Shown one piece after another: positions 1-58,643 of a stretch of 58,643 bases of DNA. The position numbers and the translations under genes are program-made. The notes under the pieces were generated by a model. The model had not been told where the DNA came from. It saw nothing but the letters and a program-made list of their open reading frames with translations, and did not search any database. Source of the stretch: a virus (lineage: Duplodnaviria > Caudoviricetes); the IMG/VR virus record IMGVR_UViG_3300036798_000432, positions 1-58,643 of that record; one strand, 5' to 3'. The number at the start of each line of letters is the position of its first letter. Position 1 is the first letter of the stretch.

Positions 1-152
1 CCGAGCTGACGCCGGCCTTTGCGGACGGGAATTACATCTCGAACGATTGGGGCCAGCAGTCCAATGGTCAAGGTTATCTGGAAGCCATCGCCGGGACCGG
101 AAGACCCGATCTTCAACGAAGGTCCGCGGAGCTACTCGCCACATTGGGGCCG
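1..152. repeat. Terminal direct repeat, left copy (circular contig overlap)
   Basis: 27-152 is identical to 58518-58643. 1-26 aligns to 58492-58517 with 6 mismatches, all synonymous in the spanning ORF. Confidence 0.95.
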
Positions 153-344
153 CGCGTATCTCAAGTCGAAGAAGAATTCGCCCGTACCCACGGGTGGACC
201 CCAGACCGGGCAACCCGGATCTGGGAGCAAAGTCCCCAAATCCAGCGATACGGAAACACCGTAGTGCCGGCACCGCCGCGGCCGTGGGCCGGTGGGCGGC
301 CGCCGGCGTTGGTGCCGGTCGATCACGATCCGTTCGCGCCGTGA
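3..344 (+). CDS. C-terminal part of the ~724-aa protein that starts at 56661 and crosses the contig junction
   Basis: Same frame as the ORF open at the window end (ELTPAFADGNYISNDW...). Ends PPALVPVDHDPFAP*. Confidence 0.85.
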   Translation, partial: ELTPAFADGNYISNDWGQQSNGQGYLEAIAGTGRPDLQRRSAELLATLGPRVSQVEEEFARTHGWTPDRATRIWEQSPQIQRYGNTVVPAPPRPWAGGRPPALVPVDHDPFAP

Positions 345-360
345 TCTGCCGATCGGGAAT

Positions 361-387
361 AAAACCAGGAATAAATTTCTTGGTTTT
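361..387. promoter_or_regulatory. AT-rich inverted repeat upstream of the sponge-like gene (hairpin or operator)
   Basis: AAAACCAGGAA-TAAAT-TTCTTGGTTTT, an 11-bp stem with one G-U pair, in a GC-rich background. Confidence 0.45.
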
Positions 388-425
388 GATCGTCAGCATG
401 GACGGCTTATCAAGGAATTAGACTG

Positions 426-650
426 ATGGCGCTGCACCCTTCCGTCTTTGAATACCTCACGCCCTCCGAAGAGCAGCTGACCCAGATGGCCGATGTTCGC
501 GCATACTTTGCCAGCTTCGCGCTATACCTCGACCACGCCCTGCCCGATGGTCCCGACAAGACCTACGTGCTGCGCCAGCTGCGCGACTGCGCGATGTGGG
601 CCAACGTGACGTTGCTGCGCACCGCCGACGGCACCCCGCGGACCCCCTGA
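426..650 (+). CDS. Acb2/Tad1-like helical-hairpin protein (putative cyclic-nucleotide sponge, anti-defence)
   Basis: 74 aa. FEYLTPSEEQ...VR...LPDGPDKTYVLRQLRDCAMWAN fits the F-x-Y-x-x-P...P-x-x-x-(E/D)K...MWAN pattern of this family as I recall it. Confidence 0.65.
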   Translation: MALHPSVFEYLTPSEEQLTQMADVRAYFASFALYLDHALPDGPDKTYVLRQLRDCAMWANVTLLRTADGTPRTP

Positions 651-677
651 GTTAACCGCCGCATGCGGAGCTGAGTG

Positions 678-941
678 ATGGCGATCAAGGCCGAAGAGCT
701 GGCGCTGATGGCCGAGGGCAAGGGCTGCCTCGGCAAGGCGGCCGACGACGAGCCGCTGTTTATCCTGCGGGCCAAGGACCCGGCGGCCGCCTTTATCGTG
801 CGGGTGTGGTGTCAGCTCGCCTGGCAGGCCGAATTGCACGAACCGGAGAAGATCGAGGACGCCAAGGTGCTGGCCGATCGGATGGAGGCCTGGCGTATGC
901 GGAATGTTACCGCGGCGCCGCTGCCCTGGAAGAAGGGCTAG
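678..941 (+). CDS. Conserved small phage protein (DEPxFxLRAxD motif)
   Basis: GGAG SD. DDEPLFILRAKDPAA...W...KIEDA...M..W is a recurrent phage hypothetical pattern. Confidence 0.75.
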   Translation: MAIKAEELALMAEGKGCLGKAADDEPLFILRAKDPAAAFIVRVWCQLAWQAELHEPEKIEDAKVLADRMEAWRMRNVTAAPLPWKKG

Positions 942-1240
942 GGCTTCTCCGGCGAATAGCCCCAGTCGACCGGGTCCTTTTCGCTGCCTGGAGTCCGCAT
1001 CGGCGGGGTCGGCTTCCAGCCCGGCGGGATCGGCGGCGGCCACTCGGGCTCGCGGATCACGACGCCACCCTCGCCGCGCACCCGCTCGCCCGTCAGCACG
1101 TCGAACCCGGACCAGTGGCTCGGGACGGTTGGCTCGCCGATGTGGCGCCACAGCGCGATGATCGACCGGCGCTGCTGGTACTCGTCCCAGGTTTCCGGGC
1201 GATCGTCGGGGCGAAGCGGGATTGGAGGAGGTAGAGCCAT
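938..1240 (-). CDS. Hypothetical Pro/Trp-rich protein, antisense within the portal-splitting cassette
   Basis: ATG at 1240 (MALPPPIPLRPDDRPETWDEY...). Fills the gap, and its stop overlaps the stop of 678..941. Confidence 0.55.
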   Translation of the reverse strand: MALPPPIPLRPDDRPETWDEYQQRRSIIALWRHIGEPTVPSHWSGFDVLTGERVRGEGGVVIREPEWPPPIPPGWKPTPPMRTPGSEKDPVDWGYSPEKP

Positions 1241-1257
1241 GGTCAGAAGGGTAGCCC

Positions 1258-2193
1258 GTGTCTGACCAGAGGAGCAATGTCGTCGGGTTTCCAGGTGGCG
1301 GCACCGTGCCGCCGGGGCCGGCCGGTGGGCCGCCTCCGGGGGTTGGGGGAACGCCTGCCCCACCGGGAACGACCGGGCCGCCCATTCGGCCAGGTCCGCC
1401 ACCGCCGGGCCCTGGGGGGCCTGCTTCAGGGCCCGGCGGGGCATCACCAGTCCCTGGCGGTCCGGCGCCGGGGGGTGCAGCGCCCGGACCGGGGCCGGTG
1501 GCGGCGCCGGGTATGACGCTCAACCCGGCTTTTATGCAATGGCAGCAAATGAGCCAGGCCTGGCACGCCGAAAACAACCGGCGCCGCCAGCAATTCCTGC
1601 AGGCGTGTCACACCCTGCGCCACGATGTGCGGACCGGCTACAAGATCGACATCGAAGCCGATTCGACGATCGCCCCCGATGAGCAGGCGGAAAAGCAGGC
1701 ACGCACCGAATTCCTGCAGTCGATCATGCCGATGCTGCAGATGATCATCCCGGAGGTGCAGAATAATCCGCAGGTCGCCCAGCTGGCGGCGGCACTGGTG
1801 ATGTTCGGGGTGCGGGCGTTCCCGGCGGCGCGCGGGCTCGAGGACACGTTTCTCCAGGCCTTTGCCGCGCTGGCGCAGGCGCCGCCGCAGCCCAATCAGG
1901 GGCAGGGCAAAGGCAACACCAAGTCGCCGATGGAGATCATGACCGAGGCGAAGACCGCGCAGGGTGATCAGCAGATCGATGCCGCAAAGGTCCAGGCTGA
2001 TCAGCAGAAAAACTCGATCGAGTTGATGAAGGCCTACATCGCGGCCCAGGGCGATCGGGCGAAATTGGCGCAGGAAGGCCAGCTCCGCGCCGCCGAGCTC
2101 GCGCAGCAGGGTCAGGAGATCCAGGACCGGTCGGCGCTCGAAGCGGCGCGGACCAGCCATTTGATGGCTCGCGACACCGCCGGATTGGTTTAA
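1258..2193 (+). CDS. Portal protein, C-terminal fragment (split portal, part 2)
   Basis: After a Pro/Gly tract, YKIDIEADSTIAPDEQAEKQARTEFL...FGVRAFPAARGLE and a Gln-rich coiled coil match the crown/barrel end of P22-like podophage portals. GTG start with AGAAGGG SD. An in-frame TAG lies at 1252. Confidence 0.8.
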   Translation: MSDQRSNVVGFPGGGTVPPGPAGGPPPGVGGTPAPPGTTGPPIRPGPPPPGPGGPASGPGGASPVPGGPAPGGAAPGPGPVAAPGMTLNPAFMQWQQMSQAWHAENNRRRQQFLQACHTLRHDVRTGYKIDIEADSTIAPDEQAEKQARTEFLQSIMPMLQMIIPEVQNNPQVAQLAAALVMFGVRAFPAARGLEDTFLQAFAALAQAPPQPNQGQGKGNTKSPMEIMTEAKTAQGDQQIDAAKVQADQQKNSIELMKAYIAAQGDRAKLAQEGQLRAAELAQQGQEIQDRSALEAARTSHLMARDTAGLV

Positions 2194-2223
2194 AAGAGCC
2201 CGTCTACATTCAAGTATGCCGGC

Positions 2224-3073
2224 CCGGGGATCCCCCTGACCGGCAGAGGGTAGGGTGTATCTGCAGGCCCCTGCAGGTGCAGGGTTGGGAGCGAACCGCG
2301 CGAGGGGCCTCGCGCTTTCCGCCAAAAAAGGAGTTCTGTGGTATGCCGTTTGTCGAAGGCTATTTGGACGAGAAGTGGATCATGGGAGGGCCAGGGCGCC
2401 CGACTCACCCGATCGCGCCCGGTGGTGGTGAGCCAGCGCACCCGATCGTGCTGCCGCCGGGGCCGGTCGATCCTGGTTATGGCGTGCCTTTGCCGCCAGT
2501 GGTGTCGCATCCGATCCCGCCATCGGTCTGGCCGCCTCAGCCCGGAAGTCCGCCGACCTATCCGGTTGACCCTGACTACGGGCTGCCGGTACCACCGACC
2601 GTGTGGCCGCAGCCGCCAAGGCCGCCCGGTCCCGATCAAGGCCTGCCGCCGATCCCGGTTTCGCCGGAGCATCCGATCTATTATCCACCGGAAGGCCAGC
2701 CGCCCGAGCTGCCGCCGGGGAGCGTGTGGCCCCCGCTGCCGCCGTCGGTGACGGGTATCATTACAGCCTTCATCTGGATTGTTGGCGTCGGCTATCGCTG
2801 GACCACGATCGATACCAGCCTCAAGCCCGTGCATCCGATCGTCATTCCACCGTCGAACGTGCCGGGGGTGCCAACGCACCCGATCGCACCAGGCGGGGGC
2901 ACCCCGACCCGTCCGATGGACCCGGGCGGCCAACCGACACCGACCGGTCGCCGAGGGTAAGTAATCGAGGGCTGAACTCTGGCGGCGGACCGGCAGATAT
3001 GAGGCCCTGGGGAGTAGAGCCCGGTCCGTCTAGGCAAACGCTCCCAAGCCGGTGATCCCCGGTCGAGCAGGGG
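2224..3073 (+). ncRNA. Putative large RNA structure formed by the two flanks of the 2343..2960 ORF
   Basis: Pairings: 2224-2232/3054-3062, 2239-2244/3048-3053, 2285-2293/3039-3047, 2319-2324/2980-2985 and 2331-2336/2974-2979, plus local hairpins. Confidence 0.5.
2343..2960 (+). CDS. Proline-rich protein with repeated P-x-HPI and PVDPxYG motifs
   Basis: AAGGAG SD before ATG 2343. Seven HPI motifs, then an FIWIVGVGYRWTTID segment. Confidence 0.8.
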   Translation: MPFVEGYLDEKWIMGGPGRPTHPIAPGGGEPAHPIVLPPGPVDPGYGVPLPPVVSHPIPPSVWPPQPGSPPTYPVDPDYGLPVPPTVWPQPPRPPGPDQGLPPIPVSPEHPIYYPPEGQPPELPPGSVWPPLPPSVTGIITAFIWIVGVGYRWTTIDTSLKPVHPIVIPPSNVPGVPTHPIAPGGGTPTRPMDPGGQPTPTGRRG

Positions 3074-3119
3074 TGGAAGGCCCCGCGTCTATTCGGTGGA
3101 AGAAAACCAGGAGAAAGCG

Positions 3120-3494
3120 ATGGCATTCCGGCGACGCTGGGTGGTGCGCGACGGCCGGCTGGTCGAGCTCGATCTCGAGGCGCCCTTGCCGCCGCCGGTG
3201 GCGCCGATGATACGCAGCGATATCAGTCCTTATCGCTCGGTGAAGACCGGGGAGATGATCACCGGTCGGGCGCAGCACCGCGAGCACCTGCAGCGGCACG
3301 GAATGATCGAGGTCGGTAACGAGCGCGCGCCGTTCTTCAACCGGCCGGCCGCCGGGCCGCCGCCGGGTGACATCGCCAGCGACATCAAGCAGCAATTGGC
3401 GCGCGATCCGGTGGAGCGGCGGAGCGAGGCGACCCGGGTGCTCAACCAGGCCGGCTATTCTGGACCGCAGGTGGAGCGCATCCTAAAATCCTGA
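3120..3494 (+). CDS. Conserved head-module protein of unknown function
   Basis: AGGAG SD. SDISPYRSVKTGEMITGRAQHREHLQRHGMIEVGNE is a motif often found between portal and scaffold genes. Confidence 0.8.
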   Translation: MAFRRRWVVRDGRLVELDLEAPLPPPVAPMIRSDISPYRSVKTGEMITGRAQHREHLQRHGMIEVGNERAPFFNRPAAGPPPGDIASDIKQQLARDPVERRSEATRVLNQAGYSGPQVERILKS

Positions 3495-3495
3495 G

Positions 3496-4155
3496 GTGCC
3501 CGCCAGTCTGATCATCCCGGTTGTTGTCCCGGCGCTAGCCGAGAAGCGCTGGAAGATCCGCCTGCGGGTCGACGCGGATCAGACGGCCTGGACCGAGTGC
3601 GAGAATTTTGCCGAGCTGACCCGGGCGGTCGGCCAGGCGCGCGAAATGTCGCCGGACGCCGAGCTCTACATCACCGCACCGAGCGAGGCTGCGTTGGATC
3701 ACGAGCTCCGGGTGGCGGCCGGAATGATCATGTTTGACGCGAGCGATCCGGCCTGGCCCGGGCCGCCGCTCGGCGATGTGTTCTTTGGCGGGCTGCGCAA
3801 CCTCGATCATCTCTATGCGCGGCTAAAGGGGGCGCGGATCAGCATCGAGGCCGGAATGGCGGCTGAGAATGCGGCAGTGTGTGTACTGAAGCGCATGGGT
3901 CTGCTCGAGCCGCCGCGTCCGGTGCGGGTGATCCAGCCGCCGGCATTGCCCAGGCCGCGCAAGGCGCGCAAGCCGCGCGAGACGAAGCCGCGCGAGACGG
4001 CGGCGGCCAAGATGCGCCGGCTGTGGGAGCGTGAGCGCCGCCGGAAGCTGCTGAACCGGGTCAAGGACGAGAGCGGTCCGCGGGATCAGTGGTTGAGCTA
4101 CGGCCCGACGGACTGGGACAATTTTGCGCCGATCAAACCGCGAAAACGCCGCTAA
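3496..4155 (+). CDS. Hypothetical protein with basic C-terminus
   Basis: 219-aa ORF abutting the upstream gene, with GC3-rich codons. Confidence 0.65.
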   Translation: MPASLIIPVVVPALAEKRWKIRLRVDADQTAWTECENFAELTRAVGQAREMSPDAELYITAPSEAALDHELRVAAGMIMFDASDPAWPGPPLGDVFFGGLRNLDHLYARLKGARISIEAGMAAENAAVCVLKRMGLLEPPRPVRVIQPPALPRPRKARKPRETKPRETAAAKMRRLWERERRRKLLNRVKDESGPRDQWLSYGPTDWDNFAPIKPRKRR

Positions 4156-4462
4156 CTCGTTGATCTAGCAGCGATCGCAACGCCATTGCGGCGGATTGCG
4201 GTTACTGTGCGATTTCGATCGCAACGCGTTGCGGCCGCTAGAGCCCCTGCGGGACAAGCTGGTTGGGGTCGTTGCGATCAGGTCCAATGACAAGGGCTGT
4301 CGGGATGGCCATCAGGCGGCCTCCAGCGCGGCCTATAGACGATTAATGATTGAGTGCGCACCGGCCGCCACAAGCGGCGAGTTTATGAACAAATCGCGTG
4401 GTGAACCCACCCGATTTTGTTCATGAACAGGCGTTCTCAGTGAACGCAGAGTGAACGCCGCG

Positions 4463-4678
4463 ATGCCCTGTGAATTTTGCCGCGGCCGCCGCTGGCTGCC
4501 GCCGTGTCCAGCCTGTGGCGGGTGTGCCATCGGCTCGTGCTGCGAAGGTGCGGTCGGCGGACCGTACGAAGTGGGCAATCTGGGGACAGCCAATGAAAAC
4601 CGTCGTGATGCGGCGCAGCGACCGCGAAAAGAAGGACGCTACGGAGAATTACGCGGTCCCGTTTCAGCCGCAGGCTGA
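4463..4678 (+). CDS. Small Cys-rich hypothetical protein
   Basis: CEFC...CPACGGC...CCEG. Overlaps the next gene by 86 nt, so uncertain. Confidence 0.35.
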   Translation: MPCEFCRGRRWLPPCPACGGCAIGSCCEGAVGGPYEVGNLGTANENRRDAAQRPRKEGRYGELRGPVSAAG

Positions 4679-4997
4679 GGACTATCACCACGGGCTGATG
4701 ATCAACCTCGACGACGACTGTCTGCGCAAGCTCGGGATCGACGAGATGCCCAAGCCCGGCGACCATTTCCGCATCGAGGGCGAGGCACACGTGATGGAGT
4801 CGGCGCAGCGCGATACCGACAAGAGTTCCGACCGCCGGGTCGAGATGGTCCTGCACAAGCTCGGCGCCGAAAAGCAGGGCGGCGGGGACAAACCGGAGAA
4901 GTCGATTCGCGACGAGCTCGAGGACGCCCATCACCGGGCGAGGGGGACCTCGAGCCCGTCGATCGGGGCCCGTGCCAATGGGCGCGCGGGCGGCTAG
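4593..4997 (+). CDS. Capsid staple/cement-like head protein
   Basis: YHHGLMINLDDDCLRKLGIDEMPKPGD...RVEMVL resembles the podophage capsid-staple family. Lies just before the scaffold. Confidence 0.6.
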   Translation: MKTVVMRRSDREKKDATENYAVPFQPQAEDYHHGLMINLDDDCLRKLGIDEMPKPGDHFRIEGEAHVMESAQRDTDKSSDRRVEMVLHKLGAEKQGGGDKPEKSIRDELEDAHHRARGTSSPSIGARANGRAGG

Positions 4998-5013
4998 CTA
5001 ACAGGAGAGCGCT

Positions 5014-6258
5014 ATGCCAGACGAGGATACCAAGACACTACCGGAGACCGGCAATACGCCGAGCGATCTACGGACGATGATCGCCGACACTCTGCGCGAC
5101 GCCAAGGAGGCGGACGCGGCTGCACCGGCGGCACCAGCTGCAGGCGGCTTGTTCGAGGGCCGGACCGCGGTCGGAAGCGCCGCGGCGGGAAGCGGCGAGC
5201 CGCCGCCGAAGTCCGGTGAAGGCGAAGACAAGGACAAGGACAAGGACAAGAGTGGTGAGCCCGGGGCAGCTCCGGCACCTGGTCCGACCGAGCCGGCCGA
5301 GCGTGAGCCGACCGGGCCGGCGGCCGCACCGCAGCACTGGGCGGCCGAGGACAAGGCGACCTTTGAGGGATTGCCGACGGCCGCCAAGGGGCCTTTCCTC
5401 AATCTCTACAAGCGGATGGAGAAGGGGTTCCAGCCGCGGCTCGAAAAGCTGGCGACCCTCGAGAAGGATCTGCCGGCGATGCAGGAGCGGGTCCAGACCT
5501 ATGACCGCGACTATTCGGAGATCGACCGGGCATTTGCCCCGCACCGCGAAAAACTGCGTTCGCAGGGCCGCGGTCCGAAGGAGATTCTGCAAATTTGGTA
5601 CAATACCGAAGCCGGGCTCGCCAATCCCGAGCAGCGCGACGCGGTGGTCGCCAACATTATCGCCGGCTACCAGTGCGATCCATTCAAGATCGCCGAGCAT
5701 CTGAATGCCAGGCGGGGTTTTGCTCCGCAGCCCCCGGGTGGCGACGGGGGTGGGCAGCCGCAGCCGCAGATGCGCAGCCAGATCGATCCGGCGCTGGAGG
5801 CGCGGTTTAGCGCCCTGGAGAACGCCGAGCGTAATCGCGTCGAGACGATCGTGCGCGACAACATGGACAACGCCAAACGCATCTATGAGGACTTCGCCAA
5901 CGCCAAAGGGGCTGATGGCGAGCTCCTTCATCCCGAACTCGTGGCGCTGGAGCCCCTGATGACCGCTTTTGCCGATGTCGACCGCAAGGCCGGCAAGCAG
6001 ATCGATCTGCAGGACCTCTACACCCGAGCCGAATGGGCCACTCCCTCAACCCGTGACCGTCTCCTCGAAAGGCAGGGCGCCGACGAGCAGAGAAAAGCGG
6101 CAGACGAGCGGAAGGCCAAAGCCGAAGCCGCACGACGGGCTTCCTCGAGCGTCACTGGTTCCCCTGGACCCGGTGCAGCGCCGCAGGATCTCGGCGCGCC
6201 GGACCGATCCATCCGTGATGAAATCCGGGCCCAAATGAACGGCGGGCGCCGCAGCTAG
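5014..6258 (+). CDS. Head scaffolding protein
   Basis: Acidic disordered N-terminus, APQHW...F..LP motif, coiled coils, DLQDLY..A.WA.P..R. Directly upstream of the MCP. Confidence 0.85.
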   Translation: MPDEDTKTLPETGNTPSDLRTMIADTLRDAKEADAAAPAAPAAGGLFEGRTAVGSAAAGSGEPPPKSGEGEDKDKDKDKSGEPGAAPAPGPTEPAEREPTGPAAAPQHWAAEDKATFEGLPTAAKGPFLNLYKRMEKGFQPRLEKLATLEKDLPAMQERVQTYDRDYSEIDRAFAPHREKLRSQGRGPKEILQIWYNTEAGLANPEQRDAVVANIIAGYQCDPFKIAEHLNARRGFAPQPPGGDGGGQPQPQMRSQIDPALEARFSALENAERNRVETIVRDNMDNAKRIYEDFANAKGADGELLHPELVALEPLMTAFADVDRKAGKQIDLQDLYTRAEWATPSTRDRLLERQGADEQRKAADERKAKAEAARRASSSVTGSPGPGAAPQDLGAPDRSIRDEIRAQMNGGRRS

Positions 6259-6303
6259 CACCGCTCGCCTTAGGGCCCTTTCAGCAACCCAGGGGAGAAA
6301 GGC

Positions 6304-7335
6304 ATGCCCTCACCGAACCCGAATTGGGGTGAAATTACGACAACCACGTTGTTCAATCGGAGCCGAAAACTCGCAGACAATGTGACGAAGAACAACGCCA
6401 TCCTGGCAAGACTGTCGCAAAGGAACAAAGTCAAGCCTGTCGACGGCGGTCAGGCGATCGTGCAGGAGCTCGAATACAGCGAGAACGGGACCTATAAAAG
6501 GTACACCGGCTATGACATTTTGAATGTCTCGCCGTCGGATGTATTCACCGCCGCACAGTACCCGTGGGCACAGGCCGCTGTCGCGGTCAGCATCAGCGGT
6601 CTCGAGGAATTGCAGAACAGCGGCGAAGAGCGGATGATCGATCTGCTCGAGTCGCGCATCGGCAATGCCGAGAGGACGATGACCAACGGGATCTCGGGCG
6701 ACTGCTACGGCAACGGCACCTTGGACGGCGGCAAGCAGATCGGTGGTCTGCAATTGCTGGTCGCCGATGTGCAGACTGCCGGGGTGGTCGGTGGTATCGA
6801 TCGCGGGTTGTGGCCGTTTTGGCGGGCCTACATTGGTTCCTTCTCGGCGGCGGCAATAACTCCGGGAACAGCCACCATCCAAACCATGATGAACCGCCAA
6901 TGGTTAAATCAAGTCCGTGGGACCGATAGACCAGACCTAATAATAGCTGACAACGCTTACTTCAGTTTCTACTGGGAAAGCTTGCAAGCTATTCAGCGTA
7001 TCACCCAGGCTAACGAAGGAATGGCTGGTTTCCAGACGCTGAAATTTATGGACGCCGACGTTGTATTTGACGGCGGCTTCCAGGGTGTCGCGGGCGGTTC
7101 GGGGACGACGATCGGAGGGGGGATCACCTGGGCGACCCCGAGTGGTGCTCCGTCCAATCACATGTATTTCCTGAACACCGACTATATATTCCTGCGTCCG
7201 CATCGTGAACGGAACATGGTGCCGCTCAATCCCGACCGGTTCACGGTCAACCAAGACGCAATGGTCAAGTTGGTGGGGTGGGCCGGCAACATGACGATGA
7301 GCAACGCGTTCTTGCAAGGTGTGCTCATCAACTAG
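6304..7335 (+). CDS. Major capsid protein (HK97 fold, podovirus type)
   Basis: ITTTTLFNRSRKLADNVTKNNAIL, GGQAIVQELEY, SISGLEELQNSG, YFLNTDYIFLRPH, NQDA...WAGNMTMSN. Confidence 0.95.
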   Translation: MPSPNPNWGEITTTTLFNRSRKLADNVTKNNAILARLSQRNKVKPVDGGQAIVQELEYSENGTYKRYTGYDILNVSPSDVFTAAQYPWAQAAVAVSISGLEELQNSGEERMIDLLESRIGNAERTMTNGISGDCYGNGTLDGGKQIGGLQLLVADVQTAGVVGGIDRGLWPFWRAYIGSFSAAAITPGTATIQTMMNRQWLNQVRGTDRPDLIIADNAYFSFYWESLQAIQRITQANEGMAGFQTLKFMDADVVFDGGFQGVAGGSGTTIGGGITWATPSGAPSNHMYFLNTDYIFLRPHRERNMVPLNPDRFTVNQDAMVKLVGWAGNMTMSNAFLQGVLIN

Positions 7336-7371
7336 CCGGTCGTCGTGCTAACGCTTAGAGCGGAGTGAGAA

Positions 7372-7860
7372 ATGTCTTGGTCAATACAAGATGACTTGAT
7401 CGGCATGCCGCCGATCACGACTGTGGATGCCGCGCCGCGGGTGGCGCCCGGCATGATTGCGCATGCTGTCGATCCGGTGCTCGGCGGGGGCGAGTTTCTC
7501 TACCTCCCGGGGGTGGTCAATACGGTTGTCGGGTCGCTGGTGACTTACAACCAGGCGGCGCCGTCGACCACCTTGGCGGCGACCGGGGCGCAAAACGGCA
7601 ACCCGGTGGCGGTCGCCATGGCCGCGGTCGGGGCCGGGCAGTGGGGCTGGTTTCAGGTCACCGGCCAGGCCAAGATCGCCAAAACCGCGGTGGCGATCTC
7701 GCTGGGAGCCGCGCTGGCGATCAGCGCCACCGGCGGCCAGGTCGCTGCGGCCGGCACACCTGGTGCCGCCGGCTCGCTCGATGCTGCACTCTGCTCGGCT
7801 GCGGCACTGGCGGGCGATGCCACGGTGTCGGCGCAGATCTCGCGCCCGGCGCTCAACTAA
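7372..7860 (+). CDS. Capsid decoration/minor head protein
   Basis: GGGEFLYLPG...AVAMAA...QWGWFQVTG. Directly follows the MCP. Confidence 0.75.
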   Translation: MSWSIQDDLIGMPPITTVDAAPRVAPGMIAHAVDPVLGGGEFLYLPGVVNTVVGSLVTYNQAAPSTTLAATGAQNGNPVAVAMAAVGAGQWGWFQVTGQAKIAKTAVAISLGAALAISATGGQVAAAGTPGAAGSLDAALCSAAALAGDATVSAQISRPALN

Positions 7861-7871
7861 GGGCGCGCGAC

Positions 7872-8108
7872 ATGCCTGCAACGATGCATGACCTCGTCGG
7901 GGTCAAGATGGCGCCGGCTATGGCGAGACTGCTCGGCACCGACGGGGCAAACGGGGCTCCGGCGCGGATGCTGCAGCATGTCGGAATGCCCTCGCAGCTG
8001 GCGCGGCTGCTCGGCACCGATATGCCGGGCGGCGGCACCAGCGTGCCGATGAGGCAGCTGTGCAATCAAGGTATGCCGTGGGCGCAAGCGCAGCGTTTGG
8101 GGGTGTAG
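7872..8108 (+). CDS. Small protein made of three L-x-x-x-(G/K)M-x-x-x-x-A-x-x-LG repeats
   Basis: VKMAPAMARLLGTD / VGMPSQLARLLGTD / QGMPWAQAQRLGV. Confidence 0.7.
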   Translation: MPATMHDLVGVKMAPAMARLLGTDGANGAPARMLQHVGMPSQLARLLGTDMPGGGTSVPMRQLCNQGMPWAQAQRLGV

Positions 8109-9281
8109 ATGGCAACCAAACGCGAGGTCATGCTTGGCGGGATTCCCGCCAAGCTCGCCCACATGCTGGCGTCCGATCAGATCTCCAGTGCCGAGCCTCC
8201 CGTGATGGCCGGCGGCCCCGATCAGGCGAGTGCGCCGCTGCTCGAGAAAAACATCGCATATGTGACGATGACCGCCACGGGGCAGGCGGTGCGGCTGCGA
8301 CCGGCGACCGGGCAATACCTGCACTTTGTGCGCAACGGCAGCAGTGCCTTTGGGCCGCTTACCGTATGGCCGGATAGCGACGAGACCTTCAATCTGCATG
8401 CGCCGGGGCAGACCTGGGGCATTGCACCCGGCGGCAACGCGATCTTTATTCCGGCGCGCCGGCAATGGGCGGCGATCTCCGGGCTCAACGATTCGGCGGC
8501 CGGGCAGAGCCTGGTCGGCCCGGTCGGCATCGGCATGCACGCGCCGGCCGATGCCACGCCGGGCGACATGTTTATCGGCGAGGTGCTGTGCATCGCCCTT
8601 GGATTGCGCGGAGTGCAGGCGCCGCCGGCCACCGGGCGGCTGTGCTTTAACGCCTACTTCGACGCCAACGGGGTGTGGCGCTATCTGGCCAACGGGCCGG
8701 CGATGCAGTTGCGCTTTGATGGCAACTCGGGGGCGCTCGCGTTCCACACCGTGCCCTACGGGACGGCCGACTCGCCGATCGGTGCGTGGGACCCGGCACC
8801 ACCCTCGACCCCGGTCGTCTCGGTTGGCCCGACGGCGATGAGCCTCGGGGCGGTCGCCCCCTTGGATGCCGCGCAGAGCTCGTTTTTCGCCAATTACATC
8901 TGCGTGCCGTGGTCGACCGGGATCGGCGGTGCGCTGGCGGCGCGGATCAATCTCAACTGCTACTTCGATCAGTCGCTGGCTTTGCGCTACGCGGCCGCCG
9001 GGCCCGCCTATCGCATCGTCTTCCCGTCAACGGTCGGCGGATTGCCGGGGATGCATGTGCGTGGCGCGCCGGCTGGCACGACCGATGCGGTGGTGGCGGC
9101 ATTTACCGATTTTTTTGCGGCCCTCTCACCCGAACAGCTGACCACCGGCCAGACCAACATCCTGTTGACCACCAACGAGGGCGGCACGATCACCTTTCAG
9201 CAGGTATTGGTCGGCACGCCGTTGGCGGCGGCCGGGGGCGGTTTGCCGGTCGGCGCCCGCGCGCTCTACGTCACGACTTAG
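8109..9281 (+). CDS. Putative head fibre/spike (virion structural protein)
   Basis: N-terminal GIPAKLAHMLASD matches the repeat of the preceding gene. Two copies of FNAYFD...WRY / LNCYFD...LRY, as seen in fibre proteins. Confidence 0.6.
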   Translation: MATKREVMLGGIPAKLAHMLASDQISSAEPPVMAGGPDQASAPLLEKNIAYVTMTATGQAVRLRPATGQYLHFVRNGSSAFGPLTVWPDSDETFNLHAPGQTWGIAPGGNAIFIPARRQWAAISGLNDSAAGQSLVGPVGIGMHAPADATPGDMFIGEVLCIALGLRGVQAPPATGRLCFNAYFDANGVWRYLANGPAMQLRFDGNSGALAFHTVPYGTADSPIGAWDPAPPSTPVVSVGPTAMSLGAVAPLDAAQSSFFANYICVPWSTGIGGALAARINLNCYFDQSLALRYAAAGPAYRIVFPSTVGGLPGMHVRGAPAGTTDAVVAAFTDFFAALSPEQLTTGQTNILLTTNEGGTITFQQVLVGTPLAAAGGGLPVGARALYVTT

Positions 9282-9394
9282 AGCTTAACCGGCAGGGCCG
9301 CTCCCTGCCGGCTACGAGGGAGGTCGCCCCTCCCCAGGCGTGTGTCCCCGAGCGACGCGAGTGTCGGGGATAAACCCTTACCGAGGAGGACATC

Positions 9395-10171
9395 ATGCAG
9401 GGGTATTCCCGGACCTATGACGGTCCGGCGCGGTCGACGCGAGCCGAATTTTACAGCGACGCCGAACGCGACGGCTTTGCCAGCGCCCAGGCCGGCCGCG
9501 ACATCTTTCGCGATGTCGACCTGGTCAAGATCTTTATCCCGGGCTCCGGGACGATCCTGGTCGAGCGGGTCAACGAAGGGCATGTCGAGCGCTGGCCCGA
9601 CGAATTCCGCGCCTTCAAAGCGGGCAAGGAGGCGCCGCTCAGCGGCACGCCGCTGACCGAATGGCCGCTCCTCAAGCGGGCGCAGATCGCCGAGCTCAAT
9701 TACCGCAACATCCGCACGGTCGAGGACATCGCGCTGTTGTCGGATCTGGCGGTGCAAAATCTCGGGATGGGCGGGGTGATGCTGCGATCGCGCGCCAGGG
9801 CGTTTCTCGACGATGCCGAGCACGAGGCGCTGGCGACCAAGCTGGTCACCGAGAACGACAATCTGCGGATGCGGATCTCGACCCTCGAAAACCAGGTCGA
9901 GCAGCTCGGCCAGCAATTGCTGCAGACCACCCGGGCGATCGAGTTTCAGCGCACCCAGCCGATGATGCCGACCTATATCCCGGAGTTGCACGACCCGGTC
10001 GAGGCGGCCAAGCAGCAGCGGTTCAACAACCCGGTGCAGATGACCTCGGCGCTCGATGCTTTTGCCGATATGCCGGAGCGGCCGTTGCGCCTGCCGCGCG
10101 CCGCGGGGGCGGTGATGCCCGAGGAGATCGCGCCGGCAGCGCCGGCTTATGAGCAGCAGGCGGAGGCCTAA
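9395..10171 (+). CDS. Conserved phage protein (GTPLxxWP / RTVEDIA motifs, coiled-coil tail)
   Basis: Strong GAGGAGG SD. Motifs recur in the head-tail region of similar podophages. Confidence 0.8.
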   Translation: MQGYSRTYDGPARSTRAEFYSDAERDGFASAQAGRDIFRDVDLVKIFIPGSGTILVERVNEGHVERWPDEFRAFKAGKEAPLSGTPLTEWPLLKRAQIAELNYRNIRTVEDIALLSDLAVQNLGMGGVMLRSRARAFLDDAEHEALATKLVTENDNLRMRISTLENQVEQLGQQLLQTTRAIEFQRTQPMMPTYIPELHDPVEAAKQQRFNNPVQMTSALDAFADMPERPLRLPRAAGAVMPEEIAPAAPAYEQQAEA

Positions 10172-10184
10172 GCGGGGCTAGCCG

Positions 10185-13010
10185 ATGCCGCAGGACGACA
10201 CCTGGTTTCCGCCGAGCCCGACCAAGCCTTTGCCCGTCCAGGCTTATGATGCTCCGCGGTCGGGCACCGGCGACAACACCTGGTATCCGCCGAGCCCGTT
10301 GAACCCACTGCCGGTGACGATCATCGGCTCGACGCCGATGTTCCCGGAGCCGCCGGACAACCAGCTCTACGGCCGGAGGGGACCATCCGGGTCCGGCGCC
10401 TGGTCATTGATCGCGGCGACCACCGGACCGCCCGAGGCGCCGACCGACGGCGCCATCTATGGCCGGGGCCATGTCGGCACAGCCCAGGCCTGGGCCGCGG
10501 TGGTGCCGCTGACCGGGGCGGTGATGACCGGCGTCTTGACCCTCAACGGCGATCCGCCGACCGGACAGCCCAACGCCGCGGCGACAAAAAACTATGTCGA
10601 CAATGTCGGGGCGACCGCCAACAACGCGGTGCGCCGTGCCGGCGACACGATGACCGGCATCTTGACCCTCTACGTCGATCCGCCGACCGGGCAGCCGATG
10701 GCGGCGGCGACCAAGGGCTATGTCGACAATGTCGGGACGGTGGCCAACGCCGCGGTGCGCCGAGCCGGCGATACGATGACCGGTTTGCTCCTGCTCAGCG
10801 CCGACCCGACGGCAGTCTTAGGTGCGGTCACCAAGCAATACGCCGACGCGATCGGTACCACCGCGAGTGCCGCGGTCCGCCGTGCCGGCGACACGATGAC
10901 CGGGCCCCTCGTGCTGAGCGCCGATCCGACGGCGGTGCTTGGTGCTGTGACCAAGCAATATGCCGACGCGATCTCGACCGTGGCCAATGCCGCGGTGCGC
11001 CGAAGCGGCGACACGATGACCGGGTTGCTGCTGTTGAGCGCCGACCCGACCGCGGTGTTGGGGGCGGTGACCAAGCAGTATGCCGACGCCATCATGGCGG
11101 TCGCCCAGAGCGGGGTCGATATTGCCGGCGATACGATGACCGGACCGCTGATCCTGTCGGGCGATCCGACGGTGGCACTCGGTGCGGCGACCCGGCAATT
11201 CGTCACCAACGGCTATCTGCCATTGGTCGGCGGGACGATTGCGGGGACGCCCGGCTCGCTGGTGATCGGCACTCCGCCGGCCGGGAGCCTCGGTGTCGGT
11301 ACGCTCAACATGAGCGGCCTGCTGCGGGTCAACCTGAACACCGCGGTCCCCAATACCCCGCCCGCCAACACGATCCTCCATCTGACGCACCAGAATACGA
11401 TCGGGCCGCGCGTGGTGCTCGACGGCTATGGCGCGCAAGGCAACCTGACGATCCGCCGGGCGAACGGCACCGCAGCCTCACCCACCGGGCTGATCGCGCA
11501 AGATCCGATCGGCCAGTTCGTCTTTATCGGCTACGGCGCCACCAGCTATTCGGTGGGTTTTCGGGCGGCTATCCAGGGGCGCGCGATCGAGACCTGGGAT
11601 GATACCCACCAGGGGACCTATCTCAATTTTTTGATCACCCCGGCCGGCACCACCGCCAATGTGACGGCGATGACCTTGGGGCCGGGATTGCAGCTCGGCA
11701 GTCCGCCGCCGCCGGATGGCGATCTCGGGTCGGGCTCGATCGACATGAGCGGCCCGCTGCAGGTCAATTTCAATGCGGTGGCGGCGATACCGAACACCAA
11801 CACGCCGCTGCACTTGAACGGCGCCGACAATTTGCCGACGCGGCTGACGATCGACCAGAATGGCGCCAACGGAAATCCGGCCGTGATCTTTCGCCGCAAC
11901 TACGGCACCGGGGCCGCCCCGGCGCCGCCGGTCGCCGGCCAAAGCCTCGGCACGTTGAATTTCCTGGGCTGGGTCACCGGCGGGTTTACGCAAGTCGCCG
12001 CCGCGATCAACGGAAACACCAGCGAGAATTGGAGCCCGACGAACAACGGGACGCAGATCGTCTTTCAGACGACGCCCGCAGGTCAGACCTTCGCCGGCAT
12101 AGCGACCCGGGTGGCGATCGGTCAGGGCCTGATCGTCGGGGCGCCACCCGACGGCGATCTCGGGCCCGGGACGTACAATGGATCGGGTTTGCTGGACGTC
12201 AACATGAACACCGTCGGCGCGCCGCCGCTTGCCACCGGCACCGGAATACGGCTAGTCGGCATCGACAGCACCTCGCCGCGCTATGTGGTGGATGCGTTTG
12301 CCGGGGCTGGTCAATTTCGCTTCCATCGCACCGATGGCAGTAATGCCTCGCCGTCCGGGGTGGTCAACGGTGATTCGCTTGGTGTCGTTGCCTGGTTCGG
12401 CTATGTCCCCGGCACCCCGGGGAGCCTGTCGGCCAGCCGAGTCATGGTCGGTGGTGTCGCGGCCGAAACCTACGGGGCGACGAACCAGGGCACCAACCTG
12501 CAATTTTCCACCACACCGCTCGGCGCCACCGCGCCGACGGTGGGAACCATGCTGCTCGACGGCGCCGGCAATCTGACGATCCTCGGCGCCACCGCGACCA
12601 AGCCTGGCGGCGGCAGCTGGGCGCTACCGAGCTCGCTCGCGGTCAAAAAGAACATCGAAAGCTATACCCGCGGGCTCGACGAGCTGCGTCAACTGCAGCC
12701 GATCTCGTTCGAGTACAACGGCGAGGGCGGCACCGTGGTCGACGGCAAGCGCTATGTCAGCCTGGCGGCCGAAGCGGTCGGGCCGCTGATGCCCGAGCTC
12801 GTCAGCGAAGATGTCATCCGCCGCTATCACGCCAGGGACCCGGACGGTGGCGAGCTCGAGGTGGCCGAGCATCGGACCATTTTGCTCGATCCGAGTGCCC
12901 TGACTTACACGTTGATCAACGGGGTGTGCGAGCTCGATCGCCGCCTGGCCGAACTCGAGGCGGCGGTGCGGGTTCTCTCGAGCAGCGGGGAGCGGCTCAA
13001 TGGCACGTAA
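10185..13010 (+). CDS. Tail fibre 1 with 40-aa repeats and C-terminal S74 chaperone/peptidase domain
   Basis: Foldon-like PEAPTDGAIYGR; GDTMTG-L-L-x-x-DP...TKxYxD repeats; KPGGGSW-LPSSLAVKKNI (Ser/Lys dyad)...LQPISFEYNG. Confidence 0.9.
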   Translation: MPQDDTWFPPSPTKPLPVQAYDAPRSGTGDNTWYPPSPLNPLPVTIIGSTPMFPEPPDNQLYGRRGPSGSGAWSLIAATTGPPEAPTDGAIYGRGHVGTAQAWAAVVPLTGAVMTGVLTLNGDPPTGQPNAAATKNYVDNVGATANNAVRRAGDTMTGILTLYVDPPTGQPMAAATKGYVDNVGTVANAAVRRAGDTMTGLLLLSADPTAVLGAVTKQYADAIGTTASAAVRRAGDTMTGPLVLSADPTAVLGAVTKQYADAISTVANAAVRRSGDTMTGLLLLSADPTAVLGAVTKQYADAIMAVAQSGVDIAGDTMTGPLILSGDPTVALGAATRQFVTNGYLPLVGGTIAGTPGSLVIGTPPAGSLGVGTLNMSGLLRVNLNTAVPNTPPANTILHLTHQNTIGPRVVLDGYGAQGNLTIRRANGTAASPTGLIAQDPIGQFVFIGYGATSYSVGFRAAIQGRAIETWDDTHQGTYLNFLITPAGTTANVTAMTLGPGLQLGSPPPPDGDLGSGSIDMSGPLQVNFNAVAAIPNTNTPLHLNGADNLPTRLTIDQNGANGNPAVIFRRNYGTGAAPAPPVAGQSLGTLNFLGWVTGGFTQVAAAINGNTSENWSPTNNGTQIVFQTTPAGQTFAGIATRVAIGQGLIVGAPPDGDLGPGTYNGSGLLDVNMNTVGAPPLATGTGIRLVGIDSTSPRYVVDAFAGAGQFRFHRTDGSNASPSGVVNGDSLGVVAWFGYVPGTPGSLSASRVMVGGVAAETYGATNQGTNLQFSTTPLGATAPTVGTMLLDGAGNLTILGATATKPGGGSWALPSSLAVKKNIESYTRGLDELRQLQPISFEYNGEGGTVVDGKRYVSLAAEAVGPLMPELVSEDVIRRYHARDPDGGELEVAEHRTILLDPSALTYTLINGVCELDRRLAELEAAVRVLSSSGERLNGT
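10510..11210 (+). repeat. About six tandem ~120-bp (40-aa) coding repeats in tail fibre 1
   Basis: Recurring GGCGA(C/T)ACGATGACCGG...ACCAAG...TA(T/C)G(C/T)CGAC. Confidence 0.9.
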
Positions 13011-13326
13011 GATCGAATTGCGCACCACCACCATGCTGGTCAAAAACGATGCCGGCGGCCCGGTCGCGCTCAAGTGGGGCGACATGATGGTGACCATCCT
13101 GCGCACCGCACCGCAGGGCGGGGTCAATCTCGATCAGATGGTGCGCACGGTCGAGGCGATGCGGCCGATCACCAAGGCGATCGACGAGGAGGCCGATTGT
13201 GTGACCCTGACCGACGAGCAATACCGCACCCTGCGCGAGCGCCTCGATCAGCACAATTTCGGGATCTCCGATCCGGCGATCGTCGAGTTCGGTCTGGCGA
13301 TCCGCAACGCTTCCGAGATCACCTGA
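13000..13326 (+). CDS. Putative tail-fibre assembly protein
   Basis: Overlaps the fibre stop. GVNLDQM...VTLTDEQYRTL pattern is common after fibre genes. Confidence 0.55.
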   Translation: MARKIELRTTTMLVKNDAGGPVALKWGDMMVTILRTAPQGGVNLDQMVRTVEAMRPITKAIDEEADCVTLTDEQYRTLRERLDQHNFGISDPAIVEFGLAIRNASEIT

Positions 13327-13500
13327 TGGCGGCCGCCGATGTGTTCCAAAAACCTCTAGGAAGGCCGCTGGTGAGCAAGTCGCGGCGGCGGGCAATCACG
13401 CGGGCGATCCAGCCGGCGTGTACGGGCGCCCCGGAAATCGGGTGCCACGTCGAAAATTTCGGCGAAGTCGTGTTTCACGTGAAACGGAGAGGAGGATCTG

Positions 13501-13758
13501 ATGCAAACCGTCCGCTTTTTTGAGGATCGCAACGGCCCCGGTGGCAGCCGCCGGCTGATGGTCGGGATCGCCAGCTGCGACGAGGCCTGGGCGGTCGACG
13601 GCGGCCGCCGCGAGGCGGTCAAGGTGGCGACCACCGAGGATGCCCAGGATTATGCCGCGGCCTATGCCGCCTATTACGAGAGTTTCGCCGCGGCCGGCGC
13701 TCATGGCGAGGCGGTCACACCGGAGCATGCCGGGGTGACCGGCTCGCGCGATGGCTGA
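13501..13758 (+). CDS. Hypothetical protein
   Basis: GGAGG SD, 85 aa, coupled to the next ORF. Confidence 0.7.
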   Translation: MQTVRFFEDRNGPGGSRRLMVGIASCDEAWAVDGGRREAVKVATTEDAQDYAAAYAAYYESFAAAGAHGEAVTPEHAGVTGSRDG

Positions 13759-13981
13759 GGCCGAGGGCGACCGACTGCTGGCCGAGCTCGTCGAGGCGAG
13801 CCTCGGCGGCACCCGCTCGAGGCGCGCGCGGCTGGCGGTGACCGCCGACGAATATCTGCTCGTCCGCCAGCATCTGCTGGAGCGCGACGGGCGATTTTAC
13901 GGCCGGGTGCGCAACGTCCCGCTGGTGGTCGCCGATGACGCGGCCAAGCCGCGATTTGTGATGGAGGCAGCTGATGCCTGA
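13751..13981 (+). CDS. Hypothetical protein
   Basis: Start and stop overlap its neighbours. Confidence 0.6.
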   Translation: MAEAEGDRLLAELVEASLGGTRSRRARLAVTADEYLLVRQHLLERDGRFYGRVRNVPLVVADDAAKPRFVMEAADA

Positions 13982-14258
13982 CAGCCAAGCGAAGACCAAA
14001 GCCGGCAAACAGCGCTTTGTTTCGAAGGCGATGGGCGAGTTCAAGTCGGGCGAGATGAAGAGCTCGTCCGGGCAGCCGGTCAGCGACCCCAAGCAGGCGA
14101 TCGCGATCGCGCTCAATCAAACCGGCCAGTCGAAGCCTAAACGCAACGGGAACGGCGGCCCGAAACGTAACGGGAATTCGGGAAAAGGCGGCTCCTCCAA
14201 TGCGAATTCGCGGATCGCCGGGAGGCTGACCGACCGCCTGGCGGCGCACGACCGGTGA
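13974..14258 (+). CDS. DUF6496-like small basic protein
   Basis: KAMGEFKSGEMKSSSGQPVSDPKQAIAIAL. GGAGG SD. Confidence 0.75.
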   Translation: MPDSQAKTKAGKQRFVSKAMGEFKSGEMKSSSGQPVSDPKQAIAIALNQTGQSKPKRNGNGGPKRNGNSGKGGSSNANSRIAGRLTDRLAAHDR

Positions 14259-14455
14259 GCCGAACGGCGCGGGGTATCCTGGCCGAGGCGGTGCGCTGGT
14301 ACGAGAACGCCGCCTTTGTCTTCAAGACCGCCGGCATGGAGCCGAAAGAGCCTCCGGCTTGGGTTGTCGCTGCCCGAAAAGTGGGGGTGCCAAATGACGA
14401 TTGTAGCCTATCGCGAGGGAGTGCTGGCGACCGACAGCCAGGCGACCAATCATGA
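14255..14455 (+). CDS. Hypothetical protein
   Basis: GTGA overlap with the upstream stop; also overlaps the next gene. Confidence 0.4.
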   Translation: MSRTARGILAEAVRWYENAAFVFKTAGMEPKEPPAWVVAARKVGVPNDDCSLSRGSAGDRQPGDQS

Positions 14456-14870
14456 CGGGGTGATCTCCGGCTCGGTGCGCAAGATCTGGGTGCGCATGGA
14501 TGGTGCGCTGTGCAGTGCGGCCGGCGGCACCGGCGATATGGGCAGCTTTGCCGCCTGGTTTCTCGCGGACAGCAAAGAACAAGGGCGCTGGCGCGGACGC
14601 AGTAAAGAGCACGGGTTTTCCGGGATCATCGTCGAACCCGACGGTCAGGTCACCCTCTACGACATCGACGGGCAGCCCTATCGCATGGATGCGCCGTTTT
14701 ATGCCCGCGGGGTCGGGTCGGAGCTGGCGATCGGTGCGATGGCGATGGGGGCGACGGCAGAGCAGGCGGTCGAGATCGCTTGCCGCTATTCGACCTATTG
14801 CGGCGGCCCGGTGCAGGTCGAGCGCCTGCCGCCGCAGGCCTGTCTCGATACCCGGCGCGGAGACAAGTGA
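14394..14870 (+). CDS. Ntn-hydrolase, proteasome-beta/HslV-like protein
   Basis: M-T-IVAY...LATDSQAT (N-terminal Thr nucleophile), RKI, GVGSELAIGAM..GATAEQAVEIA...GG. Confidence 0.8.
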   Translation: MTIVAYREGVLATDSQATNHDGVISGSVRKIWVRMDGALCSAAGGTGDMGSFAAWFLADSKEQGRWRGRSKEHGFSGIIVEPDGQVTLYDIDGQPYRMDAPFYARGVGSELAIGAMAMGATAEQAVEIACRYSTYCGGPVQVERLPPQACLDTRRGDK

Positions 14871-16087
14871 TGTCGCTGCAGACGATCTGCGTCAACGTCG
14901 CCCAGGACCTCGGTATCGACGAACCGACGCCGCCGATTTTTGGCTCGCGATTGCCGGCCGCCAAACGCCTGGTCGCACAAGCCCGCCGGGCGTTGCGGTC
15001 GCTCTCTTGGCGGGCGAGCTGGGCGAACCTCGTCATCGAGCACCAGTTCACCGCCAACGGCCAAAGCGACTATGCGTTGCCGGCGGATTTTCTGAAGGTG
15101 ATCAACGATACGGTGTGGGAGCGCACGCGCTACTGGGCGATGCGTGGGGCATTGTCGCCACAGACCTGGCAGCGCTATCGCAGCTCGATCTATGGCCGGG
15201 CGACGATCTGGCGGCGCTGGCGGATTCGCGTGCCGTCCGGCGAGAATGTCGGCTCGCCGGCCATGTTCTCGATCGATCCGCTCGTCGCGGCGACTGACTT
15301 CACCTCGCAATTCGTCTTCGAATACCAGTCGAGCTATACCGTCCAGCACGCCGACGGGACGCTGTCGGCGGACTGGACGGCCGACACCGACACCTCGATC
15401 CTCAGCGAGTTCCTGATCGAGCTCGGGACCCGCTGGCGGATGCTGCGCCGGCTCGGGCTCGCTTATGACGACGAGCGCGACGAATACGAGCGCGAGGTCG
15501 ACAAGGCGGTCGCGAGAAGCGGCGGGATGATGACGCTCAACCTGGTGCCGTTTCAGCGTGAGGATTTTATCGGCCAATATTCGCTCGGCGCCTTCCCGCC
15601 GGTCGGCACGCCGCCGGTGGCCGCGGGGCCGGCGATGATGCCGCCGCCGCCATTGCCACCCGACATTGCTCGGCTGATCGCACCGATGGAGCGCCCGGAC
15701 TGGCTGCCGCCGCCCGACCTCAGCCGGCCGCCACCGATGCCGCCGCGGCCGCCGGTGCGGCTGGCACCGAGTGCGGCGGAGCTGTTGGCGCGCGCCCCGC
15801 CCCAGCCGGTGATCGCCGCACCGCAGGTGCGCCGTTTGCGCTGGCGGCACCAGGCAGCACTGACCCAGCCGATACCGGCACCGGTTACCGCGCCCTTGGC
15901 AGCACCAACCGTGCCGCTCGATCCCGAGCTCGCCGCACGCCAGCCCGGCACACCCTATCCGCCGGCCGATCTGGCGCGCCAGCTATGGTCGCCCGCACCA
16001 CCGGCTCGCCGCGAATACCTGGATGGCGGTCCGGGTGATCCGTTGGCGCCAAAGCCGCCAGAGCCGCAATTGCCGCCGGGGACTTGA
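14870..16087 (+). CDS. Head-tail adaptor (T7 gp11/P22 gp4 position) with long Pro-rich C-terminal extension
   Basis: MSLQTICVNVA..LG, YALPADF, W.R.RYWAMRG.LSPQ.WQ, LIELG..WR....GLAY. Gene order supports the call. Confidence 0.75.
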   Translation: MSLQTICVNVAQDLGIDEPTPPIFGSRLPAAKRLVAQARRALRSLSWRASWANLVIEHQFTANGQSDYALPADFLKVINDTVWERTRYWAMRGALSPQTWQRYRSSIYGRATIWRRWRIRVPSGENVGSPAMFSIDPLVAATDFTSQFVFEYQSSYTVQHADGTLSADWTADTDTSILSEFLIELGTRWRMLRRLGLAYDDERDEYEREVDKAVARSGGMMTLNLVPFQREDFIGQYSLGAFPPVGTPPVAAGPAMMPPPPLPPDIARLIAPMERPDWLPPPDLSRPPPMPPRPPVRLAPSAAELLARAPPQPVIAAPQVRRLRWRHQAALTQPIPAPVTAPLAAPTVPLDPELAARQPGTPYPPADLARQLWSPAPPARREYLDGGPGDPLAPKPPEPQLPPGT

Positions 16088-16091
16088 ATTC

Positions 16092-17732
16092 ATGGCGATG
16101 GGACAGCGCCAGGCCGCCTTGTTGCAGCAGGCCGCGAGCCCGGGGATCATCCAGCCGATCCCGGTGCCGGCACCGGTCAAGGGGTGGAACACCAGGGACC
16201 CATTCGAAAACATGGACCCGCAAGACGCGGTGACCATGGACAACATGCAGCCCGACTATGGCGGGGTGATCCCGCGCGAGGGCTCGCAGATCTATGACCA
16301 GCACGCCAGTGTGCCGTCGAGCCCGGTCACCAGTCTTCTGGTATGGCGCAGCGGCAACCAGACGCAATTGCTCGCCGCGGGTGCGGACCGGATCTGGCGG
16401 GTCGGGCAAACCGCCGATCTCGGCACCGGATTTGGCAGCGCCTGGTGGTCCGGCGTGATGTTCAACGGCAAGCTCTTTCTGGCCAATGGGCGCGACCCGC
16501 TGCAGGTCTATGACGGCACGACATTGGCGCCGGCCGCCTTTGCCGTCGATCCGAGCCCGCCGGCTGGTTCGGCGATCTATCCGCCCTTTAATCTGTCGAC
16601 GATCGTCGGTCTGGCGGTCGCGCACAATCTCTTATTCATGTGGGACGGGCATTCGCCGGGGTTCTGGTACACCTCGGTGCCCTATGCGATCACCGGTGCG
16701 GTCATGCACTGGTTCCCGTTCGACATGGTGACCCCGGATGGCGCCAATCTGGTCGGGGTCCAGACCCTGACCTATGACGGCGGGCAGGGCATCATGAGCT
16801 ATGCCTGCTTTTTTCTGTCGTCTGCCGAGATGCTGATCTACTCCGGCACGAACCCCGACATCCCGCTGTCGTCGAGCACCACCGGCTGGTCGTTGCAGGG
16901 GATCTATACGGTGGCGCAGCCGGCTTTTGGCGAGACCACATTGCCGCGGGCGATGTGTCGCTATGGCGGCGATGTCTACATGATCTCGAGCACCGACTAT
17001 GTGAAACTGTCGCAGGTCATCGCCGGGCTAAAGGAGGGCGTCGTCCCGCCGCGCTCAAAGGCCTCGGGGGCTTGTCTGGCGGCGACCTCGCAAGGCCGGA
17101 CCTTGGATGGCTGGCAGATCGTCTACTGGGGCGGCGGCCGGCGTCTCATCGTCAATGTGCCGTTGGTGGCGCCCGACCCGGCCTATCACAACGCGAACTT
17201 CGAGCAGCACGTCTACAACACGGGTTTGGATGCGTGGTGCCGCTATCGCGGGCTCAACGCCTATTGCTGGGCGACCTGGGACGATCAGATCTTCTTTGGT
17301 ACGGTCGACGGCATCGTCAAGCAGTTCGGCACGGCGACCGGCGACGAGCAGCCCGACACGACCCAGTTCCCGGTCGACGCCTTCACATTGCAGGCCTGGG
17401 GATTGATGGGCACCGCGCACAACAAACAGGTCGCCGCGGTCAAGCCGGTGATCCGCTCGGCCGCGGCGGTCTACTACGAGTTTGGCATCGGCTTTGACTA
17501 CAATGTCCCGGACACGCCGATCGCGGTGCAGCACTTTGGCTCGCGCACGCCGTGGAACACGACACCCTGGGGCACACCCTGGGAGCGGCCGACCGAAACC
17601 GACAGTCTGTGGTACGTCGCCGGCGGCGATGGTGCGGCGATCAGTATCGGCATGCATTTGCTGACCAATAACGAGGACACCTGGGTGTGGTCGCGGACCG
17701 ACTACCGCGTCAATCAGTCGACCGCTTTGTAA
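16092..17732 (+). CDS. Tail nozzle/stabilisation protein (T7 gp12/P22 gp10-like)
   Basis: PAPVKGWNTRD, beta-propeller-like FNGKLFLANG, QHVYNT...AWCRY.G. About 546 aa, after the adaptor. Confidence 0.8.
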   Translation: MAMGQRQAALLQQAASPGIIQPIPVPAPVKGWNTRDPFENMDPQDAVTMDNMQPDYGGVIPREGSQIYDQHASVPSSPVTSLLVWRSGNQTQLLAAGADRIWRVGQTADLGTGFGSAWWSGVMFNGKLFLANGRDPLQVYDGTTLAPAAFAVDPSPPAGSAIYPPFNLSTIVGLAVAHNLLFMWDGHSPGFWYTSVPYAITGAVMHWFPFDMVTPDGANLVGVQTLTYDGGQGIMSYACFFLSSAEMLIYSGTNPDIPLSSSTTGWSLQGIYTVAQPAFGETTLPRAMCRYGGDVYMISSTDYVKLSQVIAGLKEGVVPPRSKASGACLAATSQGRTLDGWQIVYWGGGRRLIVNVPLVAPDPAYHNANFEQHVYNTGLDAWCRYRGLNAYCWATWDDQIFFGTVDGIVKQFGTATGDEQPDTTQFPVDAFTLQAWGLMGTAHNKQVAAVKPVIRSAAAVYYEFGIGFDYNVPDTPIAVQHFGSRTPWNTTPWGTPWERPTETDSLWYVAGGDGAAISIGMHLLTNNEDTWVWSRTDYRVNQSTAL

Positions 17733-17741
17733 GCCACCCTG

Positions 17742-18233
17742 ATGCGCGGCCTGCCGACGAGGATTGTCGTCGGCTGGGATGCCGATGTCGCCGAATGGGT
17801 GCGCCAGCGGGTCAGGCCACCGGTGGAGACCTGGGGCCCGTGCTGGGCGATCGGTATTACCCGCGACGGCGTGGCGATTGCCGGCATCGTCTACAATCTC
17901 TACCGGCACCCGATGATCGAGGCCTCGATCGCCTCGACCGATCCCAGCTGGTGCTCGCGCCGCAATCTGGCGGCGATCTTTGCCTTCCCGTTTCGCCAGC
18001 TCGGCTGCACCCGCATGGGGGCGTCGACTGACGCCGAGAACTTCGAGGTCAGGGGATTCCTCGAGCGTCTCGGCTTTCGTGAAGAAGGTCTTCTGAAATC
18101 CGCATTCCCGGGGCGTCGCGATGCCGTGCTCTACGGCATGACGCCCGAGGAGTGCCGTTGGCTAAGGAGCCCGGGGGAATGTCCAAAGGTGGTGGCAGCG
18201 GCGGGGGAGGCGGCAGCACCCAGCCCGCAGTAA
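17742..18233 (+). CDS. GNAT-family acetyltransferase-like virion assembly protein
   Basis: IFAFPFRQLGC.R...N.....FLERLGFREEG. Sits in the T7 gp13-like position. Confidence 0.8.
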   Translation: MRGLPTRIVVGWDADVAEWVRQRVRPPVETWGPCWAIGITRDGVAIAGIVYNLYRHPMIEASIASTDPSWCSRRNLAAIFAFPFRQLGCTRMGASTDAENFEVRGFLERLGFREEGLLKSAFPGRRDAVLYGMTPEECRWLRSPGECPKVVAAAGEAAAPSPQ

Positions 18234-19855
18234 ACCCGGCGGCGCTGGGACAAGCCCAGTCGCAAGCCAATATCACGACCGCGCAAAACCAGGCGCAGCT
18301 CAACAACATCAACACCTTTTCGCCGTTCGGCTCGTCGGTCTATACGCCGAGCATCGACCCGAACACCGGGCTGCCGTCCTCGTTCAAGGTCGATCAGAAC
18401 CTCAGCGCGCCGCTGCAGCAGCTGTTCAACACCCAGACCGGGCTGACCCAGCAATTGGTCAACCAGGGCCTTGGTCAGCTATTGCCGCAGGGGATGAACC
18501 TGACCGGTCTGGCGATGGACCCGCTGCAGCGGGCCGCGACCATGACCGGAGGGCTGCCGACCGGGCTCGATCTCTCCAACGTCCAGCCGGTCGCCAATCT
18601 GACGCCGGGCGCGTTTCAGACCACTGTCGCGACCGGCGCGGGCGGCCAACCCCTGCCGGGGGTGCAGACCGCAGCCGGCACCGGCCAACCGGTGCAAACC
18701 TCGGTCTCCAGCAATTTCCCGACCCTGATCAAGCAAGCGCAAGACGCCGCCTACCAGCAGCAGACGCAATATCTTGACCCGACTTTTACGCAAGGCCGCC
18801 AGCAGCTGACCCAGCAGCTCGCCGATCAGGGTCTGCAGCCTGGCACCGAAGCCTACGACCGGGCGATGGGCGACTTTAATCGCCAGCAGCAGATGGCCTA
18901 CCAGTCGGCCCAGACGTCCGCGGTGCAGGCCGGCAACGCCCAGGAACAGTCTCTCTTCGGCCAGTCGCTGGGCGCGGGCACCTTTGCCAACGCCGCGCAA
19001 GGGCAAATGTTTGGCCAGGCGCTGCAGGGCGGGCAATTCGCCAACCAGGCGCAGCAGCAGATGTTCGGCCAGGGTTTCAACCAGGCCAACCTCTACAACC
19101 AGGCGGTATTGGGCAGCGCCAATCAAAACCTGCAGGCGATGCAGGGCAACCTGGCGCGCTCGCAAGCGATGTTCGGCGCCCCGTTCACCGCGGCCAATGC
19201 GCAGCTCGGGATCGGCCAGGGGCTCTTTGGCGCCGGCATGGGAACCATCCCGACGGTCTCCGGGCTCACCGGGATCGCGCCGACCTGGCCGCTCTCGATC
19301 CCGACCATGGGTGGTCAGCAGACCGTCGTGCCGCCGACCAATCTGGCCGCCACCATGGGGGCCGCGACCGGAGCGAACCAAGCGGCTTACGGTCAGGGCC
19401 AGCAAAACCTCAGCAATATGCTGGGCTTCGCCAATACCGGTTCGCAATTGCTGACCGGGCAGGGCCTCGGCGGGCTGGGTGGCGCCAGCGGATTGTTTGG
19501 TTCGGGCGGGTTGCTCGGTAGCGTTTTTGGTGGCGGCAGCACAGGTTTCTCCGCCGCAGGGGACCCACTCATCGCCGAGAGCGCGCTCGGGTCAGATTTT
19601 AGCGGCGGTGCAGCCGGCGTGGGCGGTATTCTCGGCGGGATCGCGAGCCTCTTTTCCGATCGCCGGCTGAAGACCGATGTCGAACGCATCGGAACGGCCG
19701 ACAATGATCTGCCGCTTTATATGTTTCGCTATCTCGGGGACCCCTCTCGCCGGGTCGGCGTGATGGCCGACGAGGTCGAGCAGGTGCACCCGGAGGCTGT
19801 CGGGGTCGACCCGAGCGGCTTCAAATTCGTCGATTATCGCAAAGCGTTAAAGTGA
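18179..19855 (+). CDS. DNA ejection/pilot protein with C-terminal S74-like domain
   Basis: MSKGGGSG start, NTFSPFGS, Gln/Gly-rich body, FSDRRLKTDVERIG...GVMADEVE...VDY. Confidence 0.8.
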   Translation: MSKGGGSGGGGGSTQPAVNPAALGQAQSQANITTAQNQAQLNNINTFSPFGSSVYTPSIDPNTGLPSSFKVDQNLSAPLQQLFNTQTGLTQQLVNQGLGQLLPQGMNLTGLAMDPLQRAATMTGGLPTGLDLSNVQPVANLTPGAFQTTVATGAGGQPLPGVQTAAGTGQPVQTSVSSNFPTLIKQAQDAAYQQQTQYLDPTFTQGRQQLTQQLADQGLQPGTEAYDRAMGDFNRQQQMAYQSAQTSAVQAGNAQEQSLFGQSLGAGTFANAAQGQMFGQALQGGQFANQAQQQMFGQGFNQANLYNQAVLGSANQNLQAMQGNLARSQAMFGAPFTAANAQLGIGQGLFGAGMGTIPTVSGLTGIAPTWPLSIPTMGGQQTVVPPTNLAATMGAATGANQAAYGQGQQNLSNMLGFANTGSQLLTGQGLGGLGGASGLFGSGGLLGSVFGGGSTGFSAAGDPLIAESALGSDFSGGAAGVGGILGGIASLFSDRRLKTDVERIGTADNDLPLYMFRYLGDPSRRVGVMADEVEQVHPEAVGVDPSGFKFVDYRKALK

Positions 19856-19865
19856 GGGATCGGGG

Positions 19866-20618
19866 ATGGCGGGTCTGATCGATATTCTCTCGGGGGGCGC
19901 GCCGACCGCAGCCGACGAGACTACCGGGGCGATCGCCGGCTCATTGGCCAGCGATCCGTCACGGCTCGCCTACAGCTCGGGCCCGGTCGGCCAGGCATTG
20001 GGGCAGATCAGCGGGGGGGTCTACCAGGCCCAGGCGCGCGACGCCGCCCAGCGCATCGCCGATGCGCACGCCGCGGCGATGCCGTCGTTGCTCGGCGCCT
20101 ACGCCAGCGACAATCCGTGGCAGGCGATCGCCAACGATCCAAATGCGCCGCCCTATGCCAAATGGATGATCGGTTCGCAGACGCCATTGCAGGTCGGGCA
20201 GACCAAGAACCAGCTCGCCAACGCCGGATTGACGCGGGCCGAGATCCCGGGGGTCGAGGCGGTCAGCAAGTTAAAGCAGGCCGGTGCCGCCGAATATGGC
20301 GCCGGGGGTCCTGGCGCCGGAGGTGCCGCGCCGCCGACTGGTGGCCTGGGCGGCGGGGTGGCGCCGGTGGCGGCTCCGCAGCAGCTCTCGCCCGAAGCGC
20401 AAGCCGCCCTGGCAATGCCACCCGGACCGGAGAAGCTGGCGGCACTCAAGGCGCTGCCGCCGGCCATGCAGACCCTCATTCGAGGACGGGCGCGCCGACC
20501 GGCTGGGGTAACAGCGCCCGGCGGGGCCCCAGCAGCCGCTCCTGCAGCAGCGACGCCGCCGGCATCCGTCCCCGCACCCAGTGGCGGGAACCCTGCGTTC
20601 GGCGGCGTTTCGATCTGA
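19866..20618 (+). CDS. Putative internal virion (ejection) protein
   Basis: Ala/Gly/Pro-rich. Lies between ejection genes. Confidence 0.65.
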   Translation: MAGLIDILSGGAPTAADETTGAIAGSLASDPSRLAYSSGPVGQALGQISGGVYQAQARDAAQRIADAHAAAMPSLLGAYASDNPWQAIANDPNAPPYAKWMIGSQTPLQVGQTKNQLANAGLTRAEIPGVEAVSKLKQAGAAEYGAGGPGAGGAAPPTGGLGGGVAPVAAPQQLSPEAQAALAMPPGPEKLAALKALPPAMQTLIRGRARRPAGVTAPGGAPAAAPAAATPPASVPAPSGGNPAFGGVSI

Positions 20619-20630
20619 GCGAGGTAGAGC

Positions 20631-23282
20631 GTGCCTGAGGCAGCAACCAGCGACGACGTCCTCGATCAAATCGCCAGCGGCGCGATGACCGTCGCGCCGC
20701 CGGCGCAGGCGCACGCTTCGCTCGGCACCGTGATCCCCTATCAGCCAACGGACGACTTCACCGCGACGACCGGGATCACGCCCGATCAATACGACATCTT
20801 TCGCGGCTATTTGGCCAAGCGCGAAAGCCAGAGCTATGGCGAGCCGCCGCACGGCACCGGCAGTGCCACGACCCCGACGGTCAGCGGCCGCTATCAGATG
20901 GGGCCCGGCGAGATCACCGCCGCCTCGGCCCGGCTCGGTATCCCCAACCCGACGACCGACCAGTTCCTCGCCGACCCGGAATTGCAAGAGCGGCTATTCG
21001 AGAACTACACGCTCGACCACCACAACCAGCTGATGCACAACCCGCAGTATGCCAATGGCGACGCCAACACCCGGATGGCTTTGCTCGCCGGCGCTCATCT
21101 CGGCGGTCCCGGGGCGATTAGCGCGTGGCAGCGCGGACAAGACCGTTACGATCTGCTGCCGTCGGGGAAGCCCGGCACCCATGTCAGCAATTACATCAAC
21201 GGCATGTATGGCGCACTGACCGGCGAGGCCGGTGGGGTCCAGCCGGGCGGGGTGCAGCTCGCCTCGGCGACCGGACCGGCGCCGCCGGGAGCGCCGCCGA
21301 CGGCGGCTTCGTTTGGTGGCGCTGATCCGCTCGAGGCGATTGCCAGTGGGCAGGCCTATGTCGGCTTGCCGGCCGGGATGACGGCAGACAAGGCGTTGCC
21401 GTCGATGGTGACTTCGGATCCTGAGACGCTCGGCATTCCGAAGGGAGCCGCGCCGCTGCTCGACCAGCAGCAATTGATGCGGAAAGCCCAGGGGCTGGCT
21501 CTCGCCGGGATGAACGTGCAGCCGATCATGTCGCAGATCGATCAGCTGCAGAAGGGCTACCAGCTCTATCAAATGCCCGACGGCACCACCGATTGGAAGG
21601 TCCAGCCGGGCGGCCTCGCCGATCCCAAGCGCTCCGAATACAACACGCTTCTGGCCGCACACGCACAGGCCACCGGCGAGCTCGTCACCGTCCACATCAA
21701 CACGCCCTATGGTCAGCAGGAACTGCAGGTTCCCAAGGATCAATATCTCGATTTACAGCACAAATTTCCGTCGCTGACCTTGGCTGGTGGCGCGCCCTTC
21801 CCGCAGGGAGCGACAGCGCCACCGCCGCCGACCGGAACGGTTCCGCCCGCGCCGGGCGCAACGGTTCCACCCGCACCAGGTATCGCACCGCTTGGTGCGC
21901 CGCCGGCCGCTCCTGGCGCGCCACCGGTTGCGCCGCCCGGTCCTGGTGTTGCGGGACCCGGACCTGGTGTTCCGGCACCCGGACCTGGTGTTCCGGCACC
22001 CGGACCTGGGGCGCCAAGCGCGCCGCCCGCAGATCCCTTCGCGCCGATCGTCGACCGCTCCGGGAACGAGGGTCCGGCGGTGATTTCGCCACCGGCGCCG
22101 GGCCCGGGGTTGCCGCAGGGTTATGTCGGGCAGCGCTCTCTGCCGCCGGGTGGTGAGGGCTTGGTCGAGGCGCAGATCGGCAGCGATCAAAAAAGCATCA
22201 ACGATCTGCAGGCGCAGGCGAAGGACGCGCAGCGGTTGCAGTCGACCACACAATCGGTTCTCGGTCTGCTCGACGGGGTCACGACTGGCAAGCTCGGGCC
22301 GCTTGCCGGGACAATCTCGGGTTGGCTCAAGGGGCTCGGGATGAGCGACGAAGCGGCCCAGAATTTGACTGGGACCTCAGCCCCCAATCGCGACGTCCTG
22401 ATCAAGTCGCTGTTACAGCAGGCAGCGGCACAGATGGCCGGGTCAGGGCAGGGGGTCGGTCTGTTCAATGAGTTTCTCAGCGCCTTGCCGTCGATCGAGA
22501 CCTCGAAAGACGCGATCAAGATGTTCGAGAATACGGTCAATATGCAGGCGCAGCGGACGATCGACAATCGCAATCAGGCACAAGACTACTACAACAAATC
22601 GAGCCGTGATTACCTGTCGCAGAAGACAATCGGGTACAACCCGTTGACCGCGTTCCAGACTCAGTTCGATAAGGAAAACCCCGAGACGAATTATTATCGC
22701 GCGGCGCAAATAATGAGCAGCCCGAACTTTGCCAAGGAAGGGCACCAGACCGCTGCTGATACCGGCACCACCGACCAGGTCCTAAAGCTGATCCCGCGCG
22801 GGACTACATTTATCGACGCGAACGGCGTTGCGATGCGGCGCAACGCCAAGGGGGGCATTGAGCCGGCGCCCGCGCCGAAGCCTGGTTCCGGGCCTCAGGC
22901 TGCTTCTCCGCCTGGCTCGGCGCCTGGTCCCCCTCCTGCTCCGGGTCCTGCCGCGGCACCGCCCGCGCCGGCGTCCGGCGGACCGTTGGCCGCGCCCGGA
23001 CTGCCGGGCTCTTCGGCGCCGGCCGGGCCGCCGGTGCCAGGCCTAACGCCGTCGACGATCCAGTCCCTCAGAGATTCGGGCATGACGGACGCCGATATCG
23101 CCCGCATCCAGGCCGCGCCGTCGAGTGTGCCGTCGTCGGGAACGACCCCGTCCGGCAGCCCCTATGCGACGGCGCCGATACCGCCGCCTCCGGGGGTCCC
23201 GCAAGGCTCGCGGGTGATCGGCACGCGTGGCGGCAAGCCGGTTTACCAAACCCCTGACGGCCGCCGTTTGATGGTGCAGTGA
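20631..23282 (+). CDS. Internal virion protein with lysozyme-like (transglycosylase) domain
   Basis: LAKRES...GRYQM...FLADPELQE...LLAGAHLGG. Pro-rich linkers. C-terminal GKPVYQTPDGRRLMVQ. Confidence 0.75.
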   Translation: MPEAATSDDVLDQIASGAMTVAPPAQAHASLGTVIPYQPTDDFTATTGITPDQYDIFRGYLAKRESQSYGEPPHGTGSATTPTVSGRYQMGPGEITAASARLGIPNPTTDQFLADPELQERLFENYTLDHHNQLMHNPQYANGDANTRMALLAGAHLGGPGAISAWQRGQDRYDLLPSGKPGTHVSNYINGMYGALTGEAGGVQPGGVQLASATGPAPPGAPPTAASFGGADPLEAIASGQAYVGLPAGMTADKALPSMVTSDPETLGIPKGAAPLLDQQQLMRKAQGLALAGMNVQPIMSQIDQLQKGYQLYQMPDGTTDWKVQPGGLADPKRSEYNTLLAAHAQATGELVTVHINTPYGQQELQVPKDQYLDLQHKFPSLTLAGGAPFPQGATAPPPPTGTVPPAPGATVPPAPGIAPLGAPPAAPGAPPVAPPGPGVAGPGPGVPAPGPGVPAPGPGAPSAPPADPFAPIVDRSGNEGPAVISPPAPGPGLPQGYVGQRSLPPGGEGLVEAQIGSDQKSINDLQAQAKDAQRLQSTTQSVLGLLDGVTTGKLGPLAGTISGWLKGLGMSDEAAQNLTGTSAPNRDVLIKSLLQQAAAQMAGSGQGVGLFNEFLSALPSIETSKDAIKMFENTVNMQAQRTIDNRNQAQDYYNKSSRDYLSQKTIGYNPLTAFQTQFDKENPETNYYRAAQIMSSPNFAKEGHQTAADTGTTDQVLKLIPRGTTFIDANGVAMRRNAKGGIEPAPAPKPGSGPQAASPPGSAPGPPPAPGPAAAPPAPASGGPLAAPGLPGSSAPAGPPVPGLTPSTIQSLRDSGMTDADIARIQAAPSSVPSSGTTPSGSPYATAPIPPPPGVPQGSRVIGTRGGKPVYQTPDGRRLMVQ
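21936..22009 (+). repeat. 21-bp tandem repeat (PGPGVPA), about 3.5 copies
   Basis: CCCGGACCTGGTGTTCCGGCA twice exactly, plus degenerate flanking copies. Confidence 0.9.
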
Positions 23283-23284
23283 TT

Positions 23285-24142
23285 ATGCCGATTGTTGAAC
23301 TGTCACCAGATGACCAGCTCGATACGCCGGGAGCCGCTCCGCCTCCGGCTACGCCCGCTCCTGCAGAGACGGCCGATCCCGGAATTGCCGCCTTGAGCCG
23401 GAGCGGGATACGGCCCGGTTATGGCCTCACCGACGCGGTGGCGCGCGGCTTGACTTTTGGGCTAAGCGATCCGGTCAGTGCAGCCGGTGCCGCGACCGCC
23501 GGCGGACTCCCCGGCCTCGGTGGCTGGTCCGAGCGCTATCAGCAAGCCTTGAGGCGCGAGCAGGACGCCGCCGCGCAATATCGAGCGGACTCGCCGATCC
23601 TCAGCCGAGCCGGGCCGCTGCTCGGCATGCTTGCAACCAGCGCGCCCGGTGCACTCAGCACGGCCGCGCGCGCCACGCCTAGCGTAGCGCGCCAAGTTGC
23701 TCAAGGCTTGACGTTTGGCGTTGGCACTGGGGCGGCCGAAGCGGTGCCGCAAGCGACCCAGGAACCGACCTGGGGAAGGGCCGCCACCGATGTCGGGTTG
23801 GGAGCCACTATCGGTGGCGCAGGAATGGGTGCGACAGCTCCGATCGGGGGCGTAGTGGGCGCCGGGATCCCGGCGGCGGTCAAGGCCGCGCCTCTGGCTA
23901 TCGGCGGCGCGATTGGTGAGCATTTCTTCCCAGGCATGGAGGGGCTCATCGGGTCGTTGATCGGCAAAGAGATGCTGGGCCCGGTCGCCAGAGCGGCGAC
24001 GCCGGCGGCTGAGGCGACCGGCCGATTTCTCCAAAGGTATCTGCCCGGTCCGGGTACACGCACCACGGCCGCGGTTCCGAGCTCGCTGATCCAATATCTG
24101 ATGCCGGGGCAGCCAACCGGCGGGGTGCAGCCGGCGCAATAA
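23285..24142 (+). CDS. Putative internal virion (ejection) protein
   Basis: ARGLTFGLSD motif and glycine-zipper-like hydrophobic helices. Confidence 0.7.
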   Translation: MPIVELSPDDQLDTPGAAPPPATPAPAETADPGIAALSRSGIRPGYGLTDAVARGLTFGLSDPVSAAGAATAGGLPGLGGWSERYQQALRREQDAAAQYRADSPILSRAGPLLGMLATSAPGALSTAARATPSVARQVAQGLTFGVGTGAAEAVPQATQEPTWGRAATDVGLGATIGGAGMGATAPIGGVVGAGIPAAVKAAPLAIGGAIGEHFFPGMEGLIGSLIGKEMLGPVARAATPAAEATGRFLQRYLPGPGTRTTAAVPSSLIQYLMPGQPTGGVQPAQ

Positions 24143-24152
24143 AAAAAACCGG

Positions 24153-24431
24153 TTACGGCAGTACTCGCCCGAAGCTTCTTTTTTTGAGCACAATCTTAAT
24201 GTCGCGTTCGTCGAGCTTGATCACATCACCGGCATAGGCGCGGGCCTCACGAATAAGCTCATCGAGCGTGAACGTAGCGCCCGGTTCAGTAGTCAGCGAC
24301 AAGGCAGCAAGCTCAAGCAGTGTGACGATAACACCAAGGTCTTTGGAGGATTTGGGGACATTTCTGAGGAGGGTAGGCCGCCCCGCATCATAAGAAAGCT
24401 CTTGTCGTCCCACGTCAACGTCATACGCCAT
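24153..24431 (-). CDS. Hypothetical protein, lower GC
   Basis: GGAGGAGG SD before ATG 24431. Convergent with the ejection operon. Confidence 0.7.
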   Translation of the reverse strand: MAYDVDVGRQELSYDAGRPTLLRNVPKSSKDLGVIVTLLELAALSLTTEPGATFTLDELIREARAYAGDVIKLDERDIKIVLKKRSFGRVLP

Positions 24432-24523
24432 ATCAGTCCTCCTCCAATGAGAGTGCCCCGACACTCTTGCGCCGCAACGGTGCTCAAGAAGGTCAGCGGC
24501 AGCCTCGTCCAGTTCCTTTAACC

Positions 24524-24748
24524 CTACCAGCCGAGAGAGCGGGCGCGTTCACAGATCACGAGCCCGGCAAGCGTCAGTTCGCGTGAGCTATTGGTCCAGG
24601 GTGTGACCAGCTTTTTGCGTTCAAGCGCGATCCCGGCATTCCCGCCGCTGATACCGTCGCCCCGCTTGATGCGGAACAATGTGGTCAGCTGCGCCTCGGT
24701 GATACCGACGTCCAGGGCGGCGACAATACTCTTGATCTTAAAGGTCAT
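24524..24748 (-). CDS. Small winged-helix-like hypothetical protein
   Basis: ITEAQ...L...ALERKKLV...LTLAG pattern. Confidence 0.55.
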   Translation of the reverse strand: MTFKIKSIVAALDVGITEAQLTTLFRIKRGDGISGGNAGIALERKKLVTPWTNSSRELTLAGLVICERARSLGW

Positions 24749-24774
24749 TGGATTTCCAGCGGTTTTCAGCAGTT

Positions 24775-25194
24775 TCAGACGAGGAGCAAGAGCAGGCCGT
24801 CGAGGATCAGCATCGCGGCGATTGAGAATGTGCCCCACGGTGGGAGCGCCGCTAGAAGCCGGAGGATCCATCCGCCGATCGTCGTCACGCCGCGGCTGAG
24901 AGCGAGCCATCTCACCAAGCGGAACAGGGCAGCCAGCAAGCGGGCCAGGGTCACCACCGAATAAAATAGGATGTAGCAGCCGCCGACGAGCGCCCCGATG
25001 GCGACCGCGATGATCAGCACCGGGACGATGAGGCCGGTAATGGTTGAAAACCCGCCACCGATTAGCGCAAAAGCGATCAGCGGGGTCCAGTCGCCCTGAG
25101 CGGCGCGGGCGCCGGCATAGACGCCGAGTGCGGTGTTGGCGACCTGCGAGCTGTCGAGGCCTTGATGATGGTGATGCTGATATTGGTCGTACAT
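24775..25194 (-). CDS. Membrane protein
   Basis: GGAGG SD and several hydrophobic helices. Confidence 0.7.
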   Translation of the reverse strand: MYDQYQHHHHQGLDSSQVANTALGVYAGARAAQGDWTPLIAFALIGGGFSTITGLIVPVLIIAVAIGALVGGCYILFYSVVTLARLLAALFRLVRWLALSRGVTTIGGWILRLLAALPPWGTFSIAAMLILDGLLLLLV

Positions 25195-25240
25195 GAGATC
25201 CTCCGTGGGGTGGCGGGAGTTCCAGGCCGCCGTCGTGCCC

Positions 25241-25302
25241 TATATATCGGGCGTCTCGCCCGAGATTTCAAGAGGAACACCCCGGCCGGGCATACTGCCC
25301 GA
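25241..25302 (-). promoter_or_regulatory. Sigma70-type promoter (TTGAAA...TATATA) with TCGGGC-N5-GCCCGA operators
   Basis: Palindrome at 25247-25263 in the spacer. A second copy at 25286-25302 has one mismatch. Confidence 0.65.
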
Positions 25303-25495
25303 GATTTCAGGTCTGAAAAACCCCTCCCGGTTCCTGGGGGGAATGAAACCGGGAGGGGCTCTACGCCGGCCGGGGGAGAGAAGGAGACCTCGGCCGGCGA
25401 TCCTTATGAGAAGAGCCAGATCATGACGACGACGGCGCAAATCCCGACCGCGGTGACCACACCGGTGAACGGGCTGCCGTGGCCTCTTGCGTGGG

Positions 25496-26263
25496 TCATC
25501 CGAGGATCAACACGCCGCGGCGGTTGTCGATCGTGTACGTCCCTAGTTGCCGCAGGAAATCCTGGCCGAGGAGAGGCACCGAAGAAATCGTCGCGGTGAG
25601 ACCGGAAACGGTGCGGCCGCCGACGGTGAGGCGGTCGAGCCTGACGGTTCCGACCTGTGACGCGTGGCCGTCGGCGTTGCTCATCGAAGCCATGCCGCGC
25701 CAATCAGCCTCGGTCAGCAGCCCCTGGTTCACCAGCTGCCGCGCCATCTCCTTGGTGATCTGCGTCGTGCCGGCGCCGGTATCGAGCATAAAGCGCGCGG
25801 GCAGACCATTGATCGAGGCGGTGAGCGCGTAGTGCTGGCCCATGACGTTGTCGAGCTTGACTTCGGTGGCGCCGTTCATCGGCGCGGCTGCCGGGGGCTC
25901 CCATCGTGGATTGGCATAGGCCGGGTTTTCGTAAGGCGGCGCCGGGGGTAGGTTTTCGTAAGACGCCGCCGGCAGGCCGCAGCTACTGACGATCTGCTGC
26001 GCCTGGGCGCGGGTGCCGGCGTCGTAACGCGGATTATTGAGAACCGCGAGCCATGACTGGCAGGCGGCGCTGTTGGGGGCGTAGGCGGGCTGAGGCGGAT
26101 AGTAGGCTGGCGGCGGCTGGTTGGCGTTGGCGACGGCGGCCCCAGCGATGATGCCGCCGATGATGCCGAGAGCGAGCCCGACACCGTTGCCGCGAGCCGC
26201 GGCGGGAACGGGCGCCAGGGCGACGGCGCCGACAAGCGCGATCGCGGTCAAGGTCTTGAACAT
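25496..26263 (-). CDS. Secreted retropepsin-like (clan AA) aspartyl protease
   Basis: Signal peptide; ASING...FMLDTGA...IT and LLGQDFL motifs. Confidence 0.9.
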   Translation of the reverse strand: MFKTLTAIALVGAVALAPVPAAARGNGVGLALGIIGGIIAGAAVANANQPPPAYYPPQPAYAPNSAACQSWLAVLNNPRYDAGTRAQAQQIVSSCGLPAASYENLPPAPPYENPAYANPRWEPPAAAPMNGATEVKLDNVMGQHYALTASINGLPARFMLDTGAGTTQITKEMARQLVNQGLLTEADWRGMASMSNADGHASQVGTVRLDRLTVGGRTVSGLTATISSVPLLGQDFLRQLGTYTIDNRRGVLILG

Positions 26264-26307
26264 TGAAAGTCTCCGTGGAGTTTAAAGGCGCTTCCAGGCG
26301 CCGGGAT

Positions 26308-26619
26308 TTATTGGCAGGACGAGAAGCCGCCACCCAGGCTAGTGCAGGTAAAGCTGTGGCCGTGCTCGTCATTGCACGAGCTCATGCCGCCACCGAGATC
26401 CATGCAGGTGGTCGTGTTGCTGCGGCCGGCGCTGTTGCTGCTGTTGCAGGTCCCAAAGCCGCCCCAGTCCTGACAGGTGGCGGTGCCGCCGCGATCGCTG
26501 GTCCACGAGCTCATACCGCCGCCGAGATCCATGCCGGTCCAATTGGTCTGGGCGTCAGCGGGAGCCGCTAGGGTGACGGCGAGGACGAGGGTGGCGGCTG
26601 TGGTTAGGGTCTTGAACAT
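26308..26619 (-). CDS. Small secreted Cys/Gly beta-hairpin repeat protein
   Basis: Signal peptide with the same MFKTLT start as the next gene. MDLGGGMSS twice, CQDWGGFGTC, CTSLGGGFSSC. Confidence 0.8.
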   Translation of the reverse strand: MFKTLTTAATLVLAVTLAAPADAQTNWTGMDLGGGMSSWTSDRGGTATCQDWGGFGTCNSSNSAGRSNTTTCMDLGGGMSSCNDEHGHSFTCTSLGGGFSSCQ

Positions 26620-26637
26620 TGGTGGGTTCTCCGTGGG

Positions 26638-26805
26638 TTAGGGCCAGGTGGAGACCTGGCCGGTCGGGCTGCGCAGAAAGATCTGCGCGCGAGGAAAGAG
26701 CCGGCGCGCCTCGGTGGCGAGCTCGCGGGCGTCGACGCGGCCGATTTGAGCGGCAAACAGCAGCCGCTTACCGTCGGCGGTGAAGATCGAGATGCCCCAT
26801 TTCAT
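26638..26805 (-). CDS. Small hypothetical protein, paralogue of 48900..49106
   Basis: MKWGISIF...LLFAAQ...ELA..AR....IFLRSPTG. Confidence 0.65.
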   Translation of the reverse strand: MKWGISIFTADGKRLLFAAQIGRVDARELATEARRLFPRAQIFLRSPTGQVSTWP

Positions 26806-26852
26806 GATGGCCGGCTCCGTGGAAAATGGCGGCGTTTCCAGACGTCGCCGCC

Positions 26853-26882
26853 CATATATCGGGCAGCCTGCCCGAACTTCAA
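26853..26882 (-). promoter_or_regulatory. Sigma70-type promoter (TTGAAG...TATATG) with TCGGGC-N5-GCCCGA operator
   Basis: Perfect palindrome at 26859-26875, with the same layout as 25241-25271. Confidence 0.65.
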
Positions 26883-27030
26883 GGGGTGTTAACATCGGTT
26901 AACTGTCACAAAAGCCGGATCTTCTGTCCCCATCGTATGACCGATGCCCGAAAAAACGGTTGCTATGTGTCGAAAAGTAGACATAATCCCGGCCGCCCAT
27001 GATCGGGCGTAACCAGAGAGGTACATTGCG

Positions 27031-28194
27031 ATGAGTTTGAAGAAAGCCGCCCAGGTCGGGCTGCTGCTCGGAACGGCGCTCGCTGTGGCGGGACCGGTCT
27101 CGGCGCAGGTCCGGCCGCTGCAATTGGGCGACGCCACCGAGGCGGGGAGCGTCATCGTCTTCCCGAAGTTCATCAACGGGACTGTCAGCCTGCCGGAAGG
27201 CACGGTGGCGCCGATCACCGAGCTCAACGTTGGCGTCGTCTGTCCAAAGGGCGTGACCTGCGCGGAGCATCAACCGGTCAAGATCCGGTTTCACTGGGTC
27301 TGCGGCACCACCGAAGCGAATGAAGCCGGGAGTTTTATTTGCCCGGAAGTCAACTTCGACGTGACCGCTACGGTGTGGGAGAAGATCGTCCTCGTCCCCG
27401 GGGGCAACTTCCCCAACATCTCGACCAAGGCCGTCCCACCGGCGCCTTGTCCGGCCGGGTATTTGATCGGCTGGGTGATCACCCCGTCGAGCGACACGCC
27501 GATCAAGTTCGACGCGCTGGTCGGCGACGCCGATCTGCGGCCGGGCACGGTCGTCGACGGAGCAGGGGCACCCAATCCCTTTGCCGGCAGCCCGCAGTCG
27601 TTTGCCAGCTATCAGGCGCTGCCGATCCAGGCCGACCCGGCGCTCCCGAGCGGCGCACCGGTGCAGACCAACTTGAACGGCGCCTTGCTGTTTGATGGTG
27701 CCGCAGGCCATTACCAGGCGGTTACCGGTCAGGTGATGGGCGATGTCAGGTACACCAACCTGACGACCGGCCCGACCTTCGCCCTGGGCGCGCTGACCCT
27801 CTTGACCTTGGACGTCAAGTCGAACCGGCCGAACAACGCGGTCTTTGTCGACCTCGACTTCTTTGGCGGCAACCCCAGCCTGATCGGCAACGAGAACCCA
27901 TTGTCGACCTCGACGGAGTTCATCTGTTGGGGCGAATTCCCGCTGTCGACGTTGGCGGGCGGGGACCTGACGACGGCGCTGATGGGCCGCAAGGGCGTCT
28001 TTCTCTCCGGCCAGGCGACCAAGGTGGGTCTTTTTGGTATCCAGGACGAGACCGGACCGACCTCGTTGATCGGCCTGGTCGAGACCTTTGAGGGTGGTGT
28101 GTTCCCGCCGGTGGGTCCGTGGCCACGGGTGTCGTTCAGCGGCTTGTTCAATTCGAGCGTGCCGTCGCCAACCCACTTCTTGCCGAGTCACTAA
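27031..28194 (+). CDS. Secreted beta-rich protein (host-like cargo)
   Basis: Signal peptide ending VSA-Q; GSVIVFPKF; several Cys; 387 aa. Confidence 0.8.
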   Translation: MSLKKAAQVGLLLGTALAVAGPVSAQVRPLQLGDATEAGSVIVFPKFINGTVSLPEGTVAPITELNVGVVCPKGVTCAEHQPVKIRFHWVCGTTEANEAGSFICPEVNFDVTATVWEKIVLVPGGNFPNISTKAVPPAPCPAGYLIGWVITPSSDTPIKFDALVGDADLRPGTVVDGAGAPNPFAGSPQSFASYQALPIQADPALPSGAPVQTNLNGALLFDGAAGHYQAVTGQVMGDVRYTNLTTGPTFALGALTLLTLDVKSNRPNNAVFVDLDFFGGNPSLIGNENPLSTSTEFICWGEFPLSTLAGGDLTTALMGRKGVFLSGQATKVGLFGIQDETGPTSLIGLVETFEGGVFPPVGPWPRVSFSGLFNSSVPSPTHFLPSH

Positions 28195-28216
28195 CAACAG
28201 GGTACTTCCGACGACC

Positions 28217-28255
28217 GAGGGGCGGCCTCTAGGGGCTGCCCCTCCTTCTCTCTTC
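28217..28255 (+). terminator. GC hairpin with pyrimidine tail
   Basis: GAGGGGCGGCC...GGCTGCCCCTC then CTTCTCTCTT. A similar hairpin lies at 29003-29033. Confidence 0.55.
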
Positions 28256-28280
28256 CCGCAGACCTTTAGAGGAGACCGAC

Positions 28281-28976
28281 ATGTCGAAAACACTTCTCGC
28301 CGCAGCCGCCCTGACGCTGGCGGCCGTCGCGGCCGCCCTCTCTGGCTCAGCCCAGGCCGGCGTGCTGAATTGCGAGATCACCATCGACGGCGCGCAGGTC
28401 GCGACGTGCGCCACTTCGAGCACCGGCTCGCTGTCGTTTTCGAGCAACCTGGTGTCGCCGCTGTTCTCGTCAATTTCGCTAACCGCCGATGGGCCGCCTG
28501 TTCTGCCAAATCCCGATCTGAGTACCGTCACCCTCGACGTCTCGTCGTCGGCTGGCTTTTCGGGCACACATGTTCTGGGTGTCGATATTTTCCAAACCGG
28601 GGTTAGTGCGCCGGCCGGCACCACGCTGGAGAGCACGGCAACGATCAACGGGCTGATCAACCTGCCGGGGCCGACCACGCTCTCGGACGCCTTCAACGGC
28701 ACCGCCTCGACATTGGGCACCACCCTGCGAAGCTCGACCTTCGCTTCCACGTTTACCGGAGCGGTCGGGCCTTTCTTCGACGTCCTGAGCGTGCCGCTGA
28801 CCGCCGATGCGGAGCAGTACCTGATCACCTTTACGGCGCCGAACCAGAGCGCGAACGACACGATCCAGCTCCAGGGCGTCATTCCAAGCGTGGGCGAGCC
28901 GTCCACGCTGGCCTTGCTCGGCAGCGCGCTGATCGGCTTGGGTTTGTGGCACCGGCGCCGCTCGGGCCTAAGCTGA
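28281..28976 (+). CDS. Secreted protein with PEP-CTERM-like exosortase sorting signal
   Basis: Signal peptide, Ser/Thr-rich body, C-terminal VGEPSTLALLGSALIGLGLWHRRRS. Confidence 0.85.
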   Translation: MSKTLLAAAALTLAAVAAALSGSAQAGVLNCEITIDGAQVATCATSSTGSLSFSSNLVSPLFSSISLTADGPPVLPNPDLSTVTLDVSSSAGFSGTHVLGVDIFQTGVSAPAGTTLESTATINGLINLPGPTTLSDAFNGTASTLGTTLRSSTFASTFTGAVGPFFDVLSVPLTADAEQYLITFTAPNQSANDTIQLQGVIPSVGEPSTLALLGSALIGLGLWHRRRSGLS

Positions 28977-28984
28977 CAAACCGA

Positions 28985-29317
28985 TTACTTTGTTCGCGCG
29001 GCGGGGCGGCCTTGGGGCCGCCCCTTCTCTTTTCGGGTTGTTTGTCTCGACAGCAGCGCCAACCATTCGAGCAGGTCATGATTGAGCTGGGGTTCGTTCC
29101 AGTCTGGCTCGGGCAGCTGGTCGATGATTTTCTCGGGAACCGACAGAAATGTGTAGGCATTGTTGACGAAGGCGATCATCAGCTCGCGCATGTCGCCTTC
29201 GTCGATCTTGTGCCCCATGTTGCCGTGGAACGGCTCCAGAAGGTCGCGAAAGCAGTAGCAAACGAGACGCCGTGCCACCATGTGGGCGCGCGCCACCCGG
29301 TCGCGATCGTTCATCAT
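28985..29317 (-). CDS. Hypothetical protein
   Basis: 110 aa, DW.EP motif, SD present. Confidence 0.7.
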   Translation of the reverse strand: MMNDRDRVARAHMVARRLVCYCFRDLLEPFHGNMGHKIDEGDMRELMIAFVNNAYTFLSVPEKIIDQLPEPDWNEPQLNHDLLEWLALLSRQTTRKEKGRPQGRPAARTK

Positions 29318-29440
29318 TGGTCCATCCCTCAGAGTGCGAAGTTAGCCAGACAGACCACACCCCAGATCAGCGCCGCGAGCCCCAGGGAGGCCACCACGAG
29401 CAGGCTGATCTCCTGGGCAGGGTTCAATGGGCGCGGCATC

Positions 29441-29764
29441 TCAGTGCTTCGGCGCATCGTCGGGGAGCCCATCGAGCACCGCCTTCTCGACGTGGTCTTT
29501 GAACTCCTCGATCCGCTCCTCCTCATCCTCGGCCGCGATCATGCCCATCTCCCATGCCGCGGCGTGCGTCGCCTCCAGGATGGAGCAAATCGCGTACTGC
29601 ACCAGCTCGTCGCCGTCGCCCCACTGAAACCGCCAGGACAATTCCTCGGCGAGAAAGTCGGTCAGGAGCTGGATACGCAGGCGGCGATCGGTGAGCGGCT
29701 TTAGGGCCGCTTCCAGGGCGAGGTAGCCGCGCCGCTTGCGTTCCTGTTTGGTGATCCGTGGCAT
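29441..29764 (-). CDS. Hypothetical protein (Arg-rich N-terminus, acidic C-terminus)
   Basis: ATG at 29764, MPRITKQERKRRG. AAGGA SD. Confidence 0.7.
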   Translation of the reverse strand: MPRITKQERKRRGYLALEAALKPLTDRRLRIQLLTDFLAEELSWRFQWGDGDELVQYAICSILEATHAAAWEMGMIAAEDEEERIEEFKDHVEKAVLDGLPDDAPKH

Positions 29765-29790
29765 TGAGGGGGGGGGTCCTTTCCAGAGGG

Positions 29791-29991
29791 CTAATCGCGG
29801 TCGAAGCGGCCCCGCAGGTCGAAGAGCTCGATCAGGCGCTCGACCTCGCCGCGGGTGATATTGACGGTCCACACGCCGTCGACACCGGTGAGCTCGAATT
29901 GGGCGCCGGAGTTGTGGCGCTTTAGGGTGGCGTTGCTGTCCGACACGATGAAGCCGGCCGGGCTGTTATATTTGGTTCGCCAGATTTCCAT
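29791..29991 (-). CDS. Hypothetical protein
   Basis: GGAG SD, 66 aa. Confidence 0.65.
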   Translation of the reverse strand: MEIWRTKYNSPAGFIVSDSNATLKRHNSGAQFELTGVDGVWTVNITRGEVERLIELFDLRGRFDRD

Positions 29992-30003
29992 TGGGTGCTC
30001 CCT

Positions 30004-30753
30004 TCACGGGTTCTTTCGTTTGGCGCGTTGCCGGGCGACCCATTGCAATCGCCGGCCTTCTTCTTCTGCGGCTTTCCGGGCGGCCTTTTCGGCGGCGGCC
30101 GCGGCCATTGCCGCCTTGTGCAGCCGGGTTTTCTCGGCGAGCTCGGCGGCGCGCCGATTGGCTTCTTCGATGCCCTCGAGCCGAGCCTGCTCGAGAGCGG
30201 CGGTGTGGTCTTGGGCTGGCGAGGGCGGTTTTGACCGCTTGCGGGCGAGCCGATCGGCCGTTCTGGCCTCCTTGGCGGCCATCGCTTCGCGCTGGCGCTT
30301 TTGCCGTTTGCGCGCGGCCATGTTGTAATGCTGGGTGCACAGGCGGTCGCGATCCCAGTAGCGATCGATGGTTCGGCTGCAGCGTGTGCCGCGCAAGGTG
30401 CGAGCTTTGCAGCGGCCCAAGCCTGGGTATTTTGGCGGCGGGTCACGTATCGGGAAGCCCGCTAGGTCTCGCTCCAAGATTCCGCGCGCCATAGTCAGCT
30501 TGATCGGCAGAAGACGCGGATCGGGATCGGCGAGGAGCTCGGCCTGCTCCATGGCGGTCATCTCGACCAGTGCCAGCCCGCCAGCGGCCACCTGAAATTT
30601 GAGGGCTGTCTTGCAGTAGACGCACACGCTGATGTCGCCGGGCTTGGGCTGCGGGGCAGGGCCGCTGCCTTCGTCGTAGACGCTAACCCCGCTCAGCACC
30701 GTCCCGCAGCGCGGGCAGCGGGGTGCCGGATCTAGTTTGCGTGGTTCCCTCAC
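30004..30753 (-). CDS. Zn-binding protein (two CxxC plus a C-C-C-H finger) with basic helical tail
   Basis: CPRC, PKPGDISVCVYC, RCKARTLRGTRC...LCTQH. Confidence 0.7.
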   Translation of the reverse strand: MREPRKLDPAPRCPRCGTVLSGVSVYDEGSGPAPQPKPGDISVCVYCKTALKFQVAAGGLALVEMTAMEQAELLADPDPRLLPIKLTMARGILERDLAGFPIRDPPPKYPGLGRCKARTLRGTRCSRTIDRYWDRDRLCTQHYNMAARKRQKRQREAMAAKEARTADRLARKRSKPPSPAQDHTAALEQARLEGIEEANRRAAELAEKTRLHKAAMAAAAAEKAARKAAEEEGRRLQWVARQRAKRKNP

Positions 30754-30805
30754 AAGTCGCGGGTCCCCACGATCGCGGTTTCTGGCCCGACCCGTTCAAC
30801 CGGCA

Positions 30806-30970
30806 TCAGAGGATCCCACGCAACAGCGCGCCGATAAAAACGCCGAGCAGAAAGATCGCCGAACCGTGCAATGCCATCATCCGGGTCGTGTAGGGCGGCG
30901 GCATGTCGCGCAGCTCGTCGATGCGGCGCTCGAGCCTCTTGAGCAAGAGCTCGAAGCGATCGTCGTTCAT
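30806..30970 (-). CDS. Small membrane protein
   Basis: MNDDRFELLLKRLERRIDEL followed by a C-terminal TM helix. Confidence 0.55.
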   Translation of the reverse strand: MNDDRFELLLKRLERRIDELRDMPPPYTTRMMALHGSAIFLLGVFIGALLRGIL

Positions 30971-31143
30971 CGTGGGCGCAGCGGCCGCGGCCGTTTGGCG
31001 TTCTCGCCGTCTTCGCACCACTTTTGCAGGATGTAGCCGATGGTTGCCGCGCGCGACGGCGAGATCGGTTGCGCCAGACGCCATTCGTCGATCTTGTCGA
31101 TGATCTCCTGGTCGACGCGGATGTCGAGATGTCCAGCCTTCAT
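30967..31143 (-). CDS. Ribbon-helix-helix DNA-binding protein (58 aa, absent from the ORF track)
   Basis: My translation: MKAGHLDIRVDQEIIDKIDEWRLAQPISPSRAATIGYILQKW. GAGGA SD. Paralogue of 50370..50594. Confidence 0.8.
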   Translation of the reverse strand: MKAGHLDIRVDQEIIDKIDEWRLAQPISPSRAATIGYILQKWCEDGENAKRPRPLRPR

Positions 31144-31217
31144 GTGGCCTGTCCTCTTAACGGGTGTCCGTCCGTGATATCGGGCATCTCTTCCAAGTTT
31201 TCAAGGAGAAGGCGCTA

Positions 31218-32615
31218 ATGGGCTGGCAAAGCGGGACCTTTCACCGGCTCTATTCGTGGAACTCGGACGCCAACGCCGGGCTCGACATCCTGGCGCCGCG
31301 GATGGACTCGGATACCGACGACATCGCCAACGGGATCTCGAACTGTATCGCGCGCGACGGGCAGAATGTGCCGCTCGCCAATCTGTCGATGGGCGGGTTC
31401 AAGCACACCGGCGTGGCACAGGCGTCGAACCCGACCGACTATGCTCGGTTCGACCAGGTGCTGCTGAACACCGGCAATCAAACGATCAACGGCAATCTGA
31501 CGACCACCGGTACCCTGACGGTCACCGGCGGCACCACGCTCAGCGGCGCAGCCAGTCTCAACGGTGGTGCGAACATAACCGGCGGGGCGACGATCGACGC
31601 GCTGGCCGTCAGCGGAAACACCACACTGAATGGTGCTGCCACGCTCCATGGCGGTGCGACGATCAGCGGCGGGGCGACGATCGATCAGCTTTCCGTGACC
31701 GGCCCTGCCGGTGTCGGCGGTAATCTCAATGTCAACGGTGCCGCCTCTGTGGTCGGCGGCCTGACCAGCGGCGGCCTGGTCGTCAACGGCGGGAGCTCGC
31801 TCACCGGTATGGCCACGCTCAGCGGCGGCGCGAACATCACCGGCGGGACGACGACCGATCAGCTTTCCGTGACCGGCCCTGCCAGTATCGGCGGTAATCT
31901 CAATGTCAACGGTGCCGCCTCTGTGGTCGGCGGTCTGACCAGCGGCGGTCTGACCGTCAACGGCGGAGCCACGGTCAACGGGCCGCTGGTCGGGGCGGTC
32001 GACCGCATCATTTCGGTAGGCACCAACGCGCCCAGCCTGGCGGTGTACAACAGCACCGCCGGGGCGGGGTCTTGCCTGTGGATCGGCACCGGCGGTCTCA
32101 ATTTTGGCCTGGCTGACAGCACCGGCACCCCGACGACGGCATGGGGCTATTTCGACGCCAGCGGCAACTTCAATCTCGACTTTGGCCTAAACGTCACCGG
32201 TTACGCGAGCCTGAACGGTGGCTTGCGGGTCCAGAATGGCGACCTCAACGTCTACGGCAACGCCTACAAGCCCGGCGGTGGCGCATGGGGCGACACGGCT
32301 TCCGATGTGCGGCTCAAGCAGAACATCACGGATTACTCGGCGGGGCTCTCCGCGATCCGCCGGCTGCGTCCGGTGTCGTACCAATTCAACGGGCTCGGAG
32401 ACACGACCGCCGATGGGAAAACCTATTACGGACTGGTGGCGCAGGATGTTGTCGACATCATGCCGGAAATGGTCAGCCAGAGGCTGACCGAACGCCGCGG
32501 CGAGCCGGTCTCGTCTTACTACTACACGCTGGATGCCACGCCGCTGCTCTACGCCCTGGTGAACGGGTTAAAAGAGGTGGTCGAGCGCCTCGAGGCGCTG
32601 GAAATTCGCACATAA
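31218..32615 (+). CDS. Tail fibre 2 with virion-anchoring N-terminus and S74 chaperone
   Basis: DDIANGISNCIARDGQ..P.ANLSMGGFK; beta-helical L.V.G repeats; ASDVRLKQNI...GLVAQDV...MPEMV. Confidence 0.9.
   Translation: MGWQSGTFHRLYSWNSDANAGLDILAPRMDSDTDDIANGISNCIARDGQNVPLANLSMGGFKHTGVAQASNPTDYARFDQVLLNTGNQTINGNLTTTGTLTVTGGTTLSGAASLNGGANITGGATIDALAVSGNTTLNGAATLHGGATISGGATIDQLSVTGPAGVGGNLNVNGAASVVGGLTSGGLVVNGGSSLTGMATLSGGANITGGTTTDQLSVTGPASIGGNLNVNGAASVVGGLTSGGLTVNGGATVNGPLVGAVDRIISVGTNAPSLAVYNSTAGAGSCLWIGTGGLNFGLADSTGTPTTAWGYFDASGNFNLDFGLNVTGYASLNGGLRVQNGDLNVYGNAYKPGGGAWGDTASDVRLKQNITDYSAGLSAIRRLRPVSYQFNGLGDTTADGKTYYGLVAQDVVDIMPEMVSQRLTERRGEPVSSYYYTLDATPLLYALVNGLKEVVERLEALEIRT
31682..31966 (+). 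repeat. Internal ~110-bp direct repeat (period 174 bp) in tail fibre 2
   Basis: 31682-31792 is nearly identical to 31856-31966. Confidence 0.9.
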
Positions 32616-32624
32616 GGAGGAGAG

Positions 32625-33023
32625 ATGGCCAAGGGTCGACAGCATCCTGAGCGCAACGAACGGCTCGAGGAAGACCGCCGCCACGAGGAGGAGCGCGAGG
32701 AACGCGAAGATCACGAGCGGGAGCGCGCGGTGCAGCAGCAGGAAGGAGGCCAGGCAGAGGCGAGCGAGCGCCTCGAAGAGCAGACCATGCGGGCGGGCGA
32801 GCCGACACCGGTGCCGGCTGAAGTTCACGAGGGCGAGCCGGCGTTGCGGCCAGGCTCGGAGCGGGGTGAATTCCGGCCACTGATACCGCTGGCTCCATCG
32901 CCGGCAGAGCTGGCGATGTCCGAGGAGCCGCCGATCGCCGTCTCGCCGGACAACGAGCCCTTGATATTGCCGCCGGTGCCGGCGCCGGTGCCGGCCGACA
33001 AGCCGCTCGAGCCGGCTCCCTGA
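32625..33023 (+). CDS. Glu/Pro-rich disordered protein
   Basis: TAAGGAGG SD. Confidence 0.7.
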   Translation: MAKGRQHPERNERLEEDRRHEEEREEREDHERERAVQQQEGGQAEASERLEEQTMRAGEPTPVPAEVHEGEPALRPGSERGEFRPLIPLAPSPAELAMSEEPPIAVSPDNEPLILPPVPAPVPADKPLEPAP

Positions 33024-33094
33024 CCGGGCTGCCTCCGGGGATCGTCGATAAGCTTTTCGGTTGGGTCGACAAGCCGTGGAAGATTGCCGCGGCG

Positions 33095-33625
33095 GTGATC
33101 CTCGGGCTGACGGCGATCGCCGGCATCACCTTGTGGGAATACCGCGCCTCGGTTGCCGAGGCGATACTGGAGAACTGGGTCAAGCCAGCTTTGCACCCGG
33201 CTGCCTTTCCCAAGATTGCGGCCAAACTGATGGCCGACACCGGGGCTGAGATCGTGGTCCTCGCCGAAGTCGCGATCCGCTCGAACGTGATCAAGAACAT
33301 CGACGGATTGCGGCGCAATCAGCCGGGCTGGGAGCCGGCACTCAACCCGCGGCCGCTCTATGCTTCGATGCGCGATCCGGCCCGCTATGCGGCCTTTATC
33401 GAGGGCCGACCGGTGTGTCACGACATCGACTCGAATGCTGGCGAAGAGGAGCGGGCGGAGGCGGTGCTGGGGATCAAGCGGCGGTGTTATGTCGCTGTGC
33501 CGCCGGTGCTCGACGCATTGGTCGGGATACTCGCGATCGGCTGGACTTCGCGGCCTTCGGACGAGGCCGAAGCCGGAGCGAAGGGCCTGCTCTACACCGC
33601 CGCGACGCAACTGGCGTCGTGGTGA
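33095..33625 (+). CDS. Putative holin of T4 gpT architecture (single TM plus GAF-like domain); true start may be near 33020
   Basis: N-terminal TM, then a GAF-like CYVAVPP...VGILAIGW segment. Located at the end of a late unit. Confidence 0.5.
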   Translation: MILGLTAIAGITLWEYRASVAEAILENWVKPALHPAAFPKIAAKLMADTGAEIVVLAEVAIRSNVIKNIDGLRRNQPGWEPALNPRPLYASMRDPARYAAFIEGRPVCHDIDSNAGEEERAEAVLGIKRRCYVAVPPVLDALVGILAIGWTSRPSDEAEAGAKGLLYTAATQLASW

Positions 33626-33730
33626 GCTCGCGACATGCCGAAAATCGTCATCCAAAAGAGGACCGAGAGCACCACAGCGATTATAAAGCCTTCGGCCGCA
33701 CCTAGTGGGGCCGACTACCTCCCTGACTGG

Positions 33731-33762
33731 GGGATCGCCTTCGGCGGTCCCTCATTTTTTTT
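33731..33762 (+). terminator. Intrinsic terminator between convergent units
   Basis: GGGATCGC-CTTCG-GCGGTCCC followed by TCA and T8. Confidence 0.75.
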
Positions 33763-34414
33763 GCCCGCGGTAGCCGATCTGTGCGCGCCGCTCACCGACT
33801 CGGCCGCGGATCAATGAGGCGCTGGCCCCGGCGTCGCGGCCCGCTTCCGACGTGCCGGGGCCGCCAATCAGTTGTTCATGAAAGATTTCGTTGTGTGCCT
33901 CAAACCAGAGCTTGGCCTGACGGCTGGCCTCGACGATTGCCGGAGTGCCGTGCAGTAGAGTGCTAATCTTGCCGGCGAGCGCTTTGGCATAGGCAAAAGA
34001 AAACGCCCAGAGATTGTCAGAGCCTTGGGGGCTGTTCTTGTACTCAAGCCAGGCCTTAATTCGCTGATTATTGATCTCACCGATCATGTAGCGCCAAGCT
34101 TCGACGTCGGCGACGGTGCCGGCTACTCTGATGAGGATGAATTCGCCTTGCCAATACGCTTCGCAGCCGCACAGACGCGCAAGCGCTTGGGCGATAATGT
34201 ATTCCCACTGCGCACCTTTGGCCCAGGGGATGTGTTCTTCGATCTCAAACCGGGTGCGGCCCTTGCTGCCTTCAGTCAGGTCGACATTGAATTTGGTGCG
34301 CAATTCCTCAGCCATCGCCCGCGCTGTCGCCGCCTCCTCGGCAAAGCGCGTGCTGCCTGCGACAGCCAGCAGTTTGAGGATCTTGTCGATCAGCTTTTGA
34401 CGTTCTGGATCCAT
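33752..34414 (-). CDS. DUF2786-domain protein
   Basis: KLIDKILKLLAVAGS...EEAATARAMAEEL...; C-terminal AGRDAG. Confidence 0.8.
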   Translation of the reverse strand: MDPERQKLIDKILKLLAVAGSTRFAEEAATARAMAEELRTKFNVDLTEGSKGRTRFEIEEHIPWAKGAQWEYIIAQALARLCGCEAYWQGEFILIRVAGTVADVEAWRYMIGEINNQRIKAWLEYKNSPQGSDNLWAFSFAYAKALAGKISTLLHGTPAIVEASRQAKLWFEAHNEIFHEQLIGGPGTSEAGRDAGASASLIRGRVGERRAQIGYRGQKK

Positions 34415-34437
34415 CGCTTGGAACCGGCCCATCCGGG

Positions 34438-35424
34438 CTAAATGTCCAGCTTGGGGAAGGGTTCGGGTTTTTGCCCCTGGTTGACCCAGCGCAGCTGGCT
34501 AACCTCGCGGCCGGCGACGATCAAATTGGCGGCTTTAAAGGTCAGCGCGATCGACATGACCGGGTCTTTGATCTTCTTCGCCTTGCTCTCCAGAAAATAG
34601 GCGCGCAACTGGAAGAAGGGGTGAGTGACGGCGAGCGCGCCCGGGTCGATCATCGCCCCGATAAAGGTTTCGGCGATGTGCGGATTCACGGTCGACATCA
34701 CGTAATAGGCAAAGCCGGTGAGCGCCGGGTTGGCGACGAGCCGCGCCTTCATCGCCGCGTTCACCGCACGCTCGATGCCGGGATGCTCGCCATAGGCGAT
34801 CTGGATGTCGGAATTCTCGATGCGGTTGGCCGGCATCCGATGGGCTTCGATGACCCCGCGCTCGTACCGCAGGAGCCAACCCAGTGCGCCTGCGATCTGG
34901 TTGCGATAGGCCCGCTGACCACTCAGCGCGATGGTGTCGCCGCCGCTGCGCAGCCGGCGCACGGTGTCGATCGTGGCAAAAGCCTCGGGCTCGATGCCGT
35001 AGACGATCACCGTGTCAACCGCGATGTTGGCTTCGATGATCGCCCACAGCCGATGCTGACCGTCGAGCACGTCGCCGGTGGTCGAGATCTTGATCGTGTC
35101 GCCGTTGTAGCGCCAATGGCCGCCGATGATCTGGCGGGCGATGCGTTGGGTATGCTGATCGCTGAGCGGCCGGTTGAGCATGTTGCGCTCAAGGAGCTCG
35201 GTCGCCCGTTGCGGGGTCAATGTGATCTTCTGCGGCAGATTGGCGATTACGGCATCGGCGATGGTGCGCGCCTCCTTCTTCGACAACGTGCTGTCGGCGG
35301 TGACGGTCGGAGCGACCACCTTTAGACTGGGTCGTTTCGTTGTGGTTCGACGAAACGCGGTCGAGATCTTAGGCTCGGGGGGCTTTCTGCCGGGATCGCC
35401 CGGCGGATGTCCGCGTGTATTCAT
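34438..35424 (-). CDS. ParB/Srx-superfamily (DGQHR) protein
   Basis: TPQRATELLERN..NRPLS, W..NGDTI, LDGQHRLWA, TIDT.R.RS..D. Confidence 0.8.
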   Translation of the reverse strand: MNTRGHPPGDPGRKPPEPKISTAFRRTTTKRPSLKVVAPTVTADSTLSKKEARTIADAVIANLPQKITLTPQRATELLERNMLNRPLSDQHTQRIARQIIGGHWRYNGDTIKISTTGDVLDGQHRLWAIIEANIAVDTVIVYGIEPEAFATIDTVRRLRSGGDTIALSGQRAYRNQIAGALGWLLRYERGVIEAHRMPANRIENSDIQIAYGEHPGIERAVNAAMKARLVANPALTGFAYYVMSTVNPHIAETFIGAMIDPGALAVTHPFFQLRAYFLESKAKKIKDPVMSIALTFKAANLIVAGREVSQLRWVNQGQKPEPFPKLDI

Positions 35425-35426
35425 GG

Positions 35427-35885
35427 CTATTTCTCCGTGTTGTGAGTTGGCCGGGTCCAGAGTTCAATCAGTTCACCCAGGCGCTCGTGGGCGCGCAGCA
35501 GTTTCCGGTCGACCAAACCGGATCTGTCAAAGCGACGAGCGATGTCGACGACATCCTCCGTGCGCGGCAGGTCGGCCGCCTCCAGCGCCTGACATAATTG
35601 GCGCCAGACCATGCCCTTGAGACGCTGGGTTCGAATGCGGCTAGGAAAATCGCCGCGTTCCTCCATCGGGATTTGGGCTAGCCGACGGCGTTGTGCCGGG
35701 CTCAGGCCCAGGCGAATTTGGCGCGCGAGATTTGAGATCCCGGCCCCGGGTTCATGATCGCCCTGTTCGATGGCGCGGATTTCGGCGGCGGTGCCGTGCT
35801 TGAGAACAATCCTGGCGCTATAGCCTAGTGCGGTCGAGACGCCCACGATCCGGGTGGCTTCGACCATCGTGATAGTCGTTCTCAT
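35427..35885 (-). CDS. HTH-like hypothetical protein
   Basis: ITMVEATRIVGVS...AR.VLKHG. Coupled within the operon. Confidence 0.6.
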   Translation of the reverse strand: MRTTITMVEATRIVGVSTALGYSARIVLKHGTAAEIRAIEQGDHEPGAGISNLARQIRLGLSPAQRRRLAQIPMEERGDFPSRIRTQRLKGMVWRQLCQALEAADLPRTEDVVDIARRFDRSGLVDRKLLRAHERLGELIELWTRPTHNTEK

Positions 35886-35888
35886 TTT

Positions 35889-36143
35889 CTAGCCTGATGA
35901 CGAGGTGGATGTTTGTAGAAAATCGGCGACGCGAGCGGCGATCATCGCCCGCTGACTTTCGCGCAGCCCGCGCAGCTCGCGCTCAAGGGCCACCCGCTCA
36001 TCATCGTCCGCATTACCGAGAATGATCTCGCGCAGCCGCTCGGCGAGCGTTGCGCAATCGAGCGGCGGCCGCAGCGCGACGACATTTCGCGAACGCATCG
36101 CCTTGCGCAGCGCGCGTCGTTTGAGGTTTATGTCTTCAGGCAT
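35889..36143 (-). CDS. Hypothetical protein
   Basis: GGAG SD, 84 aa. Confidence 0.65.
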   Translation of the reverse strand: MPEDINLKRRALRKAMRSRNVVALRPPLDCATLAERLREIILGNADDDERVALERELRGLRESQRAMIAARVADFLQTSTSSSG

Positions 36144-36239
36144 GGGTGCTCCGTTGCTAGTGTCCCCAAAGGGGTTCGAACCCTTGTTTTCGCCGTGAAA
36201 GAGCGATGTCCTGGGCCGCTAGACGATGGGGACGAGATC

Positions 36240-36452
36240 ATGGCTAAGGCCAAAGACGAGAACGGGAAGGTCCCGGACGAGCTCTTCCGCCGGGTGTGGG
36301 GTCCGGTGCTCAATATCGACAACTGGGATGAGTGGGTGTTGGCGCCGGGAGCGCTGAACTTCACCGACGCCGAGACATGGGCGAAGAACCGCGGTAGCCC
36401 GGAGGCCGTTCCGCTGAGCAGCGGGCAGACCTTGGTGCGGCTGCGGCGCTGA
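36240..36452 (+). CDS. Hypothetical protein on the opposite strand inside a minus-strand operon
   Basis: MAKAKDENGKVPDELFRRVW, GC3-rich. A competing minus-strand ORF 36128..36493 looks less protein-like. Confidence 0.5.
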   Translation: MAKAKDENGKVPDELFRRVWGPVLNIDNWDEWVLAPGALNFTDAETWAKNRGSPEAVPLSSGQTLVRLRR

Positions 36453-36493
36453 TCGGCCCATTGCCAAAGGTCCTCCGGCGGGTCGCTGGGCAT

Positions 36494-36823
36494 TTATTTG
36501 GCCTCGCGCGGCCGCCTCCGGCGGCGATGGGAGAGGAACTCCTCGGCCTCGGGTGGGTCAGGCTGCGGCGCCTCGTGGGCCGCCAGGCGGGCTGCCAGGG
36601 CCCCTAGCGGCTCGGTCCCGAGCTCCTTGGCGAGCCGGTCGAGGCGCTGGGCCATACGAATCAGCCCATAGTCGATCTTGAAGGGGTCGGCCTTGGGCGG
36701 ATGAAAGGTCTTCGAGAGTTCCTCGAGAGACTCGGCCAGCCGCAGCAGCGCGTAGGCGAGCGCAAAGCCGGCGCCGTCCTCGTCAAGCGACCGATCGCGA
36801 AAATAGGTCAGGAGTTCGGTCAT
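36494..36823 (-). CDS. Hypothetical protein
   Basis: DGAGFALAYALLRLA motif. Confidence 0.65.
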   Translation of the reverse strand: MTELLTYFRDRSLDEDGAGFALAYALLRLAESLEELSKTFHPPKADPFKIDYGLIRMAQRLDRLAKELGTEPLGALAARLAAHEAPQPDPPEAEEFLSHRRRRRPREAK

Positions 36824-37076
36824 CGTGCTGCAGCTGCCGTGGCTTGGCGGGTTGGCGTGGCACTGGAGGCGGATAGATGTCCGGGCGTAGCAAGTGCCGC
36901 TTGCAGGTCACCGGGAACATCTTCTCGATCGTCAGCACATGATGAACCGGTACGCGCTTCCACAGGCAGGGTGCATTACCGGAGAGGCCGAGGCGGCGTC
37001 CGAGCTCGGCGAGGTTGCCGATCGCCGCCACGACGGCCCTGAGACCTGGGTCCTCTCGTTCCTGTCGTACGGACAT
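36783..37076 (-). CDS. Cro/YdaS-like HTH transcriptional regulator
   Basis: GNLAELGRRLGLS..A...WKRVP..HVL.IE...RHLLRPDIY. Confidence 0.85.
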   Translation of the reverse strand: MSVRQEREDPGLRAVVAAIGNLAELGRRLGLSGNAPCLWKRVPVHHVLTIEKMFPVTCKRHLLRPDIYPPPVPRQPAKPRQLQHDDRTPDLFSRSVA

Positions 37077-37221
37077 TCATCCCGTTCCTTCTGCAATTTG
37101 CCCGCTGTTCGGGCACGATAAGCCGGGATAAGTCTGGGGACAAAATTGCCGCTTGACAACCGATATGTTGCCGGCGTGTGCTGATTGTGCGCCTATCGCC
37201 GGCTTGGGTGGGGGAGAACCA

Positions 37222-37581
37222 ATGTCAGAACGCATCAAATTGCCGCCGCGACGACCGATCGTCACGGCCCGGTTGGCTGATCCGCTGACCGGGCACTGGC
37301 ACCTGACCACGGGTTTTGGCCTGGATGGAAAGGTGCGCGAGATCTTTCTCGACCATGCTGGCCATGCCGGCGAGCCCTTCGACGCGCTGATTCATGATGC
37401 CTGCATCATCTTTAGCCGCGACGCATTGCAGCGCGGCTGTACCGCCGCGGAGCTCGCCCGCAATCTCAGTGAACGGCCACCGTCGCTGTTTGCCCAGGCG
37501 TTTACGGTCGCCGCGGCTCTCGAGGCCGATTTTGGACCGAAACTTCTACACGGAGGAAGTGATGCAGCTTGCGACAGTTAA
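37222..37581 (+). CDS. Stand-alone TSCPD (NrdJ C-terminal-like) domain protein
   Basis: RIKLPPRR...TTGF..DGKVREIFL...S..ALQRG...EL...L. Confidence 0.7.
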   Translation: MSERIKLPPRRPIVTARLADPLTGHWHLTTGFGLDGKVREIFLDHAGHAGEPFDALIHDACIIFSRDALQRGCTAAELARNLSERPPSLFAQAFTVAAALEADFGPKLLHGGSDAACDS

Positions 37582-38152
37582 GTTTTACGGTGACGAGATC
37601 CTGGCGATGCGCGACGACATCGGCAGGCCCGTTGTTCCGATGAGGCCCATCTGTAAAAATCTCGGTCTTAGTTGGGGGAGCCAATACAATCGGATCAATC
37701 GCGACGATTTTTTATCGACCTGCGTCGTCAAAATGAAGGCGCAGATCGATGGTCAGTCTCGGGTAATTGTCTGTTTGCTGTTCGAGGCGCTCGCTCTTTG
37801 GCTTGTGACGGTCTCTAGCGGCAGTGTCAAAGAGGAGCTGCGGCCTCAGCTCAAGCTCTACAAAGCCGAAGTTGCGACGGTGCTGGCCAGACACTTTCAC
37901 TTAGTGCCCCCGGACGAACCAACGCAGCTGCAGCGTCGGCTGACCATCGGCGATGATTTGGCCCGTGTTGCCGCGATCCTCGCGGTTGTGCGCGAGGCGC
38001 GGATGACCATCGGGCGCACGGTCGCGATCCAAATCTGGCGCCAGCATCTCGAACTGCCAACCTCGCCGGCTTTTGAGCAGATGATGCGCGTAATGGGGAA
38101 TGTTGGTCCGCTTTTCGACCTACCAGCCGAGGAGGAGGACATCCATGGCTAG
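37562..38152 (+). CDS. Antirepressor with P22_AR_N domain
   Basis: VKFYGDEI...PVVPMRPICKNLGLSWGSQYNRI..D. GGAGG SD. Confidence 0.85.
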   Translation: MQLATVKFYGDEILAMRDDIGRPVVPMRPICKNLGLSWGSQYNRINRDDFLSTCVVKMKAQIDGQSRVIVCLLFEALALWLVTVSSGSVKEELRPQLKLYKAEVATVLARHFHLVPPDEPTQLQRRLTIGDDLARVAAILAVVREARMTIGRTVAIQIWRQHLELPTSPAFEQMMRVMGNVGPLFDLPAEEEDIHG

Positions 38153-38345
38153 AGGAAGCACACGAGGATCGACCCCGCCATCACGCGTCGGCGGGGTGCG
38201 TACCTACCAGCTGTCGACCACCTATGGGCGCTCCAGGGCGCAAGGAGCCTCTCGTTTCAGCCGGCCGTCGGCAAAGCTGTTGCGTGCCGGGCGCGCTGTG
38301 GGTCATCCGCGGCCGGACGGGAAACCAGAGCCAAGCGATAAGTGA
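38145..38345 (+). CDS. Small basic hypothetical protein
   Basis: GGAGG SD; fills the gap between neighbours. Confidence 0.5.
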   Translation: MARGSTRGSTPPSRVGGVRTYQLSTTYGRSRAQGASRFSRPSAKLLRAGRAVGHPRPDGKPEPSDK

Positions 38346-38849
38346 ATGTCGACCCGGGGGACCGGGTCCGGCACGCATCAGCATACACTGGTCCTCGGAC
38401 TCGAGGATCAGCAGCGGATCAAAGAGCTGATCGCGCGAGCGGCTGCCCGGCCGCTGACCCGTGAGACTGTGATGAGCCAGATCATGATCCGCCGTCGGGC
38501 GGGGCGTGTGGCGCTCGATCCTACCCGCTGCGTGATGGTGCCCGAGGGCTACCTCGTCGCGTTCTGGCTCGAAGACGCGCCCGAATGCGGTCTTGCCCGC
38601 CATCTGGCGGTCAGCTGCGGCACCGGGCTGCCCAACCATTCGGCGCTGCTCATGCTGCTGCGCGAATTCGGGTTTGTCGGAAGGCTCTCCGAGCAATGGA
38701 ATTTGGCCTGGCTCGAACCGGTCAGCGGGCGCGGTCGCGCGGTGCATCTGATCGAGCCGGTCGGGGTGGGCGAATTCGGCGCGACGATCAACCCGGATGA
38801 GATCGTCCCGCCGTCTCCCGACGAGATCGAGGAGGACGACGCGGAGTGA
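38346..38849 (+). CDS. Hypothetical protein (RHLAVS motif)
   Basis: P.GY.VAF..E...G..RHL.VS pattern. Confidence 0.7.
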   Translation: MSTRGTGSGTHQHTLVLGLEDQQRIKELIARAAARPLTRETVMSQIMIRRRAGRVALDPTRCVMVPEGYLVAFWLEDAPECGLARHLAVSCGTGLPNHSALLMLLREFGFVGRLSEQWNLAWLEPVSGRGRAVHLIEPVGVGEFGATINPDEIVPPSPDEIEEDDAE

Positions 38850-39049
38850 AACGACGCGGGAACGAACGGCAGGATAAAGCGCTCGCCCTGCGCCAGGCCG
38901 GGCTCGATTTCTCCTCGATCGCGGCAAAGATCGAACGCCTCGACGGGGATGGCTGCATTTCCGTGAGGATGGCGCAAACCCTGGTCCGCAAGGCGTCGGA
39001 TCGTGCTCGCCTCCCGCCGAGCTCAAGGAGGGAGGAAAACCCGCTATGA
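38846..39049 (+). CDS. Small HTH protein
   Basis: ALALRQAGLDFSSIA...ISVRMA. Confidence 0.6.
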   Translation: MKRRGNERQDKALALRQAGLDFSSIAAKIERLDGDGCISVRMAQTLVRKASDRARLPPSSRREENPL

Positions 39050-40182
39050 AGGGCGAGGCCTCCGAGCTCGCGCGCCATCTCGGCGAGCGGATCGATGCAT
39101 TGGTGCGCGATTTGCTGCCTCGAGGCAGGCGGAACGGCATTTGGTGGCGGGTCGGCTCGCTTGCCGGCGAAGAGGGTCAGTCGCTCGCCGTCACCCTCTC
39201 CGGGCATCGCCGCGGCCGCTGGACCGATTGGGAGGCCGACCAGGGCGGCGATGCGCTCGACCTGGTCGCGCAGATCGAGTGCAACGGCGACAAGATCGCG
39301 GCGATGGACTGGGCCCGTGATTGGCTCGGGCTCCCGGCCTTTGATCCGAGCAAACCGCTGGCCGAACGCAAACCACGGCGGCCGGTGCCGACGGCGACCG
39401 ATGGCCGGGCCGAGGCCGAGCGGCTGCTTAAACGCAACCGCAATCGTGCGTCGGAGATCTTCCTCAGCGCCAACCCGGTCGAGCGCGATGATCAGGTGTG
39501 GCGTTATTTCGCCGGCCGCTCGATTGATCTTGGCCGGCTGCCGCAGCTGCCGCGCGCGCTGCGGTGTCATCCCAAGCTGTGGAACGAGGAGTCGCAACGC
39601 GCCTGGCCGGCGCTGGTGGCGATGATCACCGATGTCGAGGGGCGCAACTGCGCGGTGCATCGCACCTGGCTCGAGGAGCGCAATCTCGCGTTTGAAGATG
39701 CGCCGATGGTCGGCAAGGCGCCGCTCGAGAATCCAAAGCTAAGCCTCGGCTCGTTTCGTGGTGGCTACATCCGGCTGTGGCGCGGTGCCGAGGGGCGCAG
39801 CTGGAAGTCATTGCGCCCGGGCGAGCCGCTACTGATCGGCGAAGGACTCGAGGACGTGCTGAGCTATCTGCAGTTCGATCCCGAGCCACGCGCCGCGTGT
39901 GCAGTGTCGCTCAGTTTTATGGCGGCGATGGAATTGCCGCCGGAATTCACCGAGATCCGCATTCTGGCCCAGCGCGATCCTCGGCTGACACCAAAAGGTC
40001 AGAAGATCACCGACGGGCGCACCGTGCATCTCTCACCGGCGCGCAAGCTATTGACGCGGGTGATCAGGCGATTTGAGGGCGAAGGCCGTAAAGTAAAACT
40101 CTGGACACCGCCAGTTTTCGCCAAAGACATCAACGAGTACGTGCAACTAATAGCTCGGGAGGGGGTTGTGTATGAGCGATGA
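39046..40182 (+). CDS. DNA primase (Toprim, P4-alpha-like primase region)
   Basis: GSLAGEEGQSL, GGDALDLV, PALVA, AVHRTWL, LLIGEGLEDVLS, KDINE. Confidence 0.85.
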   Translation: MKGEASELARHLGERIDALVRDLLPRGRRNGIWWRVGSLAGEEGQSLAVTLSGHRRGRWTDWEADQGGDALDLVAQIECNGDKIAAMDWARDWLGLPAFDPSKPLAERKPRRPVPTATDGRAEAERLLKRNRNRASEIFLSANPVERDDQVWRYFAGRSIDLGRLPQLPRALRCHPKLWNEESQRAWPALVAMITDVEGRNCAVHRTWLEERNLAFEDAPMVGKAPLENPKLSLGSFRGGYIRLWRGAEGRSWKSLRPGEPLLIGEGLEDVLSYLQFDPEPRAACAVSLSFMAAMELPPEFTEIRILAQRDPRLTPKGQKITDGRTVHLSPARKLLTRVIRRFEGEGRKVKLWTPPVFAKDINEYVQLIAREGVVYER

Positions 40183-41626
40183 GCATGCGGCTGTCAGCGA
40201 TCCCAAGATTGTTGATTTCGGCAAGTTTCGCGAGGAGTTCGGAGGCGGCGGTCGAGGTGGCGGCGGGGGGCCGCCCGGTGGTGGTGCGCCGAGTGAGCCG
40301 GAGTCATCAGCGGTTTTTGCCAGCGAGGACGCGATGGGGCTACAACTTGTCGATGAGCTCGGCGAGGATTGGCACTACGTCGAAAAGTGGGATGATTGGA
40401 TTACTTGGAACGGCAGCTATTGGGAGCGGGATCAAAAATGCCAAGTATTCGATCGGGCGCGCATTGTATGTCGAGGCACCGCCGGTCCGATCGACACAAG
40501 AGCGGGCGCGCTGAGGCGCTTTATCAGCTCGCGTCGTGTCACGTGGAGTGTCGAGCAATTTGCTCGCAAAGATCCGAGGATGATCATGACCCCTGAGGTT
40601 TTTGATGGCGATCCGTTTTTGCTCAACACGCCGGCCGGGATCGTCGACCTCAACACCGGTCAGCTCTATGGGCATGACCGCGACAAGTGGATGACGGAGC
40701 TCGCCGGTGCCGGCCCGGAGGGCGAGTGTCCGACCTGGATGCGGTTTTTGCACGAGATCACTGGCGGCGATGTCGTCTATCAGCAATATCTGCAGCGCCT
40801 CATCGGCTACAGCCTGACCGGCTCGTGCGAGGAGGAGATATTCGCATTTTGCTACGGCCCGCCGAATACCGGAAAATCGAAGTTCGTCGAGACCATCCGG
40901 TTGTTGCACGGGACCTATGGAACAAGCGCTCCAATGTCCAGCTTCGTCGCGACCACCGCAGAGAGACATCCGACTGATCTTGCTGGTTTTGTTGGCAAAC
41001 GGCTGGTGACAGCGGCTGAAACCGACGAGGGTCGACGGTGGGATCAGCAGCGGATTACCAACCTGACCGGACGGGATCAGATCAAGGCCCGATTTATGCG
41101 CGGTGACTTTTTCTCGTACTATCCGCAATTTCTTCTGATCTTTCATGGCAATTGCCGTCCTAGGCTTGGTGGTGTTGATATGGCGATGCGACGACGCTTG
41201 CACCTGTTGCCGTTCACAAATAAACCAAAGCAAATTGACGCTCATCTAATTGACAAATTCAAACTGGAACTGGGCGGCATCATGGTCTGGGCAGTGCATG
41301 GTGCAGTGTTGTGGCGAAAACACGGGCTGCAGCCTCCGCCAATTGTTCTGCAAGCAACAAAAGACTATTTCGACCGCGAAAGCTTGATCGAGAGCTGGCT
41401 CGACGATCGCTGTGCGCGCGACCCGAATGCGAAGACCGAGTTGAGCACGCTTTATGCCGATTATGCCGCGTGGGCTAAGAAGGCCAACGAGTACATCCTG
41501 CCGCAGCGGCGTTTTACCGACGCTCTCGAAAACCTCGGTTTTAACCGTGATCGTGATTGGCGGACGCGACATGTGCAAGTTGTTGGCTTGGCAATTACCG
41601 ACAGCAATGGGGAGTTGGGGCTGTGA
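40172..41626 (+). CDS. D5/P4-family SF3 helicase
   Basis: D5-N (W..WNG..W, LNTPAGIVDL.TG); Walker A YGPPNTGKS; GKRLVTAAE; LTGRD.IKARFM; AMRRRL. Confidence 0.95.
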   Translation: MSDEHAAVSDPKIVDFGKFREEFGGGGRGGGGGPPGGGAPSEPESSAVFASEDAMGLQLVDELGEDWHYVEKWDDWITWNGSYWERDQKCQVFDRARIVCRGTAGPIDTRAGALRRFISSRRVTWSVEQFARKDPRMIMTPEVFDGDPFLLNTPAGIVDLNTGQLYGHDRDKWMTELAGAGPEGECPTWMRFLHEITGGDVVYQQYLQRLIGYSLTGSCEEEIFAFCYGPPNTGKSKFVETIRLLHGTYGTSAPMSSFVATTAERHPTDLAGFVGKRLVTAAETDEGRRWDQQRITNLTGRDQIKARFMRGDFFSYYPQFLLIFHGNCRPRLGGVDMAMRRRLHLLPFTNKPKQIDAHLIDKFKLELGGIMVWAVHGAVLWRKHGLQPPPIVLQATKDYFDRESLIESWLDDRCARDPNAKTELSTLYADYAAWAKKANEYILPQRRFTDALENLGFNRDRDWRTRHVQVVGLAITDSNGELGL

Positions 41627-41952
41627 CCGCCGAGTATCGCCAGCAGCAAAGGGAAAGCGCCAAACGTCAGGGGATTGGCAGCGATTTTAGGCAGAACACG
41701 TTCAGTCGGGTCAACCGCGCGCTCCGTGCGTTGGAGCGGGCTGAGACCCAGCATGAGTGGTTCAGGTTTTACGAGACCATGCATCCGCTGGCGCAGTTTC
41801 TTAAGCTTGAGGAGGTGCTTGCTCTGTTTGAAAACGTCTATGCCAAGGGCAATCAACCGACCTTCGACGACGTTCAACACCACCGCAAGCGGCTGGAGGA
41901 GATCCTCACGGAACTGAGGCAGGAATATGCTCCTCGTGCGCGCCGTGGTTGA
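41623..41952 (+). CDS. Hypothetical protein
   Basis: GTGA overlap with the helicase stop. Confidence 0.65.
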   Translation: MTAEYRQQQRESAKRQGIGSDFRQNTFSRVNRALRALERAETQHEWFRFYETMHPLAQFLKLEEVLALFENVYAKGNQPTFDDVQHHRKRLEEILTELRQEYAPRARRG

Positions 41953-42016
41953 GTGGTGGATCTACTCCTGGAAGTTGAGTGTGGCATCGTCGCACGTGTG
42001 TGTTGTTTGCGTACCA

Positions 42017-42120
42017 CTACATCGACCTACATCGAACCTCCGGCTGAGGAGGCATACGGGCGCGCATGTACGCGCGCGCAAAGGGTCGTTGGACCGGAGG
42101 GTCGATGTAGGTCGATGTAG
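42017..42120. repeat. 27-bp inverted repeat with internal CTACATCGA iterons; putative replication origin
   Basis: 42017-42043 versus 42094-42120, one mismatch. Purine-pyrimidine alternating centre. Downstream of the helicase operon. Confidence 0.7.
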
Positions 42121-42227
42121 GTCTCACTTTGTTCTCGTTTTCCGCGCGAAAGCGGTTGCAGCCATCCAGGTCGGGCTCGGCCGGTTGGTAAGTCGCTGAC
42201 AACGCGGAATAAACTAAGGGGGTTATA

Positions 42228-42776
42228 ATGGCCGATCGCGGTTTCAAGGCGGGTCTCGCCGAGGCGGTCGAGGCGGCGCGCCAGCAAGAGTTGCAGCAAT
42301 TGGCCCGGCAGCTCGACTTTGGCTTCGATCCAGGCCAGGCGACCCCTGACCAGAGTGTGCAGGATGCGCCCGGTGAAGTTGCAAAGCGCGGTCGACCGGC
42401 AGGGTCTCGGAACAAGAGAACTGACGCGGCCTCGCGGTTCTACATGAGCCAGTTTGGCGACCCGCTGGCTCGCGGAGCGCAGATTTCGGCCTTGCCGATA
42501 TTGGCTGAGGGCGTTTTGCCGGAGCTCGCCAAGGTGTTGGGCTGCGAGCGCTTTGAGGCGGCAAAATGGTGGGCCGGCATTTATGCCGCGACGCTCCCGT
42601 TTATGCATCAGCGGTTGAGCACGCTCACCGTTCGGCCGGAAGGCTCGCCGGAGGGTGAGCCGGTCAGCTGGTCGTTCAGCGAGGAGATCCTCGAACTCGT
42701 CCACACCACACAAGACGCGCGGCGCCAGGAAGCGCTCGATGCCGAGCTCGAGCGCGAAGAGCAATCCGGGGAATGA
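42228..42776 (+). CDS. terS: Putative terminase small subunit
   Basis: KRGRPAGSRNKRT...DPL...ELAKVLGC...EA...LPFMHQRL, a TerS-like pattern in alphaproteobacterial phages. Confidence 0.65.
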   Translation: MADRGFKAGLAEAVEAARQQELQQLARQLDFGFDPGQATPDQSVQDAPGEVAKRGRPAGSRNKRTDAASRFYMSQFGDPLARGAQISALPILAEGVLPELAKVLGCERFEAAKWWAGIYAATLPFMHQRLSTLTVRPEGSPEGEPVSWSFSEEILELVHTTQDARRQEALDAELEREEQSGE

Positions 42777-42974
42777 ATATTGCGATGGCCGTGATTATTG
42801 CGCTCGAATGTCGCATAAGCTCCATTATGGAAAATCGGGTTCTCAGTGATATCAACTGGTTAGACCGTTGCGTGCCGTATCAGCAACAACAGAAGCTGCC
42901 GATCACTAGATCTAGGGGGTGGTGATGCATCAGAGAGCGCGCAACCATCGCAATATTGCGACGAACCGAGGCTG

Positions 42975-43178
42975 ATGTCGTGGTCGTTGGAGACGTTTGT
43001 TGGTCTGGTGGCGATCGTGGCGTTGATGTGGCTGACGGCGCGTGTTGGCGACGACGAGAACGGGCTCGAAGTGGTCCGCGGGTTCGTCTATGCGGTCCTT
43101 CCGTCGGTGTTGATATGGTGGGGGATTATTTGGGTTGTCCGAGCAATACTGTGCTATCTCTTGCTACTGGTAGCATAG
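42975..43178 (+). CDS. Small membrane protein
   Basis: Two or three hydrophobic helices; GAGG SD. Confidence 0.5.
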   Translation: MSWSLETFVGLVAIVALMWLTARVGDDENGLEVVRGFVYAVLPSVLIWWGIIWVVRAILCYLLLLVA

Positions 43179-43230
43179 ACTGGGGAACTGATGTGATTAC
43201 TGTGGCTCTATTAGGAAAGGCACTCCAAAG

Positions 43231-43346
43231 ACCCCCCGGTGGGTATCCCGGAAAAAGCGGCGATACCTGGGTAGGGGGTGGGCTGGCTCGAGCGCCTCGA
43301 TTTCTGAAAAATTTTTACAGACCGCTGAAATTTCAGAAAATTTTTT
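43231..43346. other. Putative pac/genome-end signal
   Basis: C6 and G5 tracts, then the AT palindromes CTGAAAAATTTTTACAG, CTGAAATTTCAG and AAAATTTT, downstream of terS. Confidence 0.5.
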
Positions 43347-43393
43347 GCGTGCGCAGCAGCTGACATGGACCTGGCACTATTGAGGAGGGATTG

Positions 43394-43948
43394 ATGGGTG
43401 AAGCAAAGCGGCGCGAACTGATCCGCAAAACCCTCGAAGCGGTGCGGGCCAGCATGTGGACGTTTCTCGGCGACGCGGCGGAGCGGGTCCAGGTCAAGCG
43501 CGCGGATCTCTTGGCGCTGCTCCTCGAGTACGGGATGCTAGGCGGCGGCTTTACCGAGGCGGAGTCGGATTACTTCATCAGCCGGATGGAGGCGATCGAG
43601 CAGGCCTTAGACCAGCACCTGCGGCAGGAAGCGGGGGCCCCATCTTCACAACTCAAACCGGCGGCGGCGCCGGTCGATCTGACTGCGGTAGGCCGGTTGG
43701 CGCTGCGCCAGGTGGGCGATCAATGGGTGGCCTTCTATGCGGTGCCTGAGAGCATGGAAGGGGCGTTGGAGCTCGGCCGCATCCAGCTGGTCCTGGTTGA
43801 ACGAGAGGAGCGTCGGCGAGCATTTATGAACCTAATGAGCGATGTCGTCGCCGATCTGATCGAAGAGCGCGTCGGGGTGCGGCCGTTCATGCCGGGACCC
43901 CAGCCGGCGCCGCCTCCGAACCGAGGGAGGGTCGATGAGCGCGAATGA
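43394..43948 (+). CDS. Conserved phage hypothetical protein
   Basis: GAGGAGG SD; MGEAKRR; GRLALR..G..WVAFYA. Confidence 0.75.
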   Translation: MGEAKRRELIRKTLEAVRASMWTFLGDAAERVQVKRADLLALLLEYGMLGGGFTEAESDYFISRMEAIEQALDQHLRQEAGAPSSQLKPAAAPVDLTAVGRLALRQVGDQWVAFYAVPESMEGALELGRIQLVLVEREERRRAFMNLMSDVVADLIEERVGVRPFMPGPQPAPPPNRGRVDERE

Positions 43949-44038
43949 GCAGCTGTTGTTGCGCCAAATCCTCGAAACATTGCGCGAGATCCTCCAGGTG
44001 TTGCGCAAGATCGAGCGGCAGATCCCCGCGGATTGCTG

Positions 44039-44272
44039 ATGGAAATCAAGCTGCGGATCAGCGGCAGCGGGATCGCCCACAACGGCATCAGGGCGATCGG
44101 AGGGCGCGAAGAGCTCTATGCCGCGACCTCGGCAATTAGTTGCCTGCACGACGCATTACTTGCTGTAGCAAAAGGAACTGTCACTCCGGCCGAGATCCAG
44201 GATTTCTTTTGGCATCGCGATCTTGACCAGGCGGAGTTTTTTGGTGACGTGATTTCGTTTCACACGGACTGA
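44039..44272 (+). CDS. Hypothetical protein
   Basis: Open frame between neighbouring genes. Confidence 0.5.
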   Translation: MEIKLRISGSGIAHNGIRAIGGREELYAATSAISCLHDALLAVAKGTVTPAEIQDFFWHRDLDQAEFFGDVISFHTD

Positions 44273-44283
44273 AGGGTGAGGGA

Positions 44284-44646
44284 ATGATCTCGCTGTTGAT
44301 GGCGGTCCGGGGCGGTGGTCAACCGGTGCCGGTGATCGAGGTCGCTGGGCCGGCGCCAACCTTTACGTTTTGGTATCCCCCGAGCATGGCGAACCCGCTG
44401 CCAGTCATCGATATGGGCGGTGCGGGTGCCGGGGCGTCGATCAATGGGCCCTATCCGCCGACGGCGAGCGCGCCGTGGCCGATGCACGTCGTGCCGGGCG
44501 GGGTGGTGCCGCCGATCGACACCTGGTGGCTGCCGACGACCGATAATCCGTGGCCGGTGGTGCTCGTCACCGGGGTAACGCTGCCCGACATCCACACCTG
44601 GTGGCCGCCGTCGGCGCAGATGCCCTGGCCGGTCTATTTCGTATGA
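44284..44646 (+). CDS. Protein built from W-x-P(P/T)-x-x-x-P-(L/W)-PV repeats
   Basis: FWYPPSMANPLPV, YPPTASAPWPM, WWLPTTDNPWPV, WWPPSAQMPWPV. The same motif begins tail fibre 1. Confidence 0.8.
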   Translation: MISLLMAVRGGGQPVPVIEVAGPAPTFTFWYPPSMANPLPVIDMGGAGAGASINGPYPPTASAPWPMHVVPGGVVPPIDTWWLPTTDNPWPVVLVTGVTLPDIHTWWPPSAQMPWPVYFV

Positions 44647-44918
44647 TCGTTCGAAAGTGGTGGAAGGAATTTGAGGGTCTGACCGCGGAGAGGGTCGCCG
44701 ACATCGTTCGCGTCACCTGCCTCAATCGCGCGGCGCGCAAGGGGGTCGAGCCGCTGGAAGTGGATATCTCTGGTTGGCAAATTCCCAGCGACGGGGGTGA
44801 GTTGATCGATCTGATCGAGGGCAAAATTCGCCAAGCCGAAGAGGCGGCGGGCTGGGACAAGATCCCGGATTTGCCGCTCAACGAACGGCGGCGGCGGCTA
44901 GGGCTTCCTCCGATATGA
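44643..44918 (+). CDS. Hypothetical protein
   Basis: ATGA coupling. Ends NERRRRLGLPPI. Confidence 0.65.
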   Translation: MIVRKWWKEFEGLTAERVADIVRVTCLNRAARKGVEPLEVDISGWQIPSDGGELIDLIEGKIRQAEEAAGWDKIPDLPLNERRRRLGLPPI

Positions 44919-45023
44919 TCGGGCCGACCTTCATCTATCGCGGCATCGAGGGTCTCGATTATGACGAGAAATGCGTCGGTTCAACCGACGTATTTCGCGG
45001 AATGATTGATGGAGCTTAGAGGC

Positions 45024-45365
45024 ATGACCGACCGCCCGGGGATGCGCCTGTTGACCTGGCGCAAGATCGGCAAGGGCAAGGTGATCGGAGTCGCCAGCAT
45101 CGAGCTCCCGAACGGGTTTCGGGTCCACGAGATCATGGTGTTTCGCGGGAAGGACGGCCCCTATGCGATGCTGCCGTCGCGGCCGCAGCTCAATCGCGAC
45201 AGGCGGCCCGTCGTCGACCAGGCCGGCAAGGTGATCTACACGACGCTGAACGAGTGGAAATCGGCCGCGCTGGGCAAGGCGTGGAGCGCCAAGCTGATCG
45301 AGCTCTGCCGGGCGGCGCACAGCGATGATTTCTATGATCCCGAGACCGGGGAGTTTGATGCGTAA
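45024..45365 (+). CDS. SpoVG-like / ssDNA-binding protein
   Basis: GVASIEL.NG.RVHEI.V...KDG.YAMLPS; acidic aromatic tail YDPETGEF. Confidence 0.65.
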   Translation: MTDRPGMRLLTWRKIGKGKVIGVASIELPNGFRVHEIMVFRGKDGPYAMLPSRPQLNRDRRPVVDQAGKVIYTTLNEWKSAALGKAWSAKLIELCRAAHSDDFYDPETGEFDA

Positions 45366-45500
45366 GCGAGGCGCGGTGCCGAATGGCGGATCGTTTCGGT
45401 CAAATGGCGTCCGGCAGATACCCAGAGCGACAGCCGCGTCGGTATGCGTGTAGGTAGGCGGCCGCCCTCGCCGTGGCGGTTGAAAACCGAAGGAGAGCCT

Positions 45501-45959
45501 ATGACCGAATATCGAATGCCGCCGCTGCCGCTCGAGGGGGGCGACGTCGCGCGCTCGGAAAAACCGGTCCTGTGTCTCGATTTTGACGGGGTATTGCACT
45601 CCTATGTGACCGGCTGGAAGGGAGCGACCGAAATCCCCGACCCGCCGGTCCCCGGCTTTGCCGAATTTTTGGCGGCCGCGGTGATGAAGTTCCGGGTGTG
45701 CGTCTATTCTTCGCGTTCGTCCTCGCCGGCGGGCATCAAGGCGATGCAGCGGTGGCTTTACGATGCGTTAGCCCAGGCCGCGGATCCCCGCACTGCCGCT
45801 GTGCTCTTTGATATGATCGATTTTCCCAAAACCAAGCCGCCGGCGTTTCTGACGATCGACGATCGCGCGCTGACATTTACCGGGACCTGGCCGGCGGTCG
45901 ACGAGCTGGTCAACTTCCGGCCTTGGTATCGGCGTCCCCCAACCGAAGAGGAGGCATAG
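45501..45959 (+). CDS. HAD-superfamily phosphatase
   Basis: LCLDFDGVLHSY, YSSR, KPPA...IDDRA. Confidence 0.85.
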   Translation: MTEYRMPPLPLEGGDVARSEKPVLCLDFDGVLHSYVTGWKGATEIPDPPVPGFAEFLAAAVMKFRVCVYSSRSSSPAGIKAMQRWLYDALAQAADPRTAAVLFDMIDFPKTKPPAFLTIDDRALTFTGTWPAVDELVNFRPWYRRPPTEEEA

Positions 45960-45961
45960 GC

Positions 45962-46204
45962 GTGCATTACATGCGGCAGTTTTTCACCTTCGAGCACCTG
46001 CCCGAACACCTGCAGGAGATCAGCAAGCCGTTCGCCGGGCTCGCCGAGTGGATCGACGATACGTGCCCGGGAAACCCGGAAAAGACGACGGCGCTGCGCA
46101 AGCTGCTCGAAGCAAAGGACTGCGCGGTCCGGGCGACGCTGTTCCGTGCGTCAGCGACGAACCGGAGCGACTCTGGCGCCGAGCAGCTGGCGGCGCGCGA
46201 GTGA
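45962..46204 (+). CDS. Second Acb2/Tad1-like helical-hairpin protein
   Basis: FFTFEHLPEHLQEISKPF..LA......P..PEKTTALRKLLEAKDCAVRA. Confidence 0.55.
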   Translation: MHYMRQFFTFEHLPEHLQEISKPFAGLAEWIDDTCPGNPEKTTALRKLLEAKDCAVRATLFRASATNRSDSGAEQLAARE

Positions 46205-46437
46205 CCGAAAAGCAATCCGCTACTCTCGAGCAGGCGCTGACAAAGGCGGGATTTGCCAGCGACACCGAAAGCCTGCGCGAGCTGGCGAAACTGGAAGAGC
46301 CGCCGGTGGGGCTGCCCTGGCTAATTTCGGTCGAGGACCGACTGTATCCCGATTTCAAGCATTGGCTGCCGGTCCCTCAGGTCGCCGAAGCGTTGGTGCG
46401 TTTTCGCGATGCTCGCGGAGCCGGCGATGCCCGGTGA
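46201..46437 (+). CDS. Hypothetical protein
   Basis: GTGA coupling. Confidence 0.55.
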   Translation: MTEKQSATLEQALTKAGFASDTESLRELAKLEEPPVGLPWLISVEDRLYPDFKHWLPVPQVAEALVRFRDARGAGDAR

Positions 46438-46771
46438 GACCTGGGTGTGGATCGCGCAGTGCCTCTGTCCGCGGCGCCATTGCATTTGTGCTGGGGTCGA
46501 TGAGGCGGCCGACGAGCTCGACGCCGAGATCAAGATCGCGGCGCCCCTGCGAGAGGAGCTTTCAAGACTGATCGAGAGCGGGGGCGTCAACCCGTGGTGC
46601 GGGATCTGCCACGCGCCGCGCGAGACCTGGCATTTCGAGCTCGGAAGATCGCGCTGGACGACTCTCGCCGAGGCGGCGCCGGAGATCCATAAAATCGCTG
46701 CCGAACAGGCGGCGACGGGCGCGGTATTTGGCGAATTATTGGGTGCCAAAACCCGCGGGCGGATGCACTAA
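46427..46771 (+). CDS. Small Zn-binding hypothetical protein
   Basis: QCLCPRRHC...NPWCGIC. Confidence 0.7.
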   Translation: MPGETWVWIAQCLCPRRHCICAGVDEAADELDAEIKIAAPLREELSRLIESGGVNPWCGICHAPRETWHFELGRSRWTTLAEAAPEIHKIAAEQAATGAVFGELLGAKTRGRMH

Positions 46772-46938
46772 CCCGTGGTTTCGTCGCTGGGCGGCGGCGG
46801 GGTATTGCAGTTCGGGCAGGCGATCCAGATCAGTTTTCGTGGTGCTTCGGGGGTGTCGCCGGGGACCAGGCGGGGCACCATCCCGGCCTCGCCACCGTAA
46901 GGTGAGCATTCGGGACAGCCGGCGGGTTTGGGGATCAT
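46768..46938 (-). CDS. 56-aa zinc-ribbon protein (absent from the ORF track)
   Basis: My translation: MIPKPAGCPECSPYGG...WIACPNCN. CACGGAG SD. Confidence 0.6.
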   Translation of the reverse strand: MIPKPAGCPECSPYGGEAGMVPRLVPGDTPEAPRKLIWIACPNCNTPPPPSDETTG

Positions 46939-46954
46939 AGAACTCCGTGAAACG

Positions 46955-46985
46955 AAAAAGGGCGCCGCTTTCCAGGGCGGCGCCC
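46955..46985 (-). terminator. Terminator-like hairpin with CCUGGAAA loop downstream of sciP
   Basis: GGGCGCCGC-CCTGGAAA-GCGGCGCCC-TTTTT on the minus strand. Confidence 0.7.
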
Positions 46986-47011
46986 TTTAGTTGCAGAGAA
47001 CTCTTTATCGG

Positions 47012-47293
47012 CTATCCGACGATGAGCCGCAAGGGTCGTGCCCGGCGGCGGGTATCGACGAGCGAGGCCTTCAGACCACCCTTGCCGTGCCGCTCGACGG
47101 CGACCTGCCACTCGCTGAGCTCGGCCTGGGTGATCTCGTAACGGCGATAGGCTTCCTCGGCGGTCAATTCGTTGAGGCGGAAGGCCTCGACGACGGCCAG
47201 CTTTTTGCCGGGTGTCCACCGCTTCACCGGTGGTGCGGGCAGCTGCACCGGCAGAAAACGTGGTTGGGTCATGGTGATCTCCTTGGGTTTCAA
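47012..47293 (-). CDS. sciP: SciP (DUF1153) CtrA-inhibitor homologue
   Basis: LP.PPVKRWTPGKKLAVV.A.....LT.EEAYRRYEIT..EL.EW...V.RHG..GL, the DUF1153 signature. AAGGA SD. Confidence 0.85.
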   Translation of the reverse strand: MKPKEITMTQPRFLPVQLPAPPVKRWTPGKKLAVVEAFRLNELTAEEAYRRYEITQAELSEWQVAVERHGKGGLKASLVDTRRRARPLRLIVG

Positions 47294-47529
47294 CGGTAGT
47301 ATCGCGGCGGCGGCGGGGTGGTGATCAGACCACCGACCGCGCCGACGGCACCGCCGACCGCCGCACCCATCGCCGCACCTGGTCCGCCGCCAGCCGCGGC
47401 GCCGATGGCCGCTCCGCTGCCTGCGCCGATCAGACCGCCCCCAATCGTCCGCTGCACCGGGTCGTAGGGGTTCGTACAGCCGACGAGCGCGCCGCTCATC
47501 ACAAGAACAACCAGCAAAATCCGTGTCAT
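47290..47529 (-). CDS. Glycine-zipper lipoprotein
   Basis: Lipobox LVGC; GGGLIGAGSGAAIGAAAGG...GAAVGGAVGAVGG. Confidence 0.85.
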   Translation of the reverse strand: MTRILLVVLVMSGALVGCTNPYDPVQRTIGGGLIGAGSGAAIGAAAGGGPGAAMGAAVGGAVGAVGGLITTPPPPRYYR

Positions 47530-47555
47530 TCCTTCCTCCAAAAAGGGTCTAGAAT

Positions 47556-47831
47556 TTACGTCTCGTTTCCCGACGAGGGTTCTCCGTGGCCCCAATCGCC
47601 GGGGGCGGGCACGCCGCCCGTGTGTTCCAGCACAGCGGGCGGCACCTCGCCGCCCGTGGCACGACAGCGCGCCATGAACATCTCGACCTTGGCCGGGGGG
47701 ATCACGGCGCCATCGCCGGCAAACGCGCGTAGCTGTGCCACCCGCTGGCGGCACAGCTCGTCCGGGGTAGAGCAGGCCGCGAGCAGCATTACTGCTGCTC
47801 CGGCGAGCGTGCGGGCTAATCGCGCCGACAT
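47556..47831 (-). CDS. Putative lipoprotein
   Basis: Lipobox LAAC. Confidence 0.65.
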   Translation of the reverse strand: MSARLARTLAGAAVMLLAACSTPDELCRQRVAQLRAFAGDGAVIPPAKVEMFMARCRATGGEVPPAVLEHTGGVPAPGDWGHGEPSSGNET

Positions 47832-48112
47832 TGCTCTTCCTGTTCTTGACGAATACGGCTCAGGCGCTCTTCGAGCTCCTCACGGGCGTTGTATCGAGCC
47901 CGATCGATTGCCCGTTCCAGCCGGTGCTCGGCGTAGCGCAGCTGCTCGCAATGTTGCCAGTGATCGCGGCCGCGGCCGCCCTGGACGGGCTGCGGGATGG
48001 CGATGCCGGGGGCGATAGTGACGCCAGGGACGGGTATCTGGACATATTGCGCCGCGGCCGGGAGGGCTGCGGTGGCGAGTAGAACGGCGGCGGTCAGTGC
48101 AGTTTTTAACAT
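47816..48112 (-). CDS. Small secreted protein
   Basis: Signal peptide ending AAA-Q; CACGGAG SD; paired Cys. Confidence 0.75.
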   Translation of the reverse strand: MLKTALTAAVLLATAALPAAAQYVQIPVPGVTIAPGIAIPQPVQGGRGRDHWQHCEQLRYAEHRLERAIDRARYNAREELEERLSRIRQEQEEQCRRD

Positions 48113-48129
48113 TTCTAATCTCCGTGGTT

Positions 48130-48318
48130 TCAGGGACGGGGGGTGCGACGGCGGTCACCGAGGTGACGGCGGATAAACGCCGCCTCCTTCGCGGGATCGA
48201 GGACCTCGCGAAGATCGCGATCGGCCGGCAATTGGGCGGCGCGCTCGAAGACCACCTCGAGGTGCTCGAGCGCCCGCCGAAGGCGGCCGATGGGTGTCAG
48301 ATCGTCTTGGTTCTTCAT
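48130..48318 (-). CDS. Hypothetical protein
   Basis: ATGA-coupled to the ctrA-like gene. Confidence 0.55.
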   Translation of the reverse strand: MKNQDDLTPIGRLRRALEHLEVVFERAAQLPADRDLREVLDPAKEAAFIRRHLGDRRRTPRP

Positions 48319-48653
48319 TGCCGCAGAACGTAACCGCGGCCCCAGACGGTCTGGATCAGCTGGTCGGCCGAGGGCAGCGTGCCGGCGAATTTGCTGCGGA
48401 TCTTGCAGACAAAGACGTCGATGATCTTCTGGTCGGGCTCGGTCGTCGACGGATAGAGGTGGTCGAGGATCTGGCTCTTCGAGACGATAGTCCCGGCGTG
48501 CAGGGCCAGGCACTCGACGATCGCATATTCCTTCTTGGTCAGACGCACCGGGTGTCCGGCGAGCTCGACCGTGGTCGCCACGCAGTCGATGCGCAGCGGG
48601 CCGACCTGGTGCCGTGCGCAGACCGGGTTTAGTTCGGTAGACGGATCTGGCAT
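48315..48653 (-). CDS. ctrA: CtrA-like OmpR winged-helix DNA-binding domain without a receiver domain
   Basis: LTKKEY...L.L..GT...K...L.HLY....EP..KIIDVFVCKIR.K...I.TVWGRGYVLR closely follows the CtrA C-terminus (KIIDVFICKLRKK, TVWGRGYVLR). AGGAG SD at a short N-terminus. Confidence 0.85.
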   Translation of the reverse strand: MPDPSTELNPVCARHQVGPLRIDCVATTVELAGHPVRLTKKEYAIVECLALHAGTIVSKSQILDHLYPSTTEPDQKIIDVFVCKIRSKFAGTLPSADQLIQTVWGRGYVLRQ

Positions 48654-48857
48654 ATGATGGTTCTCCTGGTTCTAGTAGTGCCCAACACAACGAACCGGAA
48701 GGACGCCGCTCCCTCTGCATTGATGGATCCGGGGACGGGCTCAAACCGTCGCCGGTGACAGATCGATGGGGACGGTCCGGGGAAGGCCGGTCACTCGGCC
48801 TGAGACCCTCGGCCCTCGCGAGTGTCCGCGGGGGGCGGCGTCGATCGGTACGCCGTA

Positions 48858-48886
48858 CATATACGTCTAATACCGTACAGAGACAA
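48858..48886 (-). promoter_or_regulatory. Promoter TTGTCT-N17-TATATG with TACGG-N6-ACGTA operator
   Basis: Upstream of the ctrA-like to sciP operon. The operator resembles the one at 50605-50620. Confidence 0.6.
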
Positions 48887-48899
48887 GGGGGAAATTAAG

Positions 48900-49106
48900 C
48901 TAGAATTCGATGATCAAACCTGTGGGGGCACGCAATATGATCTTGAGATCCCGGCGCTCCCGGCGGGCGTGGCGGGCGCAGGCCGTGAGCTCGTCGCGGT
49001 CGAGGCTCTTGGCCTGAAAGACCAGGCGAATGATGCTGTCGACCTCGCGGGTGATCGTCAGGTGCCAGGCTGGGCGGCGGCTGCCGCCGGTCGCGTCGAT
49101 GATCAT
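48900..49106 (-). CDS. Small hypothetical protein, paralogue of 26638..26805
   Basis: RLVFQAK..D..EL...AR.....IILRAPTG. Confidence 0.6.
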   Translation of the reverse strand: MIIDATGGSRRPAWHLTITREVDSIIRLVFQAKSLDRDELTACARHARRERRDLKIILRAPTGLIIEF

Positions 49107-50335
49107 GGGGTCGCTCCTTCCAGCGGCATGTCGATCGGGAATGGCAAGGCTTCGCACAGCGTTTGGTCTTCCGGGCGCATGCGGTTTGACTTGGCCGAAT
49201 TGTCGCGCGCCGGCAAATATTGCAAATTCCAAGGAACGTGCAGGCCGCTGATCGGGTAGCCTTCTGTTGTTATTGCGTGGGATTTTCGACCGCCCAATGG
49301 CACGATGTGGTCAACCTGTTTTCCGGCCGGGCAATCAGCAAAGATGCGTCTCAAGGCCGCAAGATTAACCCAAGGGGGCGCGCGATAGCTGGCGCGGTAT
49401 ATACTATTTCTAAGTTTTCGGCCCACCGGGTGGACCGTGGACCAGTCTTTGGACTGACGGTTTGTTTTGATTATTTGCTCTTCTGATTGATTGTTGCGCG
49501 TGTTCTGTTTGCTGAGTTGCACACAACCAAGACAGGCGTTGTCGGATACTCGGCGCTCGGTGATGTGGCCGTATTTGCAGGGTTCTCCCGTAAAAAAACG
49601 CTTCAGGCCGGCAGCGTGGGCGTCGACGCGGAGCCTCGCATTTTGCATAAGCCGCGGGCCGGGCGGCTTTGGCGGTTTAGGCGGTTTGGCTTGCCAGTGA
49701 TTGATTTGAGCGGCCGCGCATGCTAGGCACTCGCCATCCGACGTGAGCCGTTTAGACTTATGTCCGTTTGCGCAAGGTAGGCCTGTGGAATAATATTCCA
49801 GCCCAGCCGCGCGAGCCCTTTCGCGTGCGCCGATGCGCTGCGGCGGATGCGTCTTCTGGTAGTCGGCGCCACACCCGGCGCACCCGCTATTCGACGTGTA
49901 ACGCTGGGTATGTCCTTGCGGACAAGGCGAGCCGGTGAAGTATGGCAGCCCGGCGGCACGGGCCTCCTCACGAGCGCGTTGGTTTAGCGTCGGCCCCTTT
50001 GGCGGCGATTTGGGTCGGGCTGCGTTTCGGGTCTCCCAACAAGCAATACAGCCCCCTGTCGACACCCAGCGATCGGCGATGTGGCCGTGTTTGCAGGGCT
50101 TGCCCGTGAAGTAGCGCTGGAGCTCGAGGGCGCGGGCCGCCTGACGAATGGGCTGACTTAACGCCCACCCCGTTGGCGGGTGTTTGGGTTTCGAGCAGGC
50201 GACGCACCACTTTGTGGATACATAACGATCGGCGATGTGGCCGTGTTTGCAGGGCTGACCGGTGAAATAGTGTCGGAGCTTGCGGGCTTTGGCCTCGGCG
50301 CGGGTGATTATTTCGGGAAGGATAGTTTCGGGCAT
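49103..50335 (-). CDS. HNH endonuclease with five tandem Cys/His zinc-binding repeats
   Basis: (Y/F)-x-TG-x-PC-x-x-GH...R-x-x-S...CxxC five times. C-terminal VDHIVPL...GLHVPWNLQYL...N..KSN. Confidence 0.9.
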   Translation of the reverse strand: MPETILPEIITRAEAKARKLRHYFTGQPCKHGHIADRYVSTKWCVACSKPKHPPTGWALSQPIRQAARALELQRYFTGKPCKHGHIADRWVSTGGCIACWETRNAARPKSPPKGPTLNQRAREEARAAGLPYFTGSPCPQGHTQRYTSNSGCAGCGADYQKTHPPQRIGARERARAAGLEYYSTGLPCANGHKSKRLTSDGECLACAAAQINHWQAKPPKPPKPPGPRLMQNARLRVDAHAAGLKRFFTGEPCKYGHITERRVSDNACLGCVQLSKQNTRNNQSEEQIIKTNRQSKDWSTVHPVGRKLRNSIYRASYRAPPWVNLAALRRIFADCPAGKQVDHIVPLGGRKSHAITTEGYPISGLHVPWNLQYLPARDNSAKSNRMRPEDQTLCEALPFPIDMPLEGATP

Positions 50336-50369
50336 AGCGCCGCAAATATGCGGCGGTTGCCGTACGGCT

Positions 50370-50594
50370 TCAAGGGCTGTGGCGGCGGCTTCGTCTGACC
50401 GCCGAGCGGATCGTACGGCCTTCCTTGCGCTCGTCGGATGCGATCAGGTCGAGGGCGAAATTGATCAGGTAGACGATCGCGGCGGTGCGCGAGGGGGCGA
50501 CCTGCTGCTCTTGACACCAGCCGTCGACCCGCTCGACGAGCTCCGGGGGGACGCGGAGCTCGAGACGGGCGGTGGCTTGGGGGGTGCGCGGCAT
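50370..50594 (-). CDS. Ribbon-helix-helix regulator, probably leaderless
   Basis: RLELRVPPELVERVDGW.......SRTAAI.YLI. Confidence 0.8.
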   Translation of the reverse strand: MPRTPQATARLELRVPPELVERVDGWCQEQQVAPSRTAAIVYLINFALDLIASDERKEGRTIRSAVRRSRRHSP

Positions 50595-50600
50595 CCCGTC

Positions 50601-50628
50601 ATTGTACGGAAAATGCCGTATAGGTCAA
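50601..50628 (-). promoter_or_regulatory. Promoter TTGACC-N16-TACAAT with TACGG-N6-CCGTA palindrome
   Basis: The -10 box ends 6 nt before ATG 50594 and there is no SD. Confidence 0.65.
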
Positions 50629-50831
50629 TGGATTGTCACGCAGCGGTAGTGAACGGCGACGGGTAACCCGGTGACCACCAGCGCGCGGTTGTCCTCGCGT
50701 TGAAACTGCCGGGCGAGTGGGCTGCAGTCGGTCCAGCCGTGATGGTAGCTCAGCGGTTTGCAGCCGGACTGGGTGCGGGTCGCGTAGCACTGCAGAAGGG
50801 CTACCAGGAGCAGCGGCACCAGGCTTTTCAT
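50625..50831 (-). CDS. Small secreted Cys-containing protein
   Basis: Signal-like MKSLVPLLLVALL. Confidence 0.5.
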   Translation of the reverse strand: MKSLVPLLLVALLQCYATRTQSGCKPLSYHHGWTDCSPLARQFQREDNRALVVTGLPVAVHYRCVTIH

Positions 50832-50865
50832 GGCTTCCGTCGCTGGAAATCGGCGGTGGTTTCCA

Positions 50866-51198
50866 TCAGGTCTTTCCCGCCGGTTCTTCCGCCAATTGTG
50901 GCGAGAGCAGAGGCTTGAGCAGTTGTTCCAGCGCCGCGACGTGTTCGGGACACAGCAAGCCGTCGCGATACCACCGGGTGCCTGGTCCAAAATCGAGGAC
51001 AAGCGTCGGGGTGCGCTGCCAGAAGACGTGAAGGTAGACCCAGCCCCGAGGCAGGGCGGTGCCGTTGGCGCAAGCGGTGGCCACGCAGTTGCCCCAGGCG
51101 CAGGCGGTGGGTAAAGCGGCATATTGGCTCGATGACATCTCGACCTCGCCGATCAAGTGGAAGGTCGGTGCCTTGCTGCGGCGTTGGTGACGGTTCAC
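50866..51198 (-). CDS. Zn-binding hypothetical protein with N-terminal NRHQRR motif
   Basis: GGAGG SD; CAWGNC, LPRGW, LCPEH. Confidence 0.7.
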   Translation of the reverse strand: MNRHQRRSKAPTFHLIGEVEMSSSQYAALPTACAWGNCVATACANGTALPRGWVYLHVFWQRTPTLVLDFGPGTRWYRDGLLCPEHVAALEQLLKPLLSPQLAEEPAGKT

Positions 51199-51283
51199 TG
51201 ATATTCCTCCGCGTGTTGCGTTAAGCGCCGGAACAATATGACAGAAACCCGTGCTTCGGGCAAGTGTACGGGAGGGGATTTTT

Positions 51284-51622
51284 GTGCCGCCACGTTGGAC
51301 AAAGGAGAACGACGCTTATGTCGACCGCCGCACCGCCGAGGGAGCGAATTACACGACGATTGCCGGGGAGCTCGGGCCCGAGATCACCGCCGCGGCGATC
51401 GCCGGCCGGATGCGGCGACGAATACTGGCCGCCGACGGCCGCGAGCCGATCAGTGCCGCCGTGCTCGATGAGCGTCTCACAACCGAGGGATGTCGCTGGG
51501 TCATTGGCGACCCCGGTCGCGGTGGTGACTGGCGTTGGTGCGGGGCAAAAATTATCGATGGCAGCTGGTGTGCGGAGCACGCCGCGATTGGGCGAATGCG
51601 AGGGGGAAGCAAACTACTATGA
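51284..51622 (+). CDS. gcrA: GcrA-family cell-cycle regulator (compact)
   Basis: N-terminal WT.E.......EG..Y..IA.ELG..IT..AIAG...R. C-terminal CRWVIGDP....WCG....WCAEH. GGAGG SD. Confidence 0.8.
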   Translation: MPPRWTKENDAYVDRRTAEGANYTTIAGELGPEITAAAIAGRMRRRILAADGREPISAAVLDERLTTEGCRWVIGDPGRGGDWRWCGAKIIDGSWCAEHAAIGRMRGGSKLL

Positions 51623-52191
51623 GACAGCAACGGGACAAGCGGCGGGTCGGGGGAGAGGAAGCGCGGATTGCACCACCGCCGGAGCGGTTTCGGGCAGATC
51701 ACGTCTCGGGTGCTCTGGTGGTGCGTTGCGAAGAGCCGGTGGCCGATGCCAATGGCGGAGTTGGCCGGCCGTGGAAGGCGCTCGACACACTGGCCAGGAT
51801 GGAGCGCGCCGGCTCGATCTCGCGTGGCATGCGAGCGGCCGGGGTCCTCTTTAACGAGTATTTTAACGATGCCGGCTTAGACCCGCTGTGGGCCGCCGAC
51901 CCAACGCGGATTCCGGTATTGACGATGAGCGGCAAGCCTTGGTCGATCGGTCGCCGCGGCTCGACCTCGGCGCTGGAGGCGGTGATCGATGCGTTGGTGA
52001 TGCTGGGTGGGATTTCGTCGCCCGGCGGGTCGTGTGCCTGGCATGTTCTGGGGTGCGAAATGACAATCGAACGCTGGGCAATCTCGCGATCGTGGTGCGG
52101 TCACCCGGTGCACCGCAAGGTGGCGGCCGGCATCCTGTTGACGGATCTCGGAATTTTGGAAAATTACTTTGGGCTGAGCAAAGACGCTTGA
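51619..52191 (+). CDS. Putative late transcription regulator (DUF6456-like)
   Basis: D.LARM...G.IS.....AG..F...F..AGL...AL..LGG..SP.GS.AWHV.G. Last gene before terL. Confidence 0.55.
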   Translation: MRQQRDKRRVGGEEARIAPPPERFRADHVSGALVVRCEEPVADANGGVGRPWKALDTLARMERAGSISRGMRAAGVLFNEYFNDAGLDPLWAADPTRIPVLTMSGKPWSIGRRGSTSALEAVIDALVMLGGISSPGGSCAWHVLGCEMTIERWAISRSWCGHPVHRKVAAGILLTDLGILENYFGLSKDA

Positions 52192-52275
52192 CAGGGTGGG
52201 GTCCCCCAGAAAAAGTTTTTGCCCGACGGGTGGGGATGCGACTCCACCCTAGACCAAACCCAGAACATCGGAAAA

Positions 52276-54483
52276 ATGATGCCGAGCTACGAGCCGCAGG
52301 GCGCGCAGCTGCGTGCCTTTTCCGCCTCCAATGCGTTTTTGCGGGCCCTGATCGGGCCGATCTACGGCGGCCGCAAAAGCTGCTGCATCAACGATATCGT
52401 TCGACGGGCGACAATCCGGCGGTGGGCGAAGCAAACCCGCTGGCGGTGGGTCGTAGTGGCGCCGATTCGCCGCGAGCTCGAGCGATTTGTGATCCCAACG
52501 ATCAAGAATTGGCTGGAAGTCGGCGAATACGACGACAAAGGGCGGCATTTCGCCCTGCATTACCGCCTCGAGGACGGGGTCCAGCGTCTGATCGAGATCG
52601 ATTTCCTCGGTATGGACGATGCGCAGGACCGAAAACGCTTCGCTGTGGCCACGGCGACGGGTGTCTGGCTCGATGATGCCCGAAATTTGAGCGAAAGCGT
52701 CCTCGAAGACGCGATGCGCATCGCCGGCACGTACCCGACACCGCTCGCCGGTGGGGCGATGTGGTCGGGGGTGATCTGCTCGTCGCGGATGCCGCCGCCT
52801 GGTCATTGGCTGGTGCGCAGGCCAGAGGACCCGGGCGATTTACAGCTGTTTCGTCAGCCTGGCGGGCGGACCGCGGAGGCCGAGAACCTGCCGGCGCTGC
52901 AGGCCAGGGGCTTCAGCTACGAGGCGTTTGCCAGCGAGCGCGACGCCGACTGGATCAGGGTCAATATCGACGGCGAGCTCGGGCAAACCGCGACCGAGGC
53001 GGCGGCCGAGGCCGAACGAGCCGCTGCCCGCCAGCAATTGACCCGTTGGGTCGGGCTGACGATGCCCGATTTGACGCCGGCACGGCATCACGAGCTGCTG
53101 ATTGCCAAGCTCGAGGCCCTGGCGCGGCGCGAAATCAAGCGTTTGATGTTCTTTTTGCCGCCTGGATCGGCCAAAAGCACCTATGGCAGCGTGCTTTTCC
53201 CCTCCTGGTACATCGGCAACCACCCGACGCACTCGGTAATCGCCGCCTCGCACTCCAAGGAGCTCGCCGAGCGGTTTGGCCGCCGGGTCCGCAACATCGT
53301 CGGTTCACCAATCTTTCGGGAAACGTTCGGGTTTGGCCTGAGCGGCGATTCGGGTGCCGCCGGGCGCTGGGAAACCGCCCGCGGGGGCGAATATTTTGCC
53401 GTCGGCGTCGACGCCTCGGTCACCGGCCGGCGCGCCCATCTCGGTATCATCGATGATCCGGTCAAAGGCCGCGCCGAGGCCGACAGTGCGACGATCCGGC
53501 AGCACGTTTGGGAGTGGTACAAGGCCGATTTCTGGACCCGGCTCGTGCCCGAGGCGACGATGCTCTACATCGGCACCCGGTGGCACGAGGATGATCTCGC
53601 CGGGCGCCTGCTCGAGGACGCCAAGGTCGGCGGCGAGCAATGGGAAGTGGTCAGTCTGCCGGCGATCGTCGAGGAGGAGGGGGATGCGCTGGGCCGGATC
53701 ATCGGCGAGCGGCTCTGGCCCGAGTGGTACACCCCGGAGATGCTGGAGGTCGCCCAGCGCGACACGCGGAACTGGTCGGCACTCTGGCAGCAGCGGCCAA
53801 TGCCGGAATCGGGCGACTATTTCCAGAATGACTGGGTGCGCTGGTATGACAGCGCCCCGCCGCGTGACCGGCTGCGCACCTATGGCGCCTCGGATTACGC
53901 GGTGAAGGCCAATGCCGGCGACTGGACGGTGCACCTGGTCGCCGGGATCGACCCCAACGATGATCTCTATCTCCTAGATCTGTGGCGCAAACAAACCGCC
54001 TCGAACGAATGGGTCGAGTCGGTTATCGATCTGATGGATCTGTGGAAAACCATCACCTGGGCCGAGGAGGCCGGGCAGATCGAGAAGGGGGTCGGGCCGT
54101 TTCTGACCAAGCGTCAGCTCGAGCGCAAGATCTACGCGGTCAGAAAGCAATACAGCTCGGCCGCGGACAAGGCGGTGCGAGCCCAGGCGATCCGCGGCCG
54201 GGTGGCGATGGGCAAGGTGTACTTGCCCAAGCGCGCGCCCTGGGCGCCGGTGCTGCTCGACGAAATGCTGCGCTTTCCGGCTGGGAAAGCAGATGACCAG
54301 GTCGACGGCCTGGCCCTTTTGGGCCGGATGCTCGACGAGATGGTGCCGGGGAGCAAACCCAAGCCGGCGGCCGAGGAGCCGCGCGGGGTTTCCGGCATGA
54401 CGCTCGACGAGCTGTGGAAGCTCGATAAGCGATATTTCAAAAATGGCCGGTTTGTCGGGGATGGTCGGCCGCTGAGGATCTGA
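52276..54483 (+). CDS. terL: Terminase large subunit with an extra, degenerate N-terminal TerL ATPase domain
   Basis: Intact unit: PPGSAKST, IIDDP, GTRWH, nuclease ASDYA / AEEA / DDQVD. Extra unit: GPIYGGRKS, GVWLDD, G.YP...GG..WSG, FRQPGG....AENL. Confidence 0.9.
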   Translation: MMPSYEPQGAQLRAFSASNAFLRALIGPIYGGRKSCCINDIVRRATIRRWAKQTRWRWVVVAPIRRELERFVIPTIKNWLEVGEYDDKGRHFALHYRLEDGVQRLIEIDFLGMDDAQDRKRFAVATATGVWLDDARNLSESVLEDAMRIAGTYPTPLAGGAMWSGVICSSRMPPPGHWLVRRPEDPGDLQLFRQPGGRTAEAENLPALQARGFSYEAFASERDADWIRVNIDGELGQTATEAAAEAERAAARQQLTRWVGLTMPDLTPARHHELLIAKLEALARREIKRLMFFLPPGSAKSTYGSVLFPSWYIGNHPTHSVIAASHSKELAERFGRRVRNIVGSPIFRETFGFGLSGDSGAAGRWETARGGEYFAVGVDASVTGRRAHLGIIDDPVKGRAEADSATIRQHVWEWYKADFWTRLVPEATMLYIGTRWHEDDLAGRLLEDAKVGGEQWEVVSLPAIVEEEGDALGRIIGERLWPEWYTPEMLEVAQRDTRNWSALWQQRPMPESGDYFQNDWVRWYDSAPPRDRLRTYGASDYAVKANAGDWTVHLVAGIDPNDDLYLLDLWRKQTASNEWVESVIDLMDLWKTITWAEEAGQIEKGVGPFLTKRQLERKIYAVRKQYSSAADKAVRAQAIRGRVAMGKVYLPKRAPWAPVLLDEMLRFPAGKADDQVDGLALLGRMLDEMVPGSKPKPAAEEPRGVSGMTLDELWKLDKRYFKNGRFVGDGRPLRI

Positions 54484-54493
54484 GGGGGCAACA

Positions 54494-54898
54494 ATGGCTG
54501 TTGGCGTGCCGTCTGCGGCGAACGAGGCCTTGATCTCGATCGAATACGACGAAACCGCGCTCCTCTGGGCGACGATGTACGACAATCACGTGGTGGCGTG
54601 GATTGTCGACGAGGCCGAACCGCAAAGCTTTGAGCCGGCGCCGCGGGTCATCGGCCAACTGCCGACCGCGGCACCCGACACCGCACCGGTGCAGTCGCCG
54701 CAATGGGCCCTGGTGCTGACATCGGGCACGGTCTATGTGCCGGACCAGGTGCGGTTGCCGCTCGCGCAGTTTTTTGACTGGCTGGCCTCGAACGGCGGGG
54801 CCCGGCGGCAATTGCGCGGGGTGTTCTCGCAGAACTTCCTGGTGGCGACCTGGAATGACTGGGCCGCGAAGAACCCCGGCGCGGTGTGGCGGGGCTAA
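54494..54898 (+). CDS. Hypothetical protein between terL and portal
   Basis: GAGGGG SD, 134 aa. Confidence 0.7.
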   Translation: MAVGVPSAANEALISIEYDETALLWATMYDNHVVAWIVDEAEPQSFEPAPRVIGQLPTAAPDTAPVQSPQWALVLTSGTVYVPDQVRLPLAQFFDWLASNGGARRQLRGVFSQNFLVATWNDWAAKNPGAVWRG

Positions 54899-54904
54899 CC
54901 GGCG

Positions 54905-56647
54905 ATGGCCGATTTAGCGGTTGCCTCGACAGTTGTCGGCACGATCGAAGAGCGCAAGGACCTCGGCACCGAGCCGAATGCGATCTGGCGCTTCTGGAAC
55001 TCGCAGCTGAAGCTCGCCGAGCGAACTGATGAGGACTGGATCAAGCGGGGGCGCCAGGCAGTCGACCGGTACCGCGACGAGCGCGACCAGAACGAGGCGC
55101 GGGCCAGCAAATACAACGTCTTGTGGTCAAATGTGGAGACCCTCAAGCCGGTGCTCTACGGGCGGACGCCAGAACCGGACGTCGCCCGCCGGCACAAGGA
55201 TCAGCATGACGCAGTGGCCTCGCTGGGCGCCCAGATCCTCGAAACCGCGCTGGATTACGAGAACGATATCGAAGAATTCGACGCGGTGATGCAGCAAGTC
55301 GTCGAAGATCGGTTATTGCCCGGCCGTGGTGTCGCCAGAGTGTTCTACGAGCCGGAATTTGGCGAGGAAGAGGAAGACCAAGACGCCGAGCCCGATGAAG
55401 AGGGTAATCAGCCGACATTTCAGTCGGTGACCAATGAGAGAGCGCCGGTGCGCTATGTATTCTGGGAAGATTACCGAGAAACACCGGCCAGAACGGAAGG
55501 CGAGATCTGGTGGAAGGCCTACCGGGTATTTATGACCCGCGACGAGCTCGTCGAGCGGTTTGGCAGTGAAATCGGCAAAAAGGTGACCCTCGATTACACC
55601 CCGTCGGGGGTGCATGCGGTGGCCAGCGAGGCGCAATGGGGCCCGCTGGCGGACATGTTCAAAAAGGCGACCGTCTGGGAGATTTGGGACCGCAAACGCA
55701 AGGAAGCGGTGTGGATCGCCAAGGCCTGGTCGGACGCGCCGCTCGACAGCCAGGACGACCCTTTGGAATTGCCGGATTTTTTCCCGTCGCCGCCGGCTTT
55801 GCGGGCGACCACGACCAATGAGCAGCGGGTCTCGGTCAACGATTATGTTGAATATCAAGACCAGGCGATGGAGCTCGACACATTGACCGCGCGGATCGAC
55901 CGCCTGACCCGGGCGCTCAAGGTCTCGGGTGTCTATGCGGGCTCGGAGAAGATGACCCTGCAGCAGCTGGTCGACGATTCGAGCGAGAACAAATTGATCC
56001 CGGTCGAGGATTGGACCGGGTTTGCCGGCGACAAGGGCGGGCTCAACGGGTTGATCCAGTGGCTGCCGGTCGAGCAGATCGCTCGCGTCCTGATCCAGCT
56101 CTATGACGCCCGCGAGCGCACCCTGCGGATCATCTACCAGACGACCGGCATCGCCGACATTCTGCGCGGCGAAACCAATCCGATCGAGACGCTGGGCGCG
56201 CAGCAGCTGAAGACCCAGTTTGCGACCCGGCGCATCACCCGGGCGCAAAAGGACGTCGCCCGCTTCGCCCGCGATCTGCTGCGGCTCAAAGGGGCGGTGA
56301 TGGCGCGGCATTTTATGCCCGAGACGCTCTCGCGGATGTCCGGGCTTCCCGAACCGCTCCCGGCACTGCCGCCACCCCCGCCGATGATGATCCCGGCGCC
56401 GTCTCCTGCGGCGGCCGGTTCGGCGCTAGGCGGCCCGGCGCTACCCTCGTCGGCTCCCGTCCCGGGAGCGGTACCAGCAAGGCCCCCGGGCATGGCCCCG
56501 GGCCTTCCGCCGGGTGCTGGTGGTGCACCTGGCATCCGGCCACCCCTGGCACCGGCGGCGCCGGTGCCAGGGGCACGGCTCGCGCCCGATGGCCGCCATT
56601 ATGTGCCGGACCCGCGGCGCCCCGGCAAATACCTGATGGTGGCTTAA
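54905..56647 (+). CDS. Portal protein, N-terminal fragment (split portal, part 1)
   Basis: YNVLWSNVETLKP.LY...P.PDV.RR, DRLLPGRGVARV, VWEIWD, DPLEL..FFP.P, IYQ.TGIADILRG, ETLGAQQLK. Then Pro-rich tail and stop, lacking the IDIEADST region. Confidence 0.9.
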   Translation: MADLAVASTVVGTIEERKDLGTEPNAIWRFWNSQLKLAERTDEDWIKRGRQAVDRYRDERDQNEARASKYNVLWSNVETLKPVLYGRTPEPDVARRHKDQHDAVASLGAQILETALDYENDIEEFDAVMQQVVEDRLLPGRGVARVFYEPEFGEEEEDQDAEPDEEGNQPTFQSVTNERAPVRYVFWEDYRETPARTEGEIWWKAYRVFMTRDELVERFGSEIGKKVTLDYTPSGVHAVASEAQWGPLADMFKKATVWEIWDRKRKEAVWIAKAWSDAPLDSQDDPLELPDFFPSPPALRATTTNEQRVSVNDYVEYQDQAMELDTLTARIDRLTRALKVSGVYAGSEKMTLQQLVDDSSENKLIPVEDWTGFAGDKGGLNGLIQWLPVEQIARVLIQLYDARERTLRIIYQTTGIADILRGETNPIETLGAQQLKTQFATRRITRAQKDVARFARDLLRLKGAVMARHFMPETLSRMSGLPEPLPALPPPPPMMIPAPSPAAAGSALGGPALPSSAPVPGAVPARPPGMAPGLPPGAGGAPGIRPPLAPAAPVPGARLAPDGRHYVPDPRRPGKYLMVA

Positions 56648-56660
56648 GCCGGGAGGGCCG

Positions 56661-58643
56661 ATGTCGGAGACTCGGGTTGACCCGGACACCGGTGCCACCC
56701 TGGTGCCGGTCGATCACGACCCGTACACCGAGGCGTCGCCGCCGGGTTATTTTGACAAGATCGGTCAGGATCTCGCCGATTTCTGGCAGCAGCCGCTGGC
56801 CCACGTCAAACAGCGATTGTCCGATATCGGACAGTCGTTTAGCGATGTCGCGACCGGTGGATTGCAGCGCCAGGCCGAGCTCACCGGTGCGGACTATTCA
56901 GGCCAGCCGCTGATCGGGGTCGATCCCTCGAGCGGCGAGCTCACCGGGCGATTGCCGGCATTGGCCGAGCTGGCGCGCAGTGGCATGGCTGGGCCGGTGC
57001 CGGGTGGCGCCTTGGGTGCGGGGCCGGCGATCCTCGGACGAGCGGGCCGTGCTGCGGCCGAGGCGGGCAATCTCGACACGCCGATCAGCGACACATTGCA
57101 GGCCGGCAAGTTCGCTGATCAGCTGCGGGCCGAGCACCTGGCGCGCGACAGCGGGTTGCCGTTGAGCGGTGCCGATCAGCCGGTCAGCCCGCCGCCGCAC
57201 ATCCAGACGCCGGCCGACATGGATGGGCTGGTCAACCGTTACGCCGATCTTGCCGAAAGCGGGGCTAATGCCAAGGATTGGTACGCTCAAAGCGGACGGG
57301 CAATCCTCAACGCGGCCGGTGACCCCGAGGCCGCCGACCGTCTGGCCGCGACGTTGGCGGTATCCTCGCCACGCACTAGTGTCGCCGAGAACGCATCGCG
57401 GGCCGTCACGCTATGGAACCAGGCGATGACCAACGAGCCGGTGCTCGCGGTCGGCGGCCGCGGCGGCATGCAGATCGGTGAGCGCGCGGCACCGCTGCTC
57501 TACGAGGGCGCGCCGATGACCGGCGAGAAGACCGGACCCTTTAAGACCGCGCTGGGCTTGACCTGGGATCCCGACCCGGCCGGGCATCCCTTTGTCAACG
57601 ACATCTGGAACATGCGCGCCGCCGAATATCCGCCCGAGCTCGGCAGTGACAAAACGGCGCCCTACTACACCGGCTCGCCGACCCTTGGGCAGCACAACTT
57701 CACGAGAATTCTGGCGGACCGGGCGGCCGATGTGCTGAATTCGCGCACCGGCGAGAATTGGAGCCCGGAACAGATCCAGGCCTCGGTGTGGGCGGGCAAG
57801 AAATCGGCGGTCGAGGGCACGCCGGTCGGGGATGCGGCGTTCAATTTCGCCGACGCGCTGAAGTCCCGCTTTGGGCAGCAGAGCTGGGAGTCGGCGCCGG
57901 GCGAGACCTCCAACAACCTGCCCGAGTTTCATCAGGCCGCGGCGCCGGACCAGCAGGCCTATCACGACGCGATCCGCGGTGCGCTGGAGGACGATCAGGG
58001 GCGCGACATCATCTCGCGCCACCTGGGGCTGCTGACCGGGCCCAGCTTTGAAGGGCCGGGGGTCTTTCAAGGAGTGGTGCGGCCGGGGAGCCAGGCGCAA
58101 AGCCTGGCCGGCGCGGCGATACAGGGCGGCTATCTCGGCGGGGTCGATCAATCGACCCGCGACCTCTTCGACACCGCGGAAGCCACTCGAGGGCTGCTAT
58201 TGCGCCAGGATGCTTCGGCCTGGCACGTGCCGACCTATCGGGCTGGGCTCAAGCCGGGCGACAGCAACATGGTCGACGTCAATATCGGCCGGCCGCTCAG
58301 TGCCGAGGAGGCGCGTTCGGTGGTCGATGCGATGCAGACGGCGACCGGCAAGGACTTCTTCAGCCCGATCGCGACGCAGAACGGGTTCCGCCTGCAGAAC
58401 GTGCCCGACCAATCGGGCGTCAAGAACATAGACTTCCAAAAGTCGGTTGAAAAAGCCCTCGGAAATGCCGATTTTCAAGGGGTCGACAAGGCCGAATTGA
58501 CACCCGCCTTTGCCGATGGGAATTACATCTCGAACGATTGGGGCCAGCAGTCCAATGGTCAAGGTTATCTGGAAGCCATCGCCGGGACCGGAAGACCCGA
58601 TCTTCAACGAAGGTCCGCGGAGCTACTCGCCACATTGGGGCCG
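56661..58643 (+). CDS. Large cargo protein (continues to 344) with an HhH-glycosylase-like/DUF7178-like domain
   Basis: GGAGG SD. No stop through the window end in my translation. WY...LAVSSPRTSV.EN...GEKT.PF...VNDIW...EQIQASVW. Starts ...LVPVDHDPY. Confidence 0.75.
   Translation, partial: MSETRVDPDTGATLVPVDHDPYTEASPPGYFDKIGQDLADFWQQPLAHVKQRLSDIGQSFSDVATGGLQRQAELTGADYSGQPLIGVDPSSGELTGRLPALAELARSGMAGPVPGGALGAGPAILGRAGRAAAEAGNLDTPISDTLQAGKFADQLRAEHLARDSGLPLSGADQPVSPPPHIQTPADMDGLVNRYADLAESGANAKDWYAQSGRAILNAAGDPEAADRLAATLAVSSPRTSVAENASRAVTLWNQAMTNEPVLAVGGRGGMQIGERAAPLLYEGAPMTGEKTGPFKTALGLTWDPDPAGHPFVNDIWNMRAAEYPPELGSDKTAPYYTGSPTLGQHNFTRILADRAADVLNSRTGENWSPEQIQASVWAGKKSAVEGTPVGDAAFNFADALKSRFGQQSWESAPGETSNNLPEFHQAAAPDQQAYHDAIRGALEDDQGRDIISRHLGLLTGPSFEGPGVFQGVVRPGSQAQSLAGAAIQGGYLGGVDQSTRDLFDTAEATRGLLLRQDASAWHVPTYRAGLKPGDSNMVDVNIGRPLSAEEARSVVDAMQTATGKDFFSPIATQNGFRLQNVPDQSGVKNIDFQKSVEKALGNADFQGVDKAELTPAFADGNYISNDWGQQSNGQGYLEAIAGTGRPDLQRRSAELLATLGP
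58492..58643. repeat. Terminal direct repeat, right copy
   Basis: Matches 1-152. Confidence 0.95.

Follow-up and report, generated by a model that had tools for sequence, protein, structure and literature searches.

Directly behind a portal gene fragment in this phage genome lies an open reading frame (ORF) whose two flanks are complementary to each other over 24 nt. This arrangement raises the question of whether the gene sits in the loop of a long-range RNA structure, which an earlier note had likened to an intron-like or ribozyme element, a processing or circularisation signal, or a switch at the Shine–Dalgarno (SD) sequence. The stretch of DNA that we analyzed, referred to here as the window, is the whole IMG/VR record of 58,643 nt (GC 64.6%; classed as linear and 98% complete) and carries a large terminase gene (52219-54483) as well as portal, coat-like, tail-fibre, and ejection-protein genes. 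Our analysis suggests that the ORF and the region upstream of it are probably a moron-like cassette of leader and gene in a hypervariable slot, that the leader is regulatory, and that the complementarity of the flanks does not represent a conserved RNA enclosing the ORF. The features of the locus are collected in Table 1; the ORF is named after its HPI repeats, and the gene on its far side is called g3120.

Table 1 Coordinates of the features at the HPI-repeat locus (positions in the window)
Feature	Coordinates	Strand	Basis
Portal C-terminal fragment (split gene), upstream neighbour	1258-2193	+	phrog_12082 portal, profile positions 526-703, E 1e-20; L030 homolog 94% protein identity
Inserted cassette, leader plus HPI ORF	2194-2963	+	14 unrelated bases instead in L030; identity up to the portal stop and again from 2964
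Three-hairpin leader RNA motif, ending at the ATG of the HPI ORF	2207-2345	+	Covariance models: R1 114.9 bits, R2 110.7 bits
Hairpin H1, holding blocks 1 and 2 (2224-2232, 2239-2244) and the "bulge" CCCCTG	2217-2245	+	Local fold -18.5 kcal/mol
G-tract linker 1 (AGAGGGTAGGGTGT), nearly invariant	2245-2258	+	Conserved columns, alignments A4 and A8
Hairpin H2, CCCC loop	2256-2281	+	-16.5 kcal/mol
G-tract linker 2 (GGGTTGGG) plus AGCG; block 3 is 2285-2293	2282-2293	+	GGGTYGGG kept in 8/8 copies
Hairpin H3, GGGG loop, here followed by TTT only	2298-2315	+	-13.4 kcal/mol
Shine–Dalgarno-like AAGGAG, 9 nt before the ATG	2328-2333	+	Read from the sequence
HPI-repeat ORF, 205 aa, very proline-rich orphan protein	2343-2960	+	ORF and translation
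Resident intergenic element, holding the 24-mer 3039-3062	2964-3105	+	87% identity over 145 columns to L030:4954-5094
Next conserved late gene (g3120), right border of the variable slot	3120-3494	+	99% protein identity to L030:5557-5928

Complementarity and folding of the flanks

The base pairing that had been proposed for the two flanks is exact to the letter. The reverse complement of 3039-3062 equals 2224-2232, 2239-2244, and 2285-2293 joined together (blocks 1, 2, and 3), that of 2974-2985 equals 2319-2324 plus 2331-2336, and CCCCTG at 2233-2238 is the reverse complement of CAGGGG at 3068-3073. We scored such matches by a block statistic, S, which gives the length of the longest unbroken stretch whose bases all pair when the partner strand is split into no more than three colinear blocks, each 6 nt or longer; S was written after the pattern had been seen and was modeled on its original description. 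The S of 24 at the flanks was reached in 0 of 1,000 and 0 of 31,040 dinucleotide shuffles (maximum 23). Pairing the left flank with each of 722 window tiles of 160 nt gave no value above 20, and 59 other gene-flank pairs from the window gave at most 14. By this post hoc statistic, the 24-nt match is clearly unusual. As it was reached neither in shuffles nor in natural controls, pure coincidence is an uncomfortable explanation, and we have no mechanism at hand that produces such complementarity as a by-product. The 12-mer matched in two 6-mers is at chance level, with 268 of 1,000 shuffles giving 12 or more.

Whereas the block statistic set the flanks apart from their shuffles, the folding energy did not. 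The cofold of the flanks reached -138.8 kcal/mol compared with -129.8 ± 5.5 in shuffles (z = -1.65; 9 of 150 as good), and the gain from interaction was -12.9 compared with -9.6 ± 4.3 kcal/mol (z = -0.75; 28 of 150 as good). Fold z-scores of the right element alone and the left flank alone were -0.15, -0.86, and -1.13. In partition-function folds, long-range blocks 1, 2, and 3 had pair probabilities of ~1, 0.7, and 0.25, respectively, only if the fragment was exactly 2194-3120; these fell to 0-0.05 in folds of 1900-3400, 2000-3250, and 1258-3494, in which H2 (0.67-0.79) and H3 (0.94-0.99) persisted. The 12-mer and the CCCCTG/CAGGGG 6-mer both had a pair probability of 0 in the 2194-3120 fold. 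The switch that was to cover the SD with the 12-mer, being matched by shuffles and unpaired, is thus not supported. The CCCCTG of the proposed pseudoknot is itself part of H1, where it forms the 3' strand of the inner stem.

These results bear on the possibility that the long-range helix does form in this phage. It would be a 24-bp stem with interruptions, leaving the HPI cistron in its loop, and could act in RNase III-type processing, in insulation, or as a 5'-3' UTR clamp like that of icaR. We consider this quite unlikely, although several observations agree with it. In addition to the exactness of the match and its S value, the isolated arms gain ~-21 kcal/mol upon pairing (-74.1 versus -38.3 and -14.6), and the probabilities in the 2194-3120 fragment are high for the first two blocks. 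Moreover, the block boundaries coincide with structural boundaries, with H2 occupying the 40-nt gap, and both arms, being outside the ORF, would be spared unwinding by translating ribosomes. However, the energy is within the shuffle range, the pairing vanishes in the three wider contexts, the statistic was defined post hoc, and the helix is confined to a singleton genome.

The last point follows from homologous loci. Compared with 24 in the window, S was 12, 12, 12, 8, 7, and 7 in six other loci that carry the leader described below and have a downstream flank (L111 was dropped from this comparison, its downstream flank ending at 15 nt), and at most 15 in 22 other HPI loci. In a 23 × 23 matrix, cognate flanks interacted no better than non-cognate flanks (-9.9 versus -9.5 kcal/mol; Mann–Whitney p = 0.30), with the window ranking 5th of 23 in cognate interaction. 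In the cofolds of L002 and L004, other segments were used and H1 and H2 stayed local; the leaders of these two loci gave S values of 8 and 12 against the right flank of the window. Blocks 1 to 3 all fall inside the normal variation of the leader family, as judged against L101, L106, and L116. The nearest relative, L030, retains a right arm that differs at one position and is partnerless within ~2 kb (best S = 15). With energies near those of shuffles and no homologous pairing of the flanks, a long-range structure enclosing the ORF, whether intron-like or for circularisation, processing, or SD switching, is not supported. It is most likely not a conserved biological device, which spares a chase after an "intron-like" element.

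A conserved leader RNA upstream of HPI-repeat genes

The left flank is a conserved leader, composed of hairpins H1 to H3 and invariant G-tract linkers, that occurs with HPI-repeat genes in at least eight soil-phage contigs. In the window, L002, and L004, the sequences in front of the ORF can be aligned from near window position 2200 up to the ATG and have the three hairpins in common; these three sequences were the seeds of covariance model R1. At first, R1 found nothing beyond its own seeds (3 matches in 46 sources; 0 true in 37; 0 in 15). A looser pattern scan then returned five more full-length copies (L101, L105, L106, L111, and L116; 68.7-89.3 bits), so that the leader is represented by eight full-length model matches in eight contigs (R1 68.7-154 bits; R2 103-134 bits). 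A strict leader pattern gave nine stretches in viral contigs, two of them true and both already known; 30 stretches in metagenome contigs and 12 in genome contigs included no true copy. The best model match in the metagenome set scored 14.4 bits (E 0.099), and among the matches listed for the loosest viral pattern, 71 new loci gave one weak R2 match (L167, 17.4 bits, E 0.0035), these E-values being rough owing to a short model calibration. Further copies probably exist beyond the eight. Within the window, neither strand holds a second copy (R1 at E ≤10; R2 at E ≤0.01). A contig from soil run X3 matches window positions 2242-2320, and the 30 letters behind its leader match start like the post-leader ORF of L106; contigs of this run show presence only.

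The pairing of the leader is conserved through extensive covariation. Of the 221 cells in the eight-sequence alignment, 97.3% are paired, and both sides have changed in 16 of the 29 pairs (34 cells). The individual hairpins contribute 11 pairs with seven such changes in H1 (94% of cells paired), ten pairs with seven in H2 (98.7%), and eight pairs with two in H3 (100%). Not one of 500 shuffles reached any of five pairing measures, and slid controls were 30-54% paired with zero to three pairs changed on both sides. This alignment was fitted to the covariance model, and a MAFFT/RNAalifold run served as an independent check; it recovered the same three hairpins, with 28 pairs, 14 of them compensatory. 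The linkers between the hairpins are nearly invariant (AGAGGGTWGGG and GGGTYGGG), and the pattern of linker 1 has one match in the window compared with zero expected. Likewise, the loop of H2 is C-rich throughout, with CCCC in seven of the eight copies, and that of H3 is GGGG in all eight. The two side hairpins that had been noticed at the positions of H2 and H3 are therefore real, being conserved and covarying. The left arm of the proposed long-range helix fares differently, as its blocks 1 and 2 lie inside H1, with whose covarying local pairing the helix would have to compete.

An unknown structured RNA is present, in the form of three covarying leader hairpins that match no Rfam family. Searches against 4,227 Rfam families gave no match to the leader at the gathering score and nothing relevant in 2000-3300 at E ≤10; the seven other leader loci gave no Rfam matches either. 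At the gathering score, the window yields a single match, to a tRNA (36161-36233), and the suggestion of an intron-like or ribozyme element was not borne out, with no intron, ribozyme, or riboswitch family matching. Orphan leaders, riboswitch candidates, and attenuators combine covarying stems with invariant single-stranded stretches directly upstream of one gene family, and such leaders sometimes end in a terminator hairpin before the SD. The motif described here differs from these in its eight copies, in having a U-run after H3 in only two of them, and in its lack of an Rfam match. We regard it as a candidate cis-regulatory RNA motif that was previously undescribed, with strong covariation and a tie to orphan proline-rich phage proteins.

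Each of the eight leaders is followed by an SD-like purine run and then by a proline-rich HPI-repeat ORF; those behind the leader in the window, L101, L105, L106, L111, and L116 encode 190-228 aa. In a terminator scan of three of the eight copies, H3 was scored in L002 and L004 and unscored in the window. In both of the scored loci, H3 with its T6 run precedes the ATG by 23 nt, and the stop codon is followed by another terminator-like hairpin. As read from alignment A8, a canonical U-run follows H3 in two of the eight copies and a run of at least four T in three. The scans of these three copies gave no sigma-70-like promoter, and at window positions 1900-3400 they returned neither a promoter nor a terminator.

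These features suggest that the leader would act in cis on the sense RNA, affecting read-through, stability, or translation of the next gene, a role that we read from position and architecture alone. H3 together with a U-run would be a full intrinsic terminator in two of the eight copies and a weakened one in the late-operon cassette of the window; we infer that the weakening is an adaptation to read-through. The put antiterminator RNA of phage HK022 is a leader whose stem-loops precede a terminator. It serves here as an analogy only for a possible action of H1 and H2 on H3, and no antiterminator fold that would be mutually exclusive with H3 was evident by eye.

The same hairpins could instead be mere passengers of the cassette, forming a stack of terminators or insulators, or an element acting at the DNA level in which the G-tracts belong to a promoter, an operator, or G-quadruplex DNA. 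This idea fits the intrinsic-terminator scores of H3 and its T-run in L002 and L004, the GC-rich stems of H1, H2, and H3, and the AT-richer sequence that immediately precedes the leader in L116, L106, L111, and L105, four of the five new copies, where a promoter could overlap the 5' end. We nevertheless judge it unlikely. By a hand count from the pair table, 17 of the paired leader cells are G-U or U-G, which would be mismatches on the other strand and thus favor a sense-strand RNA. U-runs are absent at H1 and H2, and all eight leaders end near an ATG, past an SD-like run and in front of the same kind of ORF. In addition to the lack of scored sigma-70-like promoters, the candidate promoter motif upstream of the leader, GTCTAYNNTCRAGTAT, is not recurrent, with four matches in the window compared with 3.3 expected. 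A regulatory RNA acting on the sense strand remains our preferred reading of the leader, which as such offers a concrete handle on the control of accessory genes in soil phages.

The HPI-repeat gene and the slot behind the portal gene

The HPI protein belongs to no Pfam or PHROG family and had no usable match in the Atlas, where its model has a pLDDT of 0.44. Its 179 homologs at E ≤0.001 include none with a functional name; nearly all are called "hypothetical protein" or are unnamed, and two bear automatic labels that are apparently composition-driven. Two homologs come from MAGs labeled Stellaceae and Acetobacteraceae. Among the ORFs borne behind the leader, those of the window, L002, L004, and L105 belong to the HPI family proper, and the other four are divergent relatives, that of L106 matching the window ORF with a BLASTP E of 5e-11.

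Among 96 pattern matches in viral contigs, 28 loci proved to hold HPI homologs. When 15 window proteins were compared with 44 loci by tblastn, neither the portal C-terminal fragment nor g3120 was present in the fetched flanks of any of the 24 loci with an HPI match. L002 and L032 are parts of the same contig, in which the HPI gene is ~27 kb from the portal gene. The unit of leader and ORF thus moves between phage contexts, with the sense-strand structure of the leader conserved. The HPI-repeat ORF and its leader of ~140 nt would accordingly be a self-contained accessory-gene cassette placed between the portal C-terminal gene and g3120.

Comparison with relatives separates the two flanks. L030 is the nearest relative found, its flanking genes having 92-97% DNA identity to the window in addition to the protein identities given in Table 1. 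It is without the cassette: the portal stop codon is followed by a few unrelated bases and then by a copy of the right element. Behind this element, L030 has a 139-aa ORF that is absent from the window and then the g3120 homolog. Moreover, soil run X3 includes a contig that matches the window from 2964 to 3105, with one difference, and departs from it beyond both of these borders, again showing presence only. The right flank is therefore a resident element of its own, present in L030 in the absence of the cassette, and the left arm came or was lost with the ORF. The presence of the right arm in L030 without the left arm and the ORF speaks against a structure that encloses the gene. L030 may have lost the cassette rather than the window having gained it. 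We considered the right element as a leader of the gene family of the 139-aa ORF and discarded this idea, the element not being conserved upstream of the homologs in L087 and L088.

Four relatives carry four different cargoes in the slot, with other small genes there in L031 and L032, and these differences at the portal–g3120 position indicate that the slot is hypervariable. The GC content of the cassette does not differ from that of the genome (0.673 versus 0.646 ± 0.033), and a blastn search with 1258-4155 against a phage GenBank collection gave no match. The leader and the right element were not found together in any other genome. We infer that the 24-nt complementarity joins two unrelated modules and is unique to this genome.

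Origin of the complementarity and relation to known systems

If the right element had decayed from a copy of a leader-like module, inverted or direct, the complementarity could be a relic of common descent, since copies of a hairpin are always mutually complementary. The flanks do have short direct repeats in common (CCGGGGATCCCC / CCGGTGATCCCC, the exact 10-mer GACCGGCAGA, and GCAGGGTTGGGAG / GCAGGGGTGGAAG), and a near-palindrome around GATC occurs at 3049-3062 and likewise at the top of H1. However, neither covariance model detects a second leader copy in the window, and local alignments of the two flanks, direct and inverted, were equaled in 171 of 500 and 179 of 500 shuffles, leaving a decayed inverted duplication unsupported. 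Perfect blocks without surrounding similarity are also unlike decay, and we regard such a relic as very improbable. The palindrome CCGGNGATCNCCGG was examined as a recurrent site and has 38 matches compared with 12.6 expected, yet most of these lie inside predicted ORFs and not between genes, so we do not read it as a specific site.

A bolder proposal, to which we give little credence, is that a new interrupted helix of 24 bp evolved after the insertion, between the leader (the arms of H1 and linker 2) and the resident element, and, with a whole protein-coding cistron in its loop, works on an mRNA as a processing or insulating stem for RNase III in the manner of rRNA operons. The leader itself might also be a new sensor RNA built on its four invariant G-tracts, possibly the core of a G-quadruplex with H2 in the central loop.

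Two known systems resemble an RNA structure that encloses a gene. According to the passages on icaR mRNA of Staphylococcus aureus in PMC3868564, a duplex of the 5' and 3' UTRs is a substrate of RNase III and masks the SD, and pairing between 5' and 3' flanks is what the earlier note proposed here. In that account (PMC3868564), the pairing covers the SD, as shown experimentally, whereas the 24-nt pairing of the window lies 50-120 nt upstream of the SD. The window further differs in that its SD-covering 12-mer is at chance level and the module of its right arm exists without the gene. The flanking sequences of rRNA operons, as outlined in the relevant part of PMC6582327, likewise form a long-range stem, cut by RNase III, around a whole unit. 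However, by the same outline (PMC6582327), those stems are conserved and covary across species, in contrast to the stem of the window, a singleton without comparative support.

The moron-like cassette that we favor compares better with the phage morons discussed in the corresponding section of PMC2920897, citing Hendrix et al. The extra gene of the window lies between adjacent conserved genes, is variable among relatives, is found in several contexts, and occupies an insertion hotspot. Moreover, the HPI genes of L002 and L004 are bracketed by terminator-like hairpins, a possible parallel to the morons of this description (PMC2920897). Relative to the same description (PMC2920897), the cassette differs in a GC content that is not deviant, in the lack of a detected promoter, and in terminators that are missing or weakened in the window. 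Together, the comparisons place a moron hotspot immediately behind a portal gene that is split. In the window, the match of the upstream ORF is confined to the C-terminal part of the portal profile. As a separate observation, the portal gene is interrupted by a 3-kb block of genes that carries an Acb2/Tad1-like anti-defence gene.

The split portal gene and its Acb2/Tad1-like ORF

The portal gene of the window is present in two pieces, ORFs 54905-56647 and 1258-2193, which lie on either side of the contig ends. Positions 14-473 of the phrog_12082 profile fall in one window ORF and positions 526-703 in another, about 3.2 kb apart, and the block between the pieces holds small genes, several of them on the minus strand. 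The portal is likewise split in the three relatives compared at this slot (L030, L031, and L032), and a single continuous frame of 650-751 aa is found in all six of the more distant relatives checked. An Rfam search of the window returned no intron match at the portal split, and the tRNA gene at 36161-36233 was its sole match.

Within the block that splits the portal gene lies a small Acb2/Tad1-like ORF, a candidate anti-CBASS/Thoeris sponge because of its matches to PF24729 and phrog_1454. The ORF has a homolog at 86% identity in L030, the closest relative found, and another in L017, where it is a neighbor of the HPI gene.

Cargo genes of the slot and of the window

In L030, the slot that holds the HPI cassette in the window carries a 139-aa ORF, placed on the opposite side of the resident 2964-3105 element; its ATG overlaps the final base of L030's copy of this element. 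A Pfam search matched no family to the 139-aa ORF. Because the 139-aa ORF of L030 occupies the slot used by the HPI gene in the window, and its homolog at L004, another HPI-gene locus, is found about 1 kb downstream of the HPI gene there, HPI and 139-aa genes tend to share neighborhoods. Elsewhere in the window, the genes for the aspartyl protease domain, the PEP-CTERM-like motif, and the HslV/proteasome-like peptidase are unusual cargo for a phage.

Genes and ORFs of the window and of the related loci
Feature	Location	Strand	Details
Acb2/Tad1-like ORF, 74 aa	window 426-650	+	PF24729 hairpin domain, E 1.1e-8; phrog_1454
HslV/proteasome-like peptidase gene	window 14316-14870	+	phrog_1040, E 3e-33
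Retroviral-type aspartyl protease domain gene	window 25496-26263	-	PF13975, E 8e-15
Gene with C-terminal PEP-CTERM-like motif	window 28281-28976	+	match slightly below cut-off
tRNA gene	window 36161-36233	-	Rfam RF00005, 59.7 bits
139-aa ORF	L030:5094-5513		same slot as HPI cassette
Homolog of 139-aa ORF	L004:4635-5078		downstream of L004 HPI gene

G-tracts, loops, and further matches of the leader

Four G3 tracts (GGGTWGGG ... GGGTYGGG) flank hairpin H2 of the leader on both sides (window 2245-2289) and are invariant in all eight leader copies. The H2 loop is C-rich, reading CCCC in seven of the eight, and the loop of hairpin H3 is GGGG in every copy. The leader might form a G-quadruplex whose central loop contains H2, or its loops might contact each other.

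A leader-like stretch was also seen in a soil contig of 4,695 nt (run X3, contig record 20), where it aligned to window 2242-2320 with 10 differences and two gaps. The 30 nt read after this stretch start like the proline-rich, non-HPI-family ORF that follows the leader copy of L106. In addition, L167:5245-5358 (-), a locus from the loosest pattern scan of viral contigs, weakly matched R2, the covariance model of the leader (17.4 bits, E 0.0035).

Follow-up and report, generated by a model that had tools for sequence, protein, structure and literature searches.

A near-complete virus record of 58.6 kb carries genes for a receiver-less CtrA-type DNA-binding domain (DBD), a SciP-family (DUF1153) protein and a compact GcrA homologue. 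The reading that we prefer, at a probability of roughly 0.45, is that these proteins are signal-blind derivatives of the host CtrA/SciP/GcrA circuit in two contexts, with the GcrA-like gene in the phage core and the CtrA-type and SciP-like genes in an accessory operon. The whole stretch of 58,643 nucleotides, here called the window, was analyzed, and the features under discussion are listed in Table 1.

Table 1. Features of the regulator region of the window.
Positions	Strand	Feature	Basis or remark
46957..46988	-	Terminator-like hairpin, 12 pairs, 9 G-C, then T-run	Operon end
47012..47272	-	DUF1153/SciP-family HTH protein, 86 aa	Pfam, NCBIfam, invariant columns, start-codon reading
47290..47526	-	Glycine-zipper lipoprotein, lipobox LVGC	Pfam Gly-zipper_YMGG, 31.4 bits; lipobox from translation
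47556..47831	-	Small lipoprotein, lipobox LLAAC, 91 aa	Translation; kept in sister
47816..48112	-	Small secreted protein, signal peptide, 98 aa	Frame kept in sister
48130..48318	-	orf62, orphan 62-aa protein	ATG overlaps CtrA-DBD stop as ATGA
48315..48653	-	Receiver-less CtrA-type winged-helix DBD, 112 aa	Pfam, NCBIfam, identity, alignment, tree
48654..48900	-	Conserved non-coding stretch, 246 nt, upstream of CtrA-DBD gene	
49103..50335	-	HNH/endonuclease-VII-like protein, five 'YFTGxPCxHGH' repeats	PHROG matches
50370..50594	-	Small ribbon-helix-helix (RHH)-like protein, 74 aa	Pfam RHH_5, E 0.029, weak; homologue in G002
50601..50628	-	Sigma70-type promoter-like site, TTGACC-16-TACAAT, upstream of RHH gene	
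50866..51198	-	orf110, divergent from GcrA gene	Homologue in G002
51284..51622	+	Compact GcrA homologue, 112 aa	N-terminal HTH, ~18-aa linker, C-terminal CCCH zinc-finger sigma70-interacting domain
51535..52191	+	Conserved ORF between GcrA and TerL	
52219..54483	+	Large terminase subunit (TerL)	Packaging and structural block begins

Family membership of the three regulators

A sequence-only reading of this DNA had proposed three cell-cycle regulators. The three ORFs were present where it placed them and matched their families well above chance, and HMM searches upheld the assignments to a CtrA-type DBD without receiver, DUF1153/SciP and GcrA. In the CtrA-type ORF, whose ATG is preceded by a strong AGGAG, Pfam detected Trans_reg_C at 74.7 bits (cut-off, 26.2) and no Response_reg; the best NCBIfam model was CtrA (106 bits, positions 128-223 of 224), followed by RpaB with 61 bits. 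Identity to the window DBD ranged from 47 to 55% among 42 cellular CtrA DBDs and from 22 to 38% among 28 other OmpR-family DBDs. The two ranges were disjoint, and by this measure the domain did not group with generic OmpR proteins. A large tree placed it outside the clade of the 28 paralogs (97 SH-aLRT), and a reduced tree placed it on the same side of a branch as these paralogs (support, 92.9). It was also not a member of a viral-only clade of 38 receiver-less domains in the large tree (95 SH-aLRT), to which its identity was 23-38%; compared with 47-55% to cellular CtrA, this suggests a separate, less diverged derivative. The recognition helix (KIIDVF[IV]CK[LI]R) was nearly that of cellular CtrA, and the equivalents of T168 and T170 were I and S. 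In Caulobacter CtrA, these two residues are described in bioRxiv 10.1101/739516 as tuning the choice of promoter class without contacting DNA. The protein stopped right after GYVLRQ, whereas cellular CtrAs extend further. In the read data, ctrA reads of other organisms piled up on the recognition-helix codons (48395-48441).

The SciP-like protein scored 59.5 bits with Pfam DUF1153 (cut-off, 23.5), a model on which cellular single-copy SciP scores 94-145 bits, and 57.3 bits with NCBIfam SciP, under the equivalog cut-off of 100. Against 30 cellular SciP-family proteins its identity was 27-44%, and it kept each of the eight columns that are invariant in an alignment of 33 sequences. Its maximal ORF covers 47012-47293 (-) from a TTG start, but translation likely starts at the ATG at 47272, which has an AAGGAG 6 nt before it; the gene call in the sister phage gives 85 aa. 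The protein belongs to the same small HTH family as SciP (DUF1153; NMR structures 2jrt, 2oa4) and has the common core LP..(K/R)RW...K..VV, RY, W and G, but it lacks the N-terminal 'VIGPDG.PL' stretch conserved in cellular members, and its gene is phage-encoded, at the end of an accessory operon.

The GcrA-like gene begins with GTG, with GGAGG 8 nt upstream. Its product matched Pfam GcrA at 38.8 bits (against 26.9) in the C-terminal part only and NCBIfam GcrA at 30 bits against a cut-off of 280, and a profile of five phage-group homologues hit the two domains of Caulobacter GcrA (7ye1_G) with 13.5 bits for the N-terminal one, a weak match, and 27.2 bits for the C-terminal one. It shares with Caulobacter crescentus GcrA (PDB 7ye1, 5yix, 5yiu) the two-domain plan and the aromatics at the sigma70 region 2 interface. 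In the alignment, the CCCH zinc ligands were kept (C81, C97, C107, H110; C-X15-C-X9-C-X2-H, versus C-X14-C-X9-C-X2-H in Caulobacter GcrA), and five of the six sigma70-contact positions that Wu et al. describe as essential (PMC5887438) were kept or conservatively replaced (W83, G92, W94, W96, W106). However, R33, N34 and I37, the Caulobacter residues that read methylated GANTC, were all Ala, H41 was Arg, the linker measured ~18 aa instead of 62, and the 112-aa protein had neither the C-terminal basic patch nor the basic tail of the 173-aa Caulobacter protein. The genome itself was about six-fold depleted of GANTC (45 sites versus 259 expected), with none within 46665-51908. The altered residues and short linker indicate that the activation with sigma70 at methylated GANTC proposed for this protein probably does not apply, and that it probably does not read GANTC.

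All three proteins fell under the NCBI equivalog cut-offs. These scores, together with the 47-55% identity of the window DBD to cellular CtrA DBDs (60% or more among themselves), indicate that the three are divergent derivatives and not captured host copies.

Operon structure and distribution among phages

The minus-strand genes form a tightly packed operon that runs from the CtrA-DBD gene through orf62, the secreted protein and two lipoproteins to the DUF1153 gene and ends at the terminator. Packing and terminator bear out the minus-strand unit that had been claimed, but the CtrA-type gene is not evidently its head, given the RHH gene and promoter-like site upstream and the 246 nt of conserved non-coding DNA before it. 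One such sigma70-type site was found versus 0.9 expected by chance, so by itself it says little. The non-coding stretch upstream of the CtrA-DBD gene lay in a segment with 92% identity to the sister and resembled a non-coding segment of relative G002 (78% identity); it had no Rfam match, and our guess is a promoter or operator. The HNH/endonuclease-VII-like gene is an insertion absent from the sister and polymorphic in the population, forms with and without it both occurring in run X1.

Several of the small genes were conserved. The frame of orf62, which matched nothing in Pfam or Atlas, was intact in the sister, with 0, 5 and 8 substitutions by codon position and a dN/dS of 0.16, and that of the secreted protein survived a 12-nt indel there (6, 4 and 11 substitutions). 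A rival plus-strand ORF over the latter was rejected because of a stop codon in the sister. The small lipoprotein had no family match in Pfam or PHROG, and the gene for the glycine-zipper lipoprotein was missing from both the sister (G001) and a contig of run X4. That envelope proteins adjoin the regulators is not proof of shared function. On the plus strand, the conserved ORF between GcrA and TerL also had no family match (Pfam, PHROG); its position alone suggests a small terminase.

The sister contig, an IMG/VR record from another sample and study, had all three regulator ORFs intact, with amino-acid identities of 90% (CtrA domain), 83% (DUF1153) and 90% (GcrA) and dN/dS values, from small counts, of 0.24, 0.50 and 0.33, the 0.50 of the DUF1153 gene indicating weak constraint. 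An independent 5,622-bp contig in run X4 repeated the arrangement but joined 47266 to 47560. Among four relatives, GcrA homologues were present in all, DUF1153 in two and the CtrA domain (Trans_reg_C) in one, and the relatives that lacked the CtrA domain or DUF1153 were 94-99% complete. GcrA adjoined the terminase genes, always on their upstream side, in all five genomes of the phage group, of which it is a core gene.

The record is indeed a phage, as had been supposed: a PHROG scan found TerL, portal, major head protein, tail and ejection proteins and a primase-helicase, and no DNA polymerase. Neither integrase nor resolvase was found in the window, so lysogeny of this phage itself is unproven; three of the four relatives carried a tyrosine integrase and two were classed as proviruses. 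As part of the preferred reading, and as tentatively as the rest of it, we take these relatives to mark a temperate lineage and the host to be a soil alphaproteobacterium of high GC content that avoids GANTC. Scanning species-representative genomes for TerL gave no relative, and among 301 genomes from the Sabulicella glaciei family the TerL matches reached just 35-54% identity.

In the co-occurrence survey, which covered 70 IMG/VR records carrying a CtrA-like domain, the full trio was as unusual as first thought, being confined to the window and its sister. The receiver was absent from 52 of 69 CtrA-like ORFs in IMG/VR. Of 68 other viral records with a CtrA-like domain, 24 also had GcrA at E <= 0.001 and 12 had it above the Pfam cut-off; in five records (G109, G111, G112, G121 and the window) the two genes lay 2.4-4 kb apart. 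The sequence-only reading was correct that GcrA occurs in phiCbK-like phages, but receiver-less phage CtrA is also in print: Fogg 2019 describes phage CtrA without the response-regulator N-terminus (PMC6363796). Because two of the three regulators are thus already published from phages, what is new is the SciP-like gene on a phage and the presence of all three together.

Like the window, RDJLPhi1/Phi2, Paracoccus vB_PmaS-R3 and Rhodobacter capsulatus phages (such as RcWhiteOak) encode an OmpR-type domain of CtrA ancestry without receiver; these Rhodobacterales phages were recovered by tblastn with the window domain (35-44% identity), and 'ctrA' is the annotation in the RDJL records. The RDJLPhi1/Phi2 proteins belong to the viral-only clade that excludes the window domain, and their neighbors are gafA and rcc01866 homologues in place of orf62, envelope proteins and a SciP-like gene. 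phiCbK gp222 is, like the window protein, a phage-encoded Pfam GcrA (PF07750). With the window protein as tblastn query, none of 50,697 phage records matched at E <= 0.01, which sets it well apart from the phiCbK proteins; its gene precedes the terminase in a 58 kb temperate-type phage, whereas phiCbK is a large lytic siphophage.

Proposed action of the regulators

From sequence we infer every binding event, target, timing and phenotype that follows. The GcrA-like zinc finger probably docks on host sigma70 region 2, as Caulobacter GcrA does. Since its DNA-reading residues are altered and its linker is short, the protein may be read as a sigma70-tethered activator independent of GANTC methylation, whose targets would most likely be phage (late) promoters and perhaps some host promoters.

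The minus-strand operon of the CtrA domain, the SciP-like protein and three envelope proteins would be accessory and moron-like. Without receiver and C-terminal tail, the CtrA domain would not be switched by the CckA-ChpT phosphorelay; it would also lack the segments that cellular CtrA needs for its degradation and would sit constitutively on host CtrA boxes. In the absence of receiver-driven dimerization, an isolated DBD may bind these boxes weakly, and either activation or a block is conceivable. The phage genome had no exact TTAA-N7-TTAA site and two with one mismatch versus 1.74 expected, which places the targets probably outside the phage. This differs from the 'lytic deferment' of Mascolo et al. 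2022, in which alphaproteobacterial phages tie their programme to the CtrA regulon: those phages bear clusters of CtrA-binding sites and depend on host CtrA, whereas the window has no CtrA boxes and a CtrA-type domain of its own. SciP is described as repressing CtrA-activated flagellar, pilus and chemotaxis promoters (PMC4083442), and the SciP-like protein would damp such promoters. The most likely net effect would be that the host CtrA regulon is re-set, either in lysogens or at an early stage of infection. Where the sequence-only reading had inferred a cell-cycle lock, a division block or receptor removal, the most coherent reading would be surface-receptor loss (superinfection exclusion), jointly with the envelope proteins. 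In a roseobacter, mutations in the host CtrA phosphorelay are reported to confer phage resistance with motility genes turned down (PMC13392355).

Alternative explanations

A concerted takeover of the host cell cycle, holding the cell in the state best for phage replication, is unlikely in our view. The CtrA domain would silence the origin and drive or block division, the SciP-like protein would shut CtrA-activated genes and the GcrA-like protein would start S-phase genes, roles that together are equally unlikely. All three families are described as cell-cycle regulators in Caulobacter, Gill et al. 2012 proposed that phiCbK GcrA alters the host replicative state, and the phage genome has no CtrA boxes; moreover, a phage with a primase-helicase and no DNA polymerase in the PHROG scan may need the host replisome, for which an S-phase-like state would be useful. 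However, in the GcrA-like protein the residues for reading GANTC/m6A are gone and little of the linker is left, and the fixed place of its gene before the terminase points at least equally to phage gene control. The uneven inheritance (GcrA 4/4, DUF1153 2/4, CtrA domain 1/4 relatives) and the two divergent units argue against a single concerted device. In Caulobacter, furthermore, GcrA serves the S-phase programme, whereas CtrA and SciP are part of the G1/late-S programme, which would set the three against one another.

Somewhat less likely still, the three may regulate the phage's own genes, the GcrA-like protein as a late activator and the CtrA domain and SciP-like protein as an activator/anti-activator pair with a drifted motif. 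This would liken them to the gafA-ctrA-rcc01866 module of RDJL-type roseophages and gene transfer agents (GTAs), a parallel that we hold to be just as doubtful. RDJLPhi1 is described as having a receiver-less CtrA flanked by GTA-regulator homologues (PMC6363796), and the recurrent pairing of GcrA with CtrA-like domains in other records, the divergence of the window DBD (I and S at T168/T170) and the 246 nt of conserved DNA upstream of its gene are consistent with such a role. The recognition helix, however, is nearly that of cellular CtrA, yet the phage offers it no exact site; close relatives can do without the CtrA domain and DUF1153, as they could not if these were essential phage regulators; and an operon shared with envelope proteins is typical of accessory cargo.

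We consider it improbable that the CtrA domain is a decoy or competitor, which soaks up host proteins that bind the DBD or sits inert on CtrA boxes and so lowers CtrA output, and equally improbable that the SciP-like protein is its partner or an independent repressor. Without the receiver, the domain has no phospho-dimerization surface, and isoleucine replaces T168, described as tuning promoter-class choice in Caulobacter (bioRxiv 10.1101/739516); lower output of the CtrA pathway is also the reported route to phage resistance in the roseobacter (PMC13392355). This explanation largely overlaps with the preferred one. Isolated OmpR-family DBDs, as the PhoB literature illustrates, can often still bind DNA and activate, which counts against a decoy.

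That the genes are functionless passengers, either recently captured host DNA or a phage/host assembly chimera, is very improbable: the sequence was assembled from a metagenome, two of the relatives are cut-out proviruses and foreign ctrA reads pile up at 48395-48441, but the best cellular identities of 55% (CtrA) and 44% (SciP family) rule out recent capture, the arrangement recurs on independent contigs (the IMG/VR sister and the X4 contig), and the genes have unbroken frames, dN/dS values under 1, strong ribosome-binding sites and tight overlaps.

Three regulator genes and their genomic setting

The window encodes a CtrA-type DNA-binding domain (DBD), a DUF1153 (SciP-family) protein and a GcrA-like protein. 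The sequence-only reading had proposed these three genes, and their places and families were confirmed by HMM scores, by copies in a related viral contig (hereafter the sister) that are 90% (CtrA-DBD), 83% (SciP-like) and 90% (GcrA-like) identical, and by dN/dS ratios below 1. Phage-borne copies of alphaproteobacterial master regulators are a kind already known. A receiver-less CtrA was described in RDJLPhi1 (Fogg 2019, PMC6363796), and the claim that phiCbK-like phages carry GcrA homologues agrees with the count of five of six such phages in Gill 2012 (PMC3556154). Host CtrA sites in phages were described in Mascolo 2022 (PMC9437464), where, in the parts of that paper drawn on here, the phiCbK GcrA is the only phage-borne regulator mentioned. 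A literature search found no published description of a phage-encoded SciP/DUF1153 gene or of the trio. Three points are new here: a SciP-family gene, the joint presence of all three genes, and a core phage GcrA that has lost its methyl-reading residues. Within the searches made, the SciP-family gene appears to be the first one seen in a phage.

The phage genome is linear (58,643 bp, approximately 65% G+C, CheckV completeness 98%), and PHROG/Pfam scans also detected tail and ejection proteins besides the structural and replication genes in the table. A tyrosine integrase, a resolvase and an N6/N4 methyltransferase were looked for in the window, and none was found. The terminase was 82–98% identical between the window and four related viral contigs (loci L006–L009). 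By gene content the phage lineage is temperate, because a tyrosine integrase occurs together with a small serine recombinase in three of these four relatives, and two of the four are classed as proviruses; for the window genome itself, lysogeny is a possibility. The public runs containing the stretch were soil-metagenome DNA runs, with no RNA run among them. A large terminase (TerL) scan of the contigs of species-representative genomes found no relative. Across 301 genomes of the family of Sabulicella glaciei, TerL gave 140 matches, all 35–54% identical and confined to the core domain; none of these is a close prophage. The terminase itself has an N-terminal extension of about 255 amino acids in which no terminase profile matched; profile matches start at residues 257–310, and relatives in cellular genomes cover only residues ~260–710.

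Features of the phage genome and of the regulator locus
Feature	Coordinates	Strand	Remarks
Major head protein	6304-7335		PHROG/Pfam scans
Retropepsin-type aspartyl protease domain	25496-26263	-	cargo-like gene
Protein with PEP-CTERM-like end	28281-28976	+	below cut-off; cargo-like
tRNA-Glu (anticodon TTC)	36160-36233	-	early/regulatory region
P22-type antirepressor domain	37394-38152		PHROG/Pfam scans
Primase	39046-40182		PHROG/Pfam scans
D5-type helicase-primase	40166-41626		PHROG/Pfam scans
SpoVG-like weak match	45006-45365	+	25 bits, below cut-off; cargo-like
Hairpin terminator	46988-46957	-
DUF1153 (SciP-like)	47012-47272	-
Glycine-zipper lipoprotein	47290-47526	-	insertion
Lipoprotein	47556-47831	-
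Secreted protein	47816-48112	-	signal peptide
orf62	48130-48318	-	ATGA overlap with CtrA stop
CtrA-DBD	48315-48653	-
Conserved non-coding stretch, 246 nt	48654-48900		upstream of CtrA gene
HNH endonuclease	49103-50335	-	insertion carrying five repeats
RHH-like gene	50370-50594	-	weak match
Promoter-like site	50628-50601	-	matches the sigma70-type consensus
orf110	50866-51198	-	function unassigned
GcrA-like	51284-51622	+
Large terminase	52219-54483		PHROG/Pfam scans
Portal	54905-56647		PHROG/Pfam scans

The GcrA gene is divergent from the minus-strand unit; after it come a conserved ORF and then the large terminase gene. Both the HNH gene and the glycine-zipper gene are missing from the sister and count as insertions in comparison with it. 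The sister form was seen in a contig of the soil-metagenome run X4, and in another such run, X1, contigs with the HNH gene (depth ~10.5) coexisted with an HNH-free joint from 48889 to 50385 (depth 5.2). The HNH gene behaves like a homing-endonuclease insertion. Its product, an HNH/endonuclease-VII-like protein of 410 aa, contains five tandem zinc-ribbon-like repeats (YFTGxPCxHGH...C..C), and its gene lies between the RHH and CtrA genes.

Several smaller features of the locus were recorded. The 62-aa orf62 is conserved in the sister (dN/dS 0.16), searches of Pfam and the Atlas found no relative of it, and a partnership with the CtrA domain is possible. The conserved non-coding stretch has an AT-rich part with repeated GTACGG words, and its positions 48704-48887 are 78% identical to a non-coding stretch in one of the four relatives (G002; L007 6902-7087), where it lies directly downstream of the DUF1153 gene. 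No Rfam match was found within 46700-51400. Two plus-strand ORFs suggested by GC3 (47831-48082 and 48097-48333) were rejected; one is interrupted by a stop in the sister, and in the other the substitutions number 8, 6 and 1 by codon position.

The CtrA-type domain and the SciP-like protein

The 112-aa product of the CtrA-type ORF matched Pfam Trans_reg_C with 74.7 bits over profile positions 1-77 of 77. Response_reg, the receiver with the phospho-accepting Asp (D51), gave no Pfam match, and about 15 residues precede the DBD, in accord with the proposal of a CtrA domain without a receiver. The best NCBIfam model was CtrA (106 bits), compared with 61 bits for RpaB and less than 50 bits for all others; this score lies below the CtrA equivalog cut-off of 350 bits, in part because only half of the CtrA model can match. 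The domain was 47–55% identical (median 49) to 42 cellular CtrA DBDs, whereas its identity to 28 other OmpR-family DBDs, taken from one Sphingomonas and one Bradyrhizobium genome, was 22–38% (median 28), and the two ranges did not overlap. Judged by identity, the domain is CtrA-like rather than generic OmpR. Because cellular CtrA DBDs are mutually at least 60% identical, it is best described as a diverged derivative, and because the best 80 cellular CtrA matches, from many orders, were all equally distant (47–55%), recent capture is ruled out.

A CtrA phylogeny upheld this assignment in part. The larger tree comprised 132 rows, of which 61 were viral and 30 were paralogs, and cellular CtrA was represented by 40 of its 80 loci; eight rows shorter than 80 aa (L138, L156-L161, L165) had been removed. 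In it, the 28 paralogs formed a clade (97 SH-aLRT) outside which the window and sister DBDs were placed as a pair (99), nearest to Acetobacteraceae-type CtrA. In a 55-row tree, however, the pair fell on one side of a branch together with the paralogs, with a support of 92.9, which is below the tool's mark for well-supported branches. The pair is thus placed at the CtrA/paralog junction on a long branch, the trees agree only partly, and the CtrA assignment is carried by the HMM scores and identities and not by the tree.

The window DBD retains the recognition helix, KIIDVF[IV]CK[LI]R. The cellular GTTLTK is replaced by GTIVSK, so that T168 and T170 (stretch 167-191 of Caulobacter CtrA) are I and S; both threonines tune promoter-class choice in Caulobacter CtrA (bioRxiv 10.1101/739516). 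The window protein ends directly at GYVLRQ, whereas cellular CtrAs extend further. In Caulobacter CtrA, the C-terminal tail and the receiver bear ClpXP degradation signals. At 48395-48441, the 47 bases encoding the recognition helix, many short foreign contigs from all four soil runs aligned with at least 85% identity and diverged on both sides; across ctrA genes, this core is highly conserved even in its nucleotide sequence.

The DUF1153 ORF (47012-47293) has a probable ATG start at 47272, preceded by AAGGAG. Its product matched Pfam DUF1153 with 59.5 bits (cut-off 23.5) and PDB 2jrt with an E-value of 4.5e-9, and fell below the NCBIfam SciP equivalog cut-off (57.3 versus 100 bits). All eight columns invariant in a 33-row alignment were kept (L18, P19, R25, W26, K31, Y52, W62 and G70). 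The protein was 27–44% identical to 30 cellular members, and their conserved N-terminal stretch is missing from it. It is, on these scores and columns, a true but divergent member of the DUF1153 family.

Family membership is what suggests a SciP-type function for this protein, namely predicted CtrA binding and repression of CtrA-activated promoters. In Caulobacter SciP, R35 and R40 are needed for CtrA binding; the equivalent residues of the window protein are presumably R and K. A complex prediction for the CtrA-DBD and the DUF1153 protein (alignments A1 and A2) scored 0.00 against a mark of 0.32, which speaks neither for nor against binding.

Among five named genomes, DUF1153 was single-copy in four (117–140 bits) and absent from Sabulicella. 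In a class-wide sample it was present in 31 of 81 genomes, mostly as one copy at 94–145 bits, with a few divergent copies at 50–77 bits. In the family of Sabulicella glaciei, 61 genomes were sampled (G006, G158-G216), and none had a DUF1153/SciP match over the Pfam cut-off. The CtrA of this family is among the cellular rows nearest to the window DBD.

The GcrA-like protein and GANTC sites

The GcrA-like ORF encodes 112 aa from a GTG start behind GGAGG. It scored 38.8 bits with Pfam GcrA (cut-off 26.9), which all five homologues in the phage group matched, and was below the NCBIfam GcrA equivalog cut-off (30.1 versus 280 bits). A profile of the five sequences matched both domains of Caulobacter GcrA. 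Its match to the N-terminal helix-turn-helix was weak (7ye1_G residues 2-46, 13.5 bits; 5yiu_A, E 0.052), and the homologues in the relatives match Pfam GcrA positions 2-48.

We projected the residues mapped by Wu et al. 2018 (PMC5887438) through the alignment. The CCCH zinc ligands are kept, with C81, C97, C107 and H110 corresponding to C118, C133, C143 and H146 of Caulobacter GcrA. At the sigma70 interface, W83, G92, W94, W96 and W106 align with W120, G129, F130, F132 and Y142. Thus five of the six positions that PMC5887438 gives as essential are unchanged or aromatic, and Y151, replaced by R115, is not kept. Caulobacter GcrA reads GANTC and its N6-methyl groups through R33, N34, I37 and G38 (PMC5887438). 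In the window protein the first three are A47, A48 and A51, and G38 alone is kept, as G52; the alignment of the five phages reads T-[AS]-[AS]-A-[IV]-A-G-R at this site. These kept and replaced residues indicate that the sigma70-docking half is conserved and the methyl-DNA-reading half is not. The linker is about 18 aa, compared with about 62 in Caulobacter GcrA, the C-terminal basic tail is missing, and the protein ends nine residues past the last aligned position.

When 1.84 billion representative proteins were searched with a profile, 2,690 relatives were obtained at E <= 0.001. Among the best 150 of these, 28 were compact one-stretch proteins of at most 135 aa, and compact GcrA-like proteins are therefore a recurrent type. 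Just upstream of the GcrA start (51238-51290), a one-base frame difference separates the window from the sister: the sister ORF extends in frame to an upstream ATG, which in the window opens another frame. The conserved GcrA domain and its ribosome-binding site are untouched by this difference.

GANTC, the CcrM/HinfI site, occurred 45 times in the window versus 259 ± 14 expected (z -15), an approximately six-fold depletion, and no site lies between 46665 and 51908. It was the most depleted of the 16 XYNY'X' words (ratio 0.17; next lowest 0.61), no four-base palindrome had a ratio below 0.57, and the GANTC ratios in the four relatives were 0.13–0.24. The depletion fits a host with CcrM or one with a HinfI-type restriction system.

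Candidate roles and occurrence among phages

GcrA was present in all four relatives, always near the terminase, whereas DUF1153 was found in two and Trans_reg_C in one; neither DUF1153 nor a CtrA domain was found in either of the two near-complete relatives (99% and 94%). From this presence pattern, GcrA is core, and DUF1153 and the CtrA domain are accessory. Our preferred reading, with a probability of roughly 0.45, keeps the two parts separate. The compact GcrA would be a core, sigma70-tethered, methylation-independent activator linked to late genes and packaging. As accessory cargo, the CtrA domain and the SciP-like protein would belong to an operon of envelope proteins that may reset the host CtrA regulon, and such a reset could plausibly remove flagellar or pilus receptors.

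The sequence-only reading had the trio lock the host cell-cycle state, block division or remove pilus or flagellar receptors. Its observation was confirmed, and its interpretation is supported in part: the preferred reading retains receptor removal as plausible, and a concerted takeover of the host cell cycle by the three regulators is unlikely. Slightly less likely again is regulation purely internal to the phage. Binding to TTAA-N7-TTAA is a candidate activity of the window DBD. The phage genome contained no exact TTAA-N7-TTAA site, its one-mismatch sites were at chance, and TTAACCAT occurred once versus 0.3 expected.

A reading that joins the three proteins is a little more doubtful still. 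In it, signal-blind, portable CtrA/SciP/GcrA logic would be the phage's own developmental switch. The compact methylation-independent GcrA, of a widely recurring phage-type class, would act as a sigma70-tethered late activator, and the constitutive CtrA domain and an imported SciP-like inhibitor would rewrite the host motility/pilus programme from a prophage, possibly in a SciP-less host lineage. That the CtrA domain serves as a decoy or competitor is slightly less likely than these alternatives. Passenger DNA or an assembly artefact is very improbable, with the genes also carried by the sister at dN/dS ratios of 0.24 (CtrA domain), 0.50 (DUF1153) and 0.33 (GcrA); the terminase ratio is 0.05.

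By carrying copies of host master regulators, phages reveal the nodes of a bacterial network at which hijacking pays. In the window, control input has been removed from each regulator, the CtrA domain having neither receiver nor tail and the GcrA-like protein lacking the methyl-reading residues and having a shorter linker. Such natural minimal versions could be tools for separating DNA binding, sigma70 docking and signal input in CtrA, GcrA and SciP. Should a prophage use the operon to shut down flagella or pili, this would amount to superinfection exclusion at the level of a regulator.

The claim that the trio is unusual was borne out by a co-occurrence survey. When IMG/VR was scanned with the CtrA-domain alignment, a CtrA-like ORF turned up in 69 contigs; 17 of these ORFs had a receiver and 52 had none (Pfam, maximal ORFs). 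In the 68 records other than the sister, GcrA co-occurred with the CtrA-like domain in 24 (E <= 0.001), or in 12 when the Pfam cut-off was applied, and DUF1153 in one, the 165-kb phage described below. The trio was present in two of 70 records, the window and the sister. The pairs of CtrA domain and GcrA in 12–24 of the 68 records suggest a wider class of regulatory modules in alphaproteobacterial phages. A scan of viral contigs with a canonical-SciP alignment (A4), a non-exhaustive search tied to two exact peptide patterns, found only two loci. Against 50,697 isolate phage records, the GcrA-like and SciP-like proteins gave nothing at E <= 0.01, and the CtrA domain matched 76 records.

Further viral records were noted in these searches. 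An unrelated large phage, represented by a 165,361-bp IMG/VR record with direct terminal repeats (L148, L211, L212, L248), encodes a 133-aa CtrA-like domain that lacks a receiver. Its two SciP-family genes, scoring 120 and 89 bits, lie far apart, and GcrA was not found in it. Apart from the window and the sister, no other viral record examined combines a CtrA domain with SciP. The 17 full-length viral response regulators with a receiver (loci L133-L151, L163) include some in records classed as proviruses, for which host flank is therefore possible, and two receiver-bearing records (G092, G094) also have high-scoring GcrA (101–126 bits). Seven viral records of about 40 kb, mostly proviruses (L156-L161, L165), have tiny ORFs (64–81 aa) restricted to the recognition helix and wing, the C-terminal half of Trans_reg_C; over this shared part they are 54–58% identical to the window DBD. 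A separate phage lineage of 62–68 kb, mostly proviruses (L152-L155, L164), combines a GcrA gene (67–103 bits) with a CtrA-like domain that lacks a receiver and whose N-terminus is long and unrelated. The two genes are 2.4–4 kb apart in four of its five records, the four for which coordinates were computed, and the neighbourhood of a CtrA domain and GcrA is not unique to the phage group of the window.

Follow-up and report, generated by a model that had tools for sequence, protein, structure and literature searches.

A phage large terminase with an additional, apparently inactivated ATPase domain from a second TerL lineage

The large terminase gene of the phage genome analyzed here (the window, 58,643 nucleotides in length) encodes two ATPase-fold domains in one polypeptide: a degenerate ATPase of one TerL lineage is joined to a complete TerL of another, confirming the double-ATPase architecture that a first-pass annotation of the sequence had proposed. 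The textbook tailed-phage terminase consists of one TerL, which carries an ATPase and a nuclease, and a separate, ring-forming small subunit, TerS. Our literature searches turned up no terminase in which an additional ATPase domain, or an inactive one, had been noted, and the conserved arrangement seems to be undescribed. In the reading that we favor, to which we give slightly less than an even chance, the N-terminal domain (N-domain) would be a non-catalytic accessory module acting in place of, or like, the small terminase.

Results

The fused TerL gene is a single unbroken ORF (52219/52276-54483, plus strand), and its product has 735 residues counted from the ATG at 52276; a homologue, P0005, begins at the equivalent Met. 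The features of the gene and its surroundings are as follows.

51251-51622: GcrA-like DNA-binding gene, two genes upstream of the fused TerL gene
51619..52191, + strand: conserved upstream gene, 190 aa from ATG 51619 (conserved position; no family match)
52276..52983, + strand: N-terminal pseudo-ATPase domain, residues 1-236 (tblastn, hhalign, motif alignment, Atlas model of P0053)
52354..52380, + strand: altered P-loop GPIYGGRKS, residues 27-35 (gap-free alignment with canonical GP.GSGK[ST])
52660..52683, + strand: altered Walker B GVWLDDAR, residues 129-136 (alignment with canonical W.NE)
52777..52809, + strand: CSSRMPPPGHW, residues 168-178, in place of the DTNPP coupling-motif region (alignment)
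52849..52887, + strand: FRQPGGRTAEAEN, residues 192-204, motif common to pseudo and canonical domains (alignment)
52984..53079, + strand: junction, residues 237-268, from the pseudo-ATPase end to the native TerL N-terminal helix (N-termini of unfused TerLs)
53080..53775, + strand: active-type TerL ATPase domain, residues 269-500, Terminase_6N (PF03237, phrog_38, phrog_4758)
53776..54375, + strand: RNase H-like nuclease domain, residues 501-700, Terminase_6C (PF17289, TIGR01630, phrog_5573)
54376..54483, + strand: variable C-terminal tail, residues 701-735, and stop codon (identity among fused relatives)
54905..56647, + strand: portal protein, 580 aa, terminase partner (phrog_12082, E 6e-139)

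Our comparisons revealed homology of residues 1-236 to Terminase_3/Mx8-type TerLs, specifically to their ATPase domain. The hhalign comparison of the N-domain family with canonical TerLs gave a probability of 100% and an E-value of 2.8e-52 over 232 columns, and the first-pass annotation, which had made its reading depend on a TerL ATPase match for these residues, was borne out. In tblastn, residues 1-243 matched 20 phage records (best E 1e-25, 29-31% identity); in 17 of these the match spanned 80% or more of the query, and every match fell within the N-terminal half of a TerL of 450-480 aa. With phmmer, the N-domain returned 920 representatives at E<=1e-3, of which 346 reached E<=1e-10. The motifs, which lie between residues 27 and 204 where they had first been located, are collinear, column for column, with GP.GSGK[ST], W.NE, DTN.P and F.QP.G...AEN in the TerLs of Mx8, Rhizobium RHph_TM3_14A, Cronobacter Ss1 and BcepC6B. 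The N-domain thus shares with the Terminase_3 (PF04466)/Mx8-type ATPase, represented by the Mx8 terminase AAK94379 and the BcepC6B TerL, the same fold and collinear motifs over the entire domain at 25-31% identity, and it ends exactly at the ATPase-nuclease boundary (residue ~236); the Atlas model of the N-domain homologue P0053 has a TM of 0.76-0.82 to TerL ATPase domains. In contrast to these TerLs, however, the N-domain has a second TerL behind it in place of an RNase H nuclease of its own; moreover, it falls in a separate clade (99% support) and is undetected by the Pfam model. Searches of the N-domain against Pfam, PHROGs and NCBIfam returned no match at E<=1 to 10, and annotation pipelines therefore miss it. 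Against the sequences of solved structures, the N-domain gave one chance-level match (E 1.1), and neither its family profile nor the C part of the protein gave any.

A further difference from the Mx8-type ATPases is that other residues stand in place of the Walker lysine, the catalytic Glu, the conserved arginines and the DTN motif, as quantified over 51 pseudo-domain rows and 142 canonical rows. In the Walker A lysine column (residue 33), Arg is found in 92% of the pseudo rows versus Lys in 92% of the canonical rows, and the window sequence GPIYGGRKS, in which Lys-Ser comes next, has no lysine in the register of GxxxxGK[ST]. The catalytic column (residue 134) is Glu in 96% of the canonical rows but Asp in 65% of the pseudo rows and other residues in the remainder, covering D, N, E, S, G, A and R over the wider pseudo clade; the window has WLDD, with Asp instead of the glutamate of W.NE. 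The coupling motif DTN.P is replaced by SSRMP, D169, T170 and N171 corresponding to x, S and R in the pseudo rows (S and R in 96% each, versus T in 76% and N in 96% of the canonical rows). The columns of the conserved arginines R54, R62, R149 and R152, which are Arg in 91-96% of the canonical rows, are occupied by T, A, I and T, respectively, in the window sequence, and the residues most frequent there in the pseudo rows are R at 47%, R at 45%, I at 57% and S at 24%. Pseudo and canonical domains alike keep Q194, P195, G197, A202, E203 and N204. The pseudo domains have in addition acquired a conserved set of their own, R33, K34, Q53, W56, R119, R121, R171, M172, R182, R193 and R198, seven of which are arginines, and their median pI is 8.36, compared with 6.40 for the canonical domains. 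From the residue replacements we infer that the N-domain is a "dead" ATPase, which would have lost ATP hydrolysis. In T4 gp17, K-to-R and E-to-D changes at the Walker lysine and catalytic glutamate positions abolish the ATPase activity.

In the subclade to which the window belongs, the altered motifs show strict conservation, so that nucleotide binding or even slow hydrolysis may persist: [ST]SRMP and GP.[YH][GA]GR[KR][ST] each occur in 28/28 fused rows and GRK[ST] in 27/28, and the catalytic column is acidic in all 28 (27 Asp, 1 Glu). The N-domain is also under purifying selection as strong as that on the active domains (dN/dS 0.02-0.18), the values for the N-domain, active ATPase and nuclease being 0.059, 0.042 and 0.000 between the window and L006, 0.019, 0.098 and 0.046 between L018 and L019, and 0.177, 0.165 and 0.145 between L007 and L008. 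This conservation in the phrog_38-fused family, together with the low dN/dS, is what speaks for a nucleotide-binding, possibly slowly hydrolysing regulatory ATPase that would sense ATP or gate the motor in a second ring or hetero-ring. We regard this alternative as unlikely, though the strongest of the competing ones, given the variability of the catalytic column across the pseudo clade, the loss of the canonical arginines, the T4 gp17 precedent and the loss of K[ST] as well in deeper members of the clade (GGGAAT in P0070, GGGREK in P0057).

Residues ~240-735 form a complete Terminase_6-type TerL (phrog_38, E 1e-109). Both its ATPase and its nuclease domain score above the curated profile cut-offs, with PF03237 (Terminase_6N) at E 3.6e-13 and 50.1 bits (cut-off 22), PF17289 (Terminase_6C) at E 1.6e-7 and 31.9 bits (cut-off 22.6) and TIGR01630 at E 4.5e-12 and 46.7 bits (cut-off 41.65). 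Its motifs are LPPGSAKST (294-302), LGIIDDP (389-395), GTRWHEDD (433-440), YGASDYA (536-542) and GKADDQVD (670-677), within which PPGSAKS, IIDDP, TRW, GASDYA and DDQVD lie in columns invariant over 60 aligned TerLs, as are the nuclease residues D297, D430, D431 and D434 of P0003. The working motor is presumably this TerL. Over residues ~261-700 it shows 44-46% identity to the phrog_38 TerLs of Microcystis phage Mwe-JY13, Pseudanabaena phage Pam1 and Brucella phage Tb, with all catalytic motifs kept, and 53-66% identity to metagenomic TerLs of ~495 aa. None of the 2308 phage records with a match covered at least 80% of the 735-aa protein. The C-terminal tail is 16-65% identical among the fused relatives, the near-identical P0005 excepted.

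Terminase_6N/6C TerLs of phrog_38 begin where window residue ~235-244 aligns, and the N-termini of 59 unfused TerLs lie at, or up to ~10 residues before, residue 244. The segment first taken for an Ala/Glu linker is actually the native N-terminal helix of the C-part TerL, as the N-termini of unfused TerLs align there. The end of the pseudo-ATPase is joined straight to this native N-terminus, by plain, in-frame DNA. Domain swapping at the junction was observed in L028 and P0058.

The N-domain has 32 relatives with 47-99% identity, and a fusion of the phrog_38 type is present in 19 of the 31 viral loci examined, with a different fusion in one more (L024). The 44 fused proteins and one truncated call form one clade (support 100 in FastTree; 100 in a quick IQ-TREE run with 65 rows). 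The fusion is ancient and arose once in this TerL lineage. On the deeper scale, 45 canonical rows are separated from 48 pseudo rows by a branch of length 0.73 with 99% SH-aLRT support, which places the N-domain in an old, separate pseudo-ATPase clade that predates the fusion.

Members of this clade also exist in free-standing form. In L086, a pseudo-ATPase ORF of 302 aa has a stop codon that overlaps the next ATG (ATGA), showing a predicted translational coupling to the next gene, and P0288 is a free-standing form of 280 aa on contigs up to 51 kb; the homologue P0053, likewise free-standing, lies on a 12-kb contig. The context of these forms was sought in genome contigs (none), viral contigs (none) and metagenome contigs (only two relevant ones, both short). 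Several other short proteins were discarded as fragments from contig ends, among them P0060, the start of the L087 fusion, and P0204, which begins at an internal Met on a 2.2-kb contig. Pseudo-ATPases of this clade are also found in fusions with other TerL types, of which there are at least two or three: phrog_2/5902 TerLs (P0052, P0070), phrog_31467/Terminase_6N TerLs (P0057, L024) and a divergent TerL (L087). A search of viral contigs for relatives of the fusions P0052 and P0070 found unfused TerLs only. L024 has another portal family (phrog_332) and is without the upstream gene; the contexts differ, and the link to a TerL is the only element that stays constant.

The nearest unfused phages share with the window the TerL (60-65% identity to the C part), the portal (58-65%) and the gene order, and in four listed loci also the upstream gene, at 37-40% identity and in the same order. 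None of the unfused sister loci carries the N-domain within 5 kb; instead, a small ORF stands directly upstream of TerL in L100, L103, L107-L109, L151 and L159, where the N-domain sits in the window. TerS families are matched by four of the seven ORFs, namely phrog_1482 (5e-39, 3e-25), phrog_309 (5e-48) and, weakly, the small terminase phrog_2538. In the other three loci the ORF in the slot is of "unknown function"; a phrog_11043 ORF is also among the ORFs directly upstream of TerL. The N-domain module accordingly occupies the position of TerS, directly upstream of and coupled to TerL.

The upstream gene precedes the fused TerL in 15 related loci and the stand-alone form in L086, with 85 to ~450 bp between the upstream ORF and the N-domain match in the fused loci. 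It has no Pfam, PHROG or PADLOC match. It was rejected as a candidate small terminase, because in the sisters L107, L108, L109, L151 and L159 it likewise lies upstream of the TerS-slot ORFs. Residues 1-243 match no TerS family of PHROGs or Pfam, and in the 98%-complete genome 12 TerS queries found nothing below E 0.049 and seven TerS family models gave no match at E<=0.1, a weak negative since PHROGs named TerS in only 2 of 10 control ORFs upstream of canonical Mx8-type TerLs.

These comparisons bear on the first explanation given for the fusion, that the motor was replaced and the old ATPase kept. In its full form, an incoming Terminase_6 TerL would have displaced an Mx8-type motor, whose ATPase survived as an adaptor to TerS/pac or to the portal. 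The N-domain does come ultimately from a Terminase_3/Mx8-type ATPase, and the portal family phrog_12082 adjoins canonical Mx8-type TerLs in Mx8 itself and, at 31-36% identity, in no fewer than 11 metagenomic loci, the window portal being 35.5% identical to that of Mx8. However, the unfused sisters have the same TerL lineage, portal, upstream gene and gene order, with small ORFs, some of them TerS, in the slot, indicating that the C-part TerL is the resident one and that the N-domain was added to it. Further unfused clades lie outside both the fused and the sister groups, and the fusion is thus the derived state. The pseudo-ATPase clade, in turn, predates the fusion, and its members are combined with further TerL lineages and with a second portal family. 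In the comparison with the genes upstream of canonical Mx8-type TerLs, an HMM of the upstream ORF left 71 of 72 upstream ORFs unmatched below E 0.03, the sole strong match, L017, being a fused locus. The claim of a motor replacement is therefore not supported, and we consider this history improbable. The accompanying proposal of an adaptor for a resident TerS is doubtful, as the genome yielded no TerS for the N-domain to adapt to, itself a weak negative, and the portal-adaptor version is weakened by L024, in which the module is combined with a different portal-like family.

Discussion

In the accessory-module reading, the N-domain would serve the terminase without ATP hydrolysis, as a non-catalytic subunit that does all or part of the job of TerS, that is, holding or recognizing DNA and/or assembling or regulating TerL. 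Only the second ATPase-fold domain of the large terminase would be an enzyme. The stop codon between two coupled genes would have been lost in this lineage, tethering the module permanently. Like the small terminases of phrog_1482, phrog_309 and phrog_51, the module has its place in the operon directly upstream of TerL, to whose N-terminus it is either coupled or fused, and sister phages carry one or the other, the module or TerS; its free-standing forms have 270-300 aa. On the other hand, it is related in neither sequence nor fold to the TerS families tested, its P-loop ATPase fold contrasting with the HTH and oligomerisation ring of TerS. An analogy is offered by the inactive ATPase-fold subunits of other nucleic-acid motors and loaders, in which an inactive paralogous fold is likewise kept by an active one under selection, although here two different TerL lineages are combined in one polypeptide.

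More broadly, and with greater reserve, we propose that a TerL ATPase domain that lost catalysis may have been re-used as a new kind of accessory subunit displacing TerS, one that occurs free-standing upstream of TerL and was repeatedly fused to the N-terminus of TerLs from unrelated lineages. The outcome would be terminases that have two ATPase folds and no TerS, with DNA recognition and/or motor assembly provided by the dead domain; roughly a one-in-three prospect seems to us a reasonable estimate for this wider scenario.

A role in anti-defence, with the extra ATPase-fold domain acting as a shield or decoy against terminase-sensing immunity such as Avs, had also been put forward. Its sole argument is that a TerL-like fold is present that is dispensable for catalysis. 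A covalently attached TerL-fold domain would, by our reasoning, add a target and hide none; the module is ancient, its place in the packaging operon is the TerS slot, and the purifying selection on it is steady and shows nothing of an arms race. We hold this role to be very improbable. PADLOC models gave no match, which says little on a role in defence. An artefact, whether a frameshift, an assembly chimera or a miscalled gene joining two neighbors, has a negligible probability: free-standing forms with overlapping stop and start exist and a one-base error could mimic a fusion in any single contig, but 19 independent viral loci contain the same unbroken ORF, as do 44 protein clusters drawn from several sources, the fusion is seen down to 38-47% N-domain identity, and the junction sequence is unremarkable. 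With the fusion carried by these 44 protein clusters and ~20 viral contigs, the earlier call of a genuine gene rather than a sequencing join stands.

A conserved group of phages thus has a TerL with an extra, apparently inactivated ATPase fold from another lineage, at the position where its closest relatives have TerS. If the domain replaces TerS, these phages would have solved DNA recognition and motor regulation independently, and the domain would clearly exemplify a viral pseudoenzyme. The chimeric gene could mislead TerL-based phylogenies and pac-type predictions for these phages. The existence of both fused and free-standing forms offers a tractable system for studying non-hydrolytic roles of TerL ATPase parts. 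Another gene of the region speaks against the accessory-module reading: the GcrA-like gene is conserved in the fused loci and was seen in the sisters only weakly (E 0.006), in one locus, and its product, a predicted DNA-binding protein, could be the real pac-recognition factor.

The fused gene and its two halves

The record, 58,643 bp long and estimated to be 98% complete, opens with head, tail and ejection genes, carries a primase-helicase near 39-41.6 kb and ends with the packaging genes. The fused gene is a single unbroken plus-strand ORF that ends at 54483 and encodes 735 residues from the ATG at 52276; the junction of its halves is plain in-frame DNA. The region reads as follows:

49103-50335, minus strand: 410-aa protein with five tandem Cys/His-rich modules of ~45 aa (phrog_1081, five stretches) and an endonuclease VII/HNH-like C-terminus (phrog_1035, E 5e-21)
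51251-51622, plus strand: small GcrA-like protein (PF07750, E 1.5e-9), two genes upstream of the fused large terminase (TerL)
51619-52191, plus strand: upstream ORF, 190 aa, conserved but without family assignment; it contains SPGGSCAWHVLGCE...GILLTDLGIL as a motif
52276-54483, plus strand: fused TerL
54905-56647, plus strand: portal
56661-58643, plus strand: ORF of at least 661 aa, 3' of the portal and running off the record's 3' end, with no Pfam or PHROG match

Pfam, PHROGs and NCBIfam matches in the fused protein are confined to residues ~238-701 (Terminase_6N, 3.6e-13; Terminase_6C, 1.6e-7; TIGR01630, 4.5e-12; phrog_38, 1e-109), and the C part is a complete large terminase, an ordinary member of Terminase_6/phrog_38. 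Residues 1-243 gave no match in the same three libraries at E<=1 to 10. By tblastn they matched 20 phage records, 17 of them with at least 80% query coverage, always on the N-terminal ATPase half of TerLs of 450-480 aa; these include Rhizobium RHph_TM3_14A, Mx8 (a Terminase_3/phrog_2 TerL), Cronobacter Ss1 and BcepC6B, at 25-31% identity and a best E of 1e-25. Scanning all 1.84 billion representatives with phmmer returned 920 matches at E<=1e-3. The profile-profile comparison with canonical TerLs (probability 100%, E 2.8e-52, 232 columns) stops at the ATPase-nuclease boundary, and P0053, a free-standing homologue, has an ESM Atlas model (pTM 0.79) that superimposes on TerL ATPase domains with TM-scores of 0.76-0.82. 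These results agree with the first-pass annotation that the N-domain is the ATPase of another TerL lineage.

The N-domain has lost its catalytic residues

From the N-domain-like matches we set 51 variant domains against 142 canonical ones. While the canonical domains carry GP.GSGK[ST], W.NE and DTNPP, the variants carry GP..[GA]GRK[ST], WL..AR and [ST]SRMP, replacing columns that are more than 80% conserved in the canonical enzymes. The Walker lysine column holds R in 92% of the variants; the catalytic Glu column, Glu in 96% of canonical domains, holds D (65%) or N, S, G, A or R; and the canonical arginines at columns 54, 62, 149 and 152 are replaced, as is D-T-N. The variant group conserves residues of its own, R33, K34, Q53, W56, R119, R121, R171, M172, R182, R193 and R198, and its median pI is 8.36 versus 6.40. 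Homologous to the Terminase_3-type ATPases, the window's N part nevertheless departs from them at the catalytic positions, so that the fused protein has two ATPase folds with catalytic residues in the second only. In T4 gp17, K-to-R and E-to-D changes abolish activity. Given the replacements seen in the variants, the N-domain would no longer hydrolyse ATP. The canonical Mx8-type TerLs have a peculiarity of their own: their Walker B is W-x-N-E, with Asn in 89% where Asp is expected before the catalytic Glu (alignments A1 and A9).

In an unrooted tree of 93 domains, a branch of length 0.73 (SH-aLRT support 99%) parts the 45 canonical rows from all 48 of the variants, marking the variants as an old, distinct lineage and no decaying relic.

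The fusion recurs under purifying constraint

A protein search scored on residues 1-243 yielded 42 proteins. Thirty-two share 47-99% N-domain identity, 31 of them 677-1062 aa long and one a 486-aa fragment; the remaining 10 are unfused TerLs of 25-34% identity. Among the best 31 viral loci examined, 19 join the N-domain to a phrog_38-type ORF, and one further locus, L024, has a different fusion. GP.[YH][GA]GR[KR][ST] and [ST]SRMP occur in all 28 aligned fused proteins and WLDD in 21, the second position being Asp in 27 and Glu in one. Leaving out the near-identical P0005 and the frameshifted tail of P0011, fused relatives are identical to the window at 47-83% in the N-domain, 68-89% in the active ATPase and 64-88% in the nuclease. 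For pairs whose dS was not saturated, Nei-Gojobori dN/dS in the same domain order was 0.059, 0.042 and 0.000 (window-L006), 0.019, 0.098 and 0.046 (L018-L019) and 0.177, 0.165 and 0.145 (L007-L008); N-domain values are thus low, on par with those of the catalytic domains. Among cultured-phage records the architecture was absent, none of 2308 matching records covering 80% of the fused protein.

The recurrence across viral loci and proteins, the low N-domain dN/dS in relatives and the in-frame junction bear out the fusion first noticed, which by these measures is real, old and under selection; the chance that it is an artefact is negligible.

The pseudo-ATPase probably joined a resident terminase

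A search with the C part retrieved fused proteins down to 65% identity, followed by many unfused TerLs of ~495 aa at 53-66%. When 123 C parts are placed in a tree, the 44 fused proteins group as a single clade (support 100), and IQ-TREE in quick mode recovered a single fused clade from 65 rows with the same support. P0204, a 477-aa call inside this clade, is probably truncated, since its start is an internal Met and its contig is just 2.2 kb long. Of the 44 rows in the sister clade, 43 are unfused TerLs and the remaining one has a different N-terminal extension; additional unfused clades lie outside these two.

We compared the unfused sister loci L100-L111, L116 and L159. Their TerLs share 60-65% identity with the window's C part, and their portals 58-65% with its portal (64-65% in fused relatives). 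The upstream ORF family is present in L107, L108, L109 and L159 (37-40% identity); in L151 the upstream ORF is 42% identical and the TerL 53% over a partial match. No N-domain lies within 5 kb in the unfused sister loci; N-domain matches occurred in 3 of 80 loci, all three fused ORFs. Small ORFs lie directly upstream of the sister TerLs, in the position of the small terminase (TerS). Some match phrog_1482 (5e-39, 3e-25), phrog_309 (5e-48) or, weakly, phrog_2538 small terminases; others belong to phrog_11043, annotated 'unknown function', which may be an unannotated small-terminase family:

L108, 4275-4631: phrog_11043 protein in the TerS slot
L159, 4736-5053: phrog_11043 protein in the TerS slot
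L109, 959-1357: phrog_11043 protein in the TerS slot

In the fused loci a gap of only 85 to about 450 bp lies between the end of the upstream ORF and the N-domain. Because the unfused sisters share the neighbourhood and have small ORFs upstream, the Terminase_6 TerL is, by parsimony on unrooted trees, the resident motor, and the pseudo-ATPase sits in the TerS slot; that the fusion is the derived state likewise rests on parsimony. The proposed history, in which the motor was replaced and the old ATPase kept, is therefore reversed by sisters with the same TerL lineage, portal and neighbourhood.

Possible roles of the N-domain

The N-domain could well be a non-catalytic accessory subunit that does the work of TerS, wholly or in part, a reading we favour tentatively. 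It would bind or recognise DNA, and/or nucleate and regulate the TerL whose N-terminus carries it; the gained arginines and the basic pI shift are consistent with DNA binding or recognition. It is like a TerS by position and partner alone. A nucleotide-sensing regulatory ATPase is clearly less probable, with the strictly conserved GRK[ST] and Asp of the window's subclade in its favour. A relic of a replaced motor kept as an adaptor is more doubtful still, because the unfused sisters show the Terminase_6 TerL as the resident motor, and an anti-defence decoy is very improbable. Full-text searches of the open literature, limited to main texts, turned up no published account of an inactive or second ATPase domain in a terminase.

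Queried against a six-frame translation of the window, 12 proteins that are TerS or occupy the TerS slot in sister and Mx8-type phages found nothing below E 0.049, and the models PF03592, PF05119, PF06056, PF16677, phrog_1482, phrog_309 and phrog_2538 gave no match at E<=0.1. The absence of a recognisable TerS is weak evidence, since PHROGs named TerS in just 2 of 10 control ORFs upstream of canonical Mx8-type TerLs. The upstream ORF was ruled out as TerS because it precedes the packaging genes in fused and unfused sister phages alike. The GcrA-like gene, its stop codon running into the upstream ORF's start at 51619, is kept in the fused loci L006-L008, L010/L114, L011 and L112, with one weak match (E 0.006) among the unfused sisters; its product is a possible DNA-recognition factor.

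A modular domain

Its range of architectures marks the pseudo-ATPase as a module. It is fused to phrog_2/phrog_5902 TerLs in P0052 and P0070, to a Terminase_6N/phrog_31467 TerL in P0057 and L024, and to a divergent TerL in L087. Free-standing forms comprise a 302-aa protein in L086, whose stop overlaps the next gene's ATG and which a homologue of the window's upstream ORF precedes; P0288 (280 aa, 46% identity, 99% coverage, contigs up to 51 kb); and others of 266-287 aa on 1-12 kb contigs, some 'short' matches being mere fragments. In the window the halves are joined end-to-start, unfused TerLs having their first residue at window position 244 or as much as about 10 residues ahead of it; the simplest explanation is therefore that two coupled genes lost the stop codon separating them. 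Discordant histories of the N-domain and TerL in L028 (511-2727; N-domain dN 0.68 and active ATPase dN 0.076 against L018) and in P0058 (N-domain branching deep, C part nested) point to recombination between the halves at the domain junction.

The L024 form also has a LAGLIDADG intein and a nuclease in an ORF of its own, and its portal-like gene, phrog_332, differs from the portal gene of the window. At 5983-9409 of this contig (63 kb) the fusion partner of the pseudo-ATPase is a Terminase_6N ATPase alone; the nuclease domain is encoded 320 bp downstream by its own ORF (222 aa, phrog_5653), an arrangement suggestive of a split TerL. Selfish elements are common in the TerLs of this neighbourhood: a Hom_end/LAGLIDADG intein occurs in P0014 (1062 aa) and L024 (5983-8424), and in Brucella Tb-like phages the TerL match is split by an HNH endonuclease ORF.
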